A stretch of 64,000 nucleotides of DNA from an uncultured Clostridia bacterium (GTDB taxonomy: Bacteria; Bacillota; Clostridia; Christensenellales; UBA1242), in contig CALEWH010000022.1 in assembly GCA_937925475.1 (NCBI GenBank), positions 5,376 to 69,375 on the forward strand, in the 5' to 3' direction. The first letter of the stretch is position 1, and every line of letters begins with the position of its first letter. A program made the translations under genes and the position numbers. Positions 1-64,000 of the stretch are shown piece after piece. The notes below the pieces were generated by a model that was not told where the DNA came from, ran no database searches, and worked only from the letters and a program-made list of their open reading frames with translations.

Positions 1-23
1 TTTCTTGTTTTTTCGTCCAACAT
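1..23 (-). CDS. Possible 5' end of an unidentified CDS running off the left edge (MLDEKTR...)
   Basis: ATG at 23-21 with AGGTG at 35-31 (7-nt spacer) and a TTGACA-17nt-TAAACT promoter just upstream. Only 7 codons are visible, so no product call. Confidence 0.3.
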
Positions 24-41
24 ATTATTTCACCTATAAAG

Positions 42-70
42 AGTTTACAATGCAAACACACTTTTGTCAA
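42..70 (-). promoter_or_regulatory. sigma-A-type promoter candidate for the edge gene
   Basis: Minus strand: TTGACA (70-65), 17-nt spacer, TAAACT (47-42). Confidence 0.4.
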
Positions 71-74
71 GGCA

Positions 75-104
75 CAAAAAAACACCGCGCAACACAACGC
101 GATG
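75..104 (-). terminator. Rho-independent terminator after the HicB-like gene
   Basis: Minus-strand RNA forms CAUCGCG / CGCGGUG (104-98 / 89-83; 7 bp including one G:U) with an 8-nt loop, followed by a U7 run (82-76). It starts directly after the TAA at 107-105. Confidence 0.7.
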
Positions 105-386
105 TTATAACAACGATTTATTTTTCTTATCTAGTTTTGCTTCGACCAAAATACAAAGATTTTTTGGATATTTCTTCATAAACTCGTCAAAGTCAGTAGG
201 CGGTGGAAGTTCGATCCCATATTTTAGGCTTGTTTCCACGTAAGAAGTCAACATACTTTGCATTACAGTATGTGCTTCTTCGACAGTGTCACCTTCGTTA
301 AACAATGACAAGTCATATATTGCAATAGAAAATCCGCCTATCTCATCATCAGGAAACAAAACGGCAGGATAAACATAGGACTTCAT
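105..386 (-). CDS. HicB-like (UPF0150-type) antitoxin-fold protein, 93 aa, no partner toxin seen
   Basis: ORF-track frame 105..551 trimmed to the ATG at 386 (MKSYVYPAVLFPDDEIGGFSIAIYDL...GDTVEEAH...GIELPPPT). That ATG has GGAG 5 nt upstream and lies downstream of a promoter (415-443) and of the preceding gene's terminator. The Y-P-A..F....GG[FY].[IV]...DL...GDT.EEA...G..[LI]P.P pattern is typical of the HicB N-terminal fold. There is no C-terminal DNA-binding domain. Confidence 0.7.
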   Translation of the reverse strand: MKSYVYPAVLFPDDEIGGFSIAIYDLSLFNEGDTVEEAHTVMQSMLTSYVETSLKYGIELPPPTDFDEFMKKYPKNLCILVEAKLDKKNKSLL

Positions 387-414
387 ACACTCTCCATTCC
401 CCATTATTTGTAAT

Positions 415-443
415 AGTTTAGCATAAAAAAAACGCCTTGTAAA
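415..443 (-). promoter_or_regulatory. sigma-A-type promoter for the HicB-like gene
   Basis: Minus strand: TTTACA (443-438), 17-nt spacer, TGc-TAAACT extended -10 (420-415). Confidence 0.5.
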
Positions 444-482
444 ATCAATATGACACAAAAAAATCAAGTTTTTGCTCACAAA

Positions 483-510
483 AACAAAAAAATAAGGCGT
501 TTGCCTTATT
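483..510 (-). terminator. Rho-independent terminator after the 294-aa gene
   Basis: Perfect 8-bp stem AATAAGGC/GCCTTATT (491-498 / 503-510) with a 4-nt loop. An A-run lies on one side and a T-run on the other. It sits 10 nt beyond the stop at 520. Confidence 0.7.
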
Positions 511-519
511 TTTAAAATG

Positions 520-1404
520 TTATTTCGAATCCTTTCCGTCGTTTTTATCATCTACTCTTGGAACTTTGAATGTTGGTACATTTCTAATAAAACCTGGATC
601 AACTTTCTTTCCACTAGGTAAATCTTGACCTTTGTTGAAGTAAGGATCTTTTACACTAGGTAAATCTCTGCCAACATCAAAATTAGGATCAATATCATTC
701 ACCTTTCTTTTATTGGCTTTTTTGCTATTATATTCATCGACTTTATACTTTTTGTAAGCTTCCAATGCTTTCATCATTGCCTCTTCTTCAGATTTTGCCC
801 TACACATTCTTGGAACCCCATTTAAGTCTATTGCCCACATTCCTTCAATACCACTTTTCTTCACTGTAGGACGTCCTTCTACACGATGATTAAATATATT
901 TTCAACATCCATATTTTTATCAACCAAAGCAGTTTTGATTTGATCAAGTATTCTATAACATACACTATTTGTATTTTTAATGGTATTCATTTTAGCAACA
1001 CTTTTAGTTACTTTCTCGATATCAAAATCCGGACAATACTCTCTCAAATTTTTAGCAAGTAATCTAGGGTTATCTTTATTAAATACAGCAATCGAATAAG
1101 CTCTTCCAGTAAAATTTGCACTCATAGTACCAGAAAGATTGCTGTAGTACTCTTTTATATCTTCCATTAATACTTCAAATTGATTTTTTTGAGTACCAGT
1201 TCTTCTTGCATCACACGACAAAAGAACCACAGGATGTTTTTTTGATGCAACATTAACCAATGCAAATTGAGCATTTTCTTCATCAACATTCACTAATTCA
1301 TAACCCATAGTAAGATATGCTGATACAAGGTATGTCACATTAAGTTGACGCTCTGTTAATGATAATATTTTTTCCAAACTTTCTAAATATTTATCTTGTG
1401 CCAT
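520..1404 (-). CDS. Hypothetical protein, 294 aa, with a C-terminal short-repeat tail
   Basis: Long ORF with AAGGAGG 9 nt upstream of the ATG and its own promoter. I recognise no family. The last ~60 aa carry three copies of a DP.F..G.DLPS.K-like motif (IDPNFDVGRDLPSVK / DPYFNKGQDLPSGKK / VDPGFIRNVPTFK). Confidence 0.7.
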   Translation of the reverse strand: MAQDKYLESLEKILSLTERQLNVTYLVSAYLTMGYELVNVDEENAQFALVNVASKKHPVVLLSCDARRTGTQKNQFEVLMEDIKEYYSNLSGTMSANFTGRAYSIAVFNKDNPRLLAKNLREYCPDFDIEKVTKSVAKMNTIKNTNSVCYRILDQIKTALVDKNMDVENIFNHRVEGRPTVKKSGIEGMWAIDLNGVPRMCRAKSEEEAMMKALEAYKKYKVDEYNSKKANKRKVNDIDPNFDVGRDLPSVKDPYFNKGQDLPSGKKVDPGFIRNVPTFKVPRVDDKNDGKDSK

Positions 1405-1433
1405 TTATAAGGTCCTCCTTATTTGGTTGGTAT

Positions 1434-1462
1434 ATTATACCATATAGTGTAAGTAATGTAAA
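1434..1462 (-). promoter_or_regulatory. sigma-A-type promoter for the 294-aa gene
   Basis: Minus strand: TTTACA (1462-1457), 17-nt spacer, TGg-TATAAT extended -10 (1439-1434). Confidence 0.6.
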
Positions 1463-1489
1463 TACTTTATTTTTTATCAAAGTGAAAGG

Positions 1490-2269
1490 TTATCTTTCTC
1501 TCAAATTGTCGTTTGCTTTTGTGTCTTTTGATTTGGTTTTAACCGAAACTTTTTTTGCAGCTTCGCCACTAAGTTTTCTTTCTTTTCTAAGTTGTTTGCG
1601 CCACTTTGGAGTACGCCAAAACTTCATACTATCATTTTCGTCATACAACTCCGAATCAACATAAATACCTTTATCAGCATTTTTGAATATAGAGTTGTAC
1701 ATTAATTGTTCACCCATCATATTCATAGACGAGTACACTGTGCATATAAGATTTTTGTAAGGGCTCTCAGTCACATATGTAGGCTTGCCATTTTTTAAAA
1801 TGAAATATGGACTTTCCAAATGTTCGATTACGCCAATGCTAGTTTCTTTTTCTTTCAACTTTTTAGCCACATAATCAGGGTGATTGTATTTTATAAAGTT
1901 TTTCATTGATTTCAAATTGAATAGCCCGCTATAACTTATTTGTCCTTCTTTACGACCTACTAACAAGTTCCAGATTGTACGATAATCTCTATTGTCATAT
2001 AGATTTGAAAATCTCTCTTTATAGTCTTCAAAAGTCGATTTGTTGACTGACTCTTTTATCTTATTCATCATCTCAGTTTTAAACAATGCGCTTGCTTGCT
2101 CATCAATATCTTCTTCTGTGGAAAAAGCATACATCATTTCGATATCATCATATTCGCCTTTGTTTAGTTTTGCTGTGATTACTCCTTCGTCTAGGTACGC
2201 AACTCTATATCCTAGCGCCATATCCATAAGTAATCTAAATTCGCCATAATTAAGTTTGTTTTCGCTCAT
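1490..2269 (-). CDS. Hypothetical protein, 259 aa
   Basis: ORF-track frame 1490..2332 trimmed to the ATG at 2269 (MSENKLNYGEF...), which has GGGGTG 4 nt upstream. The longer start at 2332 would lie upstream of the promoter found at 2297-2325. I recognise no family. The C-terminus is Lys/Arg-rich. Confidence 0.65.
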   Translation of the reverse strand: MSENKLNYGEFRLLMDMALGYRVAYLDEGVITAKLNKGEYDDIEMMYAFSTEEDIDEQASALFKTEMMNKIKESVNKSTFEDYKERFSNLYDNRDYRTIWNLLVGRKEGQISYSGLFNLKSMKNFIKYNHPDYVAKKLKEKETSIGVIEHLESPYFILKNGKPTYVTESPYKNLICTVYSSMNMMGEQLMYNSIFKNADKGIYVDSELYDENDSMKFWRTPKWRKQLRKERKLSGEAAKKVSVKTKSKDTKANDNLRER

Positions 2270-2296
2270 ATCGCACCCCTTTATTTTTTCTAATTT

Positions 2297-2325
2297 ATTA
2301 TACAACAACTTTGACTTTTTGTAAA
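2297..2325 (-). promoter_or_regulatory. sigma-A-type promoter for the 259-aa gene
   Basis: Minus strand: TTTACA (2325-2320), 17-nt spacer, TATAAT (2302-2297). Confidence 0.6.
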
Positions 2326-2430
2326 TACCCAATTTTTATATTTTTTGGCTTTTTTAAAGGGTTTTTTGTAAATCAGTTATGAAATAATAACTATCTAAAA
2401 ATCACTAAAACAACTGTATCAAATGCAGAC

Positions 2431-2570
2431 ATATAGATAGTTGGATAGCCCGACAGACGCTTAGGTGTCGGATAGTAAAATAATAGGTTCGTGAGATAGT
2501 CGGATAGTCAGGTAGTCGGATATCGGTTCGTGAAATAGTCAGGTGGTTGGATAGTAAGGTAGTCTGATTA
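2431..2570. repeat. Degenerate 8-bp tandem array, plus-strand consensus about RGRTAGTC
   Basis: The clearest run reads GAGATAGTC GGATAGTC AGGTAGTC GGATATC GGTTCGTG AAATAGTC AGGTGGTT GGATAGTA AGGTAGTC. GGTTCGTGA[G/A]ATAGTC occurs twice, about 37 bp apart. More degenerate copies lie upstream (ATAGATAG TTGGATAG ...). The array sits between the rpoC terminator and the next promoter. Confidence 0.6.
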
Positions 2571-2580
2571 AAAAGAAAAG

Positions 2581-2610
2581 AGAAAGAAAAAAGATGGTCA
2601 CCCATCTTTT
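2581..2610 (-). terminator. Rho-independent terminator of rpoBC
   Basis: Perfect 9-bp stem AAAAGATGG/CCATCTTTT (2589-2597 / 2602-2610) with a 4-nt loop, followed on the minus strand by UUCUUUCU. It lies about 37 nt after the rpoC stop. Confidence 0.8.
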
Positions 2611-2646
2611 CTCTTTTGCTAATATTTATATACTCTCGGTAATGTT

Positions 2647-5600
2647 TTAGATTTCGTCAGTATTTTCTTCAAACAACTTAGCGGTTTCAGCATCCATATC
2701 AGCTTCTACTTTCATAGTTTCTTCGACGCTAACAGGAGTAACTGCCTTAATTGCTTGATAACCAGTACCAGCAGGAATTTGTTTACCAATCATAAGGTTT
2801 TCTTTAAGACCTACAAGATTGTCGACTTTTCCTTTGATAGCAGCGTCTGTCAATACTCTTGAAGTCTCTTGGAACGCAGCAGCGGCAAGGAAACTTGGGT
2901 TTGACAAAGCGGCCTTAGTGATACCTTGGACAAGACGCTTAGCAGTAGCAGGAACGCCACCTTCTTGCAAAACTCTCTCGTTTTCTTCTTCGTATTTGTA
3001 GTGGTCAACAATCTCACCCATTAACAAGTTTGTGCTACCACTATCTTCGATACGAACATTTCTAAGCATTTGTCTAATGATAATTTCTACGTGTTTTGTA
3101 TTTAGGTCAACACCTTGTGACGAGTATGTCGACAAAATCTCTTGAAGTAGGTAGTTTTGAACATCTCTAATACCACGAGTACGCAAGATATCGCTTGGGT
3201 AGATACTACCTTCGGTAAGCACTGATCCGGCTTCTACCATATCTCCATTCTTTACTTTAAGTTGGACACCATAAGGAATGATGTAGTGACCATCGCCTTC
3301 TGGGTTTTTAACAAATATTTCGTAGTATTTGCCACCGTCTTTGTTTTGGGCTTGAACTTCTTTAAGTTGAACCTTACCAGCAACTTCGGATACAGTCGCA
3401 ACACCCTTTGGACGACGGGCTTCAAATACTTCGGCAACACGAGGAAGACCTTGTGTAATATCGGCAGCATTGGCAACACCACCAGTGTGGAAGGTACGCA
3501 TTGTAAGCTGAGTACCTGGCTCACCTATCGCTTGTGCGGCGATGATACCTACGGCTTCACCAATAGGAACTATGCGGTTTTCGCTCATGTTTTTACCATA
3601 GCATTTTGCACAAATACCGTTTTTGCTACGGCAAGTAAGTGCTGTACGGATTTCGACAGTAGTGATTCCGGCTTTCTCGACAGCGTCTGCCATTTCAGCA
3701 GTAACCATTGTGTCAGCAGGAACAATAACTTTCTTTGTCTTAGGGTCAAGCACATCTTTTACAGTAAAACGACCTATAATGCGTTGTTTTAAGCTACATA
3801 CAGGTGTACCTTCTTTGACGATTGCACTTACAGCTAGACCTTTAACTTTCTCATTGTTGTTTTTAAAGCAGTCGTCTTCGGTGATGATTACTTCTTGGGC
3901 TACTGCTTCAAGTCTACGAGTAAGATAACCAGAGTCAGCTGTCTTCAATACCTTATCGGCAAGACCTTTACGGCCACCACGAGAAGAAATAAAGTATTCT
4001 AGTGGTGTAAGACCGGTACGGAAGTTACTCTTAACCGGAATATCAACTTTACGACCAGATGTATTACTCATAAGACCACGCATACCGCAAAGTTGGAGTA
4101 CTTGTCCGACATTACCACGCGCACCAGACTCAGCCATCATTCTAACTGGGTTTAGTGGATCCATTTGTTTTAATACTACGCCTTCAAGTTGTTTTGTAGC
4201 ATCTTTCCAAAGCTTGATATTACGATCTAGTTTTTCGTTTTCAGTGATAAATCCGCGTTTGTAATACTTCTCGTTTTCCAAAACTTGTGCTTCTGTGTCG
4301 GCTACAAGTTGTTTTTTAACTTCTGGAATCTTCATATCAAACACATTTATTGTGATAGCGCCGATTGTCGAGTACTTATAACCCATCTCTTTCACGTGGT
4401 CAAGCATTTTGACAGTTTCGGTTGTGCCAAGAGCATTAAAACATTGTTTGATGATGACATCAAGTTTTTTCTTGGTTACCAAGAAATCAATTTCATAGTC
4501 GCAAACTGTTTTTTCGTCAAGACGATCTACAAATCCCATATTTTGTGGAATATTGGAGTTGAAAATAATCTTACCAACAGTTGTGTTTACATTTTTAGTA
4601 ATAGTTTTGCCATCAAACTCAGCACTGCGTCTTACAGTGATTGGAGATTGTATTTCCACAACCCCAGCCTTGTAAGCCATTATTGCTTCGTCTTCGTCTT
4701 TAAAGTGTTTGCCAGCACCCTTACCAGTTTCTTTAACATAAGTCAAATAATAACTACCAAGTACCATATCTTGTGTTGGAGTACAAATTGGGTCGCCAGT
4801 AGCTGGTTTTAAGATATTGTTGGACGACAACATAAGTAGTCTTGCTTCGGCAATAGCCTCTGGGCTAAGCGGAACATGGACAGACATTTGGTCACCATCA
4901 AAGTCGGCGTTGAAGCCACCGCAAACAAGTGGGTGAAGTTTGATAGCGCGACCTTCAACAAGCACTGGTTCGAAGGCTTGGATAGAAAGTCTATGAAGAG
5001 AAGGCGCACGGTTTAGCATAACAGGGTGGTCTACAATGACCTCTTCTAGTATATCCCAAACCACTGGTTTTTGGCTTTCAATCATACGTTTTGCAGCTTT
5101 AAAGTTAAGCGAAATATTGCGCTCAACAAGTTTGTGCATAATAAATGGCTTAAATAGTTCGAGTGCCATCTCTTTTGGAAGTCCGCATTGATACATTTTA
5201 AGCTCTGGTCCTACGACGATAACCGAACGACCTGAGTAGTCAACACGCTTTCCTAGCAAGTTTTGTCTAAAACGACCTGGTTTGCCCTTCAAACTTGCAG
5301 TCAAACTTTTAAGTTCTCTTTGTTTTGGGCCTTGAACAGCTTTTCCGCGCTTGCCGTTTTCGATAAGCGCATCAACAGCTTCTTGCAACATACGCTTTTC
5401 GTTTCTTACAATAACTTCGGGAGCACCGATAGAAATAAACTTTTTAAGACGATTGTTGCGGTTTATGATACGACGATAAAGGTCGTTGATGTCAGATGTG
5501 GCAAAACGACCACCGTCAAGTTGGATCATTGGACGAGTGTCAGGTGGTGTAACTGGAATTACATCCATAACCATCCACTCAGGTTTGTTTCCGCTTCTAC

Positions 5601-6252
5601 GGAAACTTTCTAGTATTTCTAGTCTTTTTGTAAGTTTAACTTTCTTTTGACCTTTGTTTTTGTCACAAAGTTCTCTAAGTTCGGCACATTCTTTCTCTAC
5701 ATCAATTTCGGATAGTAGTTCCTTAATTGCTTCACCGCCCATACCTGCTTTAAAGCCTTGATCAGCGTATTTTTCCATCGCTTCACGATACTCGGCATCG
5801 GTGATGATTTGATATTTTTGTAGTCCCGAATTGGCTGGATTGATTACAACATAACTTACATAGTATACGACTTTTTCAAGTTGTTTTGCATTAAGATTGA
5901 TTAGGGTTCCGATACGGCTTGGAATAGATTGCATAAACCAAATGTGTGCAACCGGAGTCGCAAGTTCGATATGACCCATACGCTCACGCCTTACGCTCGA
6001 TTTAGTAACCTCTACTCCACATTTGTCGCATATTACGCCTTTGTGACGAATGCGTTTGTATTTTCCGCAGTGACACTCCCAGTTTTTCTTAGGTCCAAAT
6101 ATTCTTTCGCAAAGAAGACCGCCAATTTCTGGCTTGTGAGTACGATAGTTGATGGTTTCGGATTTAGTAACTTCACCATAACTCCACTCTCTTATCTTCT
6201 CGGGAGATGCAATTCCTAGTCTGATTGATGCTAAGTTATTTAATTCAAACAT
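2647..6252 (-). CDS. rpoC: DNA-directed RNA polymerase subunit beta'
   Basis: 1201-aa ORF with an N-terminal zinc motif (CHCGKY...CDKCGVEV) and the catalytic NADFDGDQM motif. GGGAGG precedes the ATG. The gene starts 14 nt after rpoB. Confidence 0.98.
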
Positions 6253-6266
6253 ATTTTTTACCTCCC

Positions 6267-9200
6267 TTATTCTTCCCCGTTGTCGTCTGAGTCGTCAAAG
6301 TCATCAAACAACGACTCTTCGTCAAATATTCCGTCAAAGTCTTCATTGGACTCATAGTCTTGCTCAACATTTTTGTCGTCATCAAATTCAAGTGCCAAGT
6401 CATCGACTTTTTCTCTGCCCTTAGTTACATTGGCAAATGTTTCGACCATATCATTGTTAAGGTCGCTTAGATTAAACTCTTGGTTGTTTTTAGTAAGTAG
6501 TCTTACATCAAGTCCAAGACCTTGCAATTCTTTAATAAGTACCTTAAAGGACTCAGGAATTGAAGGTTGTGGTAGTTGAGTTCCTTCAACAATGGCTTTG
6601 TAAGTCGCAAGTCTTCCTTCGACATCATCGGATTTGACTGTCATCATCTCTTGCAACAACTTACTTGCACCATACGCTTCAAGTGCCCAAACTTCCATTT
6701 CACCAAATCTTTGACCACCAAACATTGCTTTACCACCAAGTGGTTGTTGGGTGACATATGCATAAGGACCTGTGCTACGAGCGTGCATTTTATCGTTGAC
6801 CATGTGTTCTAGTTTGATATAGTACATATATCCGACAGTAACAGGGTTTTCAAAAGGCTCGCCTGTACGACCATCATATAGTTGGATTTTACCATTCTCT
6901 GGGAATCCGTTTTGTTTTAACAATTCTTGAATATCGTTTTCTTTTACACCATCAAATACTGGGGTTGCTATTCGGATACCAAGCGCCTTAGCAACAAGTC
7001 CAAGGTGAACTTCAAGCACTTGTCCGACGTTCATACGGCTAGGAATACCAAGTGGATTTAGAACGATATCAATAGGTTGGCCATTAGCCATAAATGGCAT
7101 ATCGGCTTCTGGCAAAATGCGCGAAACAATACCTTTGTTTCCGTGACGACCTGCCATTTTGTCACCGACGCTAATTTTACGCTTTTGAGCGATAGTAACT
7201 TTAACCATTTGGTTTACGCCAGTTTCAAGTTCGTCTTTATTCTTTCTAGAAAATACTTGAACATCTACTACTACACCACTAATTCCGTGTGGAACTCTAA
7301 GTGATGTGTCTTTTACATCTCTTGCTTTCTCACCAAAAATGGCTCTAAGAAGGCGTTCTTCAGGAGTAGGCTCGGTCTCGCCCTTAGGAGTAACTTTACC
7401 TACCAAGATGTCGCCTGGCTTAACTTCTGCACCGATACGAATAATACCATTTGCATCCAAGTTTTTAAGAACATCTTCGCCAAGATTTGGGATATCACGA
7501 GTAAACTCTTCGTCACCAAGTTTTGTGCTACGACATTTTACTTCTTCTTCTTTAAGCGAAATAGATGTGTATACATCTTCTTTTACAAGTCTTTCACTAA
7601 TAAGTACGGCGTCCTCGTAGTTGTAACCTTCCCAGTTCATAAATGCGATTAGCATATTTTTACCAAGAGCAAGTTCGCCACCAGATGTGCTATATCCGTC
7701 CGCTAGGGTCTCGCCTTTCTTAACTTTTTGTCCGGCTTTAACGATAGTTTTTTGGTTTACACAGCTATCTTGGTTTGTCTTTTTAAACTTAATAAGTTCG
7801 TACTCATCTACTGTTCCATCGTCAGTAACAACTTCGATTCTGTCAGCATCAGCAAATTTTACTGTACCAGCATTTTTAGCGCATATGATTGCACCGTTGT
7901 CTTTTGCTATACGATACTCAACCCCTGTACCTACAAGGCTTGGTTCGGTTGTGATTAGAGGCACTGCTTGGCGTTGCATGTTTGCACCCATTAGCGCACG
8001 CGCTGTATCGTCGTTTTCTAGGAATGGGATAAGTGATGTAGGAACAGAAATAAGTTGACCTGGGGCTACATCCATATAGTCTACCATATCCTTAGATACT
8101 TCAACGATTGTGTCCATATAACGACAAGTGATACGGTCGTTTTTAAAACTTCCGTCGGCATTTAGTGGCTCAGTGGCTTGTGCAATATAACAATTTTCGT
8201 CTTCGTCAGCCATCAAGTATACTACATCAGTAGTAACAATGCCTTTTTCTTTATTGATTACACGATATGCGGTTTCGATAAATCCATATTCGTCGATTCG
8301 AGCATAACCCGAAAGCGAGTTGATAAGACCGATGTTGCCACCTTCTGGTGTTTCGATAACGCAGATACGGCCATAGTGACTGTGGTGAATATCTCTGACC
8401 TCGTCAGTTGCGCGGTCTTTCTTGATTCCGCCTGGACCTACCGCACTCAAACGACGCTTTTGAGCAAGCGACGAAAGCGGGTTCATTTCGTCCATAAGTT
8501 GTGATAGTTGGTGACCTGCCAAAAAGTCCTTAAATGCGCGGTTTACTGGGCGTGCATTAACTACTTGCGCAGGTGTAATTTCGTTTAGATCATGTGATTG
8601 AAGTGTTTCTTTGACAGCATTTGAAAGTTTTGAAAGTCCGCTTCTAAATGCGTCTTGCAACAACTCACCTGCTCCTTTGATACGACGATTGCATAGGTGG
8701 TCGACATTGTCTACATATCCGATGCCAGCGTTCAAGTCCAAGAAATATGATACTGTCGCCAAAATATCATCAATAGTAAGAGTGCTTCCTACTAGATTGT
8801 CAACATTGTTTTTGATTGCTTCAATGCGTTCTTCTTTTGTCTTGTACTCTTTAAGGATTTCAGCAAGAACTGGATAGTATACACTGTGATTGATGCCAAG
8901 TTCTTTTTCGTTGCATTTGATAACTTCGCTAAGCACTACACGATTGTTTCCGTACATTTTGTGTTTTTTGCCGTTTACATCGTATACCCAAACCTCATTG
9001 ATTCCGTTTGATTGGATTTCAAGAGCTTTTTCTTTGCTAATGACCTCGCCTTCTTTTACAAGAACGGTCTTTTTATTAATTATATCTTCGGCAGCAGTAA
9101 GACCAACTAGACGATTGTAAAATCCTAGTTTTTTGTCAATCTTGTATCTACCTACATCGCCCAAATTGTAGTATTGGGTCGAGAAAAATTGAGAGAATAT

Positions 9201-9977
9201 AAATTGTTTTGTTGCCTCAGCATTAGGAATTTCGCTTGGACGAGTCTTACGGCTAAGTTCCATCAAAGCGTCGTGTTGGGTCTCAAAACCATCGTGGTCA
9301 AGAGTGGCTTTCATAATTTCGTTGTCGCCAAGAGCAGACAAAATTTGCTCGCGTGTAAGTCCAAAACACTTTAAGAAGATACCAAGAGAAATCTTGCCAC
9401 CTTTATCTAGTGCAACACGCAAAAAGTTTGGGTCCTTTTCTTTTTGTTCGATTTCAAGCCAGCTACCACGTTTTGGGCTTAGAGTCGACGAGAAAAGTTC
9501 GCGACCGGTTTTGTCGATTGTTTTACTATAATATACACTTGGGCTCTTTACGATTTGAGATACTACTACACGCTCAATTCCGTTAAAGATAAATGTACCC
9601 TCTTCTGTCATGTATGGTACATCACCCAAAAATACTTCACTTTCTATTACTTCGCCAGTTTCCTTGATTACAAGTCTAACCTTACATTTTAATGCAATAG
9701 TGTAGTTTGCACCTTTGCGTTTGGTTTCGGCTTTGCTAAGCTTTGGGCGTTCTTCCAAAGTGTAGTCAAGAAAATGTACTTCGGCTTTACCAGCATAATC
9801 TGTGATTGGTGAAAACTCCGCTAGTGCTTCGCCTATGCCCTCCTTCAAAAACTTATAGTACGAATCTTTTTGTACTTCAAGCATATATGGAATTTCGAGT
9901 ACTTCTTTAGTCTTGCTAAAATTGTATCTTACATTGTTTCCATATTTTACTTTCTTAACGGTTTGCATATCAAGCAT
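6267..9977 (-). CDS. rpoB: DNA-directed RNA polymerase subunit beta
   Basis: 1236-aa ORF containing a Rif-cluster-like block ([28 protein letters not shown]), [14 protein letters not shown] and an acidic C-terminal tail. AAGGAG lies 9 nt upstream of the ATG at 9977. Confidence 0.98.
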
Positions 9978-10147
9978 TTCGTCTTTCTCCTTAAAATAAT
10001 TTTACCTGTAAGCCTAAGAGTGCCAAAAAATCCCCTTACCACCCAATTTTTCGTTATTTTGGGTTGTAACAGAGATTTTTTCATTAAATTTTATAAATTA
10101 AAATATAAACATTTAGACACACTTCTAAATAATACTATGCGACTACG

Positions 10148-10176
10148 AGTATACCATACTAAAAACTACCTGTCAA
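10148..10176 (-). promoter_or_regulatory. Near-consensus sigma-A promoter of rpoBC
   Basis: Minus strand: TTGACA (10176-10171), 17-nt spacer, TGg-TATACT extended -10 (10153-10148). This predicts a leader of about 165 nt. Confidence 0.65.
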
Positions 10177-10293
10177 CACATAATTGGCCCCAACTCAAAT
10201 ATTTTTCAAATAAGTTGTTGTATCTTCCCACCCCTATCCCGCTTCTATATTCCATCTCACAAACATTATTTACGATCAACATCTCATTTTACC

Positions 10294-10460
10294 AACATAG
10301 TTTACAACCTTATTTTACTAATGTAGTATCAAGATTATTTGACTAATATAGTTTATAATAATTAAACCATTATATTTTATAATTTCATTAGAAAAATATA
10401 GTTTACAATTTTATTATGGGAATATAGTTTACAATTTCCTTAAAAGAATATGATTGTAAA
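10294..10460. repeat. Array of a 15-mer (plus strand AATATAGTTTACAAT) plus one inverted 8-mer
   Basis: Copies sit at 10421-10435 and 10395-10409 (identical, 17-mer identity), 10345-10359 (1 mismatch) and 10294-10308 (2 mismatches). Start-to-start spacing is 26, 50 and 51 bp. ATTGTAAA at 10453-10460 is the exact reverse complement of TTTACAAT at 10428-10435, with a 17-nt spacer. Confidence 0.75.
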
Positions 10461-10488
10461 AAAAGAAAGGCTCCCGCCTTTCTTTTTT
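10457..10488 (-). terminator. Rho-independent terminator of the 7,176-codon gene
   Basis: Perfect 10-bp stem AAAGAAAGGC/GCCTTTCTTT (10462-10471 / 10476-10485) with a 4-nt loop and a U-run on the minus strand. It begins 6 nt after the TAA at 10496-10494. Confidence 0.85.
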
Positions 10489-10493
10489 AGAAC

Positions 10494-13400
10494 TTATTGT
10501 TTCCCAGCAATTTTTATCCTTAATTGAAATTCATTATCCACTAAACAATAAGTTAAAGCACTCACTTTTTTGAATCTTTTATAAGTTCCACCTTCTTTTA
10601 CTTCTATAACAGAAGTACCATCAATGGTGGTTACATATTTTACATCATTCCAAACATATCTTTCAAGATTAGTATCAACCCAATTATTACCTGTATAGTA
10701 ACTTTCTCGACTTGTATTTTTTGTATGTACAGCATTAATAAATTCACTAATAAGTCCCATATGCATAAAGTTTGTATGTGATTTTTGAATATCTTTGTTG
10801 CATAGTAAATCTTTAACATTTGTCAATAATACATTAACAGATCTCACCTCACGGCTCAATAAGTCTATATATGGCCGAGTTCCGTTAGTAATATGAACTA
10901 AATTATAACTAAAACCTACACTTATACGATCATATCCATTTTCACCAAATTGCTTCTCTACATCATTCATAAAGGATTGATATGTAGGAATGCGTTGAGT
11001 CTTATCAACATAGTAAGACCACTCAATAACTAGTGCGCCATATGTCCATTCTCGATCACCAAGTTTTTCTTCCATATAAGCCCAATGAGTAAATCTATCC
11101 AATAACACATTGCTGACTCTAGAACTATTCACTAGTGATACATTATCTTGTATATTGTCATAACCATATAATGTACCAATGTAGGCTTTTAGCAAACTTC
11201 CATTGTATCCACGAGCAGAAGAAAAGAAATTGTTAATATTGTTATAAGATGACAGATCTGGCACACTTCTCGCACCTGTTTCATCTGCGTTATTGTATGT
11301 TGTAACACTGCTTACACCAAAAGTACTTAAAAATATGCCGTAATTATTATTAATTCCACTTGCATCATTATTCGGATCTGTATTAGCTTCATCATATGTT
11401 TGACTAGTTCCAGAAGTAGGACCAAACCAAGTATTGTATTTATTAACATTACTTATCGAAAATGATCTAGCGTATCCTGCTTTATATTGATTAGCCCAAT
11501 TGATAGGACCATAATTGACAGTAGCAAAACTATAATTACTTGCTCGCTTACCCATGGCCATATTTTTAGCGTTTTTTATTGAAGTAGTAACCACAGAATA
11601 TTCAGACTTGCTAGCCCATCTATTGTCTGCTGATAGTTTGCCATCAGAGTCATACTTTCCAAACCAACCTTCGTCTTGATCATATTTTTTTACACTTTCA
11701 AGTGTTACATTATTCACTTGATTAACTTGCTCGCTACTACTTGCCATAATAAACTTAGGAGTTGCAACCTCAGCGTGGAATACTTTATCACAACCCCAAG
11801 CATGAATTTCATTAATATCTACTTTTAGGCTAACTTTTGTCATACAACCCATAGTACATTTGTATTTACCTGTAAGATAATTATTAATGTCAAACTTTCC
11901 TATCAATCCACCTATATATTCACTACCTTTAATAGTCGAGTTGCTTACGATATTGGATGTGATATTAGTTAAATTTACATCAGAAGGTGTAGTCTCATAT
12001 TTTGTAGTATCGTTGTATCTACCTATTAATCCACCTACATTGTTTGTTGTTGCATCAATCACACAATACTCTACAATACAATTGTTTACAACACAATTAT
12101 CACTTATTGTTCCTCTTTGGTTATTAGTTTGTGTTGTGTATCCTATAATGCCACCGACATTACTTCTACCTCTTATTTTAGACATAAATGTGAAAGTATT
12201 ATTATTTTGTATATAAGTAGTTTGTGTAATTTTACAAGACTCAATGCTTGTCTTGATTGCAGTACCAGCGATTCCACCAATCTTATCATAATATGGTGTC
12301 CTAACCGATTCTATAGTAATGCCTATAAGTGATATATTTTCTATTTTCATTAGATCAGCATAGCCTGCTACACCACCCAAATTGGCATCCTCATTTACAG
12401 AGTTGATATTTGTAATTATTGTATGAGGTTTGGCGCCAGTTTTATTATTTCTTATACTTTTTACTTCACCAAAACGAATTTTTACATTTACGCCATATCC
12501 TACTACACCGCCTAGATATGCGCTACCAGAAATTTGTTTTTGTACTACAAATGGATTGTCACTTGTTCCACGGATTTCAATGTTATCCTTAGTATTAGTT
12601 GTAGCATAACCCACTATGCCACCTACATAGTTTGTTCCAGAAACACTAGATATTGTAGTTCCATTGATAGTTACACCATCACTATCCACATATGTCAAAA
12701 CATTACAATTTATCATTAATAATGTGCTAGATCCAAGTTCGGCACGACCTATTAATCCACCAACATAGTTTGTTCCACTAACATCAATATACGAAGTGAC
12801 ATTTTCAATTCTACAAGAAACAGTTGATGAAGGTCTAATTGCCCCTACTAGCGCTCCAACATATAAATTACCGTGTAATCCATAACCTTGTGATTGGCCA
12901 TCCTTTTGACTAATTTTAAGGTTTTTTGCAATTAACTTTTCGGCATATCCTATTAGTCCTACATAGTCTTGATTTATTGTATATTTTTTGTTAAATTGTA
13001 TTGTTTTTACACCATCGCCTTGGATTGTCCCTTTAAATTTGAAAGATGAACTTCCTATTGGAGTATATGTATCACCTAAGGTGATATTGTCTTTCAAAAT
13101 TATTGAAAGTTCTTGATCCACATGTCTATAAGTCCAATAATCAGCTACATATTGAAGACCTCTTGGCTCATAGACATCAAAATTTTTTAAACTATATGGA
13201 GTAATCACAACATTGGTTTCATCAATAACCATAACACCATTTGCACTAGCATTATAGTGTTCTATCAAATAGTCGGCATCTTCAAGTCTATAGTTACTTT
13301 TTAATATACTAATATTATTTTGTACTAGTTTGTAATAGTATAATTGATAAGCTAAACTATTTATGGTTCCGGTTTCACTATACTTTTCCCAAGCCGAAGA

Positions 13401-16400
13401 TGTGCTCATACTCAATTCATTAATCATTTTACAGTTTATTGATTGTAGTGATCCTGTTTTATAAATGTATACAATATTTATCATACAGTATTTGTTATTG
13501 CCTGATAATTCGGCACCGAATATGTATTTTTTACAATTATTTTCAGAATATGTACTAATATCAACATCACCCGAATTTATTCTAAAGTAGAAATTGTAAA
13601 AATCGGAATGATAATATGTTCCGCAAACTAGTCCCCACTTTTTAATATTTGAAGAATTAACTACTGCTGATGATTCATTTACAAATGAAACTTCCGATAT
13701 TGTAGAATCAGAAACATTACCAACTATTCCACCACAACAATAACTTGCGTTTATCTCGGTGTTTTCAATGGTTGCGTTTTGCAAAATAGATGATTTATTT
13801 ATATATCCTGCAATACCACCAGTTGTTGCACCGCCAATAGTTGTGCCTTCATCTACTTTAAGCGCCGATAAGATGCTGTTTTCCGCATGTCCGACAATTC
13901 CACCAGCATAACAGCCTTCGGTTGTATCACTGCCTATAATAGTAGAACTTGAAACACTGCTATCAAATATAACACAATTGTTTTCCGCATGTCCGACAAT
14001 TCCACCAGCATTGCTTGTGCCATAAACTGCTATGTTTTTCACAATCACATTGTTAATCTCTACATTCTCAGCTTGACCTACTGCACCTCCAGCATTTTTA
14101 CCATTAATCTTAACATTACCACCACTTGTACCAATGCTTGAATTAATAATCCTTGTATTTTTGGCATTTCCGACTATGCCACCAGCGCAAGTAGTAGCCG
14201 AAACATTTGCATTCACTATATCAGTATGAGTTATTTCTACATAACGTGAAGTGTTGTTTTCAATAGTTCCTACTATGCCACCGGCATTATTAGCACCATT
14301 TACAATATATTTGCTAGAATCTGACCCCAAATTGCTTACTAAGATTGTAGCATTACTATTACTAATAGATGACATAATATACTTTGCGATAAACGCACCC
14401 GAATTGATTGTTCTGTCAACAATATAATCATTGATTGCATCAACTTTCATTGTAGGTGCATCTTGCACTAGACCAAACAATCCGCCATATTGTGCATCAT
14501 AACCTTTTGCATAGTCGGCTGTAATGTTTTCACTCATAAGGGCTGAACGATTTGTCGAATATGCACCATAACAAATCATATTGTTAATATAATTATCAGT
14601 ACCAGCACTTTCAAAACTACCTTTAAATGAGCGATTATTATACCTTACGCCAATCGGTGTCCACAACTTGCCTGACAAATCAATTGTCTTTGCAAGCACG
14701 ATTGTTTTGCCTTTAAAAGAATTTCCTTCTTCGTTTACTTGATATGCAACCCATGCAAGTTGTCCCGGAGTATTGATTGTATATATTATTTTACCATCAA
14801 CCTCTTTTGGGGATACCGCATTGCTAGCTTTTGCACCTTCATCAATCCAGTATTCTTGTGAGAAAGTCAAGCGTGGAAGGCTATAATTTTTACCTTCAAT
14901 CCTATTCCATACACTACCCCAATCAGTACCAAACAACGCATTTGTTTGAGTTTGCATTTCGGAAATCTTTTTATTTTTTCCGCTATAACCAGGACACATA
15001 TTTGCGTTGTCATTGACAATATATGCATTTTCTGGATAGTCACCGCCATTATAACTCAACATTGTATAGCCATATCTTTCTGCTGTATCTTTCGGATTAT
15101 ATGTGCTTGATGCAAGAGCATAGCCGTTTCCAGCATATTTTATCTCGGCAAAATATACATTATTAATAGAATTTGAATAATTCGAATTATTGTTTACTAC
15201 AAAATAGAATTTTCTTCTGTCAGCTTCATTATAATGTTTCATTTCACCAGCAGTTATACCCATTACAGCATATGCATTGGAAATATCAATTTTCGCACCC
15301 GACTTTGCATTTCCTACGAAGCCAGCAGTGTTTCCACCGCACACATGCGAGTTTTCGATACCGACTTTTGATATCGTAACAGTAGTAGTACTGTTTCCAT
15401 TTGTAGAACCTATAAGAATAGCAGTGTTTGCATATACTCCACTTGCCACTTGAGCATTGCTTATTAGCAAGTTCTTTATATTCACACCTTCCACAACTCC
15501 AAACAATCCGTTGTTTTCATTGCCCACAACTGACATATTTGAAATAGTGTGTCCATTTCCTTCAAATGTTCCTTTAAATGGACTTGTTTGTGTTCCGATC
15601 GGAGTCCACAATTTGCCTGACAAATCTATATCATTTGCAAGCTTGATTGTTTTACCTTCAAAGTTGTTACCTTCTTTTTCAGAGTTTACTTGATATGCGA
15701 CCCATGCAAGTTGTTCCGGAGTAGTGATTGTATAAGTATTATTATTCTCTGTGACCGCTGTACCTTGAGCAATCCACGAATAATCCGAAGCATATTCATT
15801 ATCGAAATAATGAACCTTGTACATCCATGATGGGACAAGAGCGCTATTGTTTTTGTTTGTGATTTGAGACCAATATTTATTTATATCTAGTGACAAACCG
15901 TCAAAATTGTCGACATTGCTTGCTTGAACTAAATCAAAATTCCCTTTTGTTGTGTGATAATTAAGTGTAGATTGAAGTACAGTCAAGTTGTTTTTATCAT
16001 AATCTGATAGGTTTGAATACGAATCACCTACAATAACACAATTTGCCATATCTTTTAGGTAAATATTAGTGTCATTAAACGAAAACATACTTGCATAAGC
16101 AAAACCCTTAGAAGTACTTTTAAGGACTATATTATTGTTAGTTTTTATCAAATTAGTAGATGAGTCAATCTTACAATGAGCATCCATAGTGTGAAGACCA
16201 ATTATGCTTCCATTGTTTGTAATGGTTGTTGGATCTCCACTTATCGCGCCACCATAGATAGTACCATTGTTTATAATAGTTGTAACAGCACTAGTAGCAT
16301 TTCCAAGCAAAACAAGTGATGCTCTTTTTTCTACTTCAATACTGTTTACAAACGATTGTTTGTCTTCTAAGTATACTGTGTTTCCACTCTTAATTAGACT

Positions 16401-19400
16401 TTCTGATGTTGTCAATGGATTTTGACCACTACCAGAGATGTTTGTCGATTTACCCGATTCAACAGTACTTAGTCTTGGGAAGAAATCATTAATTTCTCCT
16501 TGCTCAAAGCCAGTTGGAGTACCAAATTTATTTTTCAATCCGCTTGCACTTATGACTGTACCATAACCATTTGAGAATGGCACAAATTCTTTTACATATA
16601 GTGCATTAGAAATAGTTATGTCATCACCACCACTTTGATTATTATAAACACCAATCAATCCTCCCTTTTGAGTGTTTTCAAAGAAGTTATAACTATATAG
16701 CGTAATTAGTATCTCTCCATCTTCATCATCGCTATTTGGCAATACAAATTCGACAGCCGAATAGCAATTTTCTATTGAGTGAGGATCTTTTGTTGAGTGA
16801 GGATCTTTTGTTGTATGGTTATACACACCTATAAGACCACCAAGATTTGTATCTGATTGGTCAATACACATAATATGTTGAGCCGAATAAATTTTACCTA
16901 CTGCATAACTACTAGTAATCTTAATGTTTTGAGCAAATCCAATAAGACCGCCATATGCAAATGTCTTAACTGAGCCTACAAATCGGTCGTCAATGATATC
17001 CACATCTGCACTAACTTGGCTGACAGTTTGAGATGTGACAATTTGAGATGAGCCATCTTGAGATGTGATAGTTTGAGATGTGACAGCGCAAGCATAACCT
17101 ATTGCTCCACCCATATATGATTCATAACCACTATCAATATTTGTAGTAATAGTGCCACTATCTTTACTATGATTAATATTACCTATAACTTTTGATGTTG
17201 CAACAGATGTATCTTTAGCATAACCTACCAAACCACCTGCATATAATACTGTTTTGTTAGTCGAAGAGCCATTTGTATCAGCGATTTTTATAATGTCAAG
17301 TTTCTCAAGTGTTTCACCACTACCTATATAACGATTTATCTCAACATCTTTTATATTACTGCTTTCTGCTTTACCTATTGCACCGCCAGCATACAATGTC
17401 GAATATTCTCGCATTTTTACGTCGATACTCGAAGTAGATGTATTTATTGTGTTTGCAGTTGTTGTAGTAGAAGTTGTTGTTGTAGTAGTTTCGTCATTTT
17501 TCTCGATTGTGACGCTATCAATACTACCTGCAAGACCACCAATGCAAATATTGTCTTTTGCCACATTTCCATTGTATGTGATAGTTTGTGAAGAATCAAG
17601 CCATTTCAACTTAGAAAGAGCGACATATCCAAATACGCCACCAATGTTGTTTGATGATGTACCACCATTTATGCTATTACTGCTCTCAAACTTGATTTGA
17701 CCACTTGCAGTAACATTAGTATAGTCAACATTTGAAGTATAACCTACTGCTCCACCTACATATGTACTACGGTTGGTTATTGTAGGAGTAGTAGCATCAA
17801 TAAACACATCACTTGTAGTGATTGTCTCTACTGTCGAGTACTTACTCTTTGCTTCATTCCAGCCTATTACGCCACCAATGCTTAGACTACTTGAAGTAAA
17901 CCCTACATTATTATTTTGATGGTTGTTTTTATTTATTTTGATTTGTAAGCTTTCTACTTCAAGTGAATTTAATTTTTTTCCACTTTCAGCGTAGTTTTTA
18001 CCAACAATGCCACCAAAAGCAAACTCATAATTATTGTCTTTGTCTTTATACATTGATGCAGTAAAGGTTGTGCTTTTGCCTTCCAAAGTAATACCATATA
18101 TTTTATTTGATACATAACTATCGCCAGTATTGCCAGCCAAACCAATCGCACCACCAACATAGGTAGTGTTGTTGATATACACTTGCGAACTTGCATTAGT
18201 GAAGCCCAAATTGATGTCGTGTATGTCGCAATTTTTAGCATAACCGATAAATATTGCGCCTGCCTTAGTGAAATTATTTTCTATTGCGTTGTTTGCTTCG
18301 CTAGTGTTGCACTTAATTGATGACGAATTAAGGTTAAAGTTCCTAAATTCGGCACCGTCAGCGACTCTGACAAAACCAAAGTAGTCATTGTTTGAGTCGT
18401 CGATAGTAAGTGTATTAATTGAATACTGTTGATTTTGTGCACTGTAAAGTTTGCCAGTAAATGGCTTGTTTTCAGTACCAACAGGCATCCAAACGGAAGT
18501 AAGATTGATGTCGTTTTGCAAAACGAAAGTTGCATCAAGATATGTACCCATCTTTTTCAAATCATCTTCGGTATACACATTGACAAGTTTTGGTTTTAGG
18601 TTGTTGACGATGCTTGGGAAAACATCTCTCACACCTTGAACTTCGTTGATGATCTCGCCAGTTGCATTTAACAATGTACCATTCCAGTTGAATGTATCCC
18701 AACCATAATATACTCTTGTTGTGATAATGTTGTTTATTGTACCTTCATCTCCGTCTTCGGATGTTATCCTTTTCCAGACTGCATTTGCGTCTGCCAAGTT
18801 GTAACCACGACCTACCAATTCGTTTAGAGTACGAAGGCTTCCATAGTATCTAAGTCTCGAATATCTATATGTATAATCACCAGTCGAATAGTCGCCCGAT
18901 ATCATAGAAACGTATTCTTCCTCTTGGTCTACAAAAATGTTTAATTCGCTACCATCAGCACCAAAACTTGTTTCGTTTTGGTTTAGATTGCCTATTTCGT
19001 CAAGCAAAACATTAGGTTGAAGATATTTGTATGTAGCCTTGAAGAATGTATCTTCATAGATTTTACGAGATGCAATAGTATTTTGTGTGATTAGTCCAGT
19101 ACTTGACATATATCCAACAAACATACCTACCCACGAATTTGATTGTGTAGGATAGTATTGACTACGAGTAGGATTTAGGTCTACTCTACGCCAGATATTT
19201 GCACCTACGATATTTGAATAAGTGGTTTTTATTCCTTCTCTTTTTAGCAATGCATCGATTAAAGCGGTTGAATTTGAAATGTAACTAAATGTACTATTTT
19301 CTCCCACAGCAGATGAAGCATCTTCAAATTTTTTGCCGTTATTGTCGTAGATTGCTGGCTCAATACCGATGATACCACCTGTACCAAAGAAACCATATAC

Positions 19401-22400
19401 ACTGCCTGTGGTGTAAATTGAGTCAAGTTTGCCACCAGCATTTAGACCAATAACACCACCAGCATATGCTGAGTTTTCGTTAATGACATTAACTCTCGAA
19501 TACGAATTTTCGATAGATCCGCCAATGTTTGCTCCGACTATGCCACCGATATAATGAGCATTGCCTGTAAACAAGTCGTTTTTGACTTGCAAAGTGTAAA
19601 CTGCGTCATTACTGCTTGGATTGTCAAGAGTGTTGTAATAGTCGCTATTGTTTTTCGAAACATCGTCCGATTTGTAGAACTTAGCGTCTATTTCGCTTTG
19701 ATTTTGATATTTTACTTCGACACGATTTATGCGACCTTCATTGTGTCCGACAATCGCACCACCAACACGAAGTGCATTGATTTCAGTAGTGTCCCCTACC
19801 ACAAACTCTGAGTTTGTAACATTGGATTTAGCGCCTATATAGCCCGCAATACCACCTACTACTTCACCCGACAATGAGATGCTTTGACCTACATAACATT
19901 GTCTTATACGGTCTACAAAGTCAATGCTTTGATTTCCTGAATTAGTATCGATTGTTGGATTTACATCTACATCAATAATTCCGGCAATGCCACCTACATA
20001 ACTTATGTTTTCTATTGCACTAGCAAGTTTATCAGCAGTTCCTTCGGCACTACTTAAATATGCCTTTTTATCGTCTTCGAAAGGAGATACAAACATCTTA
20101 AAGTCTGTATTTGCCTTATTTGGATTTTTACTACTAAATGTATTAAATTTGTTTATAGAATTGGCTTGAACGGAAATGTTGCTAGTAACATTTACTACAT
20201 CGGCCTCTCCCACTATCAAACCTGCCAGTCCACCTACGGCATTAAGTCCTTCGACTTTGATCGACTTGTCCTTGCCAGAGATGTTGATATTGTATACTTT
20301 ACCGCCATCAATTACACCTGCAAGCACACCTACAAAGTTGATATTGCTTCCATTTATCTCTTCGATATTGATGTTTAAGTTGCGGACAGTACCTATTTTT
20401 GTAACATTAGTACCATTTATTTTTTCAGTGACCTTACGGATTGCCTTAAACAAACCAAGATATTTTATTGTATCGTTAGCATTTATATCGTCGGCACTTA
20501 TGCGAAGTTGGTCTATTGTAAGTCCATTTCCTTCAAAGTTTCCTACAAATACAGTGCTAAATGTATTGGCTGTTTGAATTTGATCAAACGCTATGTCGTG
20601 TATCATACGAACTACACTTGGTCTTTCATCCGTCTTTGATTCATCATTGATACCTAGATTGATATTATAATCTTCGGCAGTAGCGACATGAAGTGGGTTG
20701 TTGATAGAACCTGTCGATATATCTACACTATATGATGTGTTCACTAGTTCTTGATTATCAATATCACACTCAATTTTCCAATTATTCACTGTATTGTATG
20801 AATAGATATCTTTTCCCTCTTCGTTTTTCTTAGATACATAATATCTTAGGCTTATTGTGCGCATATTGGCAGTGATAAGTTCGGGTCTATTTGCTGTATA
20901 AGTCGATTGTTTTAGGTGATCTTTATAACCAGCTGTTGTGGTTGTCTTCTCATTTGGAATAAACCATACACCATCTTCTATGTTTATATTTTTAGCATAG
21001 TCGCTATTAAAGCCCCAAGAAGTAAATGTGTTGTAGTCGCTAAATGCGCCAGCATAAAGTGATGTAGCCACATCGTCTGTTGCTTTTGAGAAACTATCTT
21101 TTACTGAAACTTCACCTATACTATCTACGCTATCACTTGCTGCAATATACATATAGAACGACTTATCTACGCTTGTTTTTGTCGCAACAAATGGATAGTA
21201 GTTGGTGTTTTCATTGATGATAGAAGACATCGAATAACTACTTTCGATACTTCCAGAGTTGTCGTAAGCAAAACCAGCACCATTTGTACCTGAAATAAGT
21301 ATGTTTGCATAACAATTTGATACGGTCGCCTTGTTGATGCCTACAAAGCCCGAAGCATAGCTATTTGTATAAACAGCTGAGCCCAAAGCACGAAGTGAAG
21401 TGAATTTTTTGTAAAGTTCTTTATCATGACCTAATTTGTATAATTGATAACCTGCATATTCACTTAGATCGATTTTTATTTGACCGGTCTTTTTATCGTT
21501 TACATTATATTCTGGGCTATTTGCATTAATAACAAGCATATTTGTGCTTTTATCAATGTATGTAGTAAGATTGTTGTTTTGATTGTTTTTGTCATAAACA
21601 TCTACTGTTTCGTCACCAAGTACATAGCAGAATTGGATTTTACCGCTTTCGTGCGACGCTACAAAACCTGCTGTGCTCGAATTTGCTTTTGTTTGTTTGT
21701 CATTTGAAATGACACTGCCCGCCTTGAAGTATGACGAACTAATATAACCAGAGTTTTGCGCTACAAAACCTGCAACATAGTCAATACCTTTGACATTTAT
21801 GCGTTCGACACTACTATTTGTAATGTATCCGCTTGCGGAGTTTAGTCCGACCATACCACCTACTCTTAGTCCAAGAGTCTCTTTAGTGTCGTCAATCACG
21901 ATACTAAATGTGTCTACATGGTTGTCTTCATTGATGTTGACTTTACCTTCTCCATTTGATGTAAAGTACCTGCTAAAGTCTTCGGTGACTATTGGCGAAT
22001 ATTCATTAACATTTTTTAGAGATTCTTCTCTATTTTTTCTTACAAACATTGCATTATTAATAATGTTTACATTTGTGATAATGCCATAGTTTGTGCCGGC
22101 AAGTATTCCCGCATTGACACCTTCAGTGTTTTGAATCGACACTTCAAGTACGCCAGTGTTGTCTATTGAAAGATTTTCGTTTGCATCTTCCACAACAGGA
22201 CAAATATCAATAGTCAAGTTTTTGACTGTTGTGTAATATCCTAGGTCTTCGTCAGAACCTATTTCGCTAAACAAACCTATGTTTGTAAGTCCAGCCACTT
22301 CACCAAACGATGTAATAGTGATAGTGTATCCATTTCCGTCAAACGACTTAAATAGTGCTGGGATTGGAGTCCATTTTGACAAAACAAGGTCATTTAGAAG

Positions 22401-25400
22401 TATATAACTCTCGCCCGCAACCATATTTTTAAGGTCGTTTATGGACTTGATTGGGAATGGGTTGTTGTCAGCAGAAAGTTGCATAACATTGACTACAAGT
22501 GTCTTAGTTTTTAGTACACCAAGCATAGATGCAACATTATGATTGTCGAAAATTTGCACACCACTTTGAGTGTAATCAAACATTGCTTCGGTAACAAATT
22601 TGTCACTTACACTACTTCCAGCAATTTTAATAGTAAAGTTTTTAAATTTTTCATTACTACCTACTATTCCACCAATAATGTATCCGCCACTTCTACTATA
22701 ATCGCCAGTAGAAATTAGATAGTTTTCGTGCTTTTTGTTTCTCCACAAATATTTTGCTTTATATGTTCCATCTTTTTCGGTATGTCCAGAAGTAAGGGTT
22801 TCGCCAAGTGCAGTTATATCATTTTCTACTCTCTCTGTTATACCCAATTCATCCAAAGCAGATTTATTATACAAAGCGTCTACGCTAATTTTGATATCTT
22901 TTCTTTCGTTGTAGTAGATACTTAACATATCTTCGTTTGTACCTGATGTTGCATCGACAAAAGTCAAATTTTTAACTAAGAAATCGACTATTTGTACTTT
23001 GATTGTTGAAGACGAAAGATACGATACTCCATCAATAACCCTAGATACTGTGGCAGTAATGCTTATTTGTTTATTAACATATGCAGTGTACTTGTCCACA
23101 GTAGTTATTTTATCTAATACAAACTCATATTTGCCTGAAAGGGTTTGTTTAACATCACCCAAAACATTTTCAACTGTCCACTCCTCAAATTTATCGTAGT
23201 TTTGAGCGATAATATTGATTGGAAGAGTTCCACCAATGTTTAGAGTGGCTTCGGTCTTTTCAGCGTTTGTAGTCGAATAACAATCGCTTGCGGAGTTGTC
23301 CCAAGTGATAGCCAATTGTGGAACACCAACTACATCAAGAGTTATGCTTTGCTCAAATTGAAGTGTGTCACCACCGTCTTCAATCGCATAACCTTTTATC
23401 ACAACTCTTACGCTCGAATCCGAGTATTTGGAGTCAAGGCTTAGCGCAAACAACAATGATCCGTTCCATACAAAGTTGTTTTTGTCGTTTTCGTCATAAG
23501 GATTTCTAGTTGTTGGATCAACACTATTTATATCATTGTATGCCGAATACTTATTTACAACCTTAATCATATTTGAAGCGTTGTTTATAGTCTCGAAGAA
23601 TGGATAGTTGTAGTATACACTTACGCCCGAAATGTCGTTTTGATATGCTTGGCTTTCCACAACTTGACTGATTACTGAGTCAGGTGTGCCTTCTATCTCG
23701 GCAGTGACATAGTCAAACTTGCCATATGAAGGAGTTATGTCCGCTTGAAGCAAACTATTGTATCCAGGGACGATTTTTGTCGAAGCATATTTGTATGATT
23801 TGTATTCTTGTTGATAGTCTACATCTCCAATATTGTCATTTAGGAAGAATTTTGTATAGTGGCTTAGTCGTACATTTTCCACTTGGAATGGCAAAATTGT
23901 ATAACTAAATTTGTCTTTTCTTTCCACATTATCGGCTGTCATATCGATACTGCAAGTAATGTCAAATGTGGTTTTGCTAGTAACATATTCATAATCGCTT
24001 GGATCTACATAAGCCACAAACTTGATAGTGTGCTCGTTTCGTGTAGAATTGTAGTTTGTTTCCACAATCACGAAAGTAAGATTGTTTACTTTTATCGAGT
24101 CTGTTTCTTGATTATTTTTGACAAATTTGCTTGTGTATTTTCCAGCATTCAATGTCGATGTTATTTTATAACTTTCATTAACAGTCTCACCATTTGCTTT
24201 GTATCCAAAATCCATTGTCACTGGAACAAGAATCTCGTCATTGCTTCTTACGATGATTTCAAAACTACTCATACTTGCAATACCACTGCTGATATTGTTT
24301 GGAGCGTAGATATTGTAAGCATAACTTGTTTGAGTAACGGAGTATTTCTTATAGTTGTCAGTAATAGCACTAGTACCAGTCAAAGCGTCCACATATTTGC
24401 GATACAAATAGTTTGTGTCTTTGTAGTTGACGCTGTACAAATAGAATGGTCGTACTTCAACATTCAAATCGGTTGTTATTTTAAAGTTGTGGCTAGCGCC
24501 TTCTAAGCATATTGCATTTGCAGTCGAATATGTTTTTCCGTCAATAACTACGCTAGTTGCATCAGTGCCTGTTGCATCAGTTATTTTGTATTCTAGCCAA
24601 ATGTTTTGCAACACAACAGATTTTTCGCCATTTTTGCCAAGTAGACCAAATATTGACGAATTGTTTTTAAGAACATTTGCATTAGATCCAATACTTTCCA
24701 CACCATTTGTAGTAGTGTAATTGTAAACAAGTGTGTTGACTGCTTCTTTTACCATAACCACAATGTCGCAAGAAAGCGAATTGTTTAGACTGCTTGTGAT
24801 AGTGATAATTGCACTGCCCACGCCAAGAGTAACAAGTTTGTATTCGCCGTTGTGTTTTACGACTTTGACGATTCGGTCGTCACTTGAACTTACTTGCAAA
24901 CTGCCATTTCCCACAAACTTAGGCAAAACAGCTACATCTACAATCGAGTTTGCGCCAATCAAAGTGTATGTATTGCTAGCGTCGTTGGAGCTTGCACTAT
25001 CCCAGTCAAGCATCAATGAAACAGGTCGGCTAGTACTTGTATCCTTTTCTATATTGTCGCCAGTTTTTACGACATTGTCCACTTTATAGATAGTGTTTTC
25101 TTTTTCACTTGCGCTAAGAGTCTCTGGTGCAAGGTCAATAATCAAATCTAGCGTGCTATTGTGGTCATAATCCATAGAATGACCAAACGATAGCGGAACA
25201 CCATGATTGATGTCGGCATTGCGATACAAAAACTCGCCATTTGGATTTGTAGCACCTAGACCAGTGTCACCACTGCCCTCGTACAACTTGTATGCATAAG
25301 TAGATAGAAGACTATCGCCCTCAGCACTTACATAACCTTGAATGTAGTCGCGTGGATTTACAAATCCTTCGCCTTTAATCAAGGCTGATTTTGTCTCGTA

Positions 25401-28400
25401 CTCAGGGATTGTGAAGGCTCTTTCTGTTTGACCTACATACATTATGTACCAGCCTGCCAACGAATCATTACTTCCATAATTTTCAAATGTCAAATCACTA
25501 TAATTGATATTTGTATAATGATAATTGCCACTATAATAATCGGACGAATTTACACCTGTTTCTGCAAATTCGATTTCGGTCATATTGCCGGCATCGTTAT
25601 ATCTATCGGTCTTAAATCCGACATAATATGAGTTTGATGCAGTAAGGCGAGTATACTTGAATGTCACAACAGCTTCACCAAGTGTAGTGTTGTCTTGTGG
25701 AACTGTGCCATCAACAACATACTTAATCAAATTGTGATACATATTTTTGTCATCAAAATCTGTTCCAGTTGTGTCAGCAGAGCCAAGATATATCTTGTTG
25801 TTGCTGATTGTGATGTTGTCATAAACATCATTGCCTACTTTATAGTCAATATAAGTTGACTCTCGTGCAAGCACTGTTTTTGTTTTGCTTTCGCCTCTAT
25901 CAAATAGAATTCCACTTACTGTTTCGTAAGCCGAATTTATTCCACTTACTGTTTTGCCAGTGCTCGAATAAATGTAGTCGTTGTAGAAATAAAACTCATT
26001 TCCACCATTGTAGACGCCATTTTTATATACATAAGCTTCAACAGATGAATAAACAGGAACTTGTTCAACATACAACAACTCGCCAGTGTACACAGTAACA
26101 CTAGTATTGCCAGTATTATCAGCAAAGTAGTTTTCGGTATCTACATTTGTAGCCCTATAATACTCAGTCGCTCTGTATTTTAGTACTCCAACGCCAGCCA
26201 AAGTGGTGTTTACATCTTCACCGTTTGCCTTAACTTCGGCTGCTGTATAGTACTTAGGCATATTGGCTTTATCTGCACTTGCTACATACAATGGTGAGTA
26301 AGCATTGGCTTCTACCAAGACATAACTTACTGTTCCATTTACATCGATTTGCTTTTTATAATAACTTGTAGCGCCTTCAAATTTTAATATGTCAGCGTCT
26401 ACTCGACCAGTAGCGTCTTCGCTATATGAAGGAGCTTCCGCACTATCTTTGTACAACAAAGAGCCGTTTTCTCTTGCTTGGATAACAATTTTTTCGCTTC
26501 TTAGATGATTTAAAATATGGCGTTTTTCGATAGGATTGTTGCTCGAAACTGTACGAACAGTGTCATTGTCATAATAATTTACAACCACATTAGTGGCTTT
26601 TCTTTCGACATAATAGTAGTTGTCGTTGTTTTGATAGCCCAAGCCCGAATTGGTCACATTGTATTTTACCGAACTTACTTGGCCTATATCACCAAGATTT
26701 CCGGCAGTAGTTTTCTTTTCAACAACTTCGCCAACATAAGCAAAGTTTTGAACATATTGTCCGTCAGATTTTAGCAAAGTATACGAGTTGTTGATATTAA
26801 ACACGCCCGAATAACCCTTGTTTACATCATCGGATTTCACATAATAACCATCGGCATTTTTCTTGTATGGCAAACGACCTTCTAAGTTTAGTCTGTCAAG
26901 AAGTGCCGAACTGTCGCCCACAAAACCGCCCACTTTTGTGGCATTTTTGGTTTGACCCAAAACATTGGCATTGAAGACAAACAACAATCCGTTCGCCTTA
27001 CCTACTACGCCACCGATAATGGCTGTACCCACCAAGTCTTGACCATCTTTTTCCGAATAGGTGTTTGTGATTGTCGCATTGAAGTACACATTAAGTAGCG
27101 CGCCACCAAAACCTTCAATTGGATTCTTATTTGTATCAGCATAACCATCTGACAAGCCGACAATACCACCTACATATGTGTTTTTGTCGGTCGAACTTAC
27201 TACTAGTGGTTTTAATAAAATTATGTCACCATAGTACACGCCACTATTGTCACGAACCAAGGTTTTGTCAAAGTCAATTTGACCCATATTGTTTTTGTGA
27301 TCAAACGACATATATAGTTGGTCGATATATTTGTATTCGTCACTATCAATACTAGCAATACTTTGTCTTTTTGTTTCGATACTACTACTTGAAACAACAA
27401 AGTATGAGTTTACACTGCTATATCCAATAGTGGCCACAACCACATCACCCGAAGTAGAAGTAAGTGTAGCACTGCTTACTGCGATGACATTTGACATTGT
27501 TATATTTTGAACATTGTTTTCCAAAACATAACCAGCAATACCACCGACATAGTTTCGTGCAATAATGCTCGAATTGAAGAAACTAATCTCGTCAAGACTA
27601 TCCACAAATTGAACTTTGCTGTGATAGATTGTTCCGCGCGAATAGTTTGAGTTTGCAGTTGTGTCGGCAAGTGCACCATTGCCATTTAGAGATAGTCGAT
27701 TATTTAGGATATATTTGTTTGTCACCGAAACATTTGAAGCCGAATTTGTGCTTAGGTTTGCACTTACACCCGCAATACCACCGACATAGTCGTTTGCGAT
27801 AATGTGTGGGATTACTGTGATTTCGTCTATTAGACCATAGTTGTATCCAGCAATACCACCAACATAGTTGTTGGCAATAATGATTGTTTTACAAGTGATG
27901 TTTGTAATTTTTGATAAGTAATAGTTTGTATTTGTGCCCGATCCACTAGATGTGTTTTCACTAAATGCACTACTCTCGTTTAGTCCGACTACGCCACCCA
28001 CAACTGAGTCGTCGTTTCGGATCATTCCCTTGTATGTACTATCGACAAGAGTCGCATTGATAAGTGAGTATACATCAGCGTGATCGATTGTTCCGCTTCC
28101 ATCACAACCTAGATTTGATGCAATATTGACACCCGCTACTCCACCTACAAAAGTAGTCGTAATACCATTTAGTGTAGGGTCTTCTTGTTTGTCCCTGACA
28201 AATAAAGCAATGTTTACTTGCAGATCAGAGATATATCCACCATTGACACCCACAACTCCACCAATATATGCATGGTTGGATTGTGCTTCTACAATGCCAG
28301 TAAGTTGGTATGCAATCGAGTTGTGCTTATTGTCATTTTCATCACTTTGCACAAGTGTGTCTAACACATTGCCCTTTAATGTATCATAACCGCGAACTGT

Positions 28401-31400
28401 GTCATCGATTACTGTTATGTTTGTAAGTTTACCAAGGTTTAGTCCTGCAAACGCGCCCAAATATACATCAAAATATTTTTGTTCGTTTGTTGTGCCCGGA
28501 ATTCTGTCACCATTATACAAAATATCGATTTGGACATTTTCAAGTCTGATGTTGGAGATTTCGGCTGTCTCACCGATATAGCCAAACAAACCATAGTATG
28601 CCACATATCCGATACTTTTGATAGTGTTGTTGTTTGAATCAGTGTATGATTTTGTCTCTCCCGACGCTTTCACATCCGACCACTCGACTTCCTTGTTTAT
28701 TCTAAGTCCAGTGATTACAAATGTTTGATCATTTTCGGTGATAATGTGGCCATTAAATGGTTGGTCACTGTTTTTGCCGATTGGAGTCCAGTTTCCGCTC
28801 TCATTTAGGATAATGTTGTTTACTATTTTGTAGTAAGAGTTTAGTGCATTATTGACAAATTGCAAGTCATATGCATCTTTGATTATGTATGGATTGTCTT
28901 CTGTTCCGTCACAGAAATTTATACCTAGTTTTCCCGAAATTGAGTCTGATGCAATGTGCGAACCATTTTTATTGGTGAAAATCAAGTTTCCATTTCCGTC
29001 ATCAAAAGCCAAATCCTTAGGAACAAGATACAAAACCACATTGTTTAGATTGTCTGTCCATTTTAGGATTTCAATGTTTACACGATTGTTTTCTTCGTCA
29101 ACAATCACCTTAATGCTATTGTCGCAAATTAGGTAGTTGTTTGGCACAACTTTGCCATCTCCGTCCAAAACTGCTGTACCTAGAGTATGTTCGGCATTTG
29201 CATTGTCGGTGTAGAACAAATAAAAACCTTTTACTGTAATAGCCGAAGCAGGTCTTCCACCCCCAGCATAAATTGTAAACGCAACGCTAGTTTTTGCTCT
29301 TTCTTCGTCTTGAACTTTGCCATTTCCGTCAAGATTTAGTTGGTTGACATTGATGTCGATTTTATCTTTCTCAAAATTAACCTTACTAGTCTTTATTGAA
29401 TTGGATATTGTGCCCGAAATATTTGTGTTTCGGTTTGATAGAGTCATGTAATCGCCATTAAGGTCGACAAACTTTTGTTTGTACACGAGTGTAACAGTGA
29501 TATTTGCACTATTGTCGCCATCAAGTCTTTCGCTTTGGAAAAGCATCTCGATTTGATTATTGTCTTTTATTTGTACAGTTATTTCAAAACTTAGTTTGCC
29601 ATTGAAGTCTTTTGACTCAGATGCATATGAATACGATCCTGCATCTTTATTCTCAACCCCGCTCAAAACTACCATGTAGTCTTGATATCTTATCTCAAAT
29701 TCAAGGTTTTCATACGATAGTTCTATATTTTCAGGATAAGCAAAAGCAGTAAGTTTTGCATAAATAAGGTCGGCGTGACCTATATGTGAGTTTAACGAAT
29801 TTCGAGTAATTATCGAAAAACTCCTTACTACTTGACCGTCATCATTCTTAACAACAAAGTCGTTAAGTCGTGCTTCGACAGTGATTTCGAAGTTGATGTA
29901 CAACTTTGTAGGTGCGCTTCCGTCATACGATTGAGAAAGCAAAACATAGTCCACATTAGCGACACCAGTATTGCGTGACGAACGCACAATAAGTGGATCG
30001 TTGTAATCCACAACAACCACATTGCCGTCTACTTTTACATCGCTAAAAGAAAGGTTTGTAGGCATAGATTGCAAAATCTCGTATTTGCCGTCAATTACAC
30101 CAAATTCGTCAATAGTTGCACCATCAAGAAGTTTTACGATTTTTATCGCAAACGAACTACTTGAAGGCATAGTCAAATCGTATGGCACAGGATTTTCGTC
30201 ATCGTCAGCCAAACTATAAAACTTGTTTCCGATACGGAACGCAAGAGTGTCGGCTGTGTATTTTTCATACACAACAATGTCAAATTGAGTTTTACAACCA
30301 TTTGGAGTTGTGATTTCGCACTTTGTGGTGCCCACTACTCCCTTTGTAGCAATAACCCAAACATTTTTGTCAGTATCGTACTCTGCCGAAACAATGTCGC
30401 CATTGCCCTTTTGCAGTCTAACAGTGCACTCACTAAGCGCAACGCTTGCATCCCCTAGTACTAGATATGTCCCTTCGCTCTCTGTCAAACCAAGTTCAAA
30501 GGCTTGGCCATTTTCGATGCTCAATGTGTTGTTGGACAAATTGGCAAGATTTGGTGCAACAATGCCTTTCACAAGACTTAGTGAAAGTTCGCCAACAGTT
30601 TCATTTACAGTCGAAGTCGCAATCAATTTGATGTTTGAATTTACAAAATTGCCTAGCGCATTGTAGTCATAACTTATGTATACTTTTGTGCCGTGTTTGA
30701 CAAGTGTGTTTGCATCAATGTCGTGTTTGACACCGCCCGAATAGTACCAAAGTTTGATGCCGTTTGTAATCTCAGTGCCATTTGCATCGACGCTAAGGCG
30801 CACGCTTTGTCCACCTATCACAGATTCGCCATACAAAATATTCAAAACCGCAGTCGCACCCTCGACAGAGTTTGCATAATTGCGATAAACTTTTACTTCT
30901 TCAATATGTTTTGCACCGTCAGTAAACATGATTGTATCTGGGAATGTACTTACATTAACCCTTACAGTCATGTACTTAGGAGCAAACAAATGCTCATAGT
31001 CTTTATAATTTACTTTTACTAGCACAGTGTCAGAGTTGTGGCCATAACCTTGGTCCACAACAAAACTATTTGTGCCTTCCCCTACTCTAAATGGTCTAAC
31101 CTTGTCAGTCTTCACATAGTTAAAGGTGTATAGATTTTCAAATTCGCCATCACTTATCAAAACAGGCGATATCTCTTTGCGAGAGTTTTCAGTGCCATTG
31201 TTTGCAAGATTTACATTGTAGACCTTGTTGCCGTTTTCATAAGTTATTGTTAGGTCTTCGCTCTCAGCGCCTGCCTCAGTGCCAGCGACCGAAACCAATT
31301 TGATGTTTTCGAGATCAATAGTGTCAAGCACCTTGCATTGTACTTGGGCAGTCAATGCGCTATTTGCCGAGTTTGTGGCTTGTAAAGCAAACGAATCGAT

Positions 31401-32024
31401 GTTTGCAAGAACTGTAATGTAGTTTCCGTCAATAAGGATTTGATCAGCACTTGCCTCAACTCCACCAATATACGCTTTTAGACTCACATCTTTTTGAGTT
31501 GTGTTTGATGGGGTGTATGTTATGCGGTCATATATTTGAGTCGACACTCCGTCAAACTTTGATGTTATGTCGGTCTTTACTCCACGCTCGATAGGCAATT
31601 CGGTCATTGCAAATTCCATAGCTTTTACAGGGATCTCAACATTGACCACAACACGCGCTCTTTTTCCGCCTTCCAAAGTCAAAACATCAATGTAAGAAGT
31701 TCCGCCATTTTGATTTGCTACAAAGGTGGCTGTTGTACTACTTCCGCTTACCTTGATGTAGTCATTGCTCACAGGCGACACTACACTATTGTCACCAATG
31801 ACAAATCTGACATCCTTGCTCACTTTTTTGCCCACGCCCGAAACAGTCGCAGTGATAGAAAAAGTATTGTCACTCTCATCATCAAGTGTGACATTCACTT
31901 CGCTTTTGTCAAGGCTCAAACGCATCTTTTTGTAAGGGTCTTTCGCACAGGCAGAAAATACTGTTACTGCACCAAAAAACATCACCAAAAATGCTAGCAA
32001 TCTTTTAAACAAGTTTTTTCCCAT
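10494..32024 (-). CDS. Giant surface lipoprotein (7,176 aa): Ig-like (Big_2-like) domains plus seven 'head + GLUG/beta-helix' cassettes; putative adhesin/fibril
   Basis: A 21,531-nt frame stays open in AT-rich DNA. The N-terminus carries a signal peptide with a lipobox (MGKNLFKRLLAFLVMFFGAVTVFSA|C). It has its own promoter, SD (AAGGTG) and terminator. There are dozens of GG[ILV][AVI]G-centred GLUG-like repeats (e.g. NYVGGIAGYNYG, NNVGGLIGRYND). Recurrent heads match NP[FY].I......L........Y.L..DI.L...W.PIG....F.G.F.GNG.TI. Big_2-like segments are present (e.g. SSSDDRIVKVVKHNGEYKLVTLGVGSAIITITS). Confidence 0.9.
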   Translation of the reverse strand: MGKNLFKRLLAFLVMFFGAVTVFSACAKDPYKKMRLSLDKSEVNVTLDDESDNTFSITATVSGVGKKVSKDVRFVIGDNSVVSPVSNDYIKVSGSSTTATFVANQNGGTSYIDVLTLEGGKRARVVVNVEIPVKAMEFAMTELPIERGVKTDITSKFDGVSTQIYDRITYTPSNTTQKDVSLKAYIGGVEASADQILIDGNYITVLANIDSFALQATNSANSALTAQVQCKVLDTIDLENIKLVSVAGTEAGAESEDLTITYENGNKVYNVNLANNGTENSRKEISPVLISDGEFENLYTFNYVKTDKVRPFRVGEGTNSFVVDQGYGHNSDTVLVKVNYKDYEHLFAPKYMTVRVNVSTFPDTIMFTDGAKHIEEVKVYRNYANSVEGATAVLNILYGESVIGGQSVRLSVDANGTEITNGIKLWYYSGGVKHDIDANTLVKHGTKVYISYDYNALGNFVNSNIKLIATSTVNETVGELSLSLVKGIVAPNLANLSNNTLSIENGQAFELGLTESEGTYLVLGDASVALSECTVRLQKGNGDIVSAEYDTDKNVWVIATKGVVGTTKCEITTPNGCKTQFDIVVYEKYTADTLAFRIGNKFYSLADDDENPVPYDLTMPSSSSFAIKIVKLLDGATIDEFGVIDGKYEILQSMPTNLSFSDVKVDGNVVVVDYNDPLIVRSSRNTGVANVDYVLLSQSYDGSAPTKLYINFEITVEARLNDFVVKNDDGQVVRSFSIITRNSLNSHIGHADLIYAKLTAFAYPENIELSYENLEFEIRYQDYMVVLSGVENKDAGSYSYASESKDFNGKLSFEITVQIKDNNQIEMLFQSERLDGDNSANITVTLVYKQKFVDLNGDYMTLSNRNTNISGTISNSIKTSKVNFEKDKIDINVNQLNLDGNGKVQDEERAKTSVAFTIYAGGGRPASAITVKGFYLFYTDNANAEHTLGTAVLDGDGKVVPNNYLICDNSIKVIVDEENNRVNIEILKWTDNLNNVVLYLVPKDLAFDDGNGNLIFTNKNGSHIASDSISGKLGINFCDGTEDNPYIIKDAYDLQFVNNALNSYYKIVNNIILNESGNWTPIGKNSDQPFNGHIITENDQTFVITGLRINKEVEWSDVKASGETKSYTDSNNNTIKSIGYVAYYGLFGYIGETAEISNIRLENVQIDILYNGDRIPGTTNEQKYFDVYLGAFAGLNLGKLTNITVIDDTVRGYDTLKGNVLDTLVQSDENDNKHNSIAYQLTGIVEAQSNHAYIGGVVGVNGGYISDLQVNIALFVRDKQEDPTLNGITTTFVGGVAGVNIASNLGCDGSGTIDHADVYSLINATLVDSTYKGMIRNDDSVVGGVVGLNESSAFSENTSSGSGTNTNYYLSKITNITCKTIIIANNYVGGIAGYNYGLIDEITVIPHIIANDYVGGIAGVSANLSTNSASNVSVTNKYILNNRLSLNGNGALADTTANSNYSRGTIYHSKVQFVDSLDEISFFNSSIIARNYVGGIAGYVLENNVQNITMSNVIAVSSATLTSTSGDVVVATIGYSSVNSYFVVSSSSIETKRQSIASIDSDEYKYIDQLYMSFDHKNNMGQIDFDKTLVRDNSGVYYGDIILLKPLVVSSTDKNTYVGGIVGLSDGYADTNKNPIEGFGGALLNVYFNATITNTYSEKDGQDLVGTAIIGGVVGKANGLLFVFNANVLGQTKNATKVGGFVGDSSALLDRLNLEGRLPYKKNADGYYVKSDDVNKGYSGVFNINNSYTLLKSDGQYVQNFAYVGEVVEKKTTAGNLGDIGQVSSVKYNVTNSGLGYQNNDNYYYVERKATNVVVNYYDNDTVRTVSSNNPIEKRHILNHLRSEKIVIQARENGSLLYKDSAEAPSYSEDATGRVDADILKFEGATSYYKKQIDVNGTVSYVLVEANAYSPLYVASADKANMPKYYTAAEVKANGEDVNTTLAGVGVLKYRATEYYRATNVDTENYFADNTGNTSVTVYTGELLYVEQVPVYSSVEAYVYKNGVYNGGNEFYFYNDYIYSSTGKTVSGINSAYETVSGILFDRGESKTKTVLARESTYIDYKVGNDVYDNITISNNKIYLGSADTTGTDFDDKNMYHNLIKYVVDGTVPQDNTTLGEAVVTFKYTRLTASNSYYVGFKTDRYNDAGNMTEIEFAETGVNSSDYYSGNYHYTNINYSDLTFENYGSNDSLAGWYIMYVGQTERAFTIPEYETKSALIKGEGFVNPRDYIQGYVSAEGDSLLSTYAYKLYEGSGDTGLGATNPNGEFLYRNADINHGVPLSFGHSMDYDHNSTLDLIIDLAPETLSASEKENTIYKVDNVVKTGDNIEKDTSTSRPVSLMLDWDSASSNDASNTYTLIGANSIVDVAVLPKFVGNGSLQVSSSDDRIVKVVKHNGEYKLVTLGVGSAIITITSSLNNSLSCDIVVMVKEAVNTLVYNYTTTNGVESIGSNANVLKNNSSIFGLLGKNGEKSVVLQNIWLEYKITDATGTDATSVVIDGKTYSTANAICLEGASHNFKITTDLNVEVRPFYLYSVNYKDTNYLYRKYVDALTGTSAITDNYKKYSVTQTSYAYNIYAPNNISSGIASMSSFEIIVRSNDEILVPVTMDFGYKANGETVNESYKITSTLNAGKYTSKFVKNNQETDSIKVNNLTFVIVETNYNSTRNEHTIKFVAYVDPSDYEYVTSKTTFDITCSIDMTADNVERKDKFSYTILPFQVENVRLSHYTKFFLNDNIGDVDYQQEYKSYKYASTKIVPGYNSLLQADITPSYGKFDYVTAEIEGTPDSVISQVVESQAYQNDISGVSVYYNYPFFETINNASNMIKVVNKYSAYNDINSVDPTTRNPYDENDKNNFVWNGSLLFALSLDSKYSDSSVRVVIKGYAIEDGGDTLQFEQSITLDVVGVPQLAITWDNSASDCYSTTNAEKTEATLNIGGTLPINIIAQNYDKFEEWTVENVLGDVKQTLSGKYEFVLDKITTVDKYTAYVNKQISITATVSRVIDGVSYLSSSTIKVQIVDFLVKNLTFVDATSGTNEDMLSIYYNERKDIKISVDALYNKSALDELGITERVENDITALGETLTSGHTEKDGTYKAKYLWRNKKHENYLISTGDYSRSGGYIIGGIVGSNEKFKNFTIKIAGSSVSDKFVTEAMFDYTQSGVQIFDNHNVASMLGVLKTKTLVVNVMQLSADNNPFPIKSINDLKNMVAGESYILLNDLVLSKWTPIPALFKSFDGNGYTITITSFGEVAGLTNIGLFSEIGSDEDLGYYTTVKNLTIDICPVVEDANENLSIDNTGVLEVSIQNTEGVNAGILAGTNYGIITNVNIINNAMFVRKNREESLKNVNEYSPIVTEDFSRYFTSNGEGKVNINEDNHVDTFSIVIDDTKETLGLRVGGMVGLNSASGYITNSSVERINVKGIDYVAGFVAQNSGYISSSYFKAGSVISNDKQTKANSSTAGFVASHESGKIQFCYVLGDETVDVYDKNNQNNNLTTYIDKSTNMLVINANSPEYNVNDKKTGQIKIDLSEYAGYQLYKLGHDKELYKKFTSLRALGSAVYTNSYASGFVGINKATVSNCYANILISGTNGAGFAYDNSGSIESSYSMSSIINENTNYYPFVATKTSVDKSFYMYIAASDSVDSIGEVSVKDSFSKATDDVATSLYAGAFSDYNTFTSWGFNSDYAKNINIEDGVWFIPNEKTTTTAGYKDHLKQSTYTANRPELITANMRTISLRYYVSKKNEEGKDIYSYNTVNNWKIECDIDNQELVNTSYSVDISTGSINNPLHVATAEDYNINLGINDESKTDERPSVVRMIHDIAFDQIQTANTFSTVFVGNFEGNGLTIDQLRISADDINANDTIKYLGLFKAIRKVTEKINGTNVTKIGTVRNLNINIEEINGSNINFVGVLAGVIDGGKVYNINISGKDKSIKVEGLNAVGGLAGLIVGEADVVNVTSNISVQANSINKFNTFSSKNPNKANTDFKMFVSPFEDDKKAYLSSAEGTADKLASAIENISYVGGIAGIIDVDVNPTIDTNSGNQSIDFVDRIRQCYVGQSISLSGEVVGGIAGYIGAKSNVTNSEFVVGDTTEINALRVGGAIVGHNEGRINRVEVKYQNQSEIDAKFYKSDDVSKNNSDYYNTLDNPSSNDAVYTLQVKNDLFTGNAHYIGGIVGANIGGSIENSYSRVNVINENSAYAGGVIGLNAGGKLDSIYTTGSVYGFFGTGGIIGIEPAIYDNNGKKFEDASSAVGENSTFSYISNSTALIDALLKREGIKTTYSNIVGANIWRRVDLNPTRSQYYPTQSNSWVGMFVGYMSSTGLITQNTIASRKIYEDTFFKATYKYLQPNVLLDEIGNLNQNETSFGADGSELNIFVDQEEEYVSMISGDYSTGDYTYRYSRLRYYGSLRTLNELVGRGYNLADANAVWKRITSEDGDEGTINNIITTRVYYGWDTFNWNGTLLNATGEIINEVQGVRDVFPSIVNNLKPKLVNVYTEDDLKKMGTYLDATFVLQNDINLTSVWMPVGTENKPFTGKLYSAQNQQYSINTLTIDDSNNDYFGFVRVADGAEFRNFNLNSSSIKCNTSEANNAIENNFTKAGAIFIGYAKNCDIHDINLGFTNASSQVYINNTTYVGGAIGLAGNTGDSYVSNKIYGITLEGKSTTFTASMYKDKDNNYEFAFGGIVGKNYAESGKKLNSLEVESLQIKINKNNHQNNNVGFTSSSLSIGGVIGWNEAKSKYSTVETITTSDVFIDATTPTITNRSTYVGGAVGYTSNVDYTNVTASGQIKFESSNSINGGTSSNNIGGVFGYVALSKLKWLDSSQTITYNGNVAKDNICIGGLAGSIDSVTIEKNDETTTTTTSTTTTANTINTSTSSIDVKMREYSTLYAGGAIGKAESSNIKDVEINRYIGSGETLEKLDIIKIADTNGSSTNKTVLYAGGLVGYAKDTSVATSKVIGNINHSKDSGTITTNIDSGYESYMGGAIGYACAVTSQTITSQDGSSQIVTSQTVSQVSADVDIIDDRFVGSVKTFAYGGLIGFAQNIKITSSYAVGKIYSAQHIMCIDQSDTNLGGLIGVYNHTTKDPHSTKDPHSIENCYSAVEFVLPNSDDEDGEILITLYSYNFFENTQKGGLIGVYNNQSGGDDITISNALYVKEFVPFSNGYGTVISASGLKNKFGTPTGFEQGEINDFFPRLSTVESGKSTNISGSGQNPLTTSESLIKSGNTVYLEDKQSFVNSIEVEKRASLVLLGNATSAVTTIINNGTIYGGAISGDPTTITNNGSIIGLHTMDAHCKIDSSTNLIKTNNNIVLKSTSKGFAYASMFSFNDTNIYLKDMANCVIVGDSYSNLSDYDKNNLTVLQSTLNYHTTKGNFDLVQASNVDNFDGLSLDINKYWSQITNKNNSALVPSWMYKVHYFDNEYASDYSWIAQGTAVTENNNTYTITTPEQLAWVAYQVNSEKEGNNFEGKTIKLANDIDLSGKLWTPIGTQTSPFKGTFEGNGHTISNMSVVGNENNGLFGVVEGVNIKNLLISNAQVASGVYANTAILIGSTNGNSTTTVTISKVGIENSHVCGGNTAGFVGNAKSGAKIDISNAYAVMGITAGEMKHYNEADRRKFYFVVNNNSNYSNSINNVYFAEIKYAGNGYALASSTYNPKDTAERYGYTMLSYNGGDYPENAYIVNDNANMCPGYSGKNKKISEMQTQTNALFGTDWGSVWNRIEGKNYSLPRLTFSQEYWIDEGAKASNAVSPKEVDGKIIYTINTPGQLAWVAYQVNEEGNSFKGKTIVLAKTIDLSGKLWTPIGVRYNNRSFKGSFESAGTDNYINNMICYGAYSTNRSALMSENITADYAKGYDAQYGGLFGLVQDAPTMKVDAINDYIVDRTINSGAFIAKYIMSSISNSNATILVSNLGSDSSKYIVNGANNAGGIVGTIENNTSRYVEITHTDIVNANVSATTCAGGIVGNAKNTRIINSSIGTSGGNVKINGKNAGGAVGQAENVEINNVIVKNIAVYGTSNAGGIVGHAENNCVIFDSSVSSSTIIGSDTTEGCYAGGIVGHAENSILSALKVDEGTTIGGATTGGIAGYINKSSILQNATIENTEINASYCCGGIVGNVSDSTISEVSFVNESSAVVNSSNIKKWGLVCGTYYHSDFYNFYFRINSGDVDISTYSENNCKKYIFGAELSGNNKYCMINIVYIYKTGSLQSINCKMINELSMSTSSAWEKYSETGTINSLAYQLYYYKLVQNNISILKSNYRLEDADYLIEHYNASANGVMVIDETNVVITPYSLKNFDVYEPRGLQYVADYWTYRHVDQELSIILKDNITLGDTYTPIGSSSFKFKGTIQGDGVKTIQFNKKYTINQDYVGLIGYAEKLIAKNLKISQKDGQSQGYGLHGNLYVGALVGAIRPSSTVSCRIENVTSYIDVSGTNYVGGLIGRAELGSSTLLMINCNVLTYVDSDGVTINGTTISSVSGTNYVGGIVGYATTNTKDNIEIRGTSDNPFVVQKQISGSAYLGGVVGYGVNVKIRFGEVKSIRNNKTGAKPHTIITNINSVNEDANLGGVAGYADLMKIENISLIGITIESVRTPYYDKIGGIAGTAIKTSIESCKITQTTYIQNNNTFTFMSKIRGRSNVGGIIGYTTQTNNQRGTISDNCVVNNCIVEYCVIDATTNNVGGLIGRYNDTTKYETTPSDVNLTNITSNIVSNSTIKGSEYIGGLIGKFDINNYLTGKYKCTMGCMTKVSLKVDINEIHAWGCDKVFHAEVATPKFIMASSSEQVNQVNNVTLESVKKYDQDEGWFGKYDSDGKLSADNRWASKSEYSVVTTSIKNAKNMAMGKRASNYSFATVNYGPINWANQYKAGYARSFSISNVNKYNTWFGPTSGTSQTYDEANTDPNNDASGINNNYGIFLSTFGVSSVTTYNNADETGARSVPDLSSYNNINNFFSSARGYNGSLLKAYIGTLYGYDNIQDNVSLVNSSRVSNVLLDRFTHWAYMEEKLGDREWTYGALVIEWSYYVDKTQRIPTYQSFMNDVEKQFGENGYDRISVGFSYNLVHITNGTRPYIDLLSREVRSVNVLLTNVKDLLCNKDIQKSHTNFMHMGLISEFINAVHTKNTSRESYYTGNNWVDTNLERYVWNDVKYVTTIDGTSVIEVKEGGTYKRFKKVSALTYCLVDNEFQLRIKIAGKQ
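14650..15735 (-). repeat. Internal tandem duplication of a cassette head (period 942 nt = 314 codons)
   Basis: 14650-14790 and 15596-15735 align at about 80% nucleotide identity by eye. They encode ...T[PG/PE]QLAWVAYQVN...GKTI.LA..IDLSGKLWTPIG...FKG[ST]FE... TTTACTTGATATGC begins at 14743 and at 15685. Confidence 0.8.
16775..16810 (-). repeat. Perfect in-frame 18-bp tandem duplication (TKDPHS x2)
   Basis: The plus-strand unit TTGAGTGAGGATCTTTTG occurs at 16775-16792 and again at 16793-16810. The protein reads ...HTTKDPHSTKDPHSIENC... Confidence 0.9.
31947..32024 (-). other. Lipoprotein signal peptide of the 7,176-aa protein
   Basis: K/R-rich N-terminus, hydrophobic core and lipobox VFSA-C. 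The Cys26 codon is TGT at 31949-31947. Confidence 0.75.
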
Positions 32025-32098
32025 CTTTCACCTTATCTTATGTTTTGTGTATTTGACTTTTTTAGTCACGAAAACCAAGATTATATAAAATATAATTT

Positions 32099-32128
32099 AT
32101 TATATAAATAAAGCCCCCGCTCTGTCAA
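32099..32128 (-). promoter_or_regulatory. sigma-A-type promoter of the 7,176-codon gene
   Basis: Minus strand: TTGACA (32128-32123), 18-nt spacer, TATAAT (32104-32099). The -35 is embedded in TGTATTTGTTTGAC, the same 14-mer found at the promoter of the other giant gene. Confidence 0.6.
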
Positions 32129-32160
32129 ACAAATACAAGTATATATTATATAAATATATA

Positions 32161-32470
32161 TCGCACACGCATATCACACGCACACTTGCACACTCGCACC
32201 TGCTCCCCTACGCGCGCACCTATCCACACCCACATTCACTCCCTACTTTCACTACAATACGACCACTCGCATTCCCCATTTTCACCTTATTTTCTTACTC
32301 AAAAAATCTCATCACAATCCACTCCCCCAAACACACTAGACACACCACCAAAGTCACAATATCTAATTAAAAAAAATAAATCAAACACATCTTAAAAAAG
32401 CATCTCTCGCGCCCGCTATCAAACTCATCACAACTTAACCCGACCCCTGTCACAAAAACCAAAAATAAGT
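32161..32470. other. Non-coding spacer with extreme strand asymmetry (plus strand C/A-rich and almost G-free)
   Basis: My hand count over 310 nt gives about 115 C against about 21 G on the plus strand. There are CACAC/CACTC/CCCC runs (cgcacacgcatatcacacgcacac..., cactccc, cattcccc, cactccccc). The spacer lies between the terminator of the upstream giant gene and the promoter of the downstream one. Confidence 0.8.
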
Positions 32471-32484
32471 TATTATTTCATAAC

Positions 32485-32514
32485 AAAAAAGACCCGCATT
32501 CCGCGAATCTTTTT
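32485..32514 (-). terminator. Rho-independent terminator of the 6,249-codon gene (minus-strand specific)
   Basis: Minus-strand RNA forms GAUUCGC-GGAAU-GCGGGUC (7 bp, two of them G:U) followed by U6. On the plus strand the same positions are C:A mismatches. It lies about 20 nt after the TGA at 32536-32534. Confidence 0.7.
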
Positions 32515-32533
32515 GTGTGTACAAATCAAACTA

Positions 32534-35500
32534 TCATTTATACAAATTACGCTCATTTGTCGATTTAGTTGTATACCAACTTAATATAGTAGAAAAGGTT
32601 GACCTAAATGAATTATTTGCTTGGTCTTTTGTATTTAATGCTTGATAGAAGTTCTTAATTATTCCACAACTCGAATCTCTATATAATACAAAACTATATA
32701 TATCCCCACTAAATATACCCTTATTTATCTCGTATACATCGCCAAGATCAAATGCATTACTATTATAGTTTTCATTCTTCTCACTCCAAAAGAAGCAATC
32801 CTTACTATAGTTTAAATTAGTAGAAACATAGATATCTAAATGATTTTTTATATTATGAATTTCAGAATCCTTCCAATAATGCTTAATAAAGTCTTCACCG
32901 TCGATTTCCCCAAATTGTTGACCTACTAAGTCATAAGAATTTGCATAGATATTATACTCTATTACCATAATTCCACTATTTTCCCAACTACCATACTCTA
33001 TACTCGAATAAAATCTTTGAGCATATCTATTTATCAAATATTTTTGATTTTTGTAATTAGATGATAAGCCATAAATTTGATCTATTGTTTTTCCAACCAT
33101 TTTATCTGTTGAATTATACAATCCGCCAAATACAAATCCTGAAAGAGATTTGAAATTTTGAAGTTTCAACATATCTGCAGTACGCCACCAAATGTCATTA
33201 TTTAAATCATAACTCTTTAAATTACTATAAAACAATGAATCATCGTGTGCCCAACCTTTATGTACTTGGAATGGATTTCCACTTTTCCACAATTCCATCA
33301 AAGATTTTTTTACTGTGGTTTGAGTTCGATTGTTAAATGATTCATCAGTTTTAGAATAACCATCATAATCAGTAGAATAAGGACCATACCACATACCTTT
33401 CCAATTTTTAATGTCTTCATTTAGATATCCGACCGAATATCCTATTGGAGAGTCAAAATTTTTATTATATCCAAAGAAATTAGTTTGCACATCGTTTAGT
33501 TTTAGCGAACCAAATCTCAATCCATCAACCACCCAACTATATTTATACTTTATTTTATTTGTCCATTCATCAGATGTGTAGACACCAGCTTCAATAGTAT
33601 TACCCTTTGGATCAGTTATATCTGAATTTAGATGATATTTATATGCTACTTCACTATTAATTACAACATTATTAAATGCTATATGATTACTGCTGTAAGC
33701 ATAACCCGCTACACCGCCTGCATAGTAAGAACTTTTTACATTTTTGATGTTATTAGTTACATTTTCTATGTACAACTCGATTCCTAAATCTTTACCATAT
33801 TCTACATATCCTAGACTGCCAATTAATCCACCAGCAGATGACTTGAAGTTTGAACTACCTTCACATTCTACAACATCTCCAGCAAGCGAACAGTTATAAA
33901 TCTCAACTTTACCTCCACTAATATGGCCGATTATACCACCAGCATATTTTGTTCCGCTTATTTTTTGTCCATTTTCTATATTTACTTCACAATATTTAAT
34001 AACCGCATCACCTGAAACGATACCAACTACACCACCAGCAGTTTCACCTGTTATACTTTTTCCATTGTATGTGAATGTACTGTTATCTGTAAAACCTATA
34101 TTACCCTTTTTTAGTGTACCTACAATACCACCTGTAATACCTTCCGAAACAAGCTCTCCAAGGTTTTGACAAAATTTTAATGTATAAGGATTTTTAGTAT
34201 CATCAATAACACCTACTATACCACCCAACGAAATATAATTCTTGATTTCATCTTCAGTTTTATCAGTTTTATCAGTATTTATTAGAATTGAAATGTCTGT
34301 GACATTAATACAACTTTCTATTGATGAGTTAATGGATTTGCCTATTATACCACCAACATATTTGGTACCACCACCCGACTCACCTTTAATTTCGTATATT
34401 ATACCAGACTCATAGGTAGTTTTACCTGAAGTAGTAACACTATAACCAGAGATTACACTTTGGAAACTACTATTTTCAGCAAGTCCAACCAGCCCCATAT
34501 TTCCATTTGAAATTTTAGCAGTTATCGAACTGTTGTCTATGATACTAGCACCACCCATTACTTTACAATTATCCATCACTCCAGCAATAAGCCCTATGTT
34601 TGTTCCTGTTACCACTAGGCTTGATGATGAAATAGTGTAATATTCAATGGTGTAATTTGTAAGCCTACCTGCAAACAAACCTACATTTGCAGAAGCATCA
34701 TTATTTTCTATTTCGCAGTTTTCAAAACTAATACCACTCAACACACGATTAGTATTAGGTGTGGAAGTTATGTTACCCAACAATATTGAGTTCTTTGTTG
34801 TTTTAAAACTTCTAATAGTTAACGCATATATATTTGGATTTAAGCTAAACAAGATATTTGAATTACTATCTTTACCACCAATAATTGCATAGTCATTGCC
34901 ATAGAATGTACCTGACAAGTTTGCCGAAGTGTACATATCAGCTTTATAACCCATATACAAATCATTTAGCAAGACATAGTTATTTCTATCACTCACACTG
35001 CCATCATTAGCAATTTCATTGAAATCTCTGATATTAAAGACTGGATATATATTTGACTCATCTGCAAAATATGTTATTGTTCCATCTTCCGACCTAGAAA
35101 TCATTGTCGAAACAACTATGCCACCATTGATATAGTATCTATGGAAATTATAGTTTTTGCCAGTATTTATTACAAAAACATAATATGCAGTTTCTTCTCC
35201 ATTTGCATTTACTTCTTTCTTTATATTTGCAGTTTCAAAACTCGAATTTTGTGTTTTATTATCTTCAAAATACATCGAAAGTGGATCGGAGTATGTATTA
35301 GTGATCTGTCCATTGCCTTCAAATGCAACATTTCGATTTGAAATGCTTTTACTATACAGAGTACCTTCAAATGCACAGAAATCTATTTTACCTGCGTTAC
35401 TGTACGCAATACCACCAGAATTGATTTTAAGCTTATTATCAATATTGTTATAATAAGCCTTGCCTGTATCATCAAATCTAAGACCTGTTATCATTGACGA

Positions 35501-38500
35501 ACAATACGATGTACTAATGACATTATTGTTTTCGTGTACTAGACCGCCAAGAGTCACAACATTTGATGTGTTGTGTAGATTTGTATACACAATCACCGCT
35601 CCCGAGCGATAAACATAACCATTGTTTGTACCTACTAGACCGCCTATATTACCACTGCTTATATTGTTTGTGCCTTTTACAACAACATTGTTTAGCACAC
35701 CATAGTTTGTGCTTATTACATTTTCAAATCCAAGCAAATTGTAGTCAAACACGATGTTTCCAATCACACCTTTATTTACAATGTCATATCTTTGACCACT
35801 ATGAGAAAGTGTGATTCCAGCTGTCGATTTTCCAGCAAGAACGGCATTACGACAGATAGTGATAGCACTTTCTATTTTAGCATTTTCTGTAATTATGTTA
35901 TAGCCACTAATGGTTAAGATTTCCGCATCTGGATCTTTTGTCACTTTTGTCAACTCTCTGGCATTGTATTTAGTGCCTTCGCCATATATTTTTGTGAAGT
36001 AGTAGGAATTTGCTATCAAATAGTCTGTTTCTGTATTTATTTTTTCGCCATTTTGTAAGCCAATAAACGCATCTTTCAAACCTTCATAAATGTCATAGAA
36101 GTATTTACCCGAAGCATCTTGTTTTTCATAGTAGAAATCAAAATAATCTTCAATAATGTAAAGAGTACTTCCACTTAATGAAATACTGTTAAGGTTTTTA
36201 TTTGCCCCATTTTCACTTATGACATTGATAAATGGATTTACATACATCGCTTTATAGCTATTTGAATCATACTTGTTGGCATTGTTTGCATTTACATCGT
36301 CTTCAACCATCTTATATGTACTTTTTTCAACTTCATATACACTGGCTAGTACGCGACAATTTTCGAATGTAAACATTTCACTATTTTCTTCAATCGATCC
36401 AATATATCCGCCTATCATACCACCAAGATAGTATTTGCCAGAATTGTGTGTAAATTTGACATCACCATACGAGATATTGTCTTTTAGTGTAACTTCCCCA
36501 GTCTCCACGCCTATTAAAGCGCCTTCATAAACGGTTTTTCCGCCATCTACTATTACATCACCTTGCATATACGAGTTGTTTAGACCTGTTTCAGTTCGAC
36601 CTATTAGTCCGCCGACCTTTACAGTATCTTGCAACTTATTCGCGCTAGATTTTGCCACAACAACTTTAACATCTGCTGTATTAATAAGGTTTTCATTATT
36701 TTTTGTAGTACTCCCTTGTGCACCTATAATACCACCGACTATAACATTGTCGTCTTTATCACCATTTACATCTTTATTGATTGTTACATTTATGCCTACA
36801 CGATTGATAAGATATGTTCCATTTGTATAGTACGACTTCACATAGCCCATCAATCCGCCGATATTGTAAGTCTTTTGACTTCCACTTGTATTTGTAATAA
36901 TTACATTAAATGATTTGTTAGAAGACAAGTCTTCATAGTTGCCATCATTATTCATACTTCCACAGAATTGGCTATTTTGTACGCCATTTCCTTGGTAAAG
37001 ATATCCGACTATTCCACCAATCGAAACTGCCGTAGCACTTTGGGTTGTAGCGGAATTATCATTACCAACATTAATGTTTACATCAAATAAGTGATTGTAA
37101 TTGGAAGCGGTTATGGAGCTATTAGTCATTTTGCCGACCATACCACCGACATTACTGCCACCTGCCAAAGTCCCTATCGCTGTCAATTTGACAACACTAG
37201 ATACGCTTTCTATTCCCGCATCACTTACTTCGCCCACAATTGTACCTATGTTTGTGATTTTGCCAAGGCTCTCATCAAATTTATATTGGTTTGATTTGTC
37301 TTTACCAAAATTACCTGTGGTTATTTCTAATGTAAACTCTTCAGCATTTGAAGTAATATTAAGCCCTGAGATATTGCCACCTGTCATTTGACCAGCAACA
37401 AATCCGATTGATGTAGCTGTATTGTTGATTTTAATTGTGTTTCCACTGCCTTCAAACTCAATCTTTATTTCACAATTTTCAAGTGTAGAGTTTGTCATCT
37501 TGCCAAACAAGAAGCCCATATAAGCGGTATTATCATATAACGAACCATTATTTTTGATCAAATATGTCCACATATAAAAGTTGACATTTTTAAACACAAA
37601 CTTACAATTTTCAAATGTTGTGCGTTCGATATATGAAGCAAAGAAGCCAAATGTATCTGTTGTGCTTACGCTAGCCTTATTGCCTGAAAGAGTACTCATA
37701 TCAAACTCAAATATAACATTGCTAATGGTTGCACCTTCTAACGATTCAAATAATTGATTAGTGAATGATGAGATATATACGGTTCGTGCTTCATCTAAAC
37801 TTGTGTCACCAGACAATACACCCCTAAATCTCTCTGGGAATGTATAATTATTTTCACCACCTTGAATTGCGTTACCACTCTCCTTCAAACTAAGTGTATA
37901 ACTTTTACCTTTTGTGTTTGAATTTAGTACTTCAATAAGTTGATTATGTGTTGTAATTACTGTCACTTGACCCGCTTTGCCAGACTCATATTCGAGCAAA
38001 CCTGTTTCTTCATTGAAATACCACGATTGCGATGGAGTGTTGGCTTGTGCACTATTAACTTCGGTGATCAAGTCACTTCCATTTGTATTAACTTTACCTA
38101 TACAGCCCAAAAGGTTTTCTTTCGAAATGTCATAGCCAAAGCCGACTGCACTTCCAAATATGTTGATATATTCTTCATACTCGACGCCATTTTGAACACT
38201 TACATAGTAATAACCAGTCATTTTTGAAATAGGATATTGAGTTCCAAACAATGTGCTGTATCTCACAACATTGTTGTTTAGGACCTTTTTCTCAATTTCT
38301 GGTGGATCTGCTGTATTATCAGCTTCTTGATATTCGCTATAATATTTGCCATCCAATTCTTTTACAGTATTAGTTACTTCTGCATTATTTGGAGTAAGTC
38401 CACTAAAACTGCTTACCATATTACCTTCGGACATCTCACCAGTACGAGTGGTTGTGCCATAAACCGACGAATATACATTGTAGAATTGTTCGCCATAGTA

Positions 38501-41500
38501 AGTAAAGTAGTATGTTTTCTTGCTATCAGCGTTTACATCAGTACTTATGTTGTAACATACTGGACTAACACTTGTGTTGTTTGTAGATACAACATATTTT
38601 TCGGTATCTTTATTATATGTACTAGTAAACAATCTTACACTTGCCATATTGTTTTCTATAACTGCAATGTTGCTACCTACACTGCTATGAACAAACATAT
38701 TTTTAAGAGATGCCGAGTTGGCACCTGTGCTTATAGTATTTCCAGTGACAGTGAATAATGTTTTTTCTGTGGCACTGTCTACATATGTTCCAGCATTCAA
38801 GACTGCTTTTCCTAATACAGAACCCATATATACAAAACGCGAGTTTTGATTAGAGATACTATTTGTGCGTTTTGTGATAGTAGGAATATTATCAAGGCTA
38901 TACTCAGTCATTTGGTTTCCAAGTTCGGGCATACGCACATCATAATCAGTCACATTGACGCCATAGATGGCAGTAAGGTTGGATCTCAAAGTATCCACTA
39001 CTTCGCTTCCCCAAACATTTTCTGCGATTGCATTGTTTAGATACATATCAAATGAGTTGTATCTATAAAAACCGACTAGACCGCCCACAATTTCTTTTGC
39101 GCGAACATTGCCTGTTGCAAAACTATATGCGACACCGATTTTACCTTCGGCATAACCCATAAGTCCGCCAGCAATTCTTGCGCCAAGATTGTAGACATTG
39201 ACTTTTGCAAAACTGTCAAGAATAATGACATTTTTACCACGACCAGCGATACCGCCAATCGCAACAGATACGGTCACACCGCTATCTGTATTTAGGAATA
39301 GGTCGTTTTTAGAAACCTTATCCGAAGTAATTTGTGCAATATCAAGGTCAATTTGGTCTTGATAATCGCTATCAAGGTGTCGTACATTTACTCTTTCCAA
39401 AATAGCATTTTCGACTTGACCAGCAATTGCACCGCCAAACGCTCTACCATAAATGCGTTGATATGTGTCGACATTGTTTGAGCCTTGCATCAACATAAAG
39501 TAGCTATTTCTAAGGTGAGTGTTGTTTCCGATATAACCAAATAGTCCACCGGCCATATCACCCGAAATCTCGACATTGTCTCTTACAATAATGTCGTGAA
39601 CACTGACAGCATTGTTTCTGTACTCTGTCAACTTGTATGTTGACATATTATTTACATTTGTGACTGCGCTTGTTGTGTCGCTACCAACTTGGATATTGTT
39701 TGCAAGTATAACACCTGCTACACCACCAGCATATGAGATTTGGTTAAGATTTTTAATATTTCCATTTTCATCAAAACTAATTAGATTGTAGGCTCTCTTA
39801 TTGCCCATAATGTCGCCAAACTCTTCGTAATAAGCGCCTGTGTCTTCATAACTGTCGCTAAAATCGGAAAGTTTGTTGTTTGTCGAAGTGACTCTGACAT
39901 TTTTAATAGTGATGTCATTCATAATCACGCCATTGCCACTGATAAGACCTGCTAGACCGCCTACTAGGTTGTAACCACTAATTGTATTGATAGCACTAGT
40001 AGTCGCGCTCTTCTTTCCTTCAATAGTAATGCCCATCAATATTCCTTTATACACACTACCTGCAAGTAGTCCAACTTTGTTTGCACGAGAGTCAGACAAC
40101 TCATTGTAGTTGAAGTTGACATTGTATATTGTAGGTGAAATAATTTCAATGTTTGTTTTACCTTTAAAGATACCTTCTTGAGCATTAGTCATACCTATTT
40201 GCTTAAACAAACCAAAGTCTTCAAGGTTGTTTCCCGATGTATTTGTGTTGTTTAGGGTGATGTCGCTAATTGTCATTCCATTACCGATTATATACCCTGC
40301 AAACACTACTTTTGACAATGGGATTTGATCGTCTTCGTTGTTGCATTTATATGTATTGTTTAGACTAATCTTTGCCAATGAGATATTGTTTACAAGTTTG
40401 ATATATCTTGGATTGTAAGTTTGTGGGCTTGTATCATCTCGTCCACCAAATAAATAGAAGTAATCATTTTGACTATTTCCAAACCTATTAGAGTTTTCAA
40501 CAATGTATTTTGCAAAATGCGATGGTTGGGAAATAATAATTGGATTTTGTTTTGTTCCTATATTTGGACCAGTATATCTATAATCGTATTTAAGTTTGTC
40601 ACCTTCGCTTGCACTTTCGGTGCTTTTGTTTGTAAGCGTCCTAACTGACTCTATATTGCAGTTTACTGTATTTAATAGAGTCGGATATCTATTATTGTTT
40701 AAAATCCATATTCCGTCAAATGCTGAGCTACTGCTTGCAAATGTAAAGCCTTCAAAGCTTCCACTATTGGCAAACGAAATACCTACTTTGATATCAGACG
40801 GAGACGCTTCTGAAATAATTGCTTTTGCTGGGTCGATACTCTTCAAAACATCTTGTGTTGCATTTGTAGATGTGATGCCCATCTCTTCTTCTACTATCAA
40901 ATAGTAAGCGTTTTGAAGCGTCGAACCTGCTTCGTAGTTTTTAACAAATCGGCCGTGAGCACGCGAGTTTATATTTGAAGTAACGCTTGTGGTGTATGCG
41001 TTTTTGATAACACCAGTAGACTTGTTTTCAAATGCAAAGCCCGCACTGTATACTGTTTGGACAATTATGTCGACCATTGAGTATGCATTTTCTATTGTGC
41101 CTTGGTTGTCGTATACAAAACCACCTACATTTCCTTTTGACGAAATGTGTGTTTTTGTAGCACGAAGATTTACTATATCATCCCCATATGCCGAATACTC
41201 GCTACCCGAAACAAAGCACGAGTATATGGTTGCGTTATTGGAGTTTTGTCCTACAAAACCCGCAGTAGTCGAACCCGATTGGATGTTTGTGGTGTTTTCA
41301 ACCGAAACACCCATAACATACGAATTGGATATAATGCCTGTGTTTGATGCGACAAAACCAGATATCTTATTTCCACCTACAAGAGTAAATGGATAAACTT
41401 TTGTATTCTCTGATTTGTTTTCGTTGGACTCAGTTTTAGTCTTTTTAATGTACGAATATCCATCTTTTTTGTAATCAACCGCATTTAGTCCAACAAACGA

Positions 41501-44500
41501 GTCAGATATTGCACCGCTATTTTGCGCTACAAAACCCGCAATAGTGGCCGAACACATCTCACCATTAGAATAACCTTGTTTTGAGTAGATGTTTAGATAG
41601 TTGTTATTTGTCGATTTGTCTGGGGCTGTGAAATTAACTACTCTTACATTTGAAATTACGCCTTCGTTTTGTGCAGCGACAACACCAAATGTAACTTCTC
41701 TTATGTCCTCACCTGCTATTGTTCCATCTATGGTGAACTTAGTTTTTGCGTTTGCTGATGATGCGTCATCAGATACAAGTTTACTTATGTCGACATTAAG
41801 ATTTTGGATAACTGTGTATTGACCTATTTTTCTAAATAGACCTGCTTCGATTGCGTTGTTTTCCGCACCGCTGAAATCCCACGAATTTATTGTGATTGTA
41901 AAGCCGTTTGCATTAAACGACGAAACATAAATGTCGCGTGGAGCCCATTTTTCAAGTACAAGGTCGCATAGCAATATGTAGTTTCCAAAGTTAAGTTCGG
42001 TCGGATCAATGTCTGGATTGTTGGAAATTTGTTCGTTGACACTGTCTTCGGTCATAAACGAACACATATTAACAAAGTCGCTTACATTTCTAATTGGATT
42101 TGGATGATCGACTGACGAATTGTCAGTGATTTGCAAAGTGAAATTAGCAATTTTGTAGTGTTTTGGGTCGTTACTATTATCAATAACAGGCACACCATTA
42201 ACCACATTGTAATCAAACTTAAATTGCATATTGTTGTTGCTTATCTTCAATGCATTGATGCCATAGTATGGCATTTTGCCAGTACTTGACAAGAAGAATT
42301 GATAGTTTGCTAGATTTATGCCATCAACAGTAGGATAGAAAGCATCTTTATTAAGTAAGGTCGATGTTTCATTTTTAGACTTCTTATCCCCATCAAGTGT
42401 GTACCAACCATTGTGATAAGTGTTATTTTGATTTGCGCCAGTGCCTTTGATATCTTCGGCAGAACTTTGACCATTGTTGTATTTGACAAGTTTAATTACG
42501 CTCTTAAACAATGCTTTATCGAAGTCTGTTGCATCAATTTCACTCAACTTGTCCACTTCTTTTGCTATATCAGAATATATCAATTCGTCTATACTTATAT
42601 TCTTTTCTCTTAGTTTTTCAAGAACACCGTTGTAGATAGATTGAGCTTGGGTGTTTAGTTCGACCGAAGCACTAAGCGAAGTGTAATTGCTAAACTTGAT
42701 AGAAATAAGATTTGGCGATGTGCCATTTACATAAACATTTTCAATATCAAATAGTCTTGTTTCAAGAGTGAATGTTCCTGTTGTGGTTACTCTTGAAGTA
42801 TTTACAATCCTATAACCAGACACAACAAACTTGTATGTTGTTAGTGGGGCATCCTTAGGGACAAAAATGTAAAGTTCTTGCGATAAATATGACGCATTGA
42901 ATGTATAATCTATTCGAGTATATCTGTCGCTTATCTTATAGCATAGATATGGAGTGTTTGTGTTTGTAAGAGTTGCTTGTTTTCCGGCAAAATCGTACAA
43001 CTTTCCAACAGTATCTACATCCCAAGTAAGCGTATCTTCGACATTGGCTGTACTTATCAAAACACGCTTGTACTCACCTACTGGATCGTAGTCTTCATTT
43101 TGACCGCTTAGATTTGTAAAGTAGATATGTGGCATAACATCAACTTCGATGCTCATATTTGTACTCAACAACACGCTGTCATTTTTGCCATATGCGATTA
43201 TTTGCAAATCCACCATACTGCCTTCGGTGATCGAACTATCAAAGTCGATAAAGACATAGTAGAAGTTTGCATAATCGTGGCTAGTGTCGCCAGAATAAAT
43301 CAAGCTCCAAAGTTTGATGCCATTTTCTATGCGAGTGTTTGCCGAAGTAACATTGACAAATTCAAGTGGATTGCTAATTCCATTTATATTGGCTTGTCTT
43401 AGGGTGATTTTGTCATTGTTGGATTTAATAGCAATATAACTCAAATTGTTGTAGTCTTTCATAACTTTTAAGCGGATAAGTCCAGTTTTGCCTGGTTCCA
43501 TCTTGCTTACATACTCGGCATTTGTGTCGATAGTATATACATTTCTATCATTTTCTTTTGCTTTCAAATTGAAGAACGAAGTCACCACATTGGATACTGT
43601 GTTTGCTTCGATAGTAAGAGCAAACTTTGCCACTTGGTCAGCGTACTCTTCCATTACTACCCCGTTATTAGACCATGACTTAGGGATAAATGTAAAGTTG
43701 TATTTTAGTGCTTCTTCAAGTGGATTTGTGTATCCATTGTTTTTGTATTCGTCGTAGTATTTTTCAATATTCATTTCCAAATACAATGTATATTTTATTC
43801 TATACAAATTCTTTGTGCCTTGGATAGCGACTGCTTCGCTGTCTTTTACAACAAACACATTTATCATATCAAATAGGTTTTGACTACTTGTATTATTTGC
43901 CGATACAACATTGCCATTTCTATCTAAAATCACAATGTCCATTTCTTCGTCTTTATTTGACGAAACAATTTCGACGCTAACACTTGTATTTCCTTCTGGT
44001 TTGATAGTCGAAGCATTGTTTGTGCCGACACTAATGCTTTTTGCAAGGTCAAATACTTCGATGTCAATTATTTCACTCATATAGTCAAGCATAAATATGC
44101 CTGCACTATACTTGATGTAAGGCACAAGTTTTATTTGCAATTTTCCGGCTTTTTGTCCCATCAAAACAATAGGATTGGACATATCAAAGTCGTATTCTTC
44201 ACCTATACTATCTTCATTTAGTAGTGTGCCATTATAACTTACTTCGGCAGTGTTGTTGGAAGACTCAACAAGACTCAATTTGTATCCGCCAACATTTGCG
44301 TCAAATACAAACGATTGAGTTCCTTCCACCAAAGTATTGTTGAAACCATATGAGTAGGTTTTGGCTTTGTTTACATATGTGGTCATCGAGTTTATGCTCT
44401 CGACACCGCTTAGTCCGTTTACGATATATATTGTGATTTCAAAAGTGTTGTTTCCGTCATATTTGTTTGTAAATGTAAGTTTTACAAGGCCTGTACCATT

Positions 44501-47500
44501 CACAACAAGACTTGTGTGTCCATCAAACTTTTCAACACTTAATATGTTTGCATTGTTTGACTTTATAATGTACTCGTGCAAGTCGTTTAGTTTGAAAATA
44601 TCACTCTCAAACACATCAGCAAAACTTAGCACGATTGGTGCTTGACCACCGATATATTTTGCATCCAACTCGGCTTTTTCTGCGTCACTGCCTGCGATAA
44701 CATAAGTGTTTTGTCCGTCATACTTGCCATTTGGCTTGTTGTAGAACAACACAACTTCGCTATCACTAAGTTTGACATAACCTTGTTTCAATTCGTTTAG
44801 GTCCGAACTTCCATTGTAGTTGAAATCGGTCACTTTTACATTTAGTTTTGAAACCGAGTCGTACAAAACATCAAGTGATTGGGCAGTTTCGCCTTCCGCC
44901 AATCTTCTGATTAGCACTGGCAAACCATTGTTGACATTTTCGTCGACAAACCATAGTGCGTTTTTATTATCCAAAACATACTTGCCGTCTTCATTGACTT
45001 TTGCAATGATGTTTCCTTCATTATCCATCACATAGTTATTAGCAGTACTTCCTACTTGACCATTTGTATACGCAAAATTATACAGCATAGCAAGTTGTTT
45101 TTTAGTCAAAACTACTGTGACATATTCGCTTCCGTTTTCTTTAATGGTCTTGCTTTCCACACCATTAAACATAACAGTATTGTTTTCACTAAGTGTGATA
45201 GTGACATTTGTGAAATATGTATTCTCACCTATTACTAGGTCACACACATTTCCTTCAATTGCAAATTCGATTTTGTTGCTACCGACTTCATTTGTAAATT
45301 CTATGCTATCAAAAATCGAACCATATTTATCTTCATTTGTACTGTCAATGCATAGATAGTAAGTGTTGCCGTCAGTTCCAGTCAACTTGTCATATGTAGT
45401 TGTAGTTGTGCTATTTTCAGTGTAGTAAAGTGGTATATAATTTTCATTTATGATTGCAAAATATCCACTAAACTCATTTTCATAAGCACTATCAACAAAG
45501 AATGTGTTTCCATTGTAATACAAAGTAACAGTGTTTGTATCATTGATATTCCATTTTAGAGTAAATGTAACTTTGGATTCGTCAGTAACATAGTCGCTAA
45601 TTGTGACATTTTCAAGGATAGCGATTTCTTGTTCGCCTTCCTTTATATAAACAACTGGTCGAATATTATTTACTTCAAACTTTGTGGCAAATAGGTTTTC
45701 CATAGAAATGTCTTTTGCATCAGTAATGTCGATAGCTCCTACTTCTGTTTCGTCCTTGTCGCATTTTTCCAACAATATTTTCGAATAATCTTCGGCAGTT
45801 TGTCCGCTTTGGATTGAATTATCAAGTTTGGATATAGCACTATATAGCAAATTTTCGGCTTTAATTGTACTTATATTCTCAGGGACATTTATGGCATAAG
45901 CGTTTAAGAAGAAACGATCATTTCCACCTAGGTCTGTTTGGACATTTCCGTCAAAGCCAAGGTCTTTAAACATATCCACTTTGTCGTCTGGAATATAGTT
46001 GTTTGCGCCCGCAGGGATTGTGCCATTTTTAAACAAGTTGTATCTTGTGTGTTTTCCAGTGCCATAATCAAACACATTTTTATGTACAGTATACACAAAT
46101 AGTTTGTCTTCTTCAGTAAATACAGCAAAAGTAACATCTATCTTAGACACAACCATACTCTTTGGTGTGCGGATGTTTAGTACATTTGAAGTGTTTTCCC
46201 AAGTACTAAATGTGCTATTAGAAACAGCATAGAATTGATTTATTGAGACATTTGTGCCAAAGTCAAAGGCATAATTTGTGTAAGAAACACTTTCAGTCTT
46301 TGTAGCGACATATCTAATATATTCGCCGACATTTTTGTCTTCAGTCAAAGTATTTTCGTCTTCCTTAAACTCCACGCTGACAGCGTCCACCGAGCCACTA
46401 GATTGAGTAGGCACGATGTCATTTCCAAGTATAACCTTTGGAACATCATCACGCGAGTAAATATTTCCGATAAAGTAAGCATTGTCGATGAGGATATTAT
46501 TGTTGCTATTTCCTACAAAACCGCCAATGTACTCTTTTGTAGTAGTGGCATAAGACTTAATGTCAGCCATTACATAACTGCTTTTTATAGCGATATCAGC
46601 ATTTGTACTAGCGACTAGTCCACCAACAATCGATGTGTTTATGCTACTTGCTTGTCTAACAATGATATTTCCACAATATTTGTTACTATCATAAGTAGCG
46701 TCGACTTGGGTGCCACCAAATGCGCGAATGTACGAATTGACAAACTCGACTTTGTCTTGTGCGTTTGCTACAAAACCAGCGACATTGTCATAACCCATAA
46801 TCGAGTTTTTATAATTGTCGTTGTACAAAAACTCAACGACTACATGTTCAAATGTTACTTTTTGGCTTTCACCAACCACACCGGCTACATTTTTGTATCC
46901 ACTGATTGATGGTGTAACCCTTACATCTTTTGCTGTAAATGTGCCAGTAGTTTCGCCCGCTACTCCACCCAAAGTTGCGTTGGAGATGTTTGCGTCATCT
47001 CCACCACTGATTGCTTGGATTTTGCCCGATACTTTAATGCCAGTGACAGTGCTATTTTCAGCAGTACCAAATACTCCACCTATTATGTGTTTGCCTTGTG
47101 TCTTATCTGCTGTAAGTCCATCAAATGTTGTGGCAATATTTGACGCAACATCGTCTGCAAACATATTAATCGAGTCCTTAGCACTCAAACTAACTTTGTT
47201 TGCCTTTGCGACGATTCCGCCCACAACTATTTGGTTGGCTGATTTTTCTTCGGTTATTTTTGCGTCATACGATACATTGATATTTCCTGACACAAATAGA
47301 TTGTCAAGTTTGACATTGTTTGCGATACCCGCAAGTCCACCAAGACTTAGCGAATATTGTTCTTTGGTCGCAATTTTAATATTGTAATTTATATTTTTTA
47401 GAGTAAGGTCGTGTATGCTATACTCAGAGTCTTCTTTGTGTTCGACTTTTGCAAACAAGCCACCGATATAGTCACCTGTTTTTGTGATTGCATAATTTGC

Positions 47501-50500
47501 TGTAAGTCCAGCAATGTATTTGCCATTTCCGTCAAAGTCACCTGCAAAAACATTTGCATTGTTTAGCAAATAATCTGCAAAATTGTTGTTTGTAACATTG
47601 ATGTTGTTTTGAAGACGATAACAATATTCGTTTTCACCACCGATGTTTCGATTCCACATTTTGATAAGGTCGGAAATAGAGCGGATTTGGAATGGATTTT
47701 CCTTTGTGCCATCGCCGATGCTTATCACAACATCTTTGGTGACACTGTATTTTGTGGCACTTATTATGCTGTCTTTTGCAATTATTTCGATGATATAATC
47801 ACCCACAACATTTTGCAAAATCTCAACTTTAACTTGATTTTCTACGATCTCAATTTTAGCGACATTAGTTATGCCTTTATTGTTTCCAGTGTAAGTCCAG
47901 CTAATTTGACTTACTGCAATTGTGTTTGCATCAATGATGTTGTATTCGTAGTCGACTTCATCTGAGTACACACCATCTTCAAGCGATTTGTAAAGTTTTT
48001 TATCGACTGTGTTGAAATAATATGTTATGTTGTCGATTGTGATTGTGTTTTGGCTTGACAAAGTGTAGTTTTGAGAACTTACGATATATAAGTTTTGCTC
48101 ATCACCTTTGACATAACCACTACCTTTTTTTATAGCAGTGTACACCTTAAATATAACGCCTTTATTGTAGGCATTTGTAGGCAAAACTGAGTAAGTAAAT
48201 GTTTGGCTAGATAGATTTGCACCAGTTTCTTTTTCAAAATACAATCCGTTTACACCTACCGATGTATCAATCGACTTGACCATAACAGGATTGATTACGC
48301 GGATATTGGTTGAAACATACTTGCCCCTTCCAAATTGAGTTGCGCTTCCTTCCAAAACAAAGTCACGATAGTTGTTGTTTTCGCTAGCACCAAAAGCAAG
48401 TCTTATCGACTCAGTTTTTCTAGTGTACTCAGACACATTTGAGTCATACATTGCCTCAAATAATTGGAGCAATGTCATTTCTTCTTCAACTTCTTTGTCC
48501 CCTACTATCTTTGTGATTGTAAACTTCACAAAGATTTCGGCTGAAAAACCATTTTCCTTTTCCCCAACTATCTTCGACAAGATATCAGACATATATATGT
48601 CGATGTAGTAGTCGGATCCATCTTTTCTAAGACGCTCTTTATTATTCCAATCTAGTACTTTGGCTTTGCTCAAATCAGAACCAAGACCGTTTTCAACATT
48701 TCTAAATGCATTTAGATTTACAGAGTGGCTGACTTGGTTGGCATTTTTAAGTTCGATATCGTCAAACTCAAAATTTCCTTCAACTGCATTCATTGGATTT
48801 TTTATCCACTCATACAAATACTTATTTTTGCCCGCTTCTTTGTCTTCATATCCTAGAGAGTTGGACAAATATGTTTCGTTAAGTTGAGATCTAAACTCTA
48901 TCGATTTGATAGCGTCAAACACCCAAACATTGATAGTGTGAGTATATGTGACTTGTTGAGGTTCTCCACTGTTTTCGTCAGTCTTATATCCACTTAATGT
49001 AAATGTAAGGGTTATTGGTTTTTTGTCCGCAGGTGCACTATATGTGTAAAGAACACCTTGCAATTTGTTGTCGACAAGTTCGACATTCCACAACAAACTT
49101 TGGCTTGGATTGATCACTGCATTGATATCGACATTTGGCAAAACATATTTCAATTGTCCATTGTCTTCCAAAATGCTATACACATCAAGTCTAACCTTAC
49201 TATTGCTTTGTAGTATTAGGTCAGTGATTGTAGTGTAAGTAAACTCATTGTCATTTATGTTGCAGTTTATAGTTTTGGTGGTGGCTTCATATTCTTCGCC
49301 TTCGCCAGTCATTTTGCCAACCACAAACACAGCATCGCTTGTCTTGTCCACATCTACATATAGTGTATCGTCACCTTCATACAAAACTGGCAAGTACACT
49401 ACTATTTTTGCATAATTTGATTGTTTGCCGTTGTTTGCGATAATCGACAAAGTCACTTCGCCTGTACGGAAAGATGTGTTGGACTTTATATATATTTTGT
49501 TTGCGACATATTTGATGTCAATTAGGTCAAGGTTTCGTCCCACCACCTTTTCGACTGTTTCGCTCGCCTTGTACTCTTCTGGGAAAGAATATAGTTCGAT
49601 ATATTCGTCCTTAGTGATTTCTAGTCCTATCTCATCAGTAGGCAAGTTTATTTCTTTTATGCCCGCTTTAAATTGCAAGTATATCTTTTTGCTGATTGTT
49701 ACTTCGCCATAAGCAGATTGTTGATCTTCGGTCGCATTGCTAGGTGCAAGCGAGTAAGTAAGCGAAACTGTGATGTAAGGCATATTGCTTGGGTCAATGC
49801 CCGCAATATCGTCTGCCGAATATGCGTGTTTTAGATACATAGTCGACGCATTTGCTAATATGTTGGATGACGAAACAAGTTTGCCATCGACCATAATTTG
49901 CAAGCCTTTTACTCCAAGACCTTCTTTAAGTCCCGATTTTTCATAGTCATAAGATATAGTGTATCTTAGGTTTGGCAAAGTGGATTTGTTTTCTTGAACT
50001 TTTATAGGTGTGCCATTTTCGTTTATTCCGCCAGTGATCGACTTAAAATAAGTATCGTACACTGTGTAAATTTGATTGTCATCGGCCTTGTCATTGATAA
50101 GCAAGTTTTCGGCCTTTGGCAAGTCGTACACATAGAAAGTAAATGTCACATATTTTGTAAACAATCCGTCAAATTTGTGCAAGTCGTTTTCTGGGTTGTC
50201 GTTTGCGTCACCGATATATTCGATTTTGAAGGTTACATCAGTGCCTCTTGTGCGTTTTTTTGCAGTTATGCGATAACTAAACACATTTTGATATTCTTGG
50301 TCATCATATTTTTCTATCGCAATAGGTTTGTCCGCAGTAAACGAATAGTCACCTTCTATCGATATGCGATATTTGTTTGTTTGAGCGTTTTCATCTCCAA
50401 GACCTATGCGCACTACGCGTTTGACATCGTCAAGATTGATTGTTCCGCCACTAACATTGATTTCAGGGTTTGCCAAAAGCACTTCATATTTGTTTGAGTT

Positions 50501-51283
50501 GTTTTTGGAAAGAACAATGTTTTGTGTCGAACCATATTCTGTAGTGACATTAACTTCGTGCTCGACATCTATTATTGTGATATTTATCGAATCGACCATG
50601 TCTATGTCTTTGCTTCTTGCTTGCAAAGTAACAATCTTTACTCCATTCGGCTCAGGATAAGTTTTGTTTTTGTATGTATAAAGTACATTGTCCCTTATTT
50701 CAGCATAGTCACGAGTCGAGCCTTCTGGATATACAATGCTGTATTCGATGTTTGTTCGCGATGTTTCGGCAGGGTAAAAGTTGATAAATGTCCTTGGGTC
50801 AACATTAAGGTTTATGTTCTCGCCCATCGCAATAGCCGAAAATGCGTTTTCCTTAAAACGAAAACTTTGAAGTCCTACACAAACCTTGATTTTTACATAC
50901 TTAGTAAACTTTCCGTCTGGGTTTTCCTTTGGTTGGATAGCAAGTACTGTTTCGCCTTCGCTTTTTGCGGTTATGGTGATTTTCGAAGTACTGCCAGACT
51001 TGGACGAAACAGCCACATCTACAAATTGGTTAAACTCAGGAACAACAACATCGGTCGACACGCCTTTGCCCACTCCACTCACTGTGGCATTGATGACAAA
51101 CGAATCTTTTTTGTCATACTCTGTCGCACCTTCGCTCTTATTTAGATACAACTCAATGGTTTGAGTAAGGTCGCGTTCGGACGACAAAGAAAATCCCATT
51201 TTCTTGTATGGATTTCCGCACGCACTAAAACCTAACATTGAGAAAAATATTATTGCAAATATAAGACCAATTCGTTTTTTCAT
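32534..51283 (-). CDS. Giant surface lipoprotein (6,249 aa), paralogue of the 7,176-aa protein: Ig-like domains plus five 'head + GLUG/beta-helix' cassettes
   Basis: An 18,750-nt frame stays open. The N-terminus carries a signal peptide with a lipobox (MKKRIGLIFAIIFFSMLGFSA|C). It shares PYKKM.[LF]SL and ATVSGVGK.VS.DV with the neighbouring giant. It has its own promoter, SD (GGGGA) and terminator. GLUG-like repeats are numerous (e.g. YIGGLFAK, NVAGVVGES, KVGGLIGRTE, YAGGVAGYAYS). Example heads: GDGTKENPFQIRSISDL...FAGDFDGNGKYIAGL and EKWAPRDIYVSSFNANGFTITI. Confidence 0.9.
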   Translation of the reverse strand: MKKRIGLIFAIIFFSMLGFSACGNPYKKMGFSLSSERDLTQTIELYLNKSEGATEYDKKDSFVINATVSGVGKGVSTDVVVPEFNQFVDVAVSSKSGSTSKITITAKSEGETVLAIQPKENPDGKFTKYVKIKVCVGLQSFRFKENAFSAIAMGENINLNVDPRTFINFYPAETSRTNIEYSIVYPEGSTRDYAEIRDNVLYTYKNKTYPEPNGVKIVTLQARSKDIDMVDSINITIIDVEHEVNVTTEYGSTQNIVLSKNNSNKYEVLLANPEINVSGGTINLDDVKRVVRIGLGDENAQTNKYRISIEGDYSFTADKPIAIEKYDDQEYQNVFSYRITAKKRTRGTDVTFKIEYIGDANDNPENDLHKFDGLFTKYVTFTFYVYDLPKAENLLINDKADDNQIYTVYDTYFKSITGGINENGTPIKVQENKSTLPNLRYTISYDYEKSGLKEGLGVKGLQIMVDGKLVSSSNILANASTMYLKHAYSADDIAGIDPSNMPYITVSLTYSLAPSNATEDQQSAYGEVTISKKIYLQFKAGIKEINLPTDEIGLEITKDEYIELYSFPEEYKASETVEKVVGRNLDLIDIKYVANKIYIKSNTSFRTGEVTLSIIANNGKQSNYAKIVVYLPVLYEGDDTLYVDVDKTSDAVFVVGKMTGEGEEYEATTKTINCNINDNEFTYTTITDLILQSNSKVRLDVYSILEDNGQLKYVLPNVDINAVINPSQSLLWNVELVDNKLQGVLYTYSAPADKKPITLTFTLSGYKTDENSGEPQQVTYTHTINVWVFDAIKSIEFRSQLNETYLSNSLGYEDKEAGKNKYLYEWIKNPMNAVEGNFEFDDIELKNANQVSHSVNLNAFRNVENGLGSDLSKAKVLDWNNKERLRKDGSDYYIDIYMSDILSKIVGEKENGFSAEIFVKFTITKIVGDKEVEEEMTLLQLFEAMYDSNVSEYTRKTESIRLAFGASENNNYRDFVLEGSATQFGRGKYVSTNIRVINPVMVKSIDTSVGVNGLYFEKETGANLSSQTFTYSVLPTNAYNKGVIFKVYTAIKKGSGYVKGDEQNLYIVSSQNYTLSSQNTITIDNITYYFNTVDKKLYKSLEDGVYSDEVDYEYNIIDANTIAVSQISWTYTGNNKGITNVAKIEIVENQVKVEILQNVVGDYIIEIIAKDSIISATKYSVTKDVVISIGDGTKENPFQIRSISDLIKMWNRNIGGENEYCYRLQNNINVTNNNFADYLLNNANVFAGDFDGNGKYIAGLTANYAITKTGDYIGGLFAKVEHKEDSEYSIHDLTLKNINYNIKIATKEQYSLSLGGLAGIANNVKLDNLFVSGNINVSYDAKITEEKSANQIVVGGIVAKANKVSLSAKDSINMFADDVASNIATTFDGLTADKTQGKHIIGGVFGTAENSTVTGIKVSGKIQAISGGDDANISNATLGGVAGETTGTFTAKDVRVTPSISGYKNVAGVVGESQKVTFEHVVVEFLYNDNYKNSIMGYDNVAGFVANAQDKVEFVNSYIRAFGGTQVDATYDSNKYCGNIIVRQASSINTSIVGGLVASTNADIAIKSSYVMADIKSYATTTKEYIGGFVGNSNNNILIDNAYFIGNIYSRDDVPKVILGNDIVPTQSSGSVDAVSVEFKEDENTLTEDKNVGEYIRYVATKTESVSYTNYAFDFGTNVSINQFYAVSNSTFSTWENTSNVLNIRTPKSMVVSKIDVTFAVFTEEDKLFVYTVHKNVFDYGTGKHTRYNLFKNGTIPAGANNYIPDDKVDMFKDLGFDGNVQTDLGGNDRFFLNAYAINVPENISTIKAENLLYSAISKLDNSIQSGQTAEDYSKILLEKCDKDETEVGAIDITDAKDISMENLFATKFEVNNIRPVVYIKEGEQEIAILENVTISDYVTDESKVTFTLKWNINDTNTVTLYYNGNTFFVDSAYENEFSGYFAIINENYIPLYYTENSTTTTTYDKLTGTDGNTYYLCIDSTNEDKYGSIFDSIEFTNEVGSNKIEFAIEGNVCDLVIGENTYFTNVTITLSENNTVMFNGVESKTIKENGSEYVTVVLTKKQLAMLYNFAYTNGQVGSTANNYVMDNEGNIIAKVNEDGKYVLDNKNALWFVDENVNNGLPVLIRRLAEGETAQSLDVLYDSVSKLNVKVTDFNYNGSSDLNELKQGYVKLSDSEVVLFYNKPNGKYDGQNTYVIAGSDAEKAELDAKYIGGQAPIVLSFADVFESDIFKLNDLHEYIIKSNNANILSVEKFDGHTSLVVNGTGLVKLTFTNKYDGNNTFEITIYIVNGLSGVESINSMTTYVNKAKTYSYGFNNTLVEGTQSFVFDANVGGYKLSLVESSNNTAEVSYNGTLLNEDSIGEEYDFDMSNPIVLMGQKAGKLQIKLVPYIKYSAGIFMLDYMSEIIDIEVFDLAKSISVGTNNASTIKPEGNTSVSVEIVSSNKDEEMDIVILDRNGNVVSANNTSSQNLFDMINVFVVKDSEAVAIQGTKNLYRIKYTLYLEMNIEKYYDEYKNNGYTNPLEEALKYNFTFIPKSWSNNGVVMEEYADQVAKFALTIEANTVSNVVTSFFNLKAKENDRNVYTIDTNAEYVSKMEPGKTGLIRLKVMKDYNNLSYIAIKSNNDKITLRQANINGISNPLEFVNVTSANTRIENGIKLWSLIYSGDTSHDYANFYYVFIDFDSSITEGSMVDLQIIAYGKNDSVLLSTNMSIEVDVMPHIYFTNLSGQNEDYDPVGEYKRVLISTANVEDTLTWDVDTVGKLYDFAGKQATLTNTNTPYLCYKISDRYTRIDYTFNASYLSQELYIFVPKDAPLTTYKFVVSGYRIVNTSRVTTTGTFTLETRLFDIENVYVNGTSPNLISIKFSNYTSLSASVELNTQAQSIYNGVLEKLREKNISIDELIYSDIAKEVDKLSEIDATDFDKALFKSVIKLVKYNNGQSSAEDIKGTGANQNNTYHNGWYTLDGDKKSKNETSTLLNKDAFYPTVDGINLANYQFFLSSTGKMPYYGINALKISNNNMQFKFDYNVVNGVPVIDNSNDPKHYKIANFTLQITDNSSVDHPNPIRNVSDFVNMCSFMTEDSVNEQISNNPDIDPTELNFGNYILLCDLVLEKWAPRDIYVSSFNANGFTITINSWDFSGAENNAIEAGLFRKIGQYTVIQNLNVDISKLVSDDASSANAKTKFTIDGTIAGEDIREVTFGVVAAQNEGVISNVRVVNFTAPDKSTNNNYLNIYSKQGYSNGEMCSATIAGFVAQNSGAISDSFVGLNAVDYKKDGYSYIKKTKTESNENKSENTKVYPFTLVGGNKISGFVASNTGIISNSYVMGVSVENTTNIQSGSTTAGFVGQNSNNATIYSCFVSGSEYSAYGDDIVNLRATKTHISSKGNVGGFVYDNQGTIENAYSMVDIIVQTVYSAGFAFENKSTGVIKNAYTTSVTSNINSRAHGRFVKNYEAGSTLQNAYYLIVEEEMGITSTNATQDVLKSIDPAKAIISEASPSDIKVGISFANSGSFEGFTFASSSSAFDGIWILNNNRYPTLLNTVNCNIESVRTLTNKSTESASEGDKLKYDYRYTGPNIGTKQNPIIISQPSHFAKYIVENSNRFGNSQNDYFYLFGGRDDTSPQTYNPRYIKLVNNISLAKISLNNTYKCNNEDDQIPLSKVVFAGYIIGNGMTISDITLNNTNTSGNNLEDFGLFKQIGMTNAQEGIFKGKTNIEIISPTIYNVNFNYNELSDSRANKVGLLAGSVYKGILMGITIEGKKSATTSAINTISGYNLVGGLAGLISGNGVIMNDITIKNVRVTSTNNKLSDFSDSYEDTGAYYEEFGDIMGNKRAYNLISFDENGNIKNLNQISYAGGVAGVILANNIQVGSDTTSAVTNVNNMSTYKLTEYRNNAVSVHDIIVRDNVEISGDMAGGLFGYIGNNTHLRNSYFMLMQGSNNVDTYQRIYGRAFGGAIAGQVENAILERVNVRHLDSDYQDQIDLDIAQITSDKVSKNDLFLNTDSGVTVSVAIGGIAGRGKNVIILDSFAKVNVYNLGARIAGGLMGYAEGKIGVAYSFATGNVRAKEIVGGLVGFYRYNSFDMYLNNAIAENVWGSEVVDTLRSNLTAIYGVNVTDYDVRMPELGNQMTEYSLDNIPTITKRTNSISNQNSRFVYMGSVLGKAVLNAGTYVDSATEKTLFTVTGNTISTGANSASLKNMFVHSSVGSNIAVIENNMASVRLFTSTYNKDTEKYVVSTNNTSVSPVCYNISTDVNADSKKTYYFTYYGEQFYNVYSSVYGTTTRTGEMSEGNMVSSFSGLTPNNAEVTNTVKELDGKYYSEYQEADNTADPPEIEKKVLNNNVVRYSTLFGTQYPISKMTGYYYVSVQNGVEYEEYINIFGSAVGFGYDISKENLLGCIGKVNTNGSDLITEVNSAQANTPSQSWYFNEETGLLEYESGKAGQVTVITTHNQLIEVLNSNTKGKSYTLSLKESGNAIQGGENNYTFPERFRGVLSGDTSLDEARTVYISSFTNQLFESLEGATISNVIFEFDMSTLSGNKASVSTTDTFGFFASYIERTTFENCKFVFKNVNFYMWTYLIKNNGSLYDNTAYMGFLFGKMTNSTLENCEIKIEFEGSGNTIKINNTATSIGFVAGQMTGGNISGLNITSNAEEFTLEITTGNFGKDKSNQYKFDESLGKITNIGTIVGEVSDAGIESVSSVVKLTAIGTLAGGSNVGGMVGKMTNSSITASNYNHLFDVNINVGNDNSATTQSATAVSIGGIVGYLYQGNGVQNSQFCGSMNNDGNYEDLSSNKSFNVIITNTSGSQKTYNIGGLMGYVKSYYTNGTYLINRVGINVTINKDVNGDKDDNVIVGGIIGAQGSTTKNNENLINTADVKVVVAKSSANKLQDTVKVGGLIGRTETGLNNSYMQGDVIVDGGKTVYEGALIGVETGEVTLKDNISYGDVKFTHNSGKYYLGGMIGGYIGSIEENSEMFTFENCRVLASVYEVEKSTYKMVEDDVNANNANKYDSNSYKAMYVNPFINVISENGANKNLNSISLSGSTLYIIEDYFDFYYEKQDASGKYFYDIYEGLKDAFIGLQNGEKINTETDYLIANSYYFTKIYGEGTKYNARELTKVTKDPDAEILTISGYNIITENAKIESAITICRNAVLAGKSTAGITLSHSGQRYDIVNKGVIGNIVFDYNLLGFENVISTNYGVLNNVVVKGTNNISSGNIGGLVGTNNGYVYRSGAVIVYTNLHNTSNVVTLGGLVHENNNVISTSYCSSMITGLRFDDTGKAYYNNIDNKLKINSGGIAYSNAGKIDFCAFEGTLYSKSISNRNVAFEGNGQITNTYSDPLSMYFEDNKTQNSSFETANIKKEVNANGEETAYYVFVINTGKNYNFHRYYINGGIVVSTMISRSEDGTITYFADESNIYPVFNIRDFNEIANDGSVSDRNNYVLLNDLYMGYKADMYTSANLSGTFYGNDYAIIGGKDSNSNILFSLNPNIYALTIRSFKTTKNSILLGNITSTPNTNRVLSGISFENCEIENNDASANVGLFAGRLTNYTIEYYTISSSSLVVTGTNIGLIAGVMDNCKVMGGASIIDNSSITAKISNGNMGLVGLAENSSFQSVISGYSVTTSGKTTYESGIIYEIKGESGGGTKYVGGIIGKSINSSIESCINVTDISILINTDKTDKTEDEIKNYISLGGIVGVIDDTKNPYTLKFCQNLGELVSEGITGGIVGTLKKGNIGFTDNSTFTYNGKSITGETAGGVVGIVSGDAVIKYCEVNIENGQKISGTKYAGGIIGHISGGKVEIYNCSLAGDVVECEGSSNFKSSAGGLIGSLGYVEYGKDLGIELYIENVTNNIKNVKSSYYAGGVAGYAYSSNHIAFNNVVINSEVAYKYHLNSDITDPKGNTIEAGVYTSDEWTNKIKYKYSWVVDGLRFGSLKLNDVQTNFFGYNKNFDSPIGYSVGYLNEDIKNWKGMWYGPYSTDYDGYSKTDESFNNRTQTTVKKSLMELWKSGNPFQVHKGWAHDDSLFYSNLKSYDLNNDIWWRTADMLKLQNFKSLSGFVFGGLYNSTDKMVGKTIDQIYGLSSNYKNQKYLINRYAQRFYSSIEYGSWENSGIMVIEYNIYANSYDLVGQQFGEIDGEDFIKHYWKDSEIHNIKNHLDIYVSTNLNYSKDCFFWSEKNENYNSNAFDLGDVYEINKGIFSGDIYSFVLYRDSSCGIIKNFYQALNTKDQANNSFRSTFSTILSWYTTKSTNERNLYK
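51218..51283 (-). other. Lipoprotein signal peptide of the 6,249-aa protein
   Basis: MKKR N-terminus, hydrophobic core and lipobox GFSA-C. The Cys22 codon is TGC at 51220-51218. Confidence 0.75.
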
Positions 51284-51383
51284 TTTGTTTCCCCATTTTT
51301 CTTTATCTTAGTTTTGCTAAAATTGAGTTTAATATAAGCAAAATTGCAAACTTTAAGATACATTAATATATTTTAATATATTA

Positions 51384-51412
51384 AGTATATTAATTTAAGA
51401 AAGTCTAGTCAA
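51384..51412 (-). promoter_or_regulatory. sigma-A-type promoter of the 6,249-codon gene
   Basis: Minus strand: TTGACT (51412-51407), 17-nt spacer, TATACT (51389-51384). The -35 is embedded in TGTATTTGTTTGAC. Confidence 0.6.
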
Positions 51413-51500
51413 ACAAATACATAGTTTTCGACAATATTTTTCAAAATATTTGGTCAGCAAAACTTTGCCCCAAAAGCACGAAAACAAGCGTAATTTGTTA

Positions 51501-51530
51501 TTGCAAACTTTATTTGCAGTGTGATATAAT
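51501..51530 (+). promoter_or_regulatory. sigma-A-type promoter of the TtcA-family gene
   Basis: TTGCAA (51501-51506), 18-nt spacer, TGa-TATAAT extended -10 (51525-51530). It is followed by AGGAG (51537-51541) and ATG at 51549. Confidence 0.65.
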
Positions 51531-51548
51531 GTGCGCAGGAGAAAATTT

Positions 51549-52340
51549 ATGCAACGCATTTTATCTACACTTCGTCGTGCAATCGACAAATACAACTTAA
51601 TACAAGATGGAGACCGTATCGCTGTTGGGGTTTCGGGCGGAAAAGACAGTCTAGTACTCCTAAACGCTTTGCATATGTACTCGCGTTTTGCACCATACAA
51701 ATTTAGTGTGGTCGGTATCACAATCGATATGTTCAACAAAAATAACTTTAAAAAAGTTGAGGATTTTTGCAAAGAAAAAGGCATCGAATATCATGTAGTT
51801 CCTAGCGACATTTATGACGTCGTTTTTCGTAGCAGAAACGAGAAAAACCCTTGCAGTCTATGTAGCAAACTAAGACGCGGAATGTTAAACACAAAAGCAC
51901 TCGAACTTGGTTGCAACAAACTAGCACTTGGACACTCGGCAGACGATCTAGTACACACATTTTTGTTGTCACTTTGCTATGAAGGTCGTCTTAGCACTTT
52001 TGCCCCACTTACATATCTTGACCGCACTGGCATGACAGTGATCCGACCACTTATTTTGACATATGAAAAGGACATCATTTCTGCAAGCAAAACCCTTCCA
52101 GTAATTAAGAGCGACTGTCCTATGGACAAACACACTCAAAGAGAGTATGTCAAAACAATAATTAGCGATATTGAAGAGCAAATCCCATTTGCATTTGATC
52201 GAATGTTTGGCGCAATCACCCACCCTGAAAGATACAATTTATTTGACAAATTTGAAGGTCAAATCCAAGATTATTATCAAAACATTGTATCAAAACAAAC
52301 TCCACAAAAAGAAGAAAATATCGACAAAAACGACAAATAG
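51549..52340 (+). CDS. TtcA-family PP-loop ATPase (tRNA thiolation-type)
   Basis: The ORF-track start (GTG at 51531) sits immediately after the -10 box, so I use ATG 51549 (MQRILSTLRR...) with AGGAG upstream. The protein has the PP-loop SGGKDS, CSLCSKLRRG and LALGHSADD motifs. Confidence 0.8.
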   Translation: MQRILSTLRRAIDKYNLIQDGDRIAVGVSGGKDSLVLLNALHMYSRFAPYKFSVVGITIDMFNKNNFKKVEDFCKEKGIEYHVVPSDIYDVVFRSRNEKNPCSLCSKLRRGMLNTKALELGCNKLALGHSADDLVHTFLLSLCYEGRLSTFAPLTYLDRTGMTVIRPLILTYEKDIISASKTLPVIKSDCPMDKHTQREYVKTIISDIEEQIPFAFDRMFGAITHPERYNLFDKFEGQIQDYYQNIVSKQTPQKEENIDKNDK

Positions 52341-52398
52341 ATCACACAAAAAATGGCTAGACAAAGCCAAATGTTAAAATTCACCAAAATCAAAACAA

Positions 52399-52428
52399 AA
52401 AAGAGCATCATTGCTCTTTTATTTTTTG
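52399..52428. terminator. Bidirectional rho-independent terminator shared by the TtcA-family gene and spoIIID
   Basis: Stem AAGAGCA/TGCTCTT (about 52401-52418) is flanked by an A-run on the left and a T-run on the right. It abuts the spoIIID stop (TAA at 52421-52419). Confidence 0.75.
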
Positions 52429-52664
52429 TGTCTAAGTTTTTGATACATCCTTTTTGTAGACTCACCACCCCGAATGTGACGCAAACGAAAATTGTTTGAT
52501 AGCACTTTTTGAACATCGTGATATAGTACTCGATTTACAAGCGGAAGTTTTTTCTGCAAATCATTGTGCACCGTGCTTTTGCTCACATTGTATGCCTGAG
52601 CGGTTTTTCTTATAGTAGTATTGTTTTCCACTAGATAGTATCCTAGCGCTTCACATCTCAACAT
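52419..52664 (-). CDS. spoIIID: Sporulation transcriptional regulator SpoIIID
   Basis: 81 aa with an HTH (IRKTAQAYNVSKSTVHNDL) and the C-terminal basic block HIRGGESTK, as in B. subtilis SpoIIID (VSKSTVHKDL...RHLRGGEATK). AAGGTGGTG precedes the ATG. Confidence 0.9.
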   Translation of the reverse strand: MLRCEALGYYLVENNTTIRKTAQAYNVSKSTVHNDLQKKLPLVNRVLYHDVQKVLSNNFRLRHIRGGESTKRMYQKLRHKK

Positions 52665-52684
52665 TTTGCCACCACCTTTTTAAG

Positions 52685-52714
52685 TATATATGGCAAAAAT
52701 TGTCGAAATATGAC
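52685..52714 (-). promoter_or_regulatory. sigma-E-like (mother-cell) promoter candidate upstream of spoIIID
   Basis: Minus strand: GTCATATT (52714-52707), 14-nt spacer, CATATATA (52692-52685). For comparison, the B. subtilis sigma-E consensus is approximately kmATATT-14nt-CATACA-T. Confidence 0.45.
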
Positions 52715-52738
52715 AAAAAAAACACCCTTTCGGGTGTC
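52714..52738 (-). terminator. Rho-independent terminator after acpP
   Basis: Stem ACACCC/GGGTGT (52722-52727 / 52732-52737) with loop TTTC and a U8 run on the minus strand. Confidence 0.85.
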
Positions 52739-52752
52739 ATATTATCATTAAT

Positions 52753-52983
52753 TTATTTTTTAGTTTTCTTTTCGATCAAAACCACAATATCGTTTACAGT
52801 CTTTAAAGTAACTGCCTCTTCATCAGTAACTGTGATTCCAAACTCGTCTTCTAGTGTCATAAGAAGTTCGACAACATCAAGTGAATCAGCACCCAAATCT
52901 TCTAGAATTTTGCTGTTTGGAGCGATTTTGTCGCCTTTAATATTTAATTGTTTGGCAAGCAATCCTTTTACCTTTTCAAACAT
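52753..52983 (-). CDS. acpP: Acyl carrier protein
   Basis: ORF-track frame 52753..53097 trimmed to ATG 52983 (MFEKVKGLLAKQL..., 76 aa), which has GGAGG upstream. The phosphopantetheine-attachment motif LGADSLD is present. Confidence 0.9.
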   Translation of the reverse strand: MFEKVKGLLAKQLNIKGDKIAPNSKILEDLGADSLDVVELLMTLEDEFGITVTDEEAVTLKTVNDIVVLIEKKTKK

Positions 52984-53014
52984 ATCTGCCTCCACAAAAT
53001 TATTTTCTGTTTTT

Positions 53015-53043
53015 ATTATAAACAAGAATCCAACTTGTGTAAA
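53015..53043 (-). promoter_or_regulatory. sigma-A-type promoter of acpP
   Basis: Minus strand: TTTACA (53043-53038), 17-nt spacer, TATAAT (53020-53015). Confidence 0.6.
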
Positions 53044-53081
53044 GCAAATTGGTGTATTTTGCAAATTTTCATATGTTTTAC

Positions 53082-53110
53082 AAAAAAATGACCACATAAG
53101 TAGTCATTTT
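53082..53110 (-). terminator. Rho-independent terminator after the M23 gene
   Basis: Stem AAATGAC/GTCATTT (53086-53092 / 53103-53109) with a 10-nt loop and a U-run on the minus strand. Confidence 0.6.
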
Positions 53111-53113
53111 TAA

Positions 53114-53698
53114 TTATTTTGCTTGTAAGTTTAGATATGCAGTAGGGTCAATTTTCTTGTCATTTTCTCTAAGTTCGAAATGCAAATGCGCCCCACCATC
53201 AAGTTCGCTTTTAGCAGACTTGCTTATTTTTCCGATAATGTCACCTTTCAATACTTTGTCGCCTACTTTAAAGTTGACAGTTTCGTCCAATGACCCATAA
53301 ATGCTTTTCAAATTGTTTTCGTGAGTGATCTCAACTACTGTTCCGTCAAGATAATTTGAATACACCTTAGTTATGGTTCCGTCCAAGACCGACAAAACAT
53401 TGCTATCTTCACTTGCAACAAAGTCAATAGCCTTGTGCGCTTCATATTGTTTTAAAGTAGCATTCCATTGAAGACGAGTTCCGCTATAACCTTTATAAAT
53501 AGTGGCATCTAATACTGGAAGACCAAAACTAAGTGGCTTAGTATCGACTTGCTCCTTGTTGTTATCCTTATTTATTTTGTTGTCCTTAGATACAGAAGCA
53601 AAAGTAACCACAAGTAACAATGTTAAAAATCCAACAACCAACAATACTAAGTATCCATAATTTTTTATCCAACTTACAAACCTTTCTTTTTTTGACAT
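53114..53698 (-). CDS. Membrane-anchored M23/LytM peptidase-domain protein (SpoIIQ-like)
   Basis: Trimmed to ATG 53698 (MSKKERF...), which has AGGAGG upstream. It has an N-terminal TM segment (YLVLLVVGFLTLLLVVTFA) and intact M23 motifs HKAID (HxxxD) and GAHLHFE (HxH). It lies close to spoIIID. Confidence 0.8.
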   Translation of the reverse strand: MSKKERFVSWIKNYGYLVLLVVGFLTLLLVVTFASVSKDNKINKDNNKEQVDTKPLSFGLPVLDATIYKGYSGTRLQWNATLKQYEAHKAIDFVASEDSNVLSVLDGTITKVYSNYLDGTVVEITHENNLKSIYGSLDETVNFKVGDKVLKGDIIGKISKSAKSELDGGAHLHFELRENDKKIDPTAYLNLQAK

Positions 53699-53773
53699 AC
53701 ATTTTCCTCCTTGATATGTAATGATTGTCACCAAAACCCTACTTTATACTTAGTTTTTAAAGATTTTTTATTT

Positions 53774-54148
53774 TTAAAAACCTAAATATAATTGTGGATA
53801 TCCGACAAGCACTTTTTCAGAAAACGCTATTTGCAAATTGTATTTATTGTCATTAAGATATAAGTATTTGTCAAAATACTTACTATATCCATTATAAACA
53901 AGCATATCATCTATATAATACTTATCTACAATTTTTACATCATACTTTTGTAAAAAGTCACTTATTTCATACTCTTCCAATTCGATATAACTGCACTTAC
54001 AAGTGTCATCACTTATTTCACTAGTGTACAATCCATACTCATTGTCATACACATATTTTACAGTTTTATCACCATAAGAAAAATCTCTCACATAAAACAA
54101 TGTGAGAATCAAAAATCCTACAAATATAATGCCGACTAATTTTTTCAT
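53774..54148 (-). CDS. Small membrane-anchored hypothetical protein, 124 aa
   Basis: ORF with an N-terminal TM/signal-like segment (MKKLVGIIFVGFLILTLFYV) and a Tyr/Asp/Lys-rich body. There is no SD. TATAAT lies 5 nt upstream of the ATG. Confidence 0.55.
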   Translation of the reverse strand: MKKLVGIIFVGFLILTLFYVRDFSYGDKTVKYVYDNEYGLYTSEISDDTCKCSYIELEEYEISDFLQKYDVKIVDKYYIDDMLVYNGYSKYFDKYLYLNDNKYNLQIAFSEKVLVGYPQLYLGF

Positions 54149-54248
54149 ATCTAATTATAGACACAATTTGTGTTTTGTATACATAAATCAAAAAACACAC
54201 TTTTTGTCAATAAGTATATAGTATGTGGCAATTAATTATTGTTTATTT

Positions 54249-54284
54249 GCAAAAAAAATAAAGATGAAATTAATTTCACCTTTA
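54249..54284 (-). terminator. Rho-independent terminator after the UPF0104-like gene
   Basis: Minus-strand hairpin AAAGGUGAAAU...AUUUCAUCUUU (one G:U) followed by U8. It overlaps the stop codon at 54284-54282. Confidence 0.6.
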
Positions 54285-55595
54285 TTTTATTCTATTATAT
54301 TTTTTATTTGCTTTAAGTTGCATTTCGATAAGTTTTGTTTCTTTAAACTTTTTATTCTTTTTATCACCATATGCAATATCGTAGACAATGATGACAAATC
54401 CTTGCAAAATATACAAATAATATGTGGCAATCCTATAAATAAGAAGAGCCCAGAATATGCTTCCAGAATTATCTAAGAACAATGAAGCAAATAGCGAGTT
54501 AAACGATATTTCAGCCATACCGCTTCCACCAGGCAAAGGAATATAGGTAGAAGCCAATTCGCAAAGCAAGAATTTGATAAATATAAGCTCAAATGATACT
54601 GTCGGATCAGGGATTAGGAAACAATATATCAAATATGGAATTGTTGCCTTTAAAAGTATAATAAGGACTGACAATGCAAAAGTAATTAGTGTAGTCCAAA
54701 AACTCTTTAAGTAGTATATTATACTTCTTCTATACTCAGTAATTTGTCTTATTATTTTAGTAAAAGTAAGTTTTGGATTTTTTACTATCTTCAATTTGTG
54801 AAGTAGTTTTATAAAACTCATTGTAATCTTTGGTGCTACACGCTTGCTCATTGACAAGAATATAATCACAATTAAGAAAAACAATGAAATACAAAGCGAA
54901 ATAATGGATAGTGTAACCACAACTTCGACGCTCTCGTTGTATTTGCTTATTCCGATGATAAGCATAATCACTGAGATAATGCAAAATGATATTTGAGAAA
55001 ACATATATTTTGCTAGTGGAACACTAGAAGCAATGCCTGCTTTTACTCCCCTGCTATTTAGATAGAAGATTTGAAAAGGTTGGCCACCAAAGGAAAATGG
55101 TGTAATACAATCATAATATCTACATATTGCAGTCGACTTATAACTCAAAAATGGTCGATGAAGTTTTGTCGCTTTAAATATCAAAATGTGTGTGCGAAGT
55201 GAGTCAAACAACATAATCAAAGCAAACAAGCCCAAGATGTAAAAGATATATCTATACTTGACACCTGTAAGGGTCGTGATATCCGCCACACCATACTTGT
55301 TTCGTTGATACAAAAGCGTGCCTACAAGAATGAATATGCTGACTATAAAGAAACAAATGTTGATGATTTTGCTCTTGTTTGTGCGATTTTCTAGCACTTT
55401 GACAGTCGAATCTGTAAGTATCTTTTCGCTAAGTTTTTTCTCTTGCTCAGATATGTTTTGCTCTTCGTAAGAGTCCTTATATACTACAAACTCACTATCG
55501 GCAAATTCTTTATCGTCTTCCTTATCTTCTTGCGGTTTTAATTCTTTTTCGGCATTTTGGTCTTTTATTAAATTGTCCTTATCATTTTTAGCCAT
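54282..55595 (-). CDS. UPF0104 / lysylphosphatidylglycerol-synthase-TM-like (flippase-like) membrane protein
   Basis: 437 aa with about 8 hydrophobic segments and the family-typical PLPGGSGMAEISF motif. The ~75-aa N-terminal cytoplasmic extension is charged. Confidence 0.75.
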   Translation of the reverse strand: MAKNDKDNLIKDQNAEKELKPQEDKEDDKEFADSEFVVYKDSYEEQNISEQEKKLSEKILTDSTVKVLENRTNKSKIINICFFIVSIFILVGTLLYQRNKYGVADITTLTGVKYRYIFYILGLFALIMLFDSLRTHILIFKATKLHRPFLSYKSTAICRYYDCITPFSFGGQPFQIFYLNSRGVKAGIASSVPLAKYMFSQISFCIISVIMLIIGISKYNESVEVVVTLSIISLCISLFFLIVIIFLSMSKRVAPKITMSFIKLLHKLKIVKNPKLTFTKIIRQITEYRRSIIYYLKSFWTTLITFALSVLIILLKATIPYLIYCFLIPDPTVSFELIFIKFLLCELASTYIPLPGGSGMAEISFNSLFASLFLDNSGSIFWALLIYRIATYYLYILQGFVIIVYDIAYGDKKNKKFKETKLIEMQLKANKKYNRIK

Positions 55596-55775
55596 AAAAA
55601 CCTCAATAAAAATATATCACTAAATAACCAATGTGTCAAAGCAAAAATACTCAAACAACGGATTTTTTATTTATTATACAATAATAAATAAACATTTTAA
55701 ATTCAAATGTCCATAAGTGTGATATATTTTGTCATATTGTTATGAAATCATATACTAATTGACGCTTTAATCGAC

Positions 55776-55804
55776 AACAAAAAAAAGTGTCTTTCGACAC
55801 TTTT
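55776..55804 (-). terminator. Rho-independent terminator after the PrsA-like gene
   Basis: Perfect 9-bp stem AAAAGTGTC/GACACTTTT (55782-55790 / 55795-55803) with loop TTTC and a U-run on the minus strand. Confidence 0.85.
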
Positions 55805-55810
55805 TAATTA

Positions 55811-57526
55811 TTAGTTTTTAAGCAAACTCTTATACTTCTTTGTATAAACAGTCACTGTAACATATCCTTTTGCTTGTTCGACCATATCTGTTGTACGGCT
55901 ATCTGCACTACTCGAATTTAGTGAGTCATATACAAGGTTGAACAATGTTTTTTGACTGCTAAGTTGAGTCTTGTGACCAACAAGTGCATTAAGAAGTTCT
56001 TGACTAGTCATACCTTCTGGATCTGCCGAAGTAACAAGTCCTGCGTGGAATATGATATGGATACCATATTCACTTACAACCTTGTCCATTCCGCCCACGC
56101 CCTTTTCAGTGTTAAGCTTTCTGCACGCATCAGCAAATTCTTTAACCATTTTGTCAGTTACATTTGCATCAAGATTGACTACATAGGCAAAATCTTTGTT
56201 CATAATGCCTTCGTCGTCATTAAACATATATATCATTTCGTTAAACAACTCAGCCTTCTTTTCATAGTCTGAATCACCAGCATTGTTGTTTACATAGTTT
56301 GTTACTTTGTCATATACGCTTTGAGCATTGGTTGTTTTTGTAACACCGTTTTCCTCATATGTTACAGGAGTGCGGTCGATTATTTCTTCCATTTTTGTAT
56401 CGTAGTATGCTTGTGAAATTGTTCCGTTTTTAAGTTCGGATTTCAAATTTTCTACGACTTTCTTTTGTGCATCGCTAAACTTTATAAGAATGTGCGATAC
56501 ATACATATATTCGGCACCATTGCCGTAGTCTGGGTGATAGTATACACCCGAAACATCATCGCCAGCCATTGCCTTGTGATATGCTTCTTCTCCACCATTT
56601 TGACTAGCATATAGTTTCTTTTGACTTGCATATTGTTTTCTGTACTCAGTAAGAACACTATCTATAACATCAGCTTTAAGTGTTTGAGTGCCATTTACAT
56701 CTACAAATTTTTGTGTGTTTGTGCACCAGTCTTGATAAATAGAGATGTACTTGTTTTCAGTGATTATCTTTGTCAATCTATCAATTTCGGCATTAATTAC
56801 ATCAGCTTCTTTTGTGCTTTTTCCAAAACTTTTAGCCGCTTTTTGCAATTCGGAAACATATCTTGCATATGCTTCTGCCGAAACATCTTCGTCTGTTATG
56901 TGGATAAAATCTTGCAATTTTTCAGGAACAGTAAATTTTACATTTGTGCCGTCTTTTGCTTTTACATTTACAAAACCGGTCACATTGTTTTGATCGTCAT
57001 ATATTGGCTCAATGCTTGCTGTATATGGCGAATACTCAGCTCTTAGCGACTTTTCTTCGTCACTACTTGTTTCGCTGTCATCGTGGTCGTGTGTAAGCAC
57101 TCTATCCCACTCTTCTCTTACTGTGTTTTCGTGAGTGTATATTTGCTTTTGAATATAACTAAACACCTCATATCGAATGTTGTTTTTGTCTTCTTCAGTA
57201 AGAGTCAAGATACCTTTGTCAAAATACTCAGATTTGATAAAGTTTACGAGCAAATCTCTTTCGATCATCGAGTCTTTTGCTTCGTTTAATCCTTCTTCCG
57301 CTGTCTTCGAACCATTGTTTACATTTGAATATGAGTAGTTGTAGAATGCATTCATCAAGTCTTCACGAGTGTACTTTTTATTGTAGGACTTATGGTTTTC
57401 GTCTCCTTCCACAGTCACAACTACTGTTTTATAATACTTCGCTTTGTTAAGTGTAGTCAAATTGCAACCCGCAAAGAGAGTTACACTTAGCATAAGCGCA
57501 CATAAAATTGTAAAAATCTTTTTCAC
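55811..57526 (-). CDS. PrsA/parvulin-type peptidyl-prolyl isomerase lipoprotein (foldase)
   Basis: The start is moved to GTG 57526 (read as MKKIFTILCALMLSVTLFAG|C, lipobox LFAGC), because GGGAGA lies 7 nt upstream of it and the ATG at 57541 has no SD. A parvulin-like block is present (VSHILIKF ... EYGIHIIFHAG). Confidence 0.7.
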   Translation of the reverse strand: MKKIFTILCALMLSVTLFAGCNLTTLNKAKYYKTVVVTVEGDENHKSYNKKYTREDLMNAFYNYSYSNVNNGSKTAEEGLNEAKDSMIERDLLVNFIKSEYFDKGILTLTEEDKNNIRYEVFSYIQKQIYTHENTVREEWDRVLTHDHDDSETSSDEEKSLRAEYSPYTASIEPIYDDQNNVTGFVNVKAKDGTNVKFTVPEKLQDFIHITDEDVSAEAYARYVSELQKAAKSFGKSTKEADVINAEIDRLTKIITENKYISIYQDWCTNTQKFVDVNGTQTLKADVIDSVLTEYRKQYASQKKLYASQNGGEEAYHKAMAGDDVSGVYYHPDYGNGAEYMYVSHILIKFSDAQKKVVENLKSELKNGTISQAYYDTKMEEIIDRTPVTYEENGVTKTTNAQSVYDKVTNYVNNNAGDSDYEKKAELFNEMIYMFNDDEGIMNKDFAYVVNLDANVTDKMVKEFADACRKLNTEKGVGGMDKVVSEYGIHIIFHAGLVTSADPEGMTSQELLNALVGHKTQLSSQKTLFNLVYDSLNSSSADSRTTDMVEQAKGYVTVTVYTKKYKSLLKN

Positions 57527-57602
57527 GCCAAAATCTCCCATAGTAATATAAGTCTAGATTATTATATAAGAAAATAACCTTTTAGGCAAGAAATATCTCG
57601 CA

Positions 57603-60600
57603 CTATGTTGTACATAATTCCAAAAAATTTTGAGCCTTGTCCAAAATATTTTCACCCATATTTGTCTTCACTACAATTATAGGCATAGTTTCGGCTTCTA
57701 ATACGACATTTGGCACGAGTTTTAAGTCGTCGACATAATCCTTGACATCATCAATATGCCCAAACACTATCTTGCACTCGTCTTTTTTAATAACAACTTT
57801 CTCCGCGCCCATTTTTTGCGCCAAGTTTTTGATAAGCGAGATTTTTATTAGGTCGTTAGCCTCATTTGGCATATCGCCAAATGCATCGCACAACTCACGA
57901 TATAAAGCCATATATTCGTCTAGCGACGACACTTTACTTATCTTCATATATGCTGAAATTCGCGCATTGTAGTTTGAAATATAATCACTAGGAATGTACG
58001 CATTGTACGATGTTTCCACGCGGACTTCGTGCACTGATTTTGAAAGTCCGCCTTTAAGTTCGGTCACTGCTTCGTTGAGAAGTTGGATATACATAGCATA
58101 GCCGACCTTTTGCATATGCCCGTGCTGTTCGACCCCAAGAACATTGCCCGCACCCCTTATTTCAAGGTCTCTTAATGCAATCTTAAAACCACTTCCCATG
58201 GCTGTAAATTGGCTAATCGCTTCCAGGCGCTTGTATGCAGTTTCGTTAAGCAGGTCTTTTCTATAAGTGAAATATGCATACGCTTGGCGGTCACTTCGCC
58301 CAATCCTGCCTTTAAGTTGGTACAACTGCGAAAGCCCCAACTCGTCCGCATCAATAACAATCAATGTGTTTGCATTTGGCAAATCAACACCATTTTCAAT
58401 AAGTGTTGTACTCAAAAGTATTTGAGTTTCGCCATTGTACAATTTCATTATGGCGTCTTCGAGCTTTTTCTCTTCCATTTGCCCGTGTGCAACATCAATG
58501 TTTACATCCATCGGCAACAGATTTTTGATTTTTCCAGCCCACTCATATATACGCTCAATCCGATTGTAAACAACAAGCACTTGCCCACCTCGGTCAATTT
58601 CGCGCATAATTGCATTTTTCAAAATGATGTCACTATACTCACATACTTGAACCTGGGTCGGAATACGCGAAATTGGCGGTGTTTCGATGACTGAAATATC
58701 CCTTATCCCAGACAACGCCATATTAAGTGTGCGCGGAATAGGTGTCGCACTCAATGTCAAAACATTTATATTTTGACGCAACTCTTTAATCGTTTCTTTT
58801 GCTTCAACACCAAATTTTTGTTCTTCGTCAAGTATTAAAAGTCCAAGATTTTTGTAGACGATGTTTTTATTTAGCAGTTTGTGCGTACCTACTACAATGT
58901 CAACATCGCCATTTTGCACTTTTTCATATATTTTTTGACACTCGGTCGCACTTTTAAATCTATTTAACACTTCTACCCTTACGCCAAATCCTTTCATTCG
59001 AGCGAGAATAGTGTTGTAGTGTTGTTCGCTAAGAATTGTGGTAGGACACATAAACGCAACCTGTTTGCCTGCGATGACAGTTTTGAACGCCGCTCTCATA
59101 GCAACTTCGGTTTTGCCAAACCCTACATCTCCACAAATCAGCCTGTCCATAACCTTGCCCGCTTCCATATCCAAACGAATATCATTTATAGCCTTGACTT
59201 GGTCGGCAGTTTCCGTATAGCCAAAAGACTCAGCAAATGTGGTCATCAACTCATCATCGTGCGGATAAACAAAGCCCTTTGCATTAAGGCGTGCCTTATA
59301 CAACTCAACCAACGAAAATGCCATTTCTTTGATTTTTGTTTTGACCTTTTCTTTGGTTTTTAAAAAGTCATTGCTTCCAAGTTTGTTGAGAGGCGGACAC
59401 TTGTCACCACCAATGTATTTACTAATTTGATTTATGTTTTCAACTGGCAAATACAATTTGTCGTTGTTTTTATATTCGATAATCACATAATCGCGTGAAG
59501 CATTGCTAAGTGTAAGACACTCCACCCCAAGACATCTGCCCACACCATATATATTGTGCACAACAATGTCATTTTTCTCAGGCAAAGTCATATCAAAAGA
59601 AGCAAAGTTTTTGTTTTCGACTTTTTTTACAGCCCCACACAAGTCATCGCTACTATAAATGTAGATGTTTTCATCTACAAATGCGCACGATATTCCACCA
59701 GATTTTGTTACAAGATTGACCCCACTTTGCACCTTGTATGCACTCGAAGTGATATTGTAAGCAATATGATGCTTGTCAAAAACTTCGGCTATTCGATTTG
59801 CATTTTCATTTGACTTGACATACAAAATTTGAACAGAGTTTGAAGGACGAGTGCTTACATCAAGCGCAAGTACCTCCCACTTGCTATGATAACTAATCGA
59901 CGGCATACTTTTAAAATTGAATACTCGATTAGGGCTAAATAGTCGATTTGCATTTGTTATGTTTTGAAATCCAACTACCGCATGATCACTAAAATCGATA
60001 GCACTATCCATTATTAGATTTTTGTGAAGTTCGCAAAATTCACCAGATTTGATGCCATCTTTTATTTCTTGATTAAATATGTCCACATCATTTTTAAATG
60101 TTTCAAAATTCGATTTGACATCATCAAAAAACACAACACTATTTGGCACAAAATCATATATTTTTGACAATAAGTCACTACTAAATGGCAAAAACCATAG
60201 CAGACTATTTACTCTGTTGCGATTTTCATCTATAAAATCTTTTATCTTTTGATTTTTAGTTTTTATATAAAAATTATTAAGTTTTGTAGTGTCCACATCA
60301 AATAGACCACTGCATTTTAGATTAATCGAATCCAATTCACATGAAGGGATAAGGCTTATGGCATCACATTCTTTTATCTTTTCAAGCTTGTCCCAATCCC
60401 ACATAAGGCGATAATATTTGCCATCTGTCATAAGGTCGATAGTGTCACCCTTTACACTAAACATATTGTCGCTATCCACATAGTCTACCCTTTCAAATCC
60501 AAGAGATGTCAGATGCGAAACCACTTTTGATAGTTCTATTGTATCACCCTTTGATATAGTGAACATATGGCTCATTAGATACTCTTTGCTTGGCAAAAAC

Positions 60601-60932
60601 GATGTTAGCATAATTGGATTGCACACAAGCGCATCAATTTCGTCATTAATAATTTTGTAAAGTATTTCTATCAATTTTTTATGATTAAAGATGCCACTAA
60701 GGCTTGGATTATAACTTATAGTTTCACAGCGCAAATTTGCACATTTTAGTTTTTCTTCAACAATACTTTGTCTTTCATCACTTGCAACATACAAAATAAA
60801 AGCATTGCTACTAAGAGCAATGTTTAGTTTTTCGCCAAGGCCACAGCCAAATACACTGACTTTTTCGCCCCGCTCTATTGAACTAATAAGTGTGTCTATA
60901 AGACCACCCTTTTTACATATTTTGTCTATCAT
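57603..60932 (-). CDS. mfd: Transcription-repair coupling factor
   Basis: Contains Walker A GDVGFGKTEVA, DEEQKFG and superfamily-2 helicase blocks. The start is trimmed to ATG 60932 (MIDKICKKGG...), which forms an ATGA overlap with the pth stop. Confidence 0.95.
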   Translation of the reverse strand: MIDKICKKGGLIDTLISSIERGEKVSVFGCGLGEKLNIALSSNAFILYVASDERQSIVEEKLKCANLRCETISYNPSLSGIFNHKKLIEILYKIINDEIDALVCNPIMLTSFLPSKEYLMSHMFTISKGDTIELSKVVSHLTSLGFERVDYVDSDNMFSVKGDTIDLMTDGKYYRLMWDWDKLEKIKECDAISLIPSCELDSINLKCSGLFDVDTTKLNNFYIKTKNQKIKDFIDENRNRVNSLLWFLPFSSDLLSKIYDFVPNSVVFFDDVKSNFETFKNDVDIFNQEIKDGIKSGEFCELHKNLIMDSAIDFSDHAVVGFQNITNANRLFSPNRVFNFKSMPSISYHSKWEVLALDVSTRPSNSVQILYVKSNENANRIAEVFDKHHIAYNITSSAYKVQSGVNLVTKSGGISCAFVDENIYIYSSDDLCGAVKKVENKNFASFDMTLPEKNDIVVHNIYGVGRCLGVECLTLSNASRDYVIIEYKNNDKLYLPVENINQISKYIGGDKCPPLNKLGSNDFLKTKEKVKTKIKEMAFSLVELYKARLNAKGFVYPHDDELMTTFAESFGYTETADQVKAINDIRLDMEAGKVMDRLICGDVGFGKTEVAMRAAFKTVIAGKQVAFMCPTTILSEQHYNTILARMKGFGVRVEVLNRFKSATECQKIYEKVQNGDVDIVVGTHKLLNKNIVYKNLGLLILDEEQKFGVEAKETIKELRQNINVLTLSATPIPRTLNMALSGIRDISVIETPPISRIPTQVQVCEYSDIILKNAIMREIDRGGQVLVVYNRIERIYEWAGKIKNLLPMDVNIDVAHGQMEEKKLEDAIMKLYNGETQILLSTTLIENGVDLPNANTLIVIDADELGLSQLYQLKGRIGRSDRQAYAYFTYRKDLLNETAYKRLEAISQFTAMGSGFKIALRDLEIRGAGNVLGVEQHGHMQKVGYAMYIQLLNEAVTELKGGLSKSVHEVRVETSYNAYIPSDYISNYNARISAYMKISKVSSLDEYMALYRELCDAFGDMPNEANDLIKISLIKNLAQKMGAEKVVIKKDECKIVFGHIDDVKDYVDDLKLVPNVVLEAETMPIIVVKTNMGENILDKAQNFLELCTT

Positions 60933-61495
60933 ACTAGTCTTGTGATGTCCACCTTTTCTGTGTTGCAATCATTTTCTATCCATGCGTCAAGTGTTTTGAC
61001 CGCTAGCGGATATGCTGTTTTTGTGTAAATCGACATATTAAGTGGAGATATTTTGCTCAAAACATAGTCGGCTAGTTGCATATTGTCATTGCGACCAATA
61101 CCCACTCTCAAACGCGGAAATGCTTCGCTTCCAAGCATTGACACTATACTTCGCATTCCATTGTGTGTTCCTGCACTGCCACTTGCCCTTAATCTAAGCA
61201 CTCCCACGGGCAAATCTATATCATCATACACCACGATAACTCTACTTAGCGGAAGTTTTAGTTTTGATACCAACTCACTAACTGCCTTGCCACTGTTGTT
61301 CATATATGTCATAGGTTTGAGTATCATAACTTTCTCTCGACCTATTTTGCACTCGCCATATCTTCCGCTGTACTTAAATTTACTCAAAGACACATTATGT
61401 TGTTTTGCAAACATATCCACCACATTAAAGCCTGTATTGTGATATGTGTTTTGATACATTGCATCAGGATTTCCTAGCCCTATTATTGCTATCAT
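60929..61495 (-). CDS. pth: Peptidyl-tRNA hydrolase
   Basis: 188 aa. The N-terminal IIGLGNP...Y..T.HN.GF motif and GTHNGMRS block are typical of Pth. Confidence 0.95.
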   Translation of the reverse strand: MIAIIGLGNPDAMYQNTYHNTGFNVVDMFAKQHNVSLSKFKYSGRYGECKIGREKVMILKPMTYMNNSGKAVSELVSKLKLPLSRVIVVYDDIDLPVGVLRLRASGSAGTHNGMRSIVSMLGSEAFPRLRVGIGRNDNMQLADYVLSKISPLNMSIYTKTAYPLAVKTLDAWIENDCNTEKVDITRLV

Positions 61496-61509
61496 ATTTT
61501 TCTCCTATG

Positions 61510-62325
61510 TTAGATTTTTCTGTTGTCTTTTATCTTTCGACCGCTCAAACTTGTGTTTCCACTCACAACAACATTATTGCCAAGTGTGCACTTTTCTATG
61601 TGCGAATATGGCATTATTATACAGTCTTTGCCGATGTCACTTCCTTCTATGACACTCTCAGCAACACAACTTGACGCGCCAATTCGACTGTCCGCTACAA
61701 TGTTGTTTTCTTTTAAAATAACACCCTTTTCTATTTTTGTATAACCTTTAAGATTGTTTCCGCCAAGTATTGTTGTATTAGGCTCAATGTCGACATATTT
61801 TTCAATAACCACATTTTTGCAGTTTTTGATATCAATACCATTTTGCATATGAAATTCGATAATGCGATTTCGCAAAATTTCAAATGCGCGGTTTCGTTGT
61901 GTGGCATTTTCGACAATATAAAAGTCTTCTTCGTTTTGCGAGTATATGCTATCATAGAAAACATTGTTTGTAGTGCGAAGATATTTTGTATTAAAAACTG
62001 CACCACCCCAAAACTTGCAAGCGTTTACATTTTTAAACAAGCAATAATCGACAAGACCCGAAAACACGCCCGATGTCAGAAGCGGAAGTGCGCCCGACAA
62101 CACGACAATATATGACGCATCGTTTGTGAACTTTTTTGCAAAAGTAGCAATATCGGAACCGTCATATTCGACAACTGCGCTACTAAAACCTTTTGTCGCA
62201 TCGCTCACCCACTCCGAACATGTTGCGCCCAAAATCTCATAATCCTTTTTGGGTTTTAAAATGAGCACAAAAACACTAGGTCTATCTATTGAAATCAAAA
62301 ACTCTTTTTCTACTTCAATTTGCAT
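61510..62325 (-). CDS. GlmU-like protein with a degenerate nucleotidyltransferase N-domain and a short left-handed beta-helix
   Basis: 271 aa. VFVLILKPKKDYEILG sits where GlmU has LAAGKGTRM (signature lost), and VVLSGALPLL where GlmU has YGDVPL. The C-terminus has hexapeptide-like repeats (IGASSCVAESVIEGSDIGKDCII...). It occupies the glmU-(prs)-pth-mfd syntenic position. Confidence 0.55.
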   Translation of the reverse strand: MQIEVEKEFLISIDRPSVFVLILKPKKDYEILGATCSEWVSDATKGFSSAVVEYDGSDIATFAKKFTNDASYIVVLSGALPLLTSGVFSGLVDYCLFKNVNACKFWGGAVFNTKYLRTTNNVFYDSIYSQNEEDFYIVENATQRNRAFEILRNRIIEFHMQNGIDIKNCKNVVIEKYVDIEPNTTILGGNNLKGYTKIEKGVILKENNIVADSRIGASSCVAESVIEGSDIGKDCIIMPYSHIEKCTLGNNVVVSGNTSLSGRKIKDNRKI

Positions 62326-62758
62326 TATTATTGTCCCTTAATTCTTTAAAAAAACGACTTAATATAGCGCTACATTCTGCTTCATTTACGCCTTTAATCC
62401 ACTCACATTTGTGATTAAATTTCAATTTGTCAGCATTGTCCACAACACCATATTTTAGATCGCTTGCACCATAAAACACTCGTTTTATTCTAGCGCTTAG
62501 TATCGCCCCAAAACACATAATGCAAGGTTCTTTGGTCACATACATATCGCAGTCTTGCAATCTAAAATCACCGACAACTTTGCACGCTTTGTTGATTGCA
62601 ATAATCTCTGCGTGGCATAGTGGATTGCCATTTTTGTTTTTCTTATTATATCCTTTGGCTATTATCTTGCCGTCTTTCACAATAACTGCGCCGACTGGAA
62701 TATCGCCATTTGCATATGCTTTTTCAGCCAGTTTTAGCGCTTCGTTCATATAATCCAT
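62315..62758 (-). CDS. tadA: tRNA-specific adenosine deaminase
   Basis: Trimmed to ATG 62758 (MDYMNEALKLAEKA...), which follows the rlmH stop by 7 nt and has GAGG upstream. The CHAE and PCIMC zinc motifs are present. Confidence 0.9.
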   Translation of the reverse strand: MDYMNEALKLAEKAYANGDIPVGAVIVKDGKIIAKGYNKKNKNGNPLCHAEIIAINKACKVVGDFRLQDCDMYVTKEPCIMCFGAILSARIKRVFYGASDLKYGVVDNADKLKFNHKCEWIKGVNEAECSAILSRFFKELRDNNNAN

Positions 62759-62765
62759 AGTAGCC

Positions 62766-63236
62766 TCATTTGTGATAAGTGATATTGTTTGAAATTGTGG
62801 TCGCACGATAAATTTGTTCGAGCAAAATCACACGCATAAGTTGGTGCGGAAATGTAAAAGCCGAAAAACTTAGTCTGTCGTCACACCTATTTTTAAAGTT
62901 TTCGCTCACACCATAACTCCCACCTATTACAAAAGTGATTGTCGATGTTGTGTTTTGTAGATTGTCAAGTTTTTTAGAAAACTCTTCGCTTGTATATTTT
63001 GCACCTTTTACATCGAGCAAAATAGTGTGACCTTTAAGATGTTTTTCAATGCGTTCACTTTCTTTTTCTTTGACCTTATCAATGTCGCCTGCATTGGCAT
63101 TTTTGCCAAGTTTTTCTTCGGCAACTTCGGTCACTGTTATACTATGAAATTTACTAAGTCTTTTCAAATACTCATCACAAGCATCCAAAAAGTATTTTTC
63201 TTTTATGTTTCCGACACAAACAATGTTTATCTTCAT
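62766..63236 (-). CDS. rlmH: 23S rRNA (pseudouridine1915-N3)-methyltransferase RlmH
   Basis: 156 aa of SPOUT-family shape (MKINIVCVGNIKEKYF...LSFSAFTFPHQLMRVILLEQIYRA). Confidence 0.9.
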   Translation of the reverse strand: MKINIVCVGNIKEKYFLDACDEYLKRLSKFHSITVTEVAEEKLGKNANAGDIDKVKEKESERIEKHLKGHTILLDVKGAKYTSEEFSKKLDNLQNTTSTITFVIGGSYGVSENFKNRCDDRLSFSAFTFPHQLMRVILLEQIYRATTISNNITYHK

Positions 63237-63243
63237 ATTTCTC

Positions 63244-64000
63244 CTAAATAAAGCCCCATATCAATGTAAACAAGGTCACAATTCCACCCAAAATCAAACT
63301 TGCATACAAAAAGATTTTGTCTTTGAATGTGGTCTTATAGACGACCTTTTGTTTTGGCATAACTATCTCAATAGGACTTTTCATCGCTTCGTAGTTTAGA
63401 TTTAGCAAAGTGTTTTCTTCAAGCATTTGTTGAAGCATTGCACTCTTTTGTGTAAGAATAGGGTCGTTTGTGTTTGCATTTTCGTTGTCGTCATAAACTG
63501 CACTGATAGCCTTGTTTACTTTCAACAATATGTTTTGCTTAAATAGTTGAAGGATAAGATAAATCATCAAACTTGCAATGGCAAGCAGTGCAATAAAACA
63601 TACGATGAAAATCACAATCATTGACGAGTGCGAAAGCAATGTAAGTCTGTCATAAAACTTACAACCTATCCAGCCGTTTACAGTCGCATAATCAAGATAA
63701 ACACTTATAAAGTTGTTTGTAAAGTGCATAATGATAGGCACCCAAATGTTTTTGGCAACAACCGATGCAAAACCCATAACCATGCCCAAAACAATCGCAT
63801 AACTCACTTGCGAAATGTTTAGGTGCATAAGTCCAAATAGCACCGAGCTTATTATAATCGACTTTGTAAAACCGCCGTGTTTTGTTCCTTGAAGCAATAG
63901 CCCCCTATGCAAAAACTCTTCGCAAAGTGCCGGCAAAATCGCCACCAAAACCACATCAAGCAAGAAGTTTGGGATAGTCGCACTAACTTCGGCTGTCGCA
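63244..64000 (-). CDS. CPBP-family intramembrane glutamic endopeptidase (CAAX-protease-like), 5'-partial
   Basis: Motifs EEFLHRG (EExxxR), FGLMHL (FxxxH) and HFTNN (HxxxN) lie within TM segments. The frame stays open from 63963 to the window edge (…ATAEVSATIPNF-LLDVV…), so the ORF-track TTG start is probably internal. Confidence 0.8.
   Translation of the reverse strand, partial: ATAEVSATIPNFLLDVVLVAILPALCEEFLHRGLLLQGTKHGGFTKSIIISSVLFGLMHLNISQVSYAIVLGMVMGFASVVAKNIWVPIIMHFTNNFISVYLDYATVNGWIGCKFYDRLTLLSHSSMIVIFIVCFIALLAIASLMIYLILQLFKQNILLKVNKAISAVYDDNENANTNDPILTQKSAMLQQMLEENTLLNLNYEAMKSPIEIVMPKQKVVYKTTFKDKIFLYASLILGGIVTLFTLIWGFI

Follow-up and report, generated by a model that had tools for sequence, protein, structure and literature searches.

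Why should the spacer between two giant, co-oriented genes of an uncultured Clostridia bacterium carry far more cytosine than guanine on one of its strands, and could that asymmetry serve the genes on either side? The question arises from a 64-kb stretch of DNA (hereafter the window, meaning the whole stretch that was analysed), in which the two genes reach 19-22 kb (18.7 kb for giant gene 2). Both gene products have predicted lipoprotein-type signal peptides, their N-terminal regions are distant relatives of each other, and a GLUG motif lies close to the C-terminus of giant gene 1. A sequence-only reading had placed a C-rich tract exactly between the terminator of giant gene 2 and the promoter of giant gene 1, a setting that our coordinates confirm (Table 1), and had suggested three roles for it: a Rho-loading (rut) site in a + strand transcript, a G-rich minus strand prone to forming R-loops or G-quadruplexes, or a C-rich small RNA.

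Table 1. Features of the locus and their coordinates in the window.
Feature	Coordinates	Strand	Remarks
Giant gene 1	10494-32024	minus	ORF of 7176 aa; its promoter adjoins the tract
Giant gene 2	32534-51283	minus	ORF of 6249 aa; its 3' end is the part that the tract would shield
Giant gene 1 promoter, TTGACA-18-TATAAT	32128..32099	minus	12/12 consensus positions; kept in L001, L003 and L004
AT-rich zone directly upstream of the -35 hexamer	32129-32160		UP-element-like
C-rich, G-poor, A-rich tract	32161-32470	+	As + strand RNA, a candidate Rho-loading (rut-like) region
Promoter-proximal CGCACAC/CACTCGCA low-complexity part	32162-32219		Repeats and alternating runs
Tract core	32217-32349	+	C56 G3 in 133 nt; skew -0.90
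21-nt stretch CCCCATTTTCACCTTATTTTC	32274-32294	+	Complementary to the gene 1 ribosome-binding site and start codon; window-specific; meaning uncertain
Intrinsic terminator of giant gene 2	32486-32514	minus	Hairpin 32491-32509 with A/T runs
Second, weaker tract of the same polarity behind the gene 1 terminator	10101-10400	+	Rho-target score 2.08, the second peak

An extreme C-rich, G-poor tract between two giant genes

The tract is the strongest C-rich/G-poor stretch of the 64 kb. Its + strand consists of 109 A, 115 C, 20 G and 66 T (58% pyrimidine), which amounts to a C:G ratio of 5.8 over 310 nt and of 19 in the core, and to a GC skew of -0.704, in agreement with the hand count of about 115 C against about 21 G and a skew near -0.7 in the sequence-only reading. 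The G+C content, which that reading had placed above the flanks, is 43.5%, compared to 36.3% in the window overall and 21-34% in its remaining intergenic spacers. Given the background of the strand, finding 115 C among 135 G+C has a binomial probability of 2.6e-13. The minimum of the 310-nt sliding skew across the window is -0.73, at position 32181 (mean -0.117, SD 0.117), and in a search for the maximal-scoring C-rich/G-poor segment, the tract scored 21.1, versus 8.9 for the next best segment and a maximum of 13.5 after block shuffling. The skew peaks sharply, with values of -0.745 and -0.694 inside the tract and of -0.09 to -0.42 in the flanks, and this peak is accompanied by an excess of A over T on the + strand. 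CACAC occurs seven times in the tract and CACTC four times, runs of three to six C are numerous, and the core contains the window's longest stretch without G (32270-32338, 69 nt).

Beyond the terminator, the last ~1.5 kb of giant gene 2 (window positions 32534-34100) is AT-rich (28-35% G+C) and likewise G-poor on the + strand, with a skew down to -0.51 and three of the window's four longest G-free runs. A weaker form of the antisense C>G bias thus reaches into the 3' coding end of giant gene 2.

Mutation bias, slippage and other possible origins

Mutation bias is an unlikely cause of the tract. At four-fold degenerate sites of the giant genes, C exceeds G on the sense strand (skews of -0.14 and -0.18), the reverse of what the tract shows. 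Elsewhere in the window, intergenic spacers have skews between +0.28 and -0.35, and only the equivalent one downstream of gene 1 (9978-10493, -0.35) leans appreciably in the same direction as the tract, far more weakly, while the G+C content of the tract exceeds that of every other spacer and that of the coding sequence. From these data, DNA decaying neutrally in this genome should become AT-rich and weakly skewed. The region upstream of giant gene 2, which faces a real divergent gene, has no tract (skew -0.07).

A different neutral account holds that the tract is a functionless, low-complexity spacer produced by replication slippage of CAC/CACTC-type units, with a polarity that passively echoes the genome-wide strand asymmetry. 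In the window, the tract is indeed modestly repetitive (4- to 6-mer excess with z of 3-4, an 8-nt period repeat at 32175-32199, and a 23-nt imperfect direct repeat whose copies lie 33 nt apart), as would be expected from slippage. The related loci bear on this account from both sides and are described in the next section.

Several other origins and contents were considered and set aside. As to a hypermutated copy of some other window sequence, a purine/pyrimidine-collapsed search of both strands yielded a null-level score. A transition-tolerant Smith-Waterman alignment of the tract with the 5' regions of the giant genes was marginal (z ~3 for gene 2 and ~1.5 for gene 1), and an ungapped comparison with the gene 1 promoter and leader gave 37% identity (z ~2), so that the copy searches leave only a ~20-nt similarity to the gene 1 ribosome-binding site and start codon. 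Comparison of the spacer with plasmid and phage collections by blastn returned no match. A 69-codon ORF on the + strand (32186-32395) begins with TTG without a Shine-Dalgarno sequence and is expected by chance, since only TAA stops are possible there; the short minus-strand ORFs of the tract are not conserved in L001 and L003 as judged by eye. Finally, a CsrA-type enrichment of GGA was rejected, with ~7 GGA on the sense strand by a rough hand count versus ~9 expected from the composition.

Polarity and composition recur in related loci without shared sequence

Four relatives of the locus were compared: L001 and L002 from ENA metagenomes, L003 from a metagenome-assembled genome (MAG) labelled as an uncultured Christensenella species, and L004 from a Clostridia MAG, the latter two obtained through an alignment-based genome scan. 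The giant-gene family is rare. A genome scan with a single protein found no relatives, scans of metagenomes with a protein pattern and with the conserved leader were both negative, and protein searches returned only P0001 and P0002 for an N-terminal profile and no match for a C-terminal profile. The N-terminal regions of the relatives are 33-56% identical to giant gene 1, and the tandem arrangement is conserved, as the upstream co-oriented gene ends in a gene 2-related C-terminal domain in L001, L003, and L004.

Three of the four relatives carry the same polarity and composition at the equivalent position, and L004 is without a tract. On its sense strand, the spacer has a GC skew of +0.70 in the window, +0.77 in L001, +0.73 in L003, +0.41 in L002 (where the spacer is cut by the contig end), and +0.11 in L004, and across the loci the tract measures ~310, ~200, ~140, and ~100 nt, or is missing. 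When the five spacers were aligned with MAFFT, the terminator, promoter, and leader aligned and the tract did not, and the tracts share no k-mers beyond what their composition predicts. The terminator is kept across loci alongside the AT-rich zone, in which the motif TTATATAATAT (sense orientation; + strand copy from 32143) is present in five of five loci. That polarity and composition are kept without sequence argues for a constraint on the composition of one strand; at the same time, absence in one relative and weakness in another indicate that the tract is dispensable. The sequence-only reading would have counted it against its proposals if such tracts were common in the intergenic regions of this genome or not conserved in relatives with the same gene pair; the tract proved unique in the window, and its composition recurs.

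For the slippage account, the spread in length from 0 to 310 nt, the lack of conserved sequence, and the one relative without a tract are all in line with a functionless spacer. The same polarity and composition nevertheless occur in three lineages whose neighbouring proteins are only ~50% identical, the tracts of L001 and L003 show no significant repetitiveness, four-fold sites are biased oppositely, and neutral DNA at 36% G+C should drift toward the AT-rich, unskewed state of the other spacers. On balance, we regard a functionless slippage product as rather unlikely.

The loci also differ in the terminator of giant gene 2. In the window, it is strong in the direction of the gene (-16.5 kcal/mol, U6) and weak in the + direction, where its stem is interrupted; the + direction hairpin is better in the relatives, with poorer reverse U-tracts in L001 and L003. 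The most symmetric terminator among the loci, that of L004, has a perfectly palindromic stem flanked by U6 on each side and is predicted from its sequence to be a good bidirectional terminator. Because L004 combines a missing tract with this symmetric terminator, its pattern would fit Rho-dependent and intrinsic blocks to + direction transcription that are interchangeable, within a comparison of four loci only. Positions 2760-2800 of L004 hold an unrelated spacer sequence with a ~13-bp imperfect hairpin (TCTCAGAATGACA…TGTCATCTTGAGA) that has no Rfam match.

The + strand RNA is predicted to be unfolded, untranslated and a Rho target

Read as RNA, the + strand of the tract is nearly unfolded, with a minimum free energy (MFE) of -15.8 kcal/mol per 329 nt. 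Of 6388 windows of 130 nt taken from both strands, the eight with the least structure (-0.5 to -2.0 kcal/mol, versus a mean of -22.3 with an SD of 5.7) are all within the tract. The minus-strand RNA, by comparison, folds in an ordinary manner (-78 kcal/mol, z -2.2). The + strand contains zero GG dinucleotides, a single start codon (the TTG at 32186), and no conserved ORF, and from these signals its RNA is predicted to remain untranslated. YC dimers occur at 19 per 100 nt, compared to 10.3 for the strand overall.

These traits can be placed beside what has been reported for Rho in Bacillus subtilis. Rut peaks obtained by H-SELEX with B. subtilis Rho (BsRho) are ~100 nt long, unstructured (on average -9.7 ± 8 kcal/mol), G-poor with C above G, and antisense to genes in ~80% of cases, although according to the authors sequence descriptors cannot reliably tell Rut from non-Rut (PMC12350095). 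In a 2026 reporter screen in the same species, Rho-terminated fragments often held more than 150 nt with C well above G, and fragments high in "excess C" were nearly all Rho-terminated; the same work describes purine-rich sense and pyrimidine-rich antisense strands as a mark of species that have Rho and show runaway transcription (PMC13323073).

We computed a Rho-target score with the published coefficients of that screen, which were trained on B. subtilis in vivo (PMC13323073 supplement), using 300-nt windows and a boundary of 0. The + strand of the tract attained a log10 score of 2.73, the highest of 5098 windows under this B. subtilis-trained model. Since the tract is T-poor (at most 27% T), the score derives solely from excess C, which reaches 3.04 of a possible 4, with a skew of up to 0.86 in magnitude over 150 nt. 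Within the window, the two highest-scoring predicted Rho targets are the spacers behind the terminators of giant genes 2 and 1. In the relatives, the antisense scores of the spacer were 2.86 (L001), 2.14 (L003), and 1.22 (L002), in each case the top peak of the locus, and 0.03 in L004, which was not the top peak there. More broadly, 56% of windows on the + strand and 0.9% on the minus strand lie above the boundary, and purines make up 55.6% of the sense strand of genes. This is the kind of pattern that PMC13323073 links to species with Rho, and it is the one, indirect, sign that the present organism may encode the factor. No rho gene occurs within the 64-kb window, and searching the literature for Christensenella in combination with Rho gave no result.

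The length over which C exceeds G, the lack of stable structure, the predicted absence of translation, and a Rho-target score above the boundary together give the tract the features of a candidate rut site. Among the roles proposed by the sequence-only reading, a rut-like + strand site is accordingly named here as the best fit to an RNA that is unfolded and apparently untranslated, has the top Rho-target score, and keeps its composition in relatives. The textbook case is lambda tR1, where rutA and rutB form a C-rich, G-poor, unstructured, and untranslated RNA upstream of the release zone. The tract would share these RNA traits while being about three times longer and without sequence similarity to rutA/rutB. 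While the tract would act on divergent or antisense RNA, classical rut sites work on sense transcripts, either within a transcription unit or at its end. With the Bacillota Rut and antisense sites (PMC12350095; PMC13323073), it has in common an excess of C over G across more than 150 nt, low G, lack of structure, antisense orientation, and a Rho-target score well past the published boundary. As a predicted Rho target it differs from them in being more extreme, T-poor, and A-rich rather than pyrimidine-rich, in occupying a dedicated non-coding spacer instead of mirroring a purine-rich coding strand, and, relative to the B. subtilis sites, in coming from another organism, a Christensenella-like Clostridia.

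The opposite strand lends itself to a reading in which the bias makes the sense RNA Rho-proof: being G-rich and C-poor, it would let gene 2 read-through co-transcribe gene 1. The sense-direction Rho-target scores of the spacer are low in all loci (-0.3 to -0.45), and in Bacillota transcripts are protected by purine-rich, G-rich sense strands (PMC13323073). Ordinary coding sequence, however, scores equally low, so that such an extreme bias would be unneeded, and a strong terminator and an independent perfect promoter are kept in all loci, so that read-through is apparently not required. Of all readings considered, we hold this one to be the least probable.

Two repeat arrays elsewhere in the window coincide with Rho-target peaks. 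Between the gene 1 terminator and the next gene (6267-9977, minus), ~5 imperfect direct repeats of 25-26 nt around ATATAGTTTACAAT span positions 10281-10454 and overlap the second-highest peak; by its sequence this array could be a regulator-binding array. In the spacer 2333-2646, an array with an 8-nt period (GGATAGTC / AGGTAGTC on the + strand) extends over 2435-2563. Its sense (minus) strand is C-rich, G-poor, and unstructured (130-nt MFE of -2.5), and forms the sole minus-strand peak among the Rho-target peaks of at least 0.9, with a score of 1.13; judging from these properties, it may be an attenuator that works in the sense direction, or else a group of binding sites.

The promoter side of the tract

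Transcription of the tract in the + direction would need a source. A promoter-like site on the + strand, CTGTCA-16-TATTAT at 32122-32149, matches 9 of 12 consensus positions; it is weak and confined to the window, and a consensus scan for + strand promoters into the tract found no conserved one, with none in L001 or L003. Pseudo-symmetric bidirectional bacterial promoters yield divergent transcripts (PMC12825309). In relation to those promoters, the gene 1 promoter region is similarly AT-rich and near-palindromic (TATAAT, TTATATAATAT), might likewise fire both ways, with a divergent side that is non-coding, and differs in its imperfect + strand consensus site, which has no counterpart in the relatives.

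The close spacing of tract and promoter raises the alternative of a role at the level of DNA, as an array of regulator sites or as an element that absorbs supercoils, for instance through Z-DNA-prone CG/CA runs. The tract does span roughly -40 to -360 relative to a perfect promoter and contains the imperfect direct repeat with its 33-nt spacing. The window has nine GC-rich runs of alternating purines and pyrimidines that reach 10 nt or more, and three of them fall in the promoter-proximal low-complexity part. These runs measure just 13, 11, and 11 nt, however, and are absent from L001; the relatives share no motif beyond the composition expectation, and a function of double-stranded DNA alone would not need a strand asymmetry of 0.7. 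A DNA-level role is, in our estimate, improbable.

Other features of the promoter region and the leaders are recorded here in their own right. Between the -35 and -10 hexamers, the 18-nt spacer (32105-32122) contains a run of four to five G (GGGGG) that is kept in four loci (the window, L001, L003, and L004) and is unusual among promoter spacers of an AT-rich genome. Exactly bracketing the promoter are two 17-nt AT-rich inverted repeats (32081-32097 and 32137-32153, 88% complementary), which are probably a chance match in AT-rich DNA; their spacing is too short for a typical invertible promoter, and they add to the symmetry of the region. The 5' leader of giant gene 1 (window positions 32025-32098, minus) reads …GTGACTAAAAAAGTCAAATA.ACAAAACATAAGATAAGGTGAAA.ATGGG and is near-identical in the window, L001 (~1004-1077), and L003 and L004 (~2925-3000), whereas the proteins are only ~50% identical. 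A small hairpin within the leader, TGACT-A5/6-AGTCA, is kept only in part in L003. The degree of conservation suggests a regulatory or translation-enhancing leader. Just upstream of the start of giant gene 2 (51283-51310, minus) stands AAGATAAAGAAAAATGGGGAAACAAAATG, which looks like an out-of-frame relic of a gene 1-type ribosome-binding site and ATGGG start, and whose GGGGA is now at Shine-Dalgarno distance from the present start codon.

The G-rich strand and a possible regulatory RNA

The strand complementary to the C-rich one might itself be the active element. In this alternative, the G-rich minus (sense) strand would form an R-loop or G-quadruplex barrier, or would be a hotspot for recombination between the two giant paralogues. 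G-rich RNA on a C-rich template favours R-loops, and read-through RNA from gene 2 would be just such a transcript, given a sense strand with 37% G and 6% C. Furthermore, the tract lies upstream of a surface-protein gene with an adjacent paralogue, a setting that recalls pilE of Neisseria gonorrhoeae, where a G-quadruplex with a cis sRNA has a strand-specific effect; Cahoon and Seifert, in 2009 and 2013, reportedly described this G-quadruplex upstream of pilE. The tract likewise places a G-rich strand upstream of a surface-protein gene with a paralogous copy, but it has no canonical G-quadruplex motif. G4Hunter maxima across the loci are 1.2-1.7 (1.20 in the window), yet neither the tract nor L001-L004 contains four runs of at least three G with loops of up to 12 nt, a single two-tetrad candidate (32219-32243) occurs in the window, and the G residues are dispersed (CC/GG observed/expected of 0.71). 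The conserved strong terminator just upstream would moreover limit sense transcription through the tract. The dispersed G residues and the missing canonical four-run G3 motif weaken the G-quadruplex part of the earlier proposal in particular, and an active G-rich strand seems quite improbable overall.

A C-rich regulatory RNA, transcribed divergently from gene 1 and pairing with G-rich ribosome-binding sites, notably that of gene 1, has one main point in its favour: the predicted pairing of the 21-nt stretch is -24.4 kcal/mol, versus -17.1 ± 2.0 in dinucleotide shuffles, with 0 of 200 as good. The weak + strand promoter-like site ending at 32149 and the many C runs could also serve such an RNA. 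The complementarity is, however, not significant in L001 (P ~0.1) and absent in L002, L003, and L004, and the terminator that would end the RNA is weak in the + direction in the window. An almost structureless RNA is also unlike known stable sRNAs. Rfam searches at permissive thresholds with the spacers of the window, L001, L003, and L004 gave chance-level matches only, and neither sequence nor structure is conserved. In comparison with the C-rich Firmicutes sRNAs of the RsaE/RoxS type (PMC2790875), the tract similarly has C-rich motifs (UCCC there) able to pair with Shine-Dalgarno sequences, among them the one 21-nt match to the gene 1 ribosome-binding site; it is three times longer, essentially unfolded, and devoid of conserved sequence, structure, promoter, or terminator. 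The conserved sequence and structure with C-rich loop seeds that mark the RsaE/RoxS type were not found in the tract. The low weight that the sequence-only reading had given to a C-rich sRNA can therefore stand, in the absence of an Rfam family and of conserved sequence, structure, or + strand promoter, and we see this role as having the same very small probability as an active G-rich strand.

Discussion

We tentatively propose, as the likeliest of the readings though one that falls somewhat short of probable, that the tract is a Rho-loading pad that would halt divergent or antisense transcripts before they reach the 3' end of gene 2. The sequence of events would be as follows. A polymerase would set out the wrong way from the promoter region of gene 1, which is strong, AT-rich, and near-symmetric, or would arrive with an antisense transcript begun inside giant gene 1. 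Transcription of the + strand of the tract would then produce a long C-rich, G-poor, unfolded, and untranslatable RNA, on which Rho could load and free the polymerase within or just past the tract. Release would thus precede entry of the polymerase into the 3' end of the 18.7-kb gene 2, and the benefit would consist in avoiding head-on collisions with polymerases that are finishing gene 2, as well as antisense RNA. The points that argue for this proposal are all properties of the sequence: the composition of the tract, which has no equal in the window, an RNA that barely folds and lacks translation signals, the modelled Rho-target score, and a conservation that concerns composition only. What the proposal infers beyond them is + strand transcription, the presence of Rho in this organism, its action at the tract, and the shielding of gene 2 as the selected benefit.

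A more far-reaching version of the Rho-loading proposal is that the tract represents an evolved, position-specific "Rho pad", an insulator behind giant-gene terminators that would be interchangeable with a bidirectional terminator. Such a pad would be defined by composition, with no conserved sequence, and would guard very costly transcripts from colliding polymerases. This general form is more speculative, and we consider it unlikely, if worth stating. The suppression of C-rich antisense RNA by Rho and the purine difference between sense and antisense strands are already established; the tract adds a non-coding case, unusually extreme and constant in its position, from a lineage of uncultured Clostridia.

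If the tract is inert, it is a mere compositional curiosity. In practical terms, it is a candidate part for an orientation-specific Rho-dependent terminator. If the proposal is true, the locus would provide a natural case in which selection on base composition alone has built a strand-specific, non-coding barrier to transcription, and the purine/pyrimidine strand code of Rho-containing Bacillota would extend to dedicated intergenic insulators. It would also hint at how bacteria shield very long transcription units from antisense interference.
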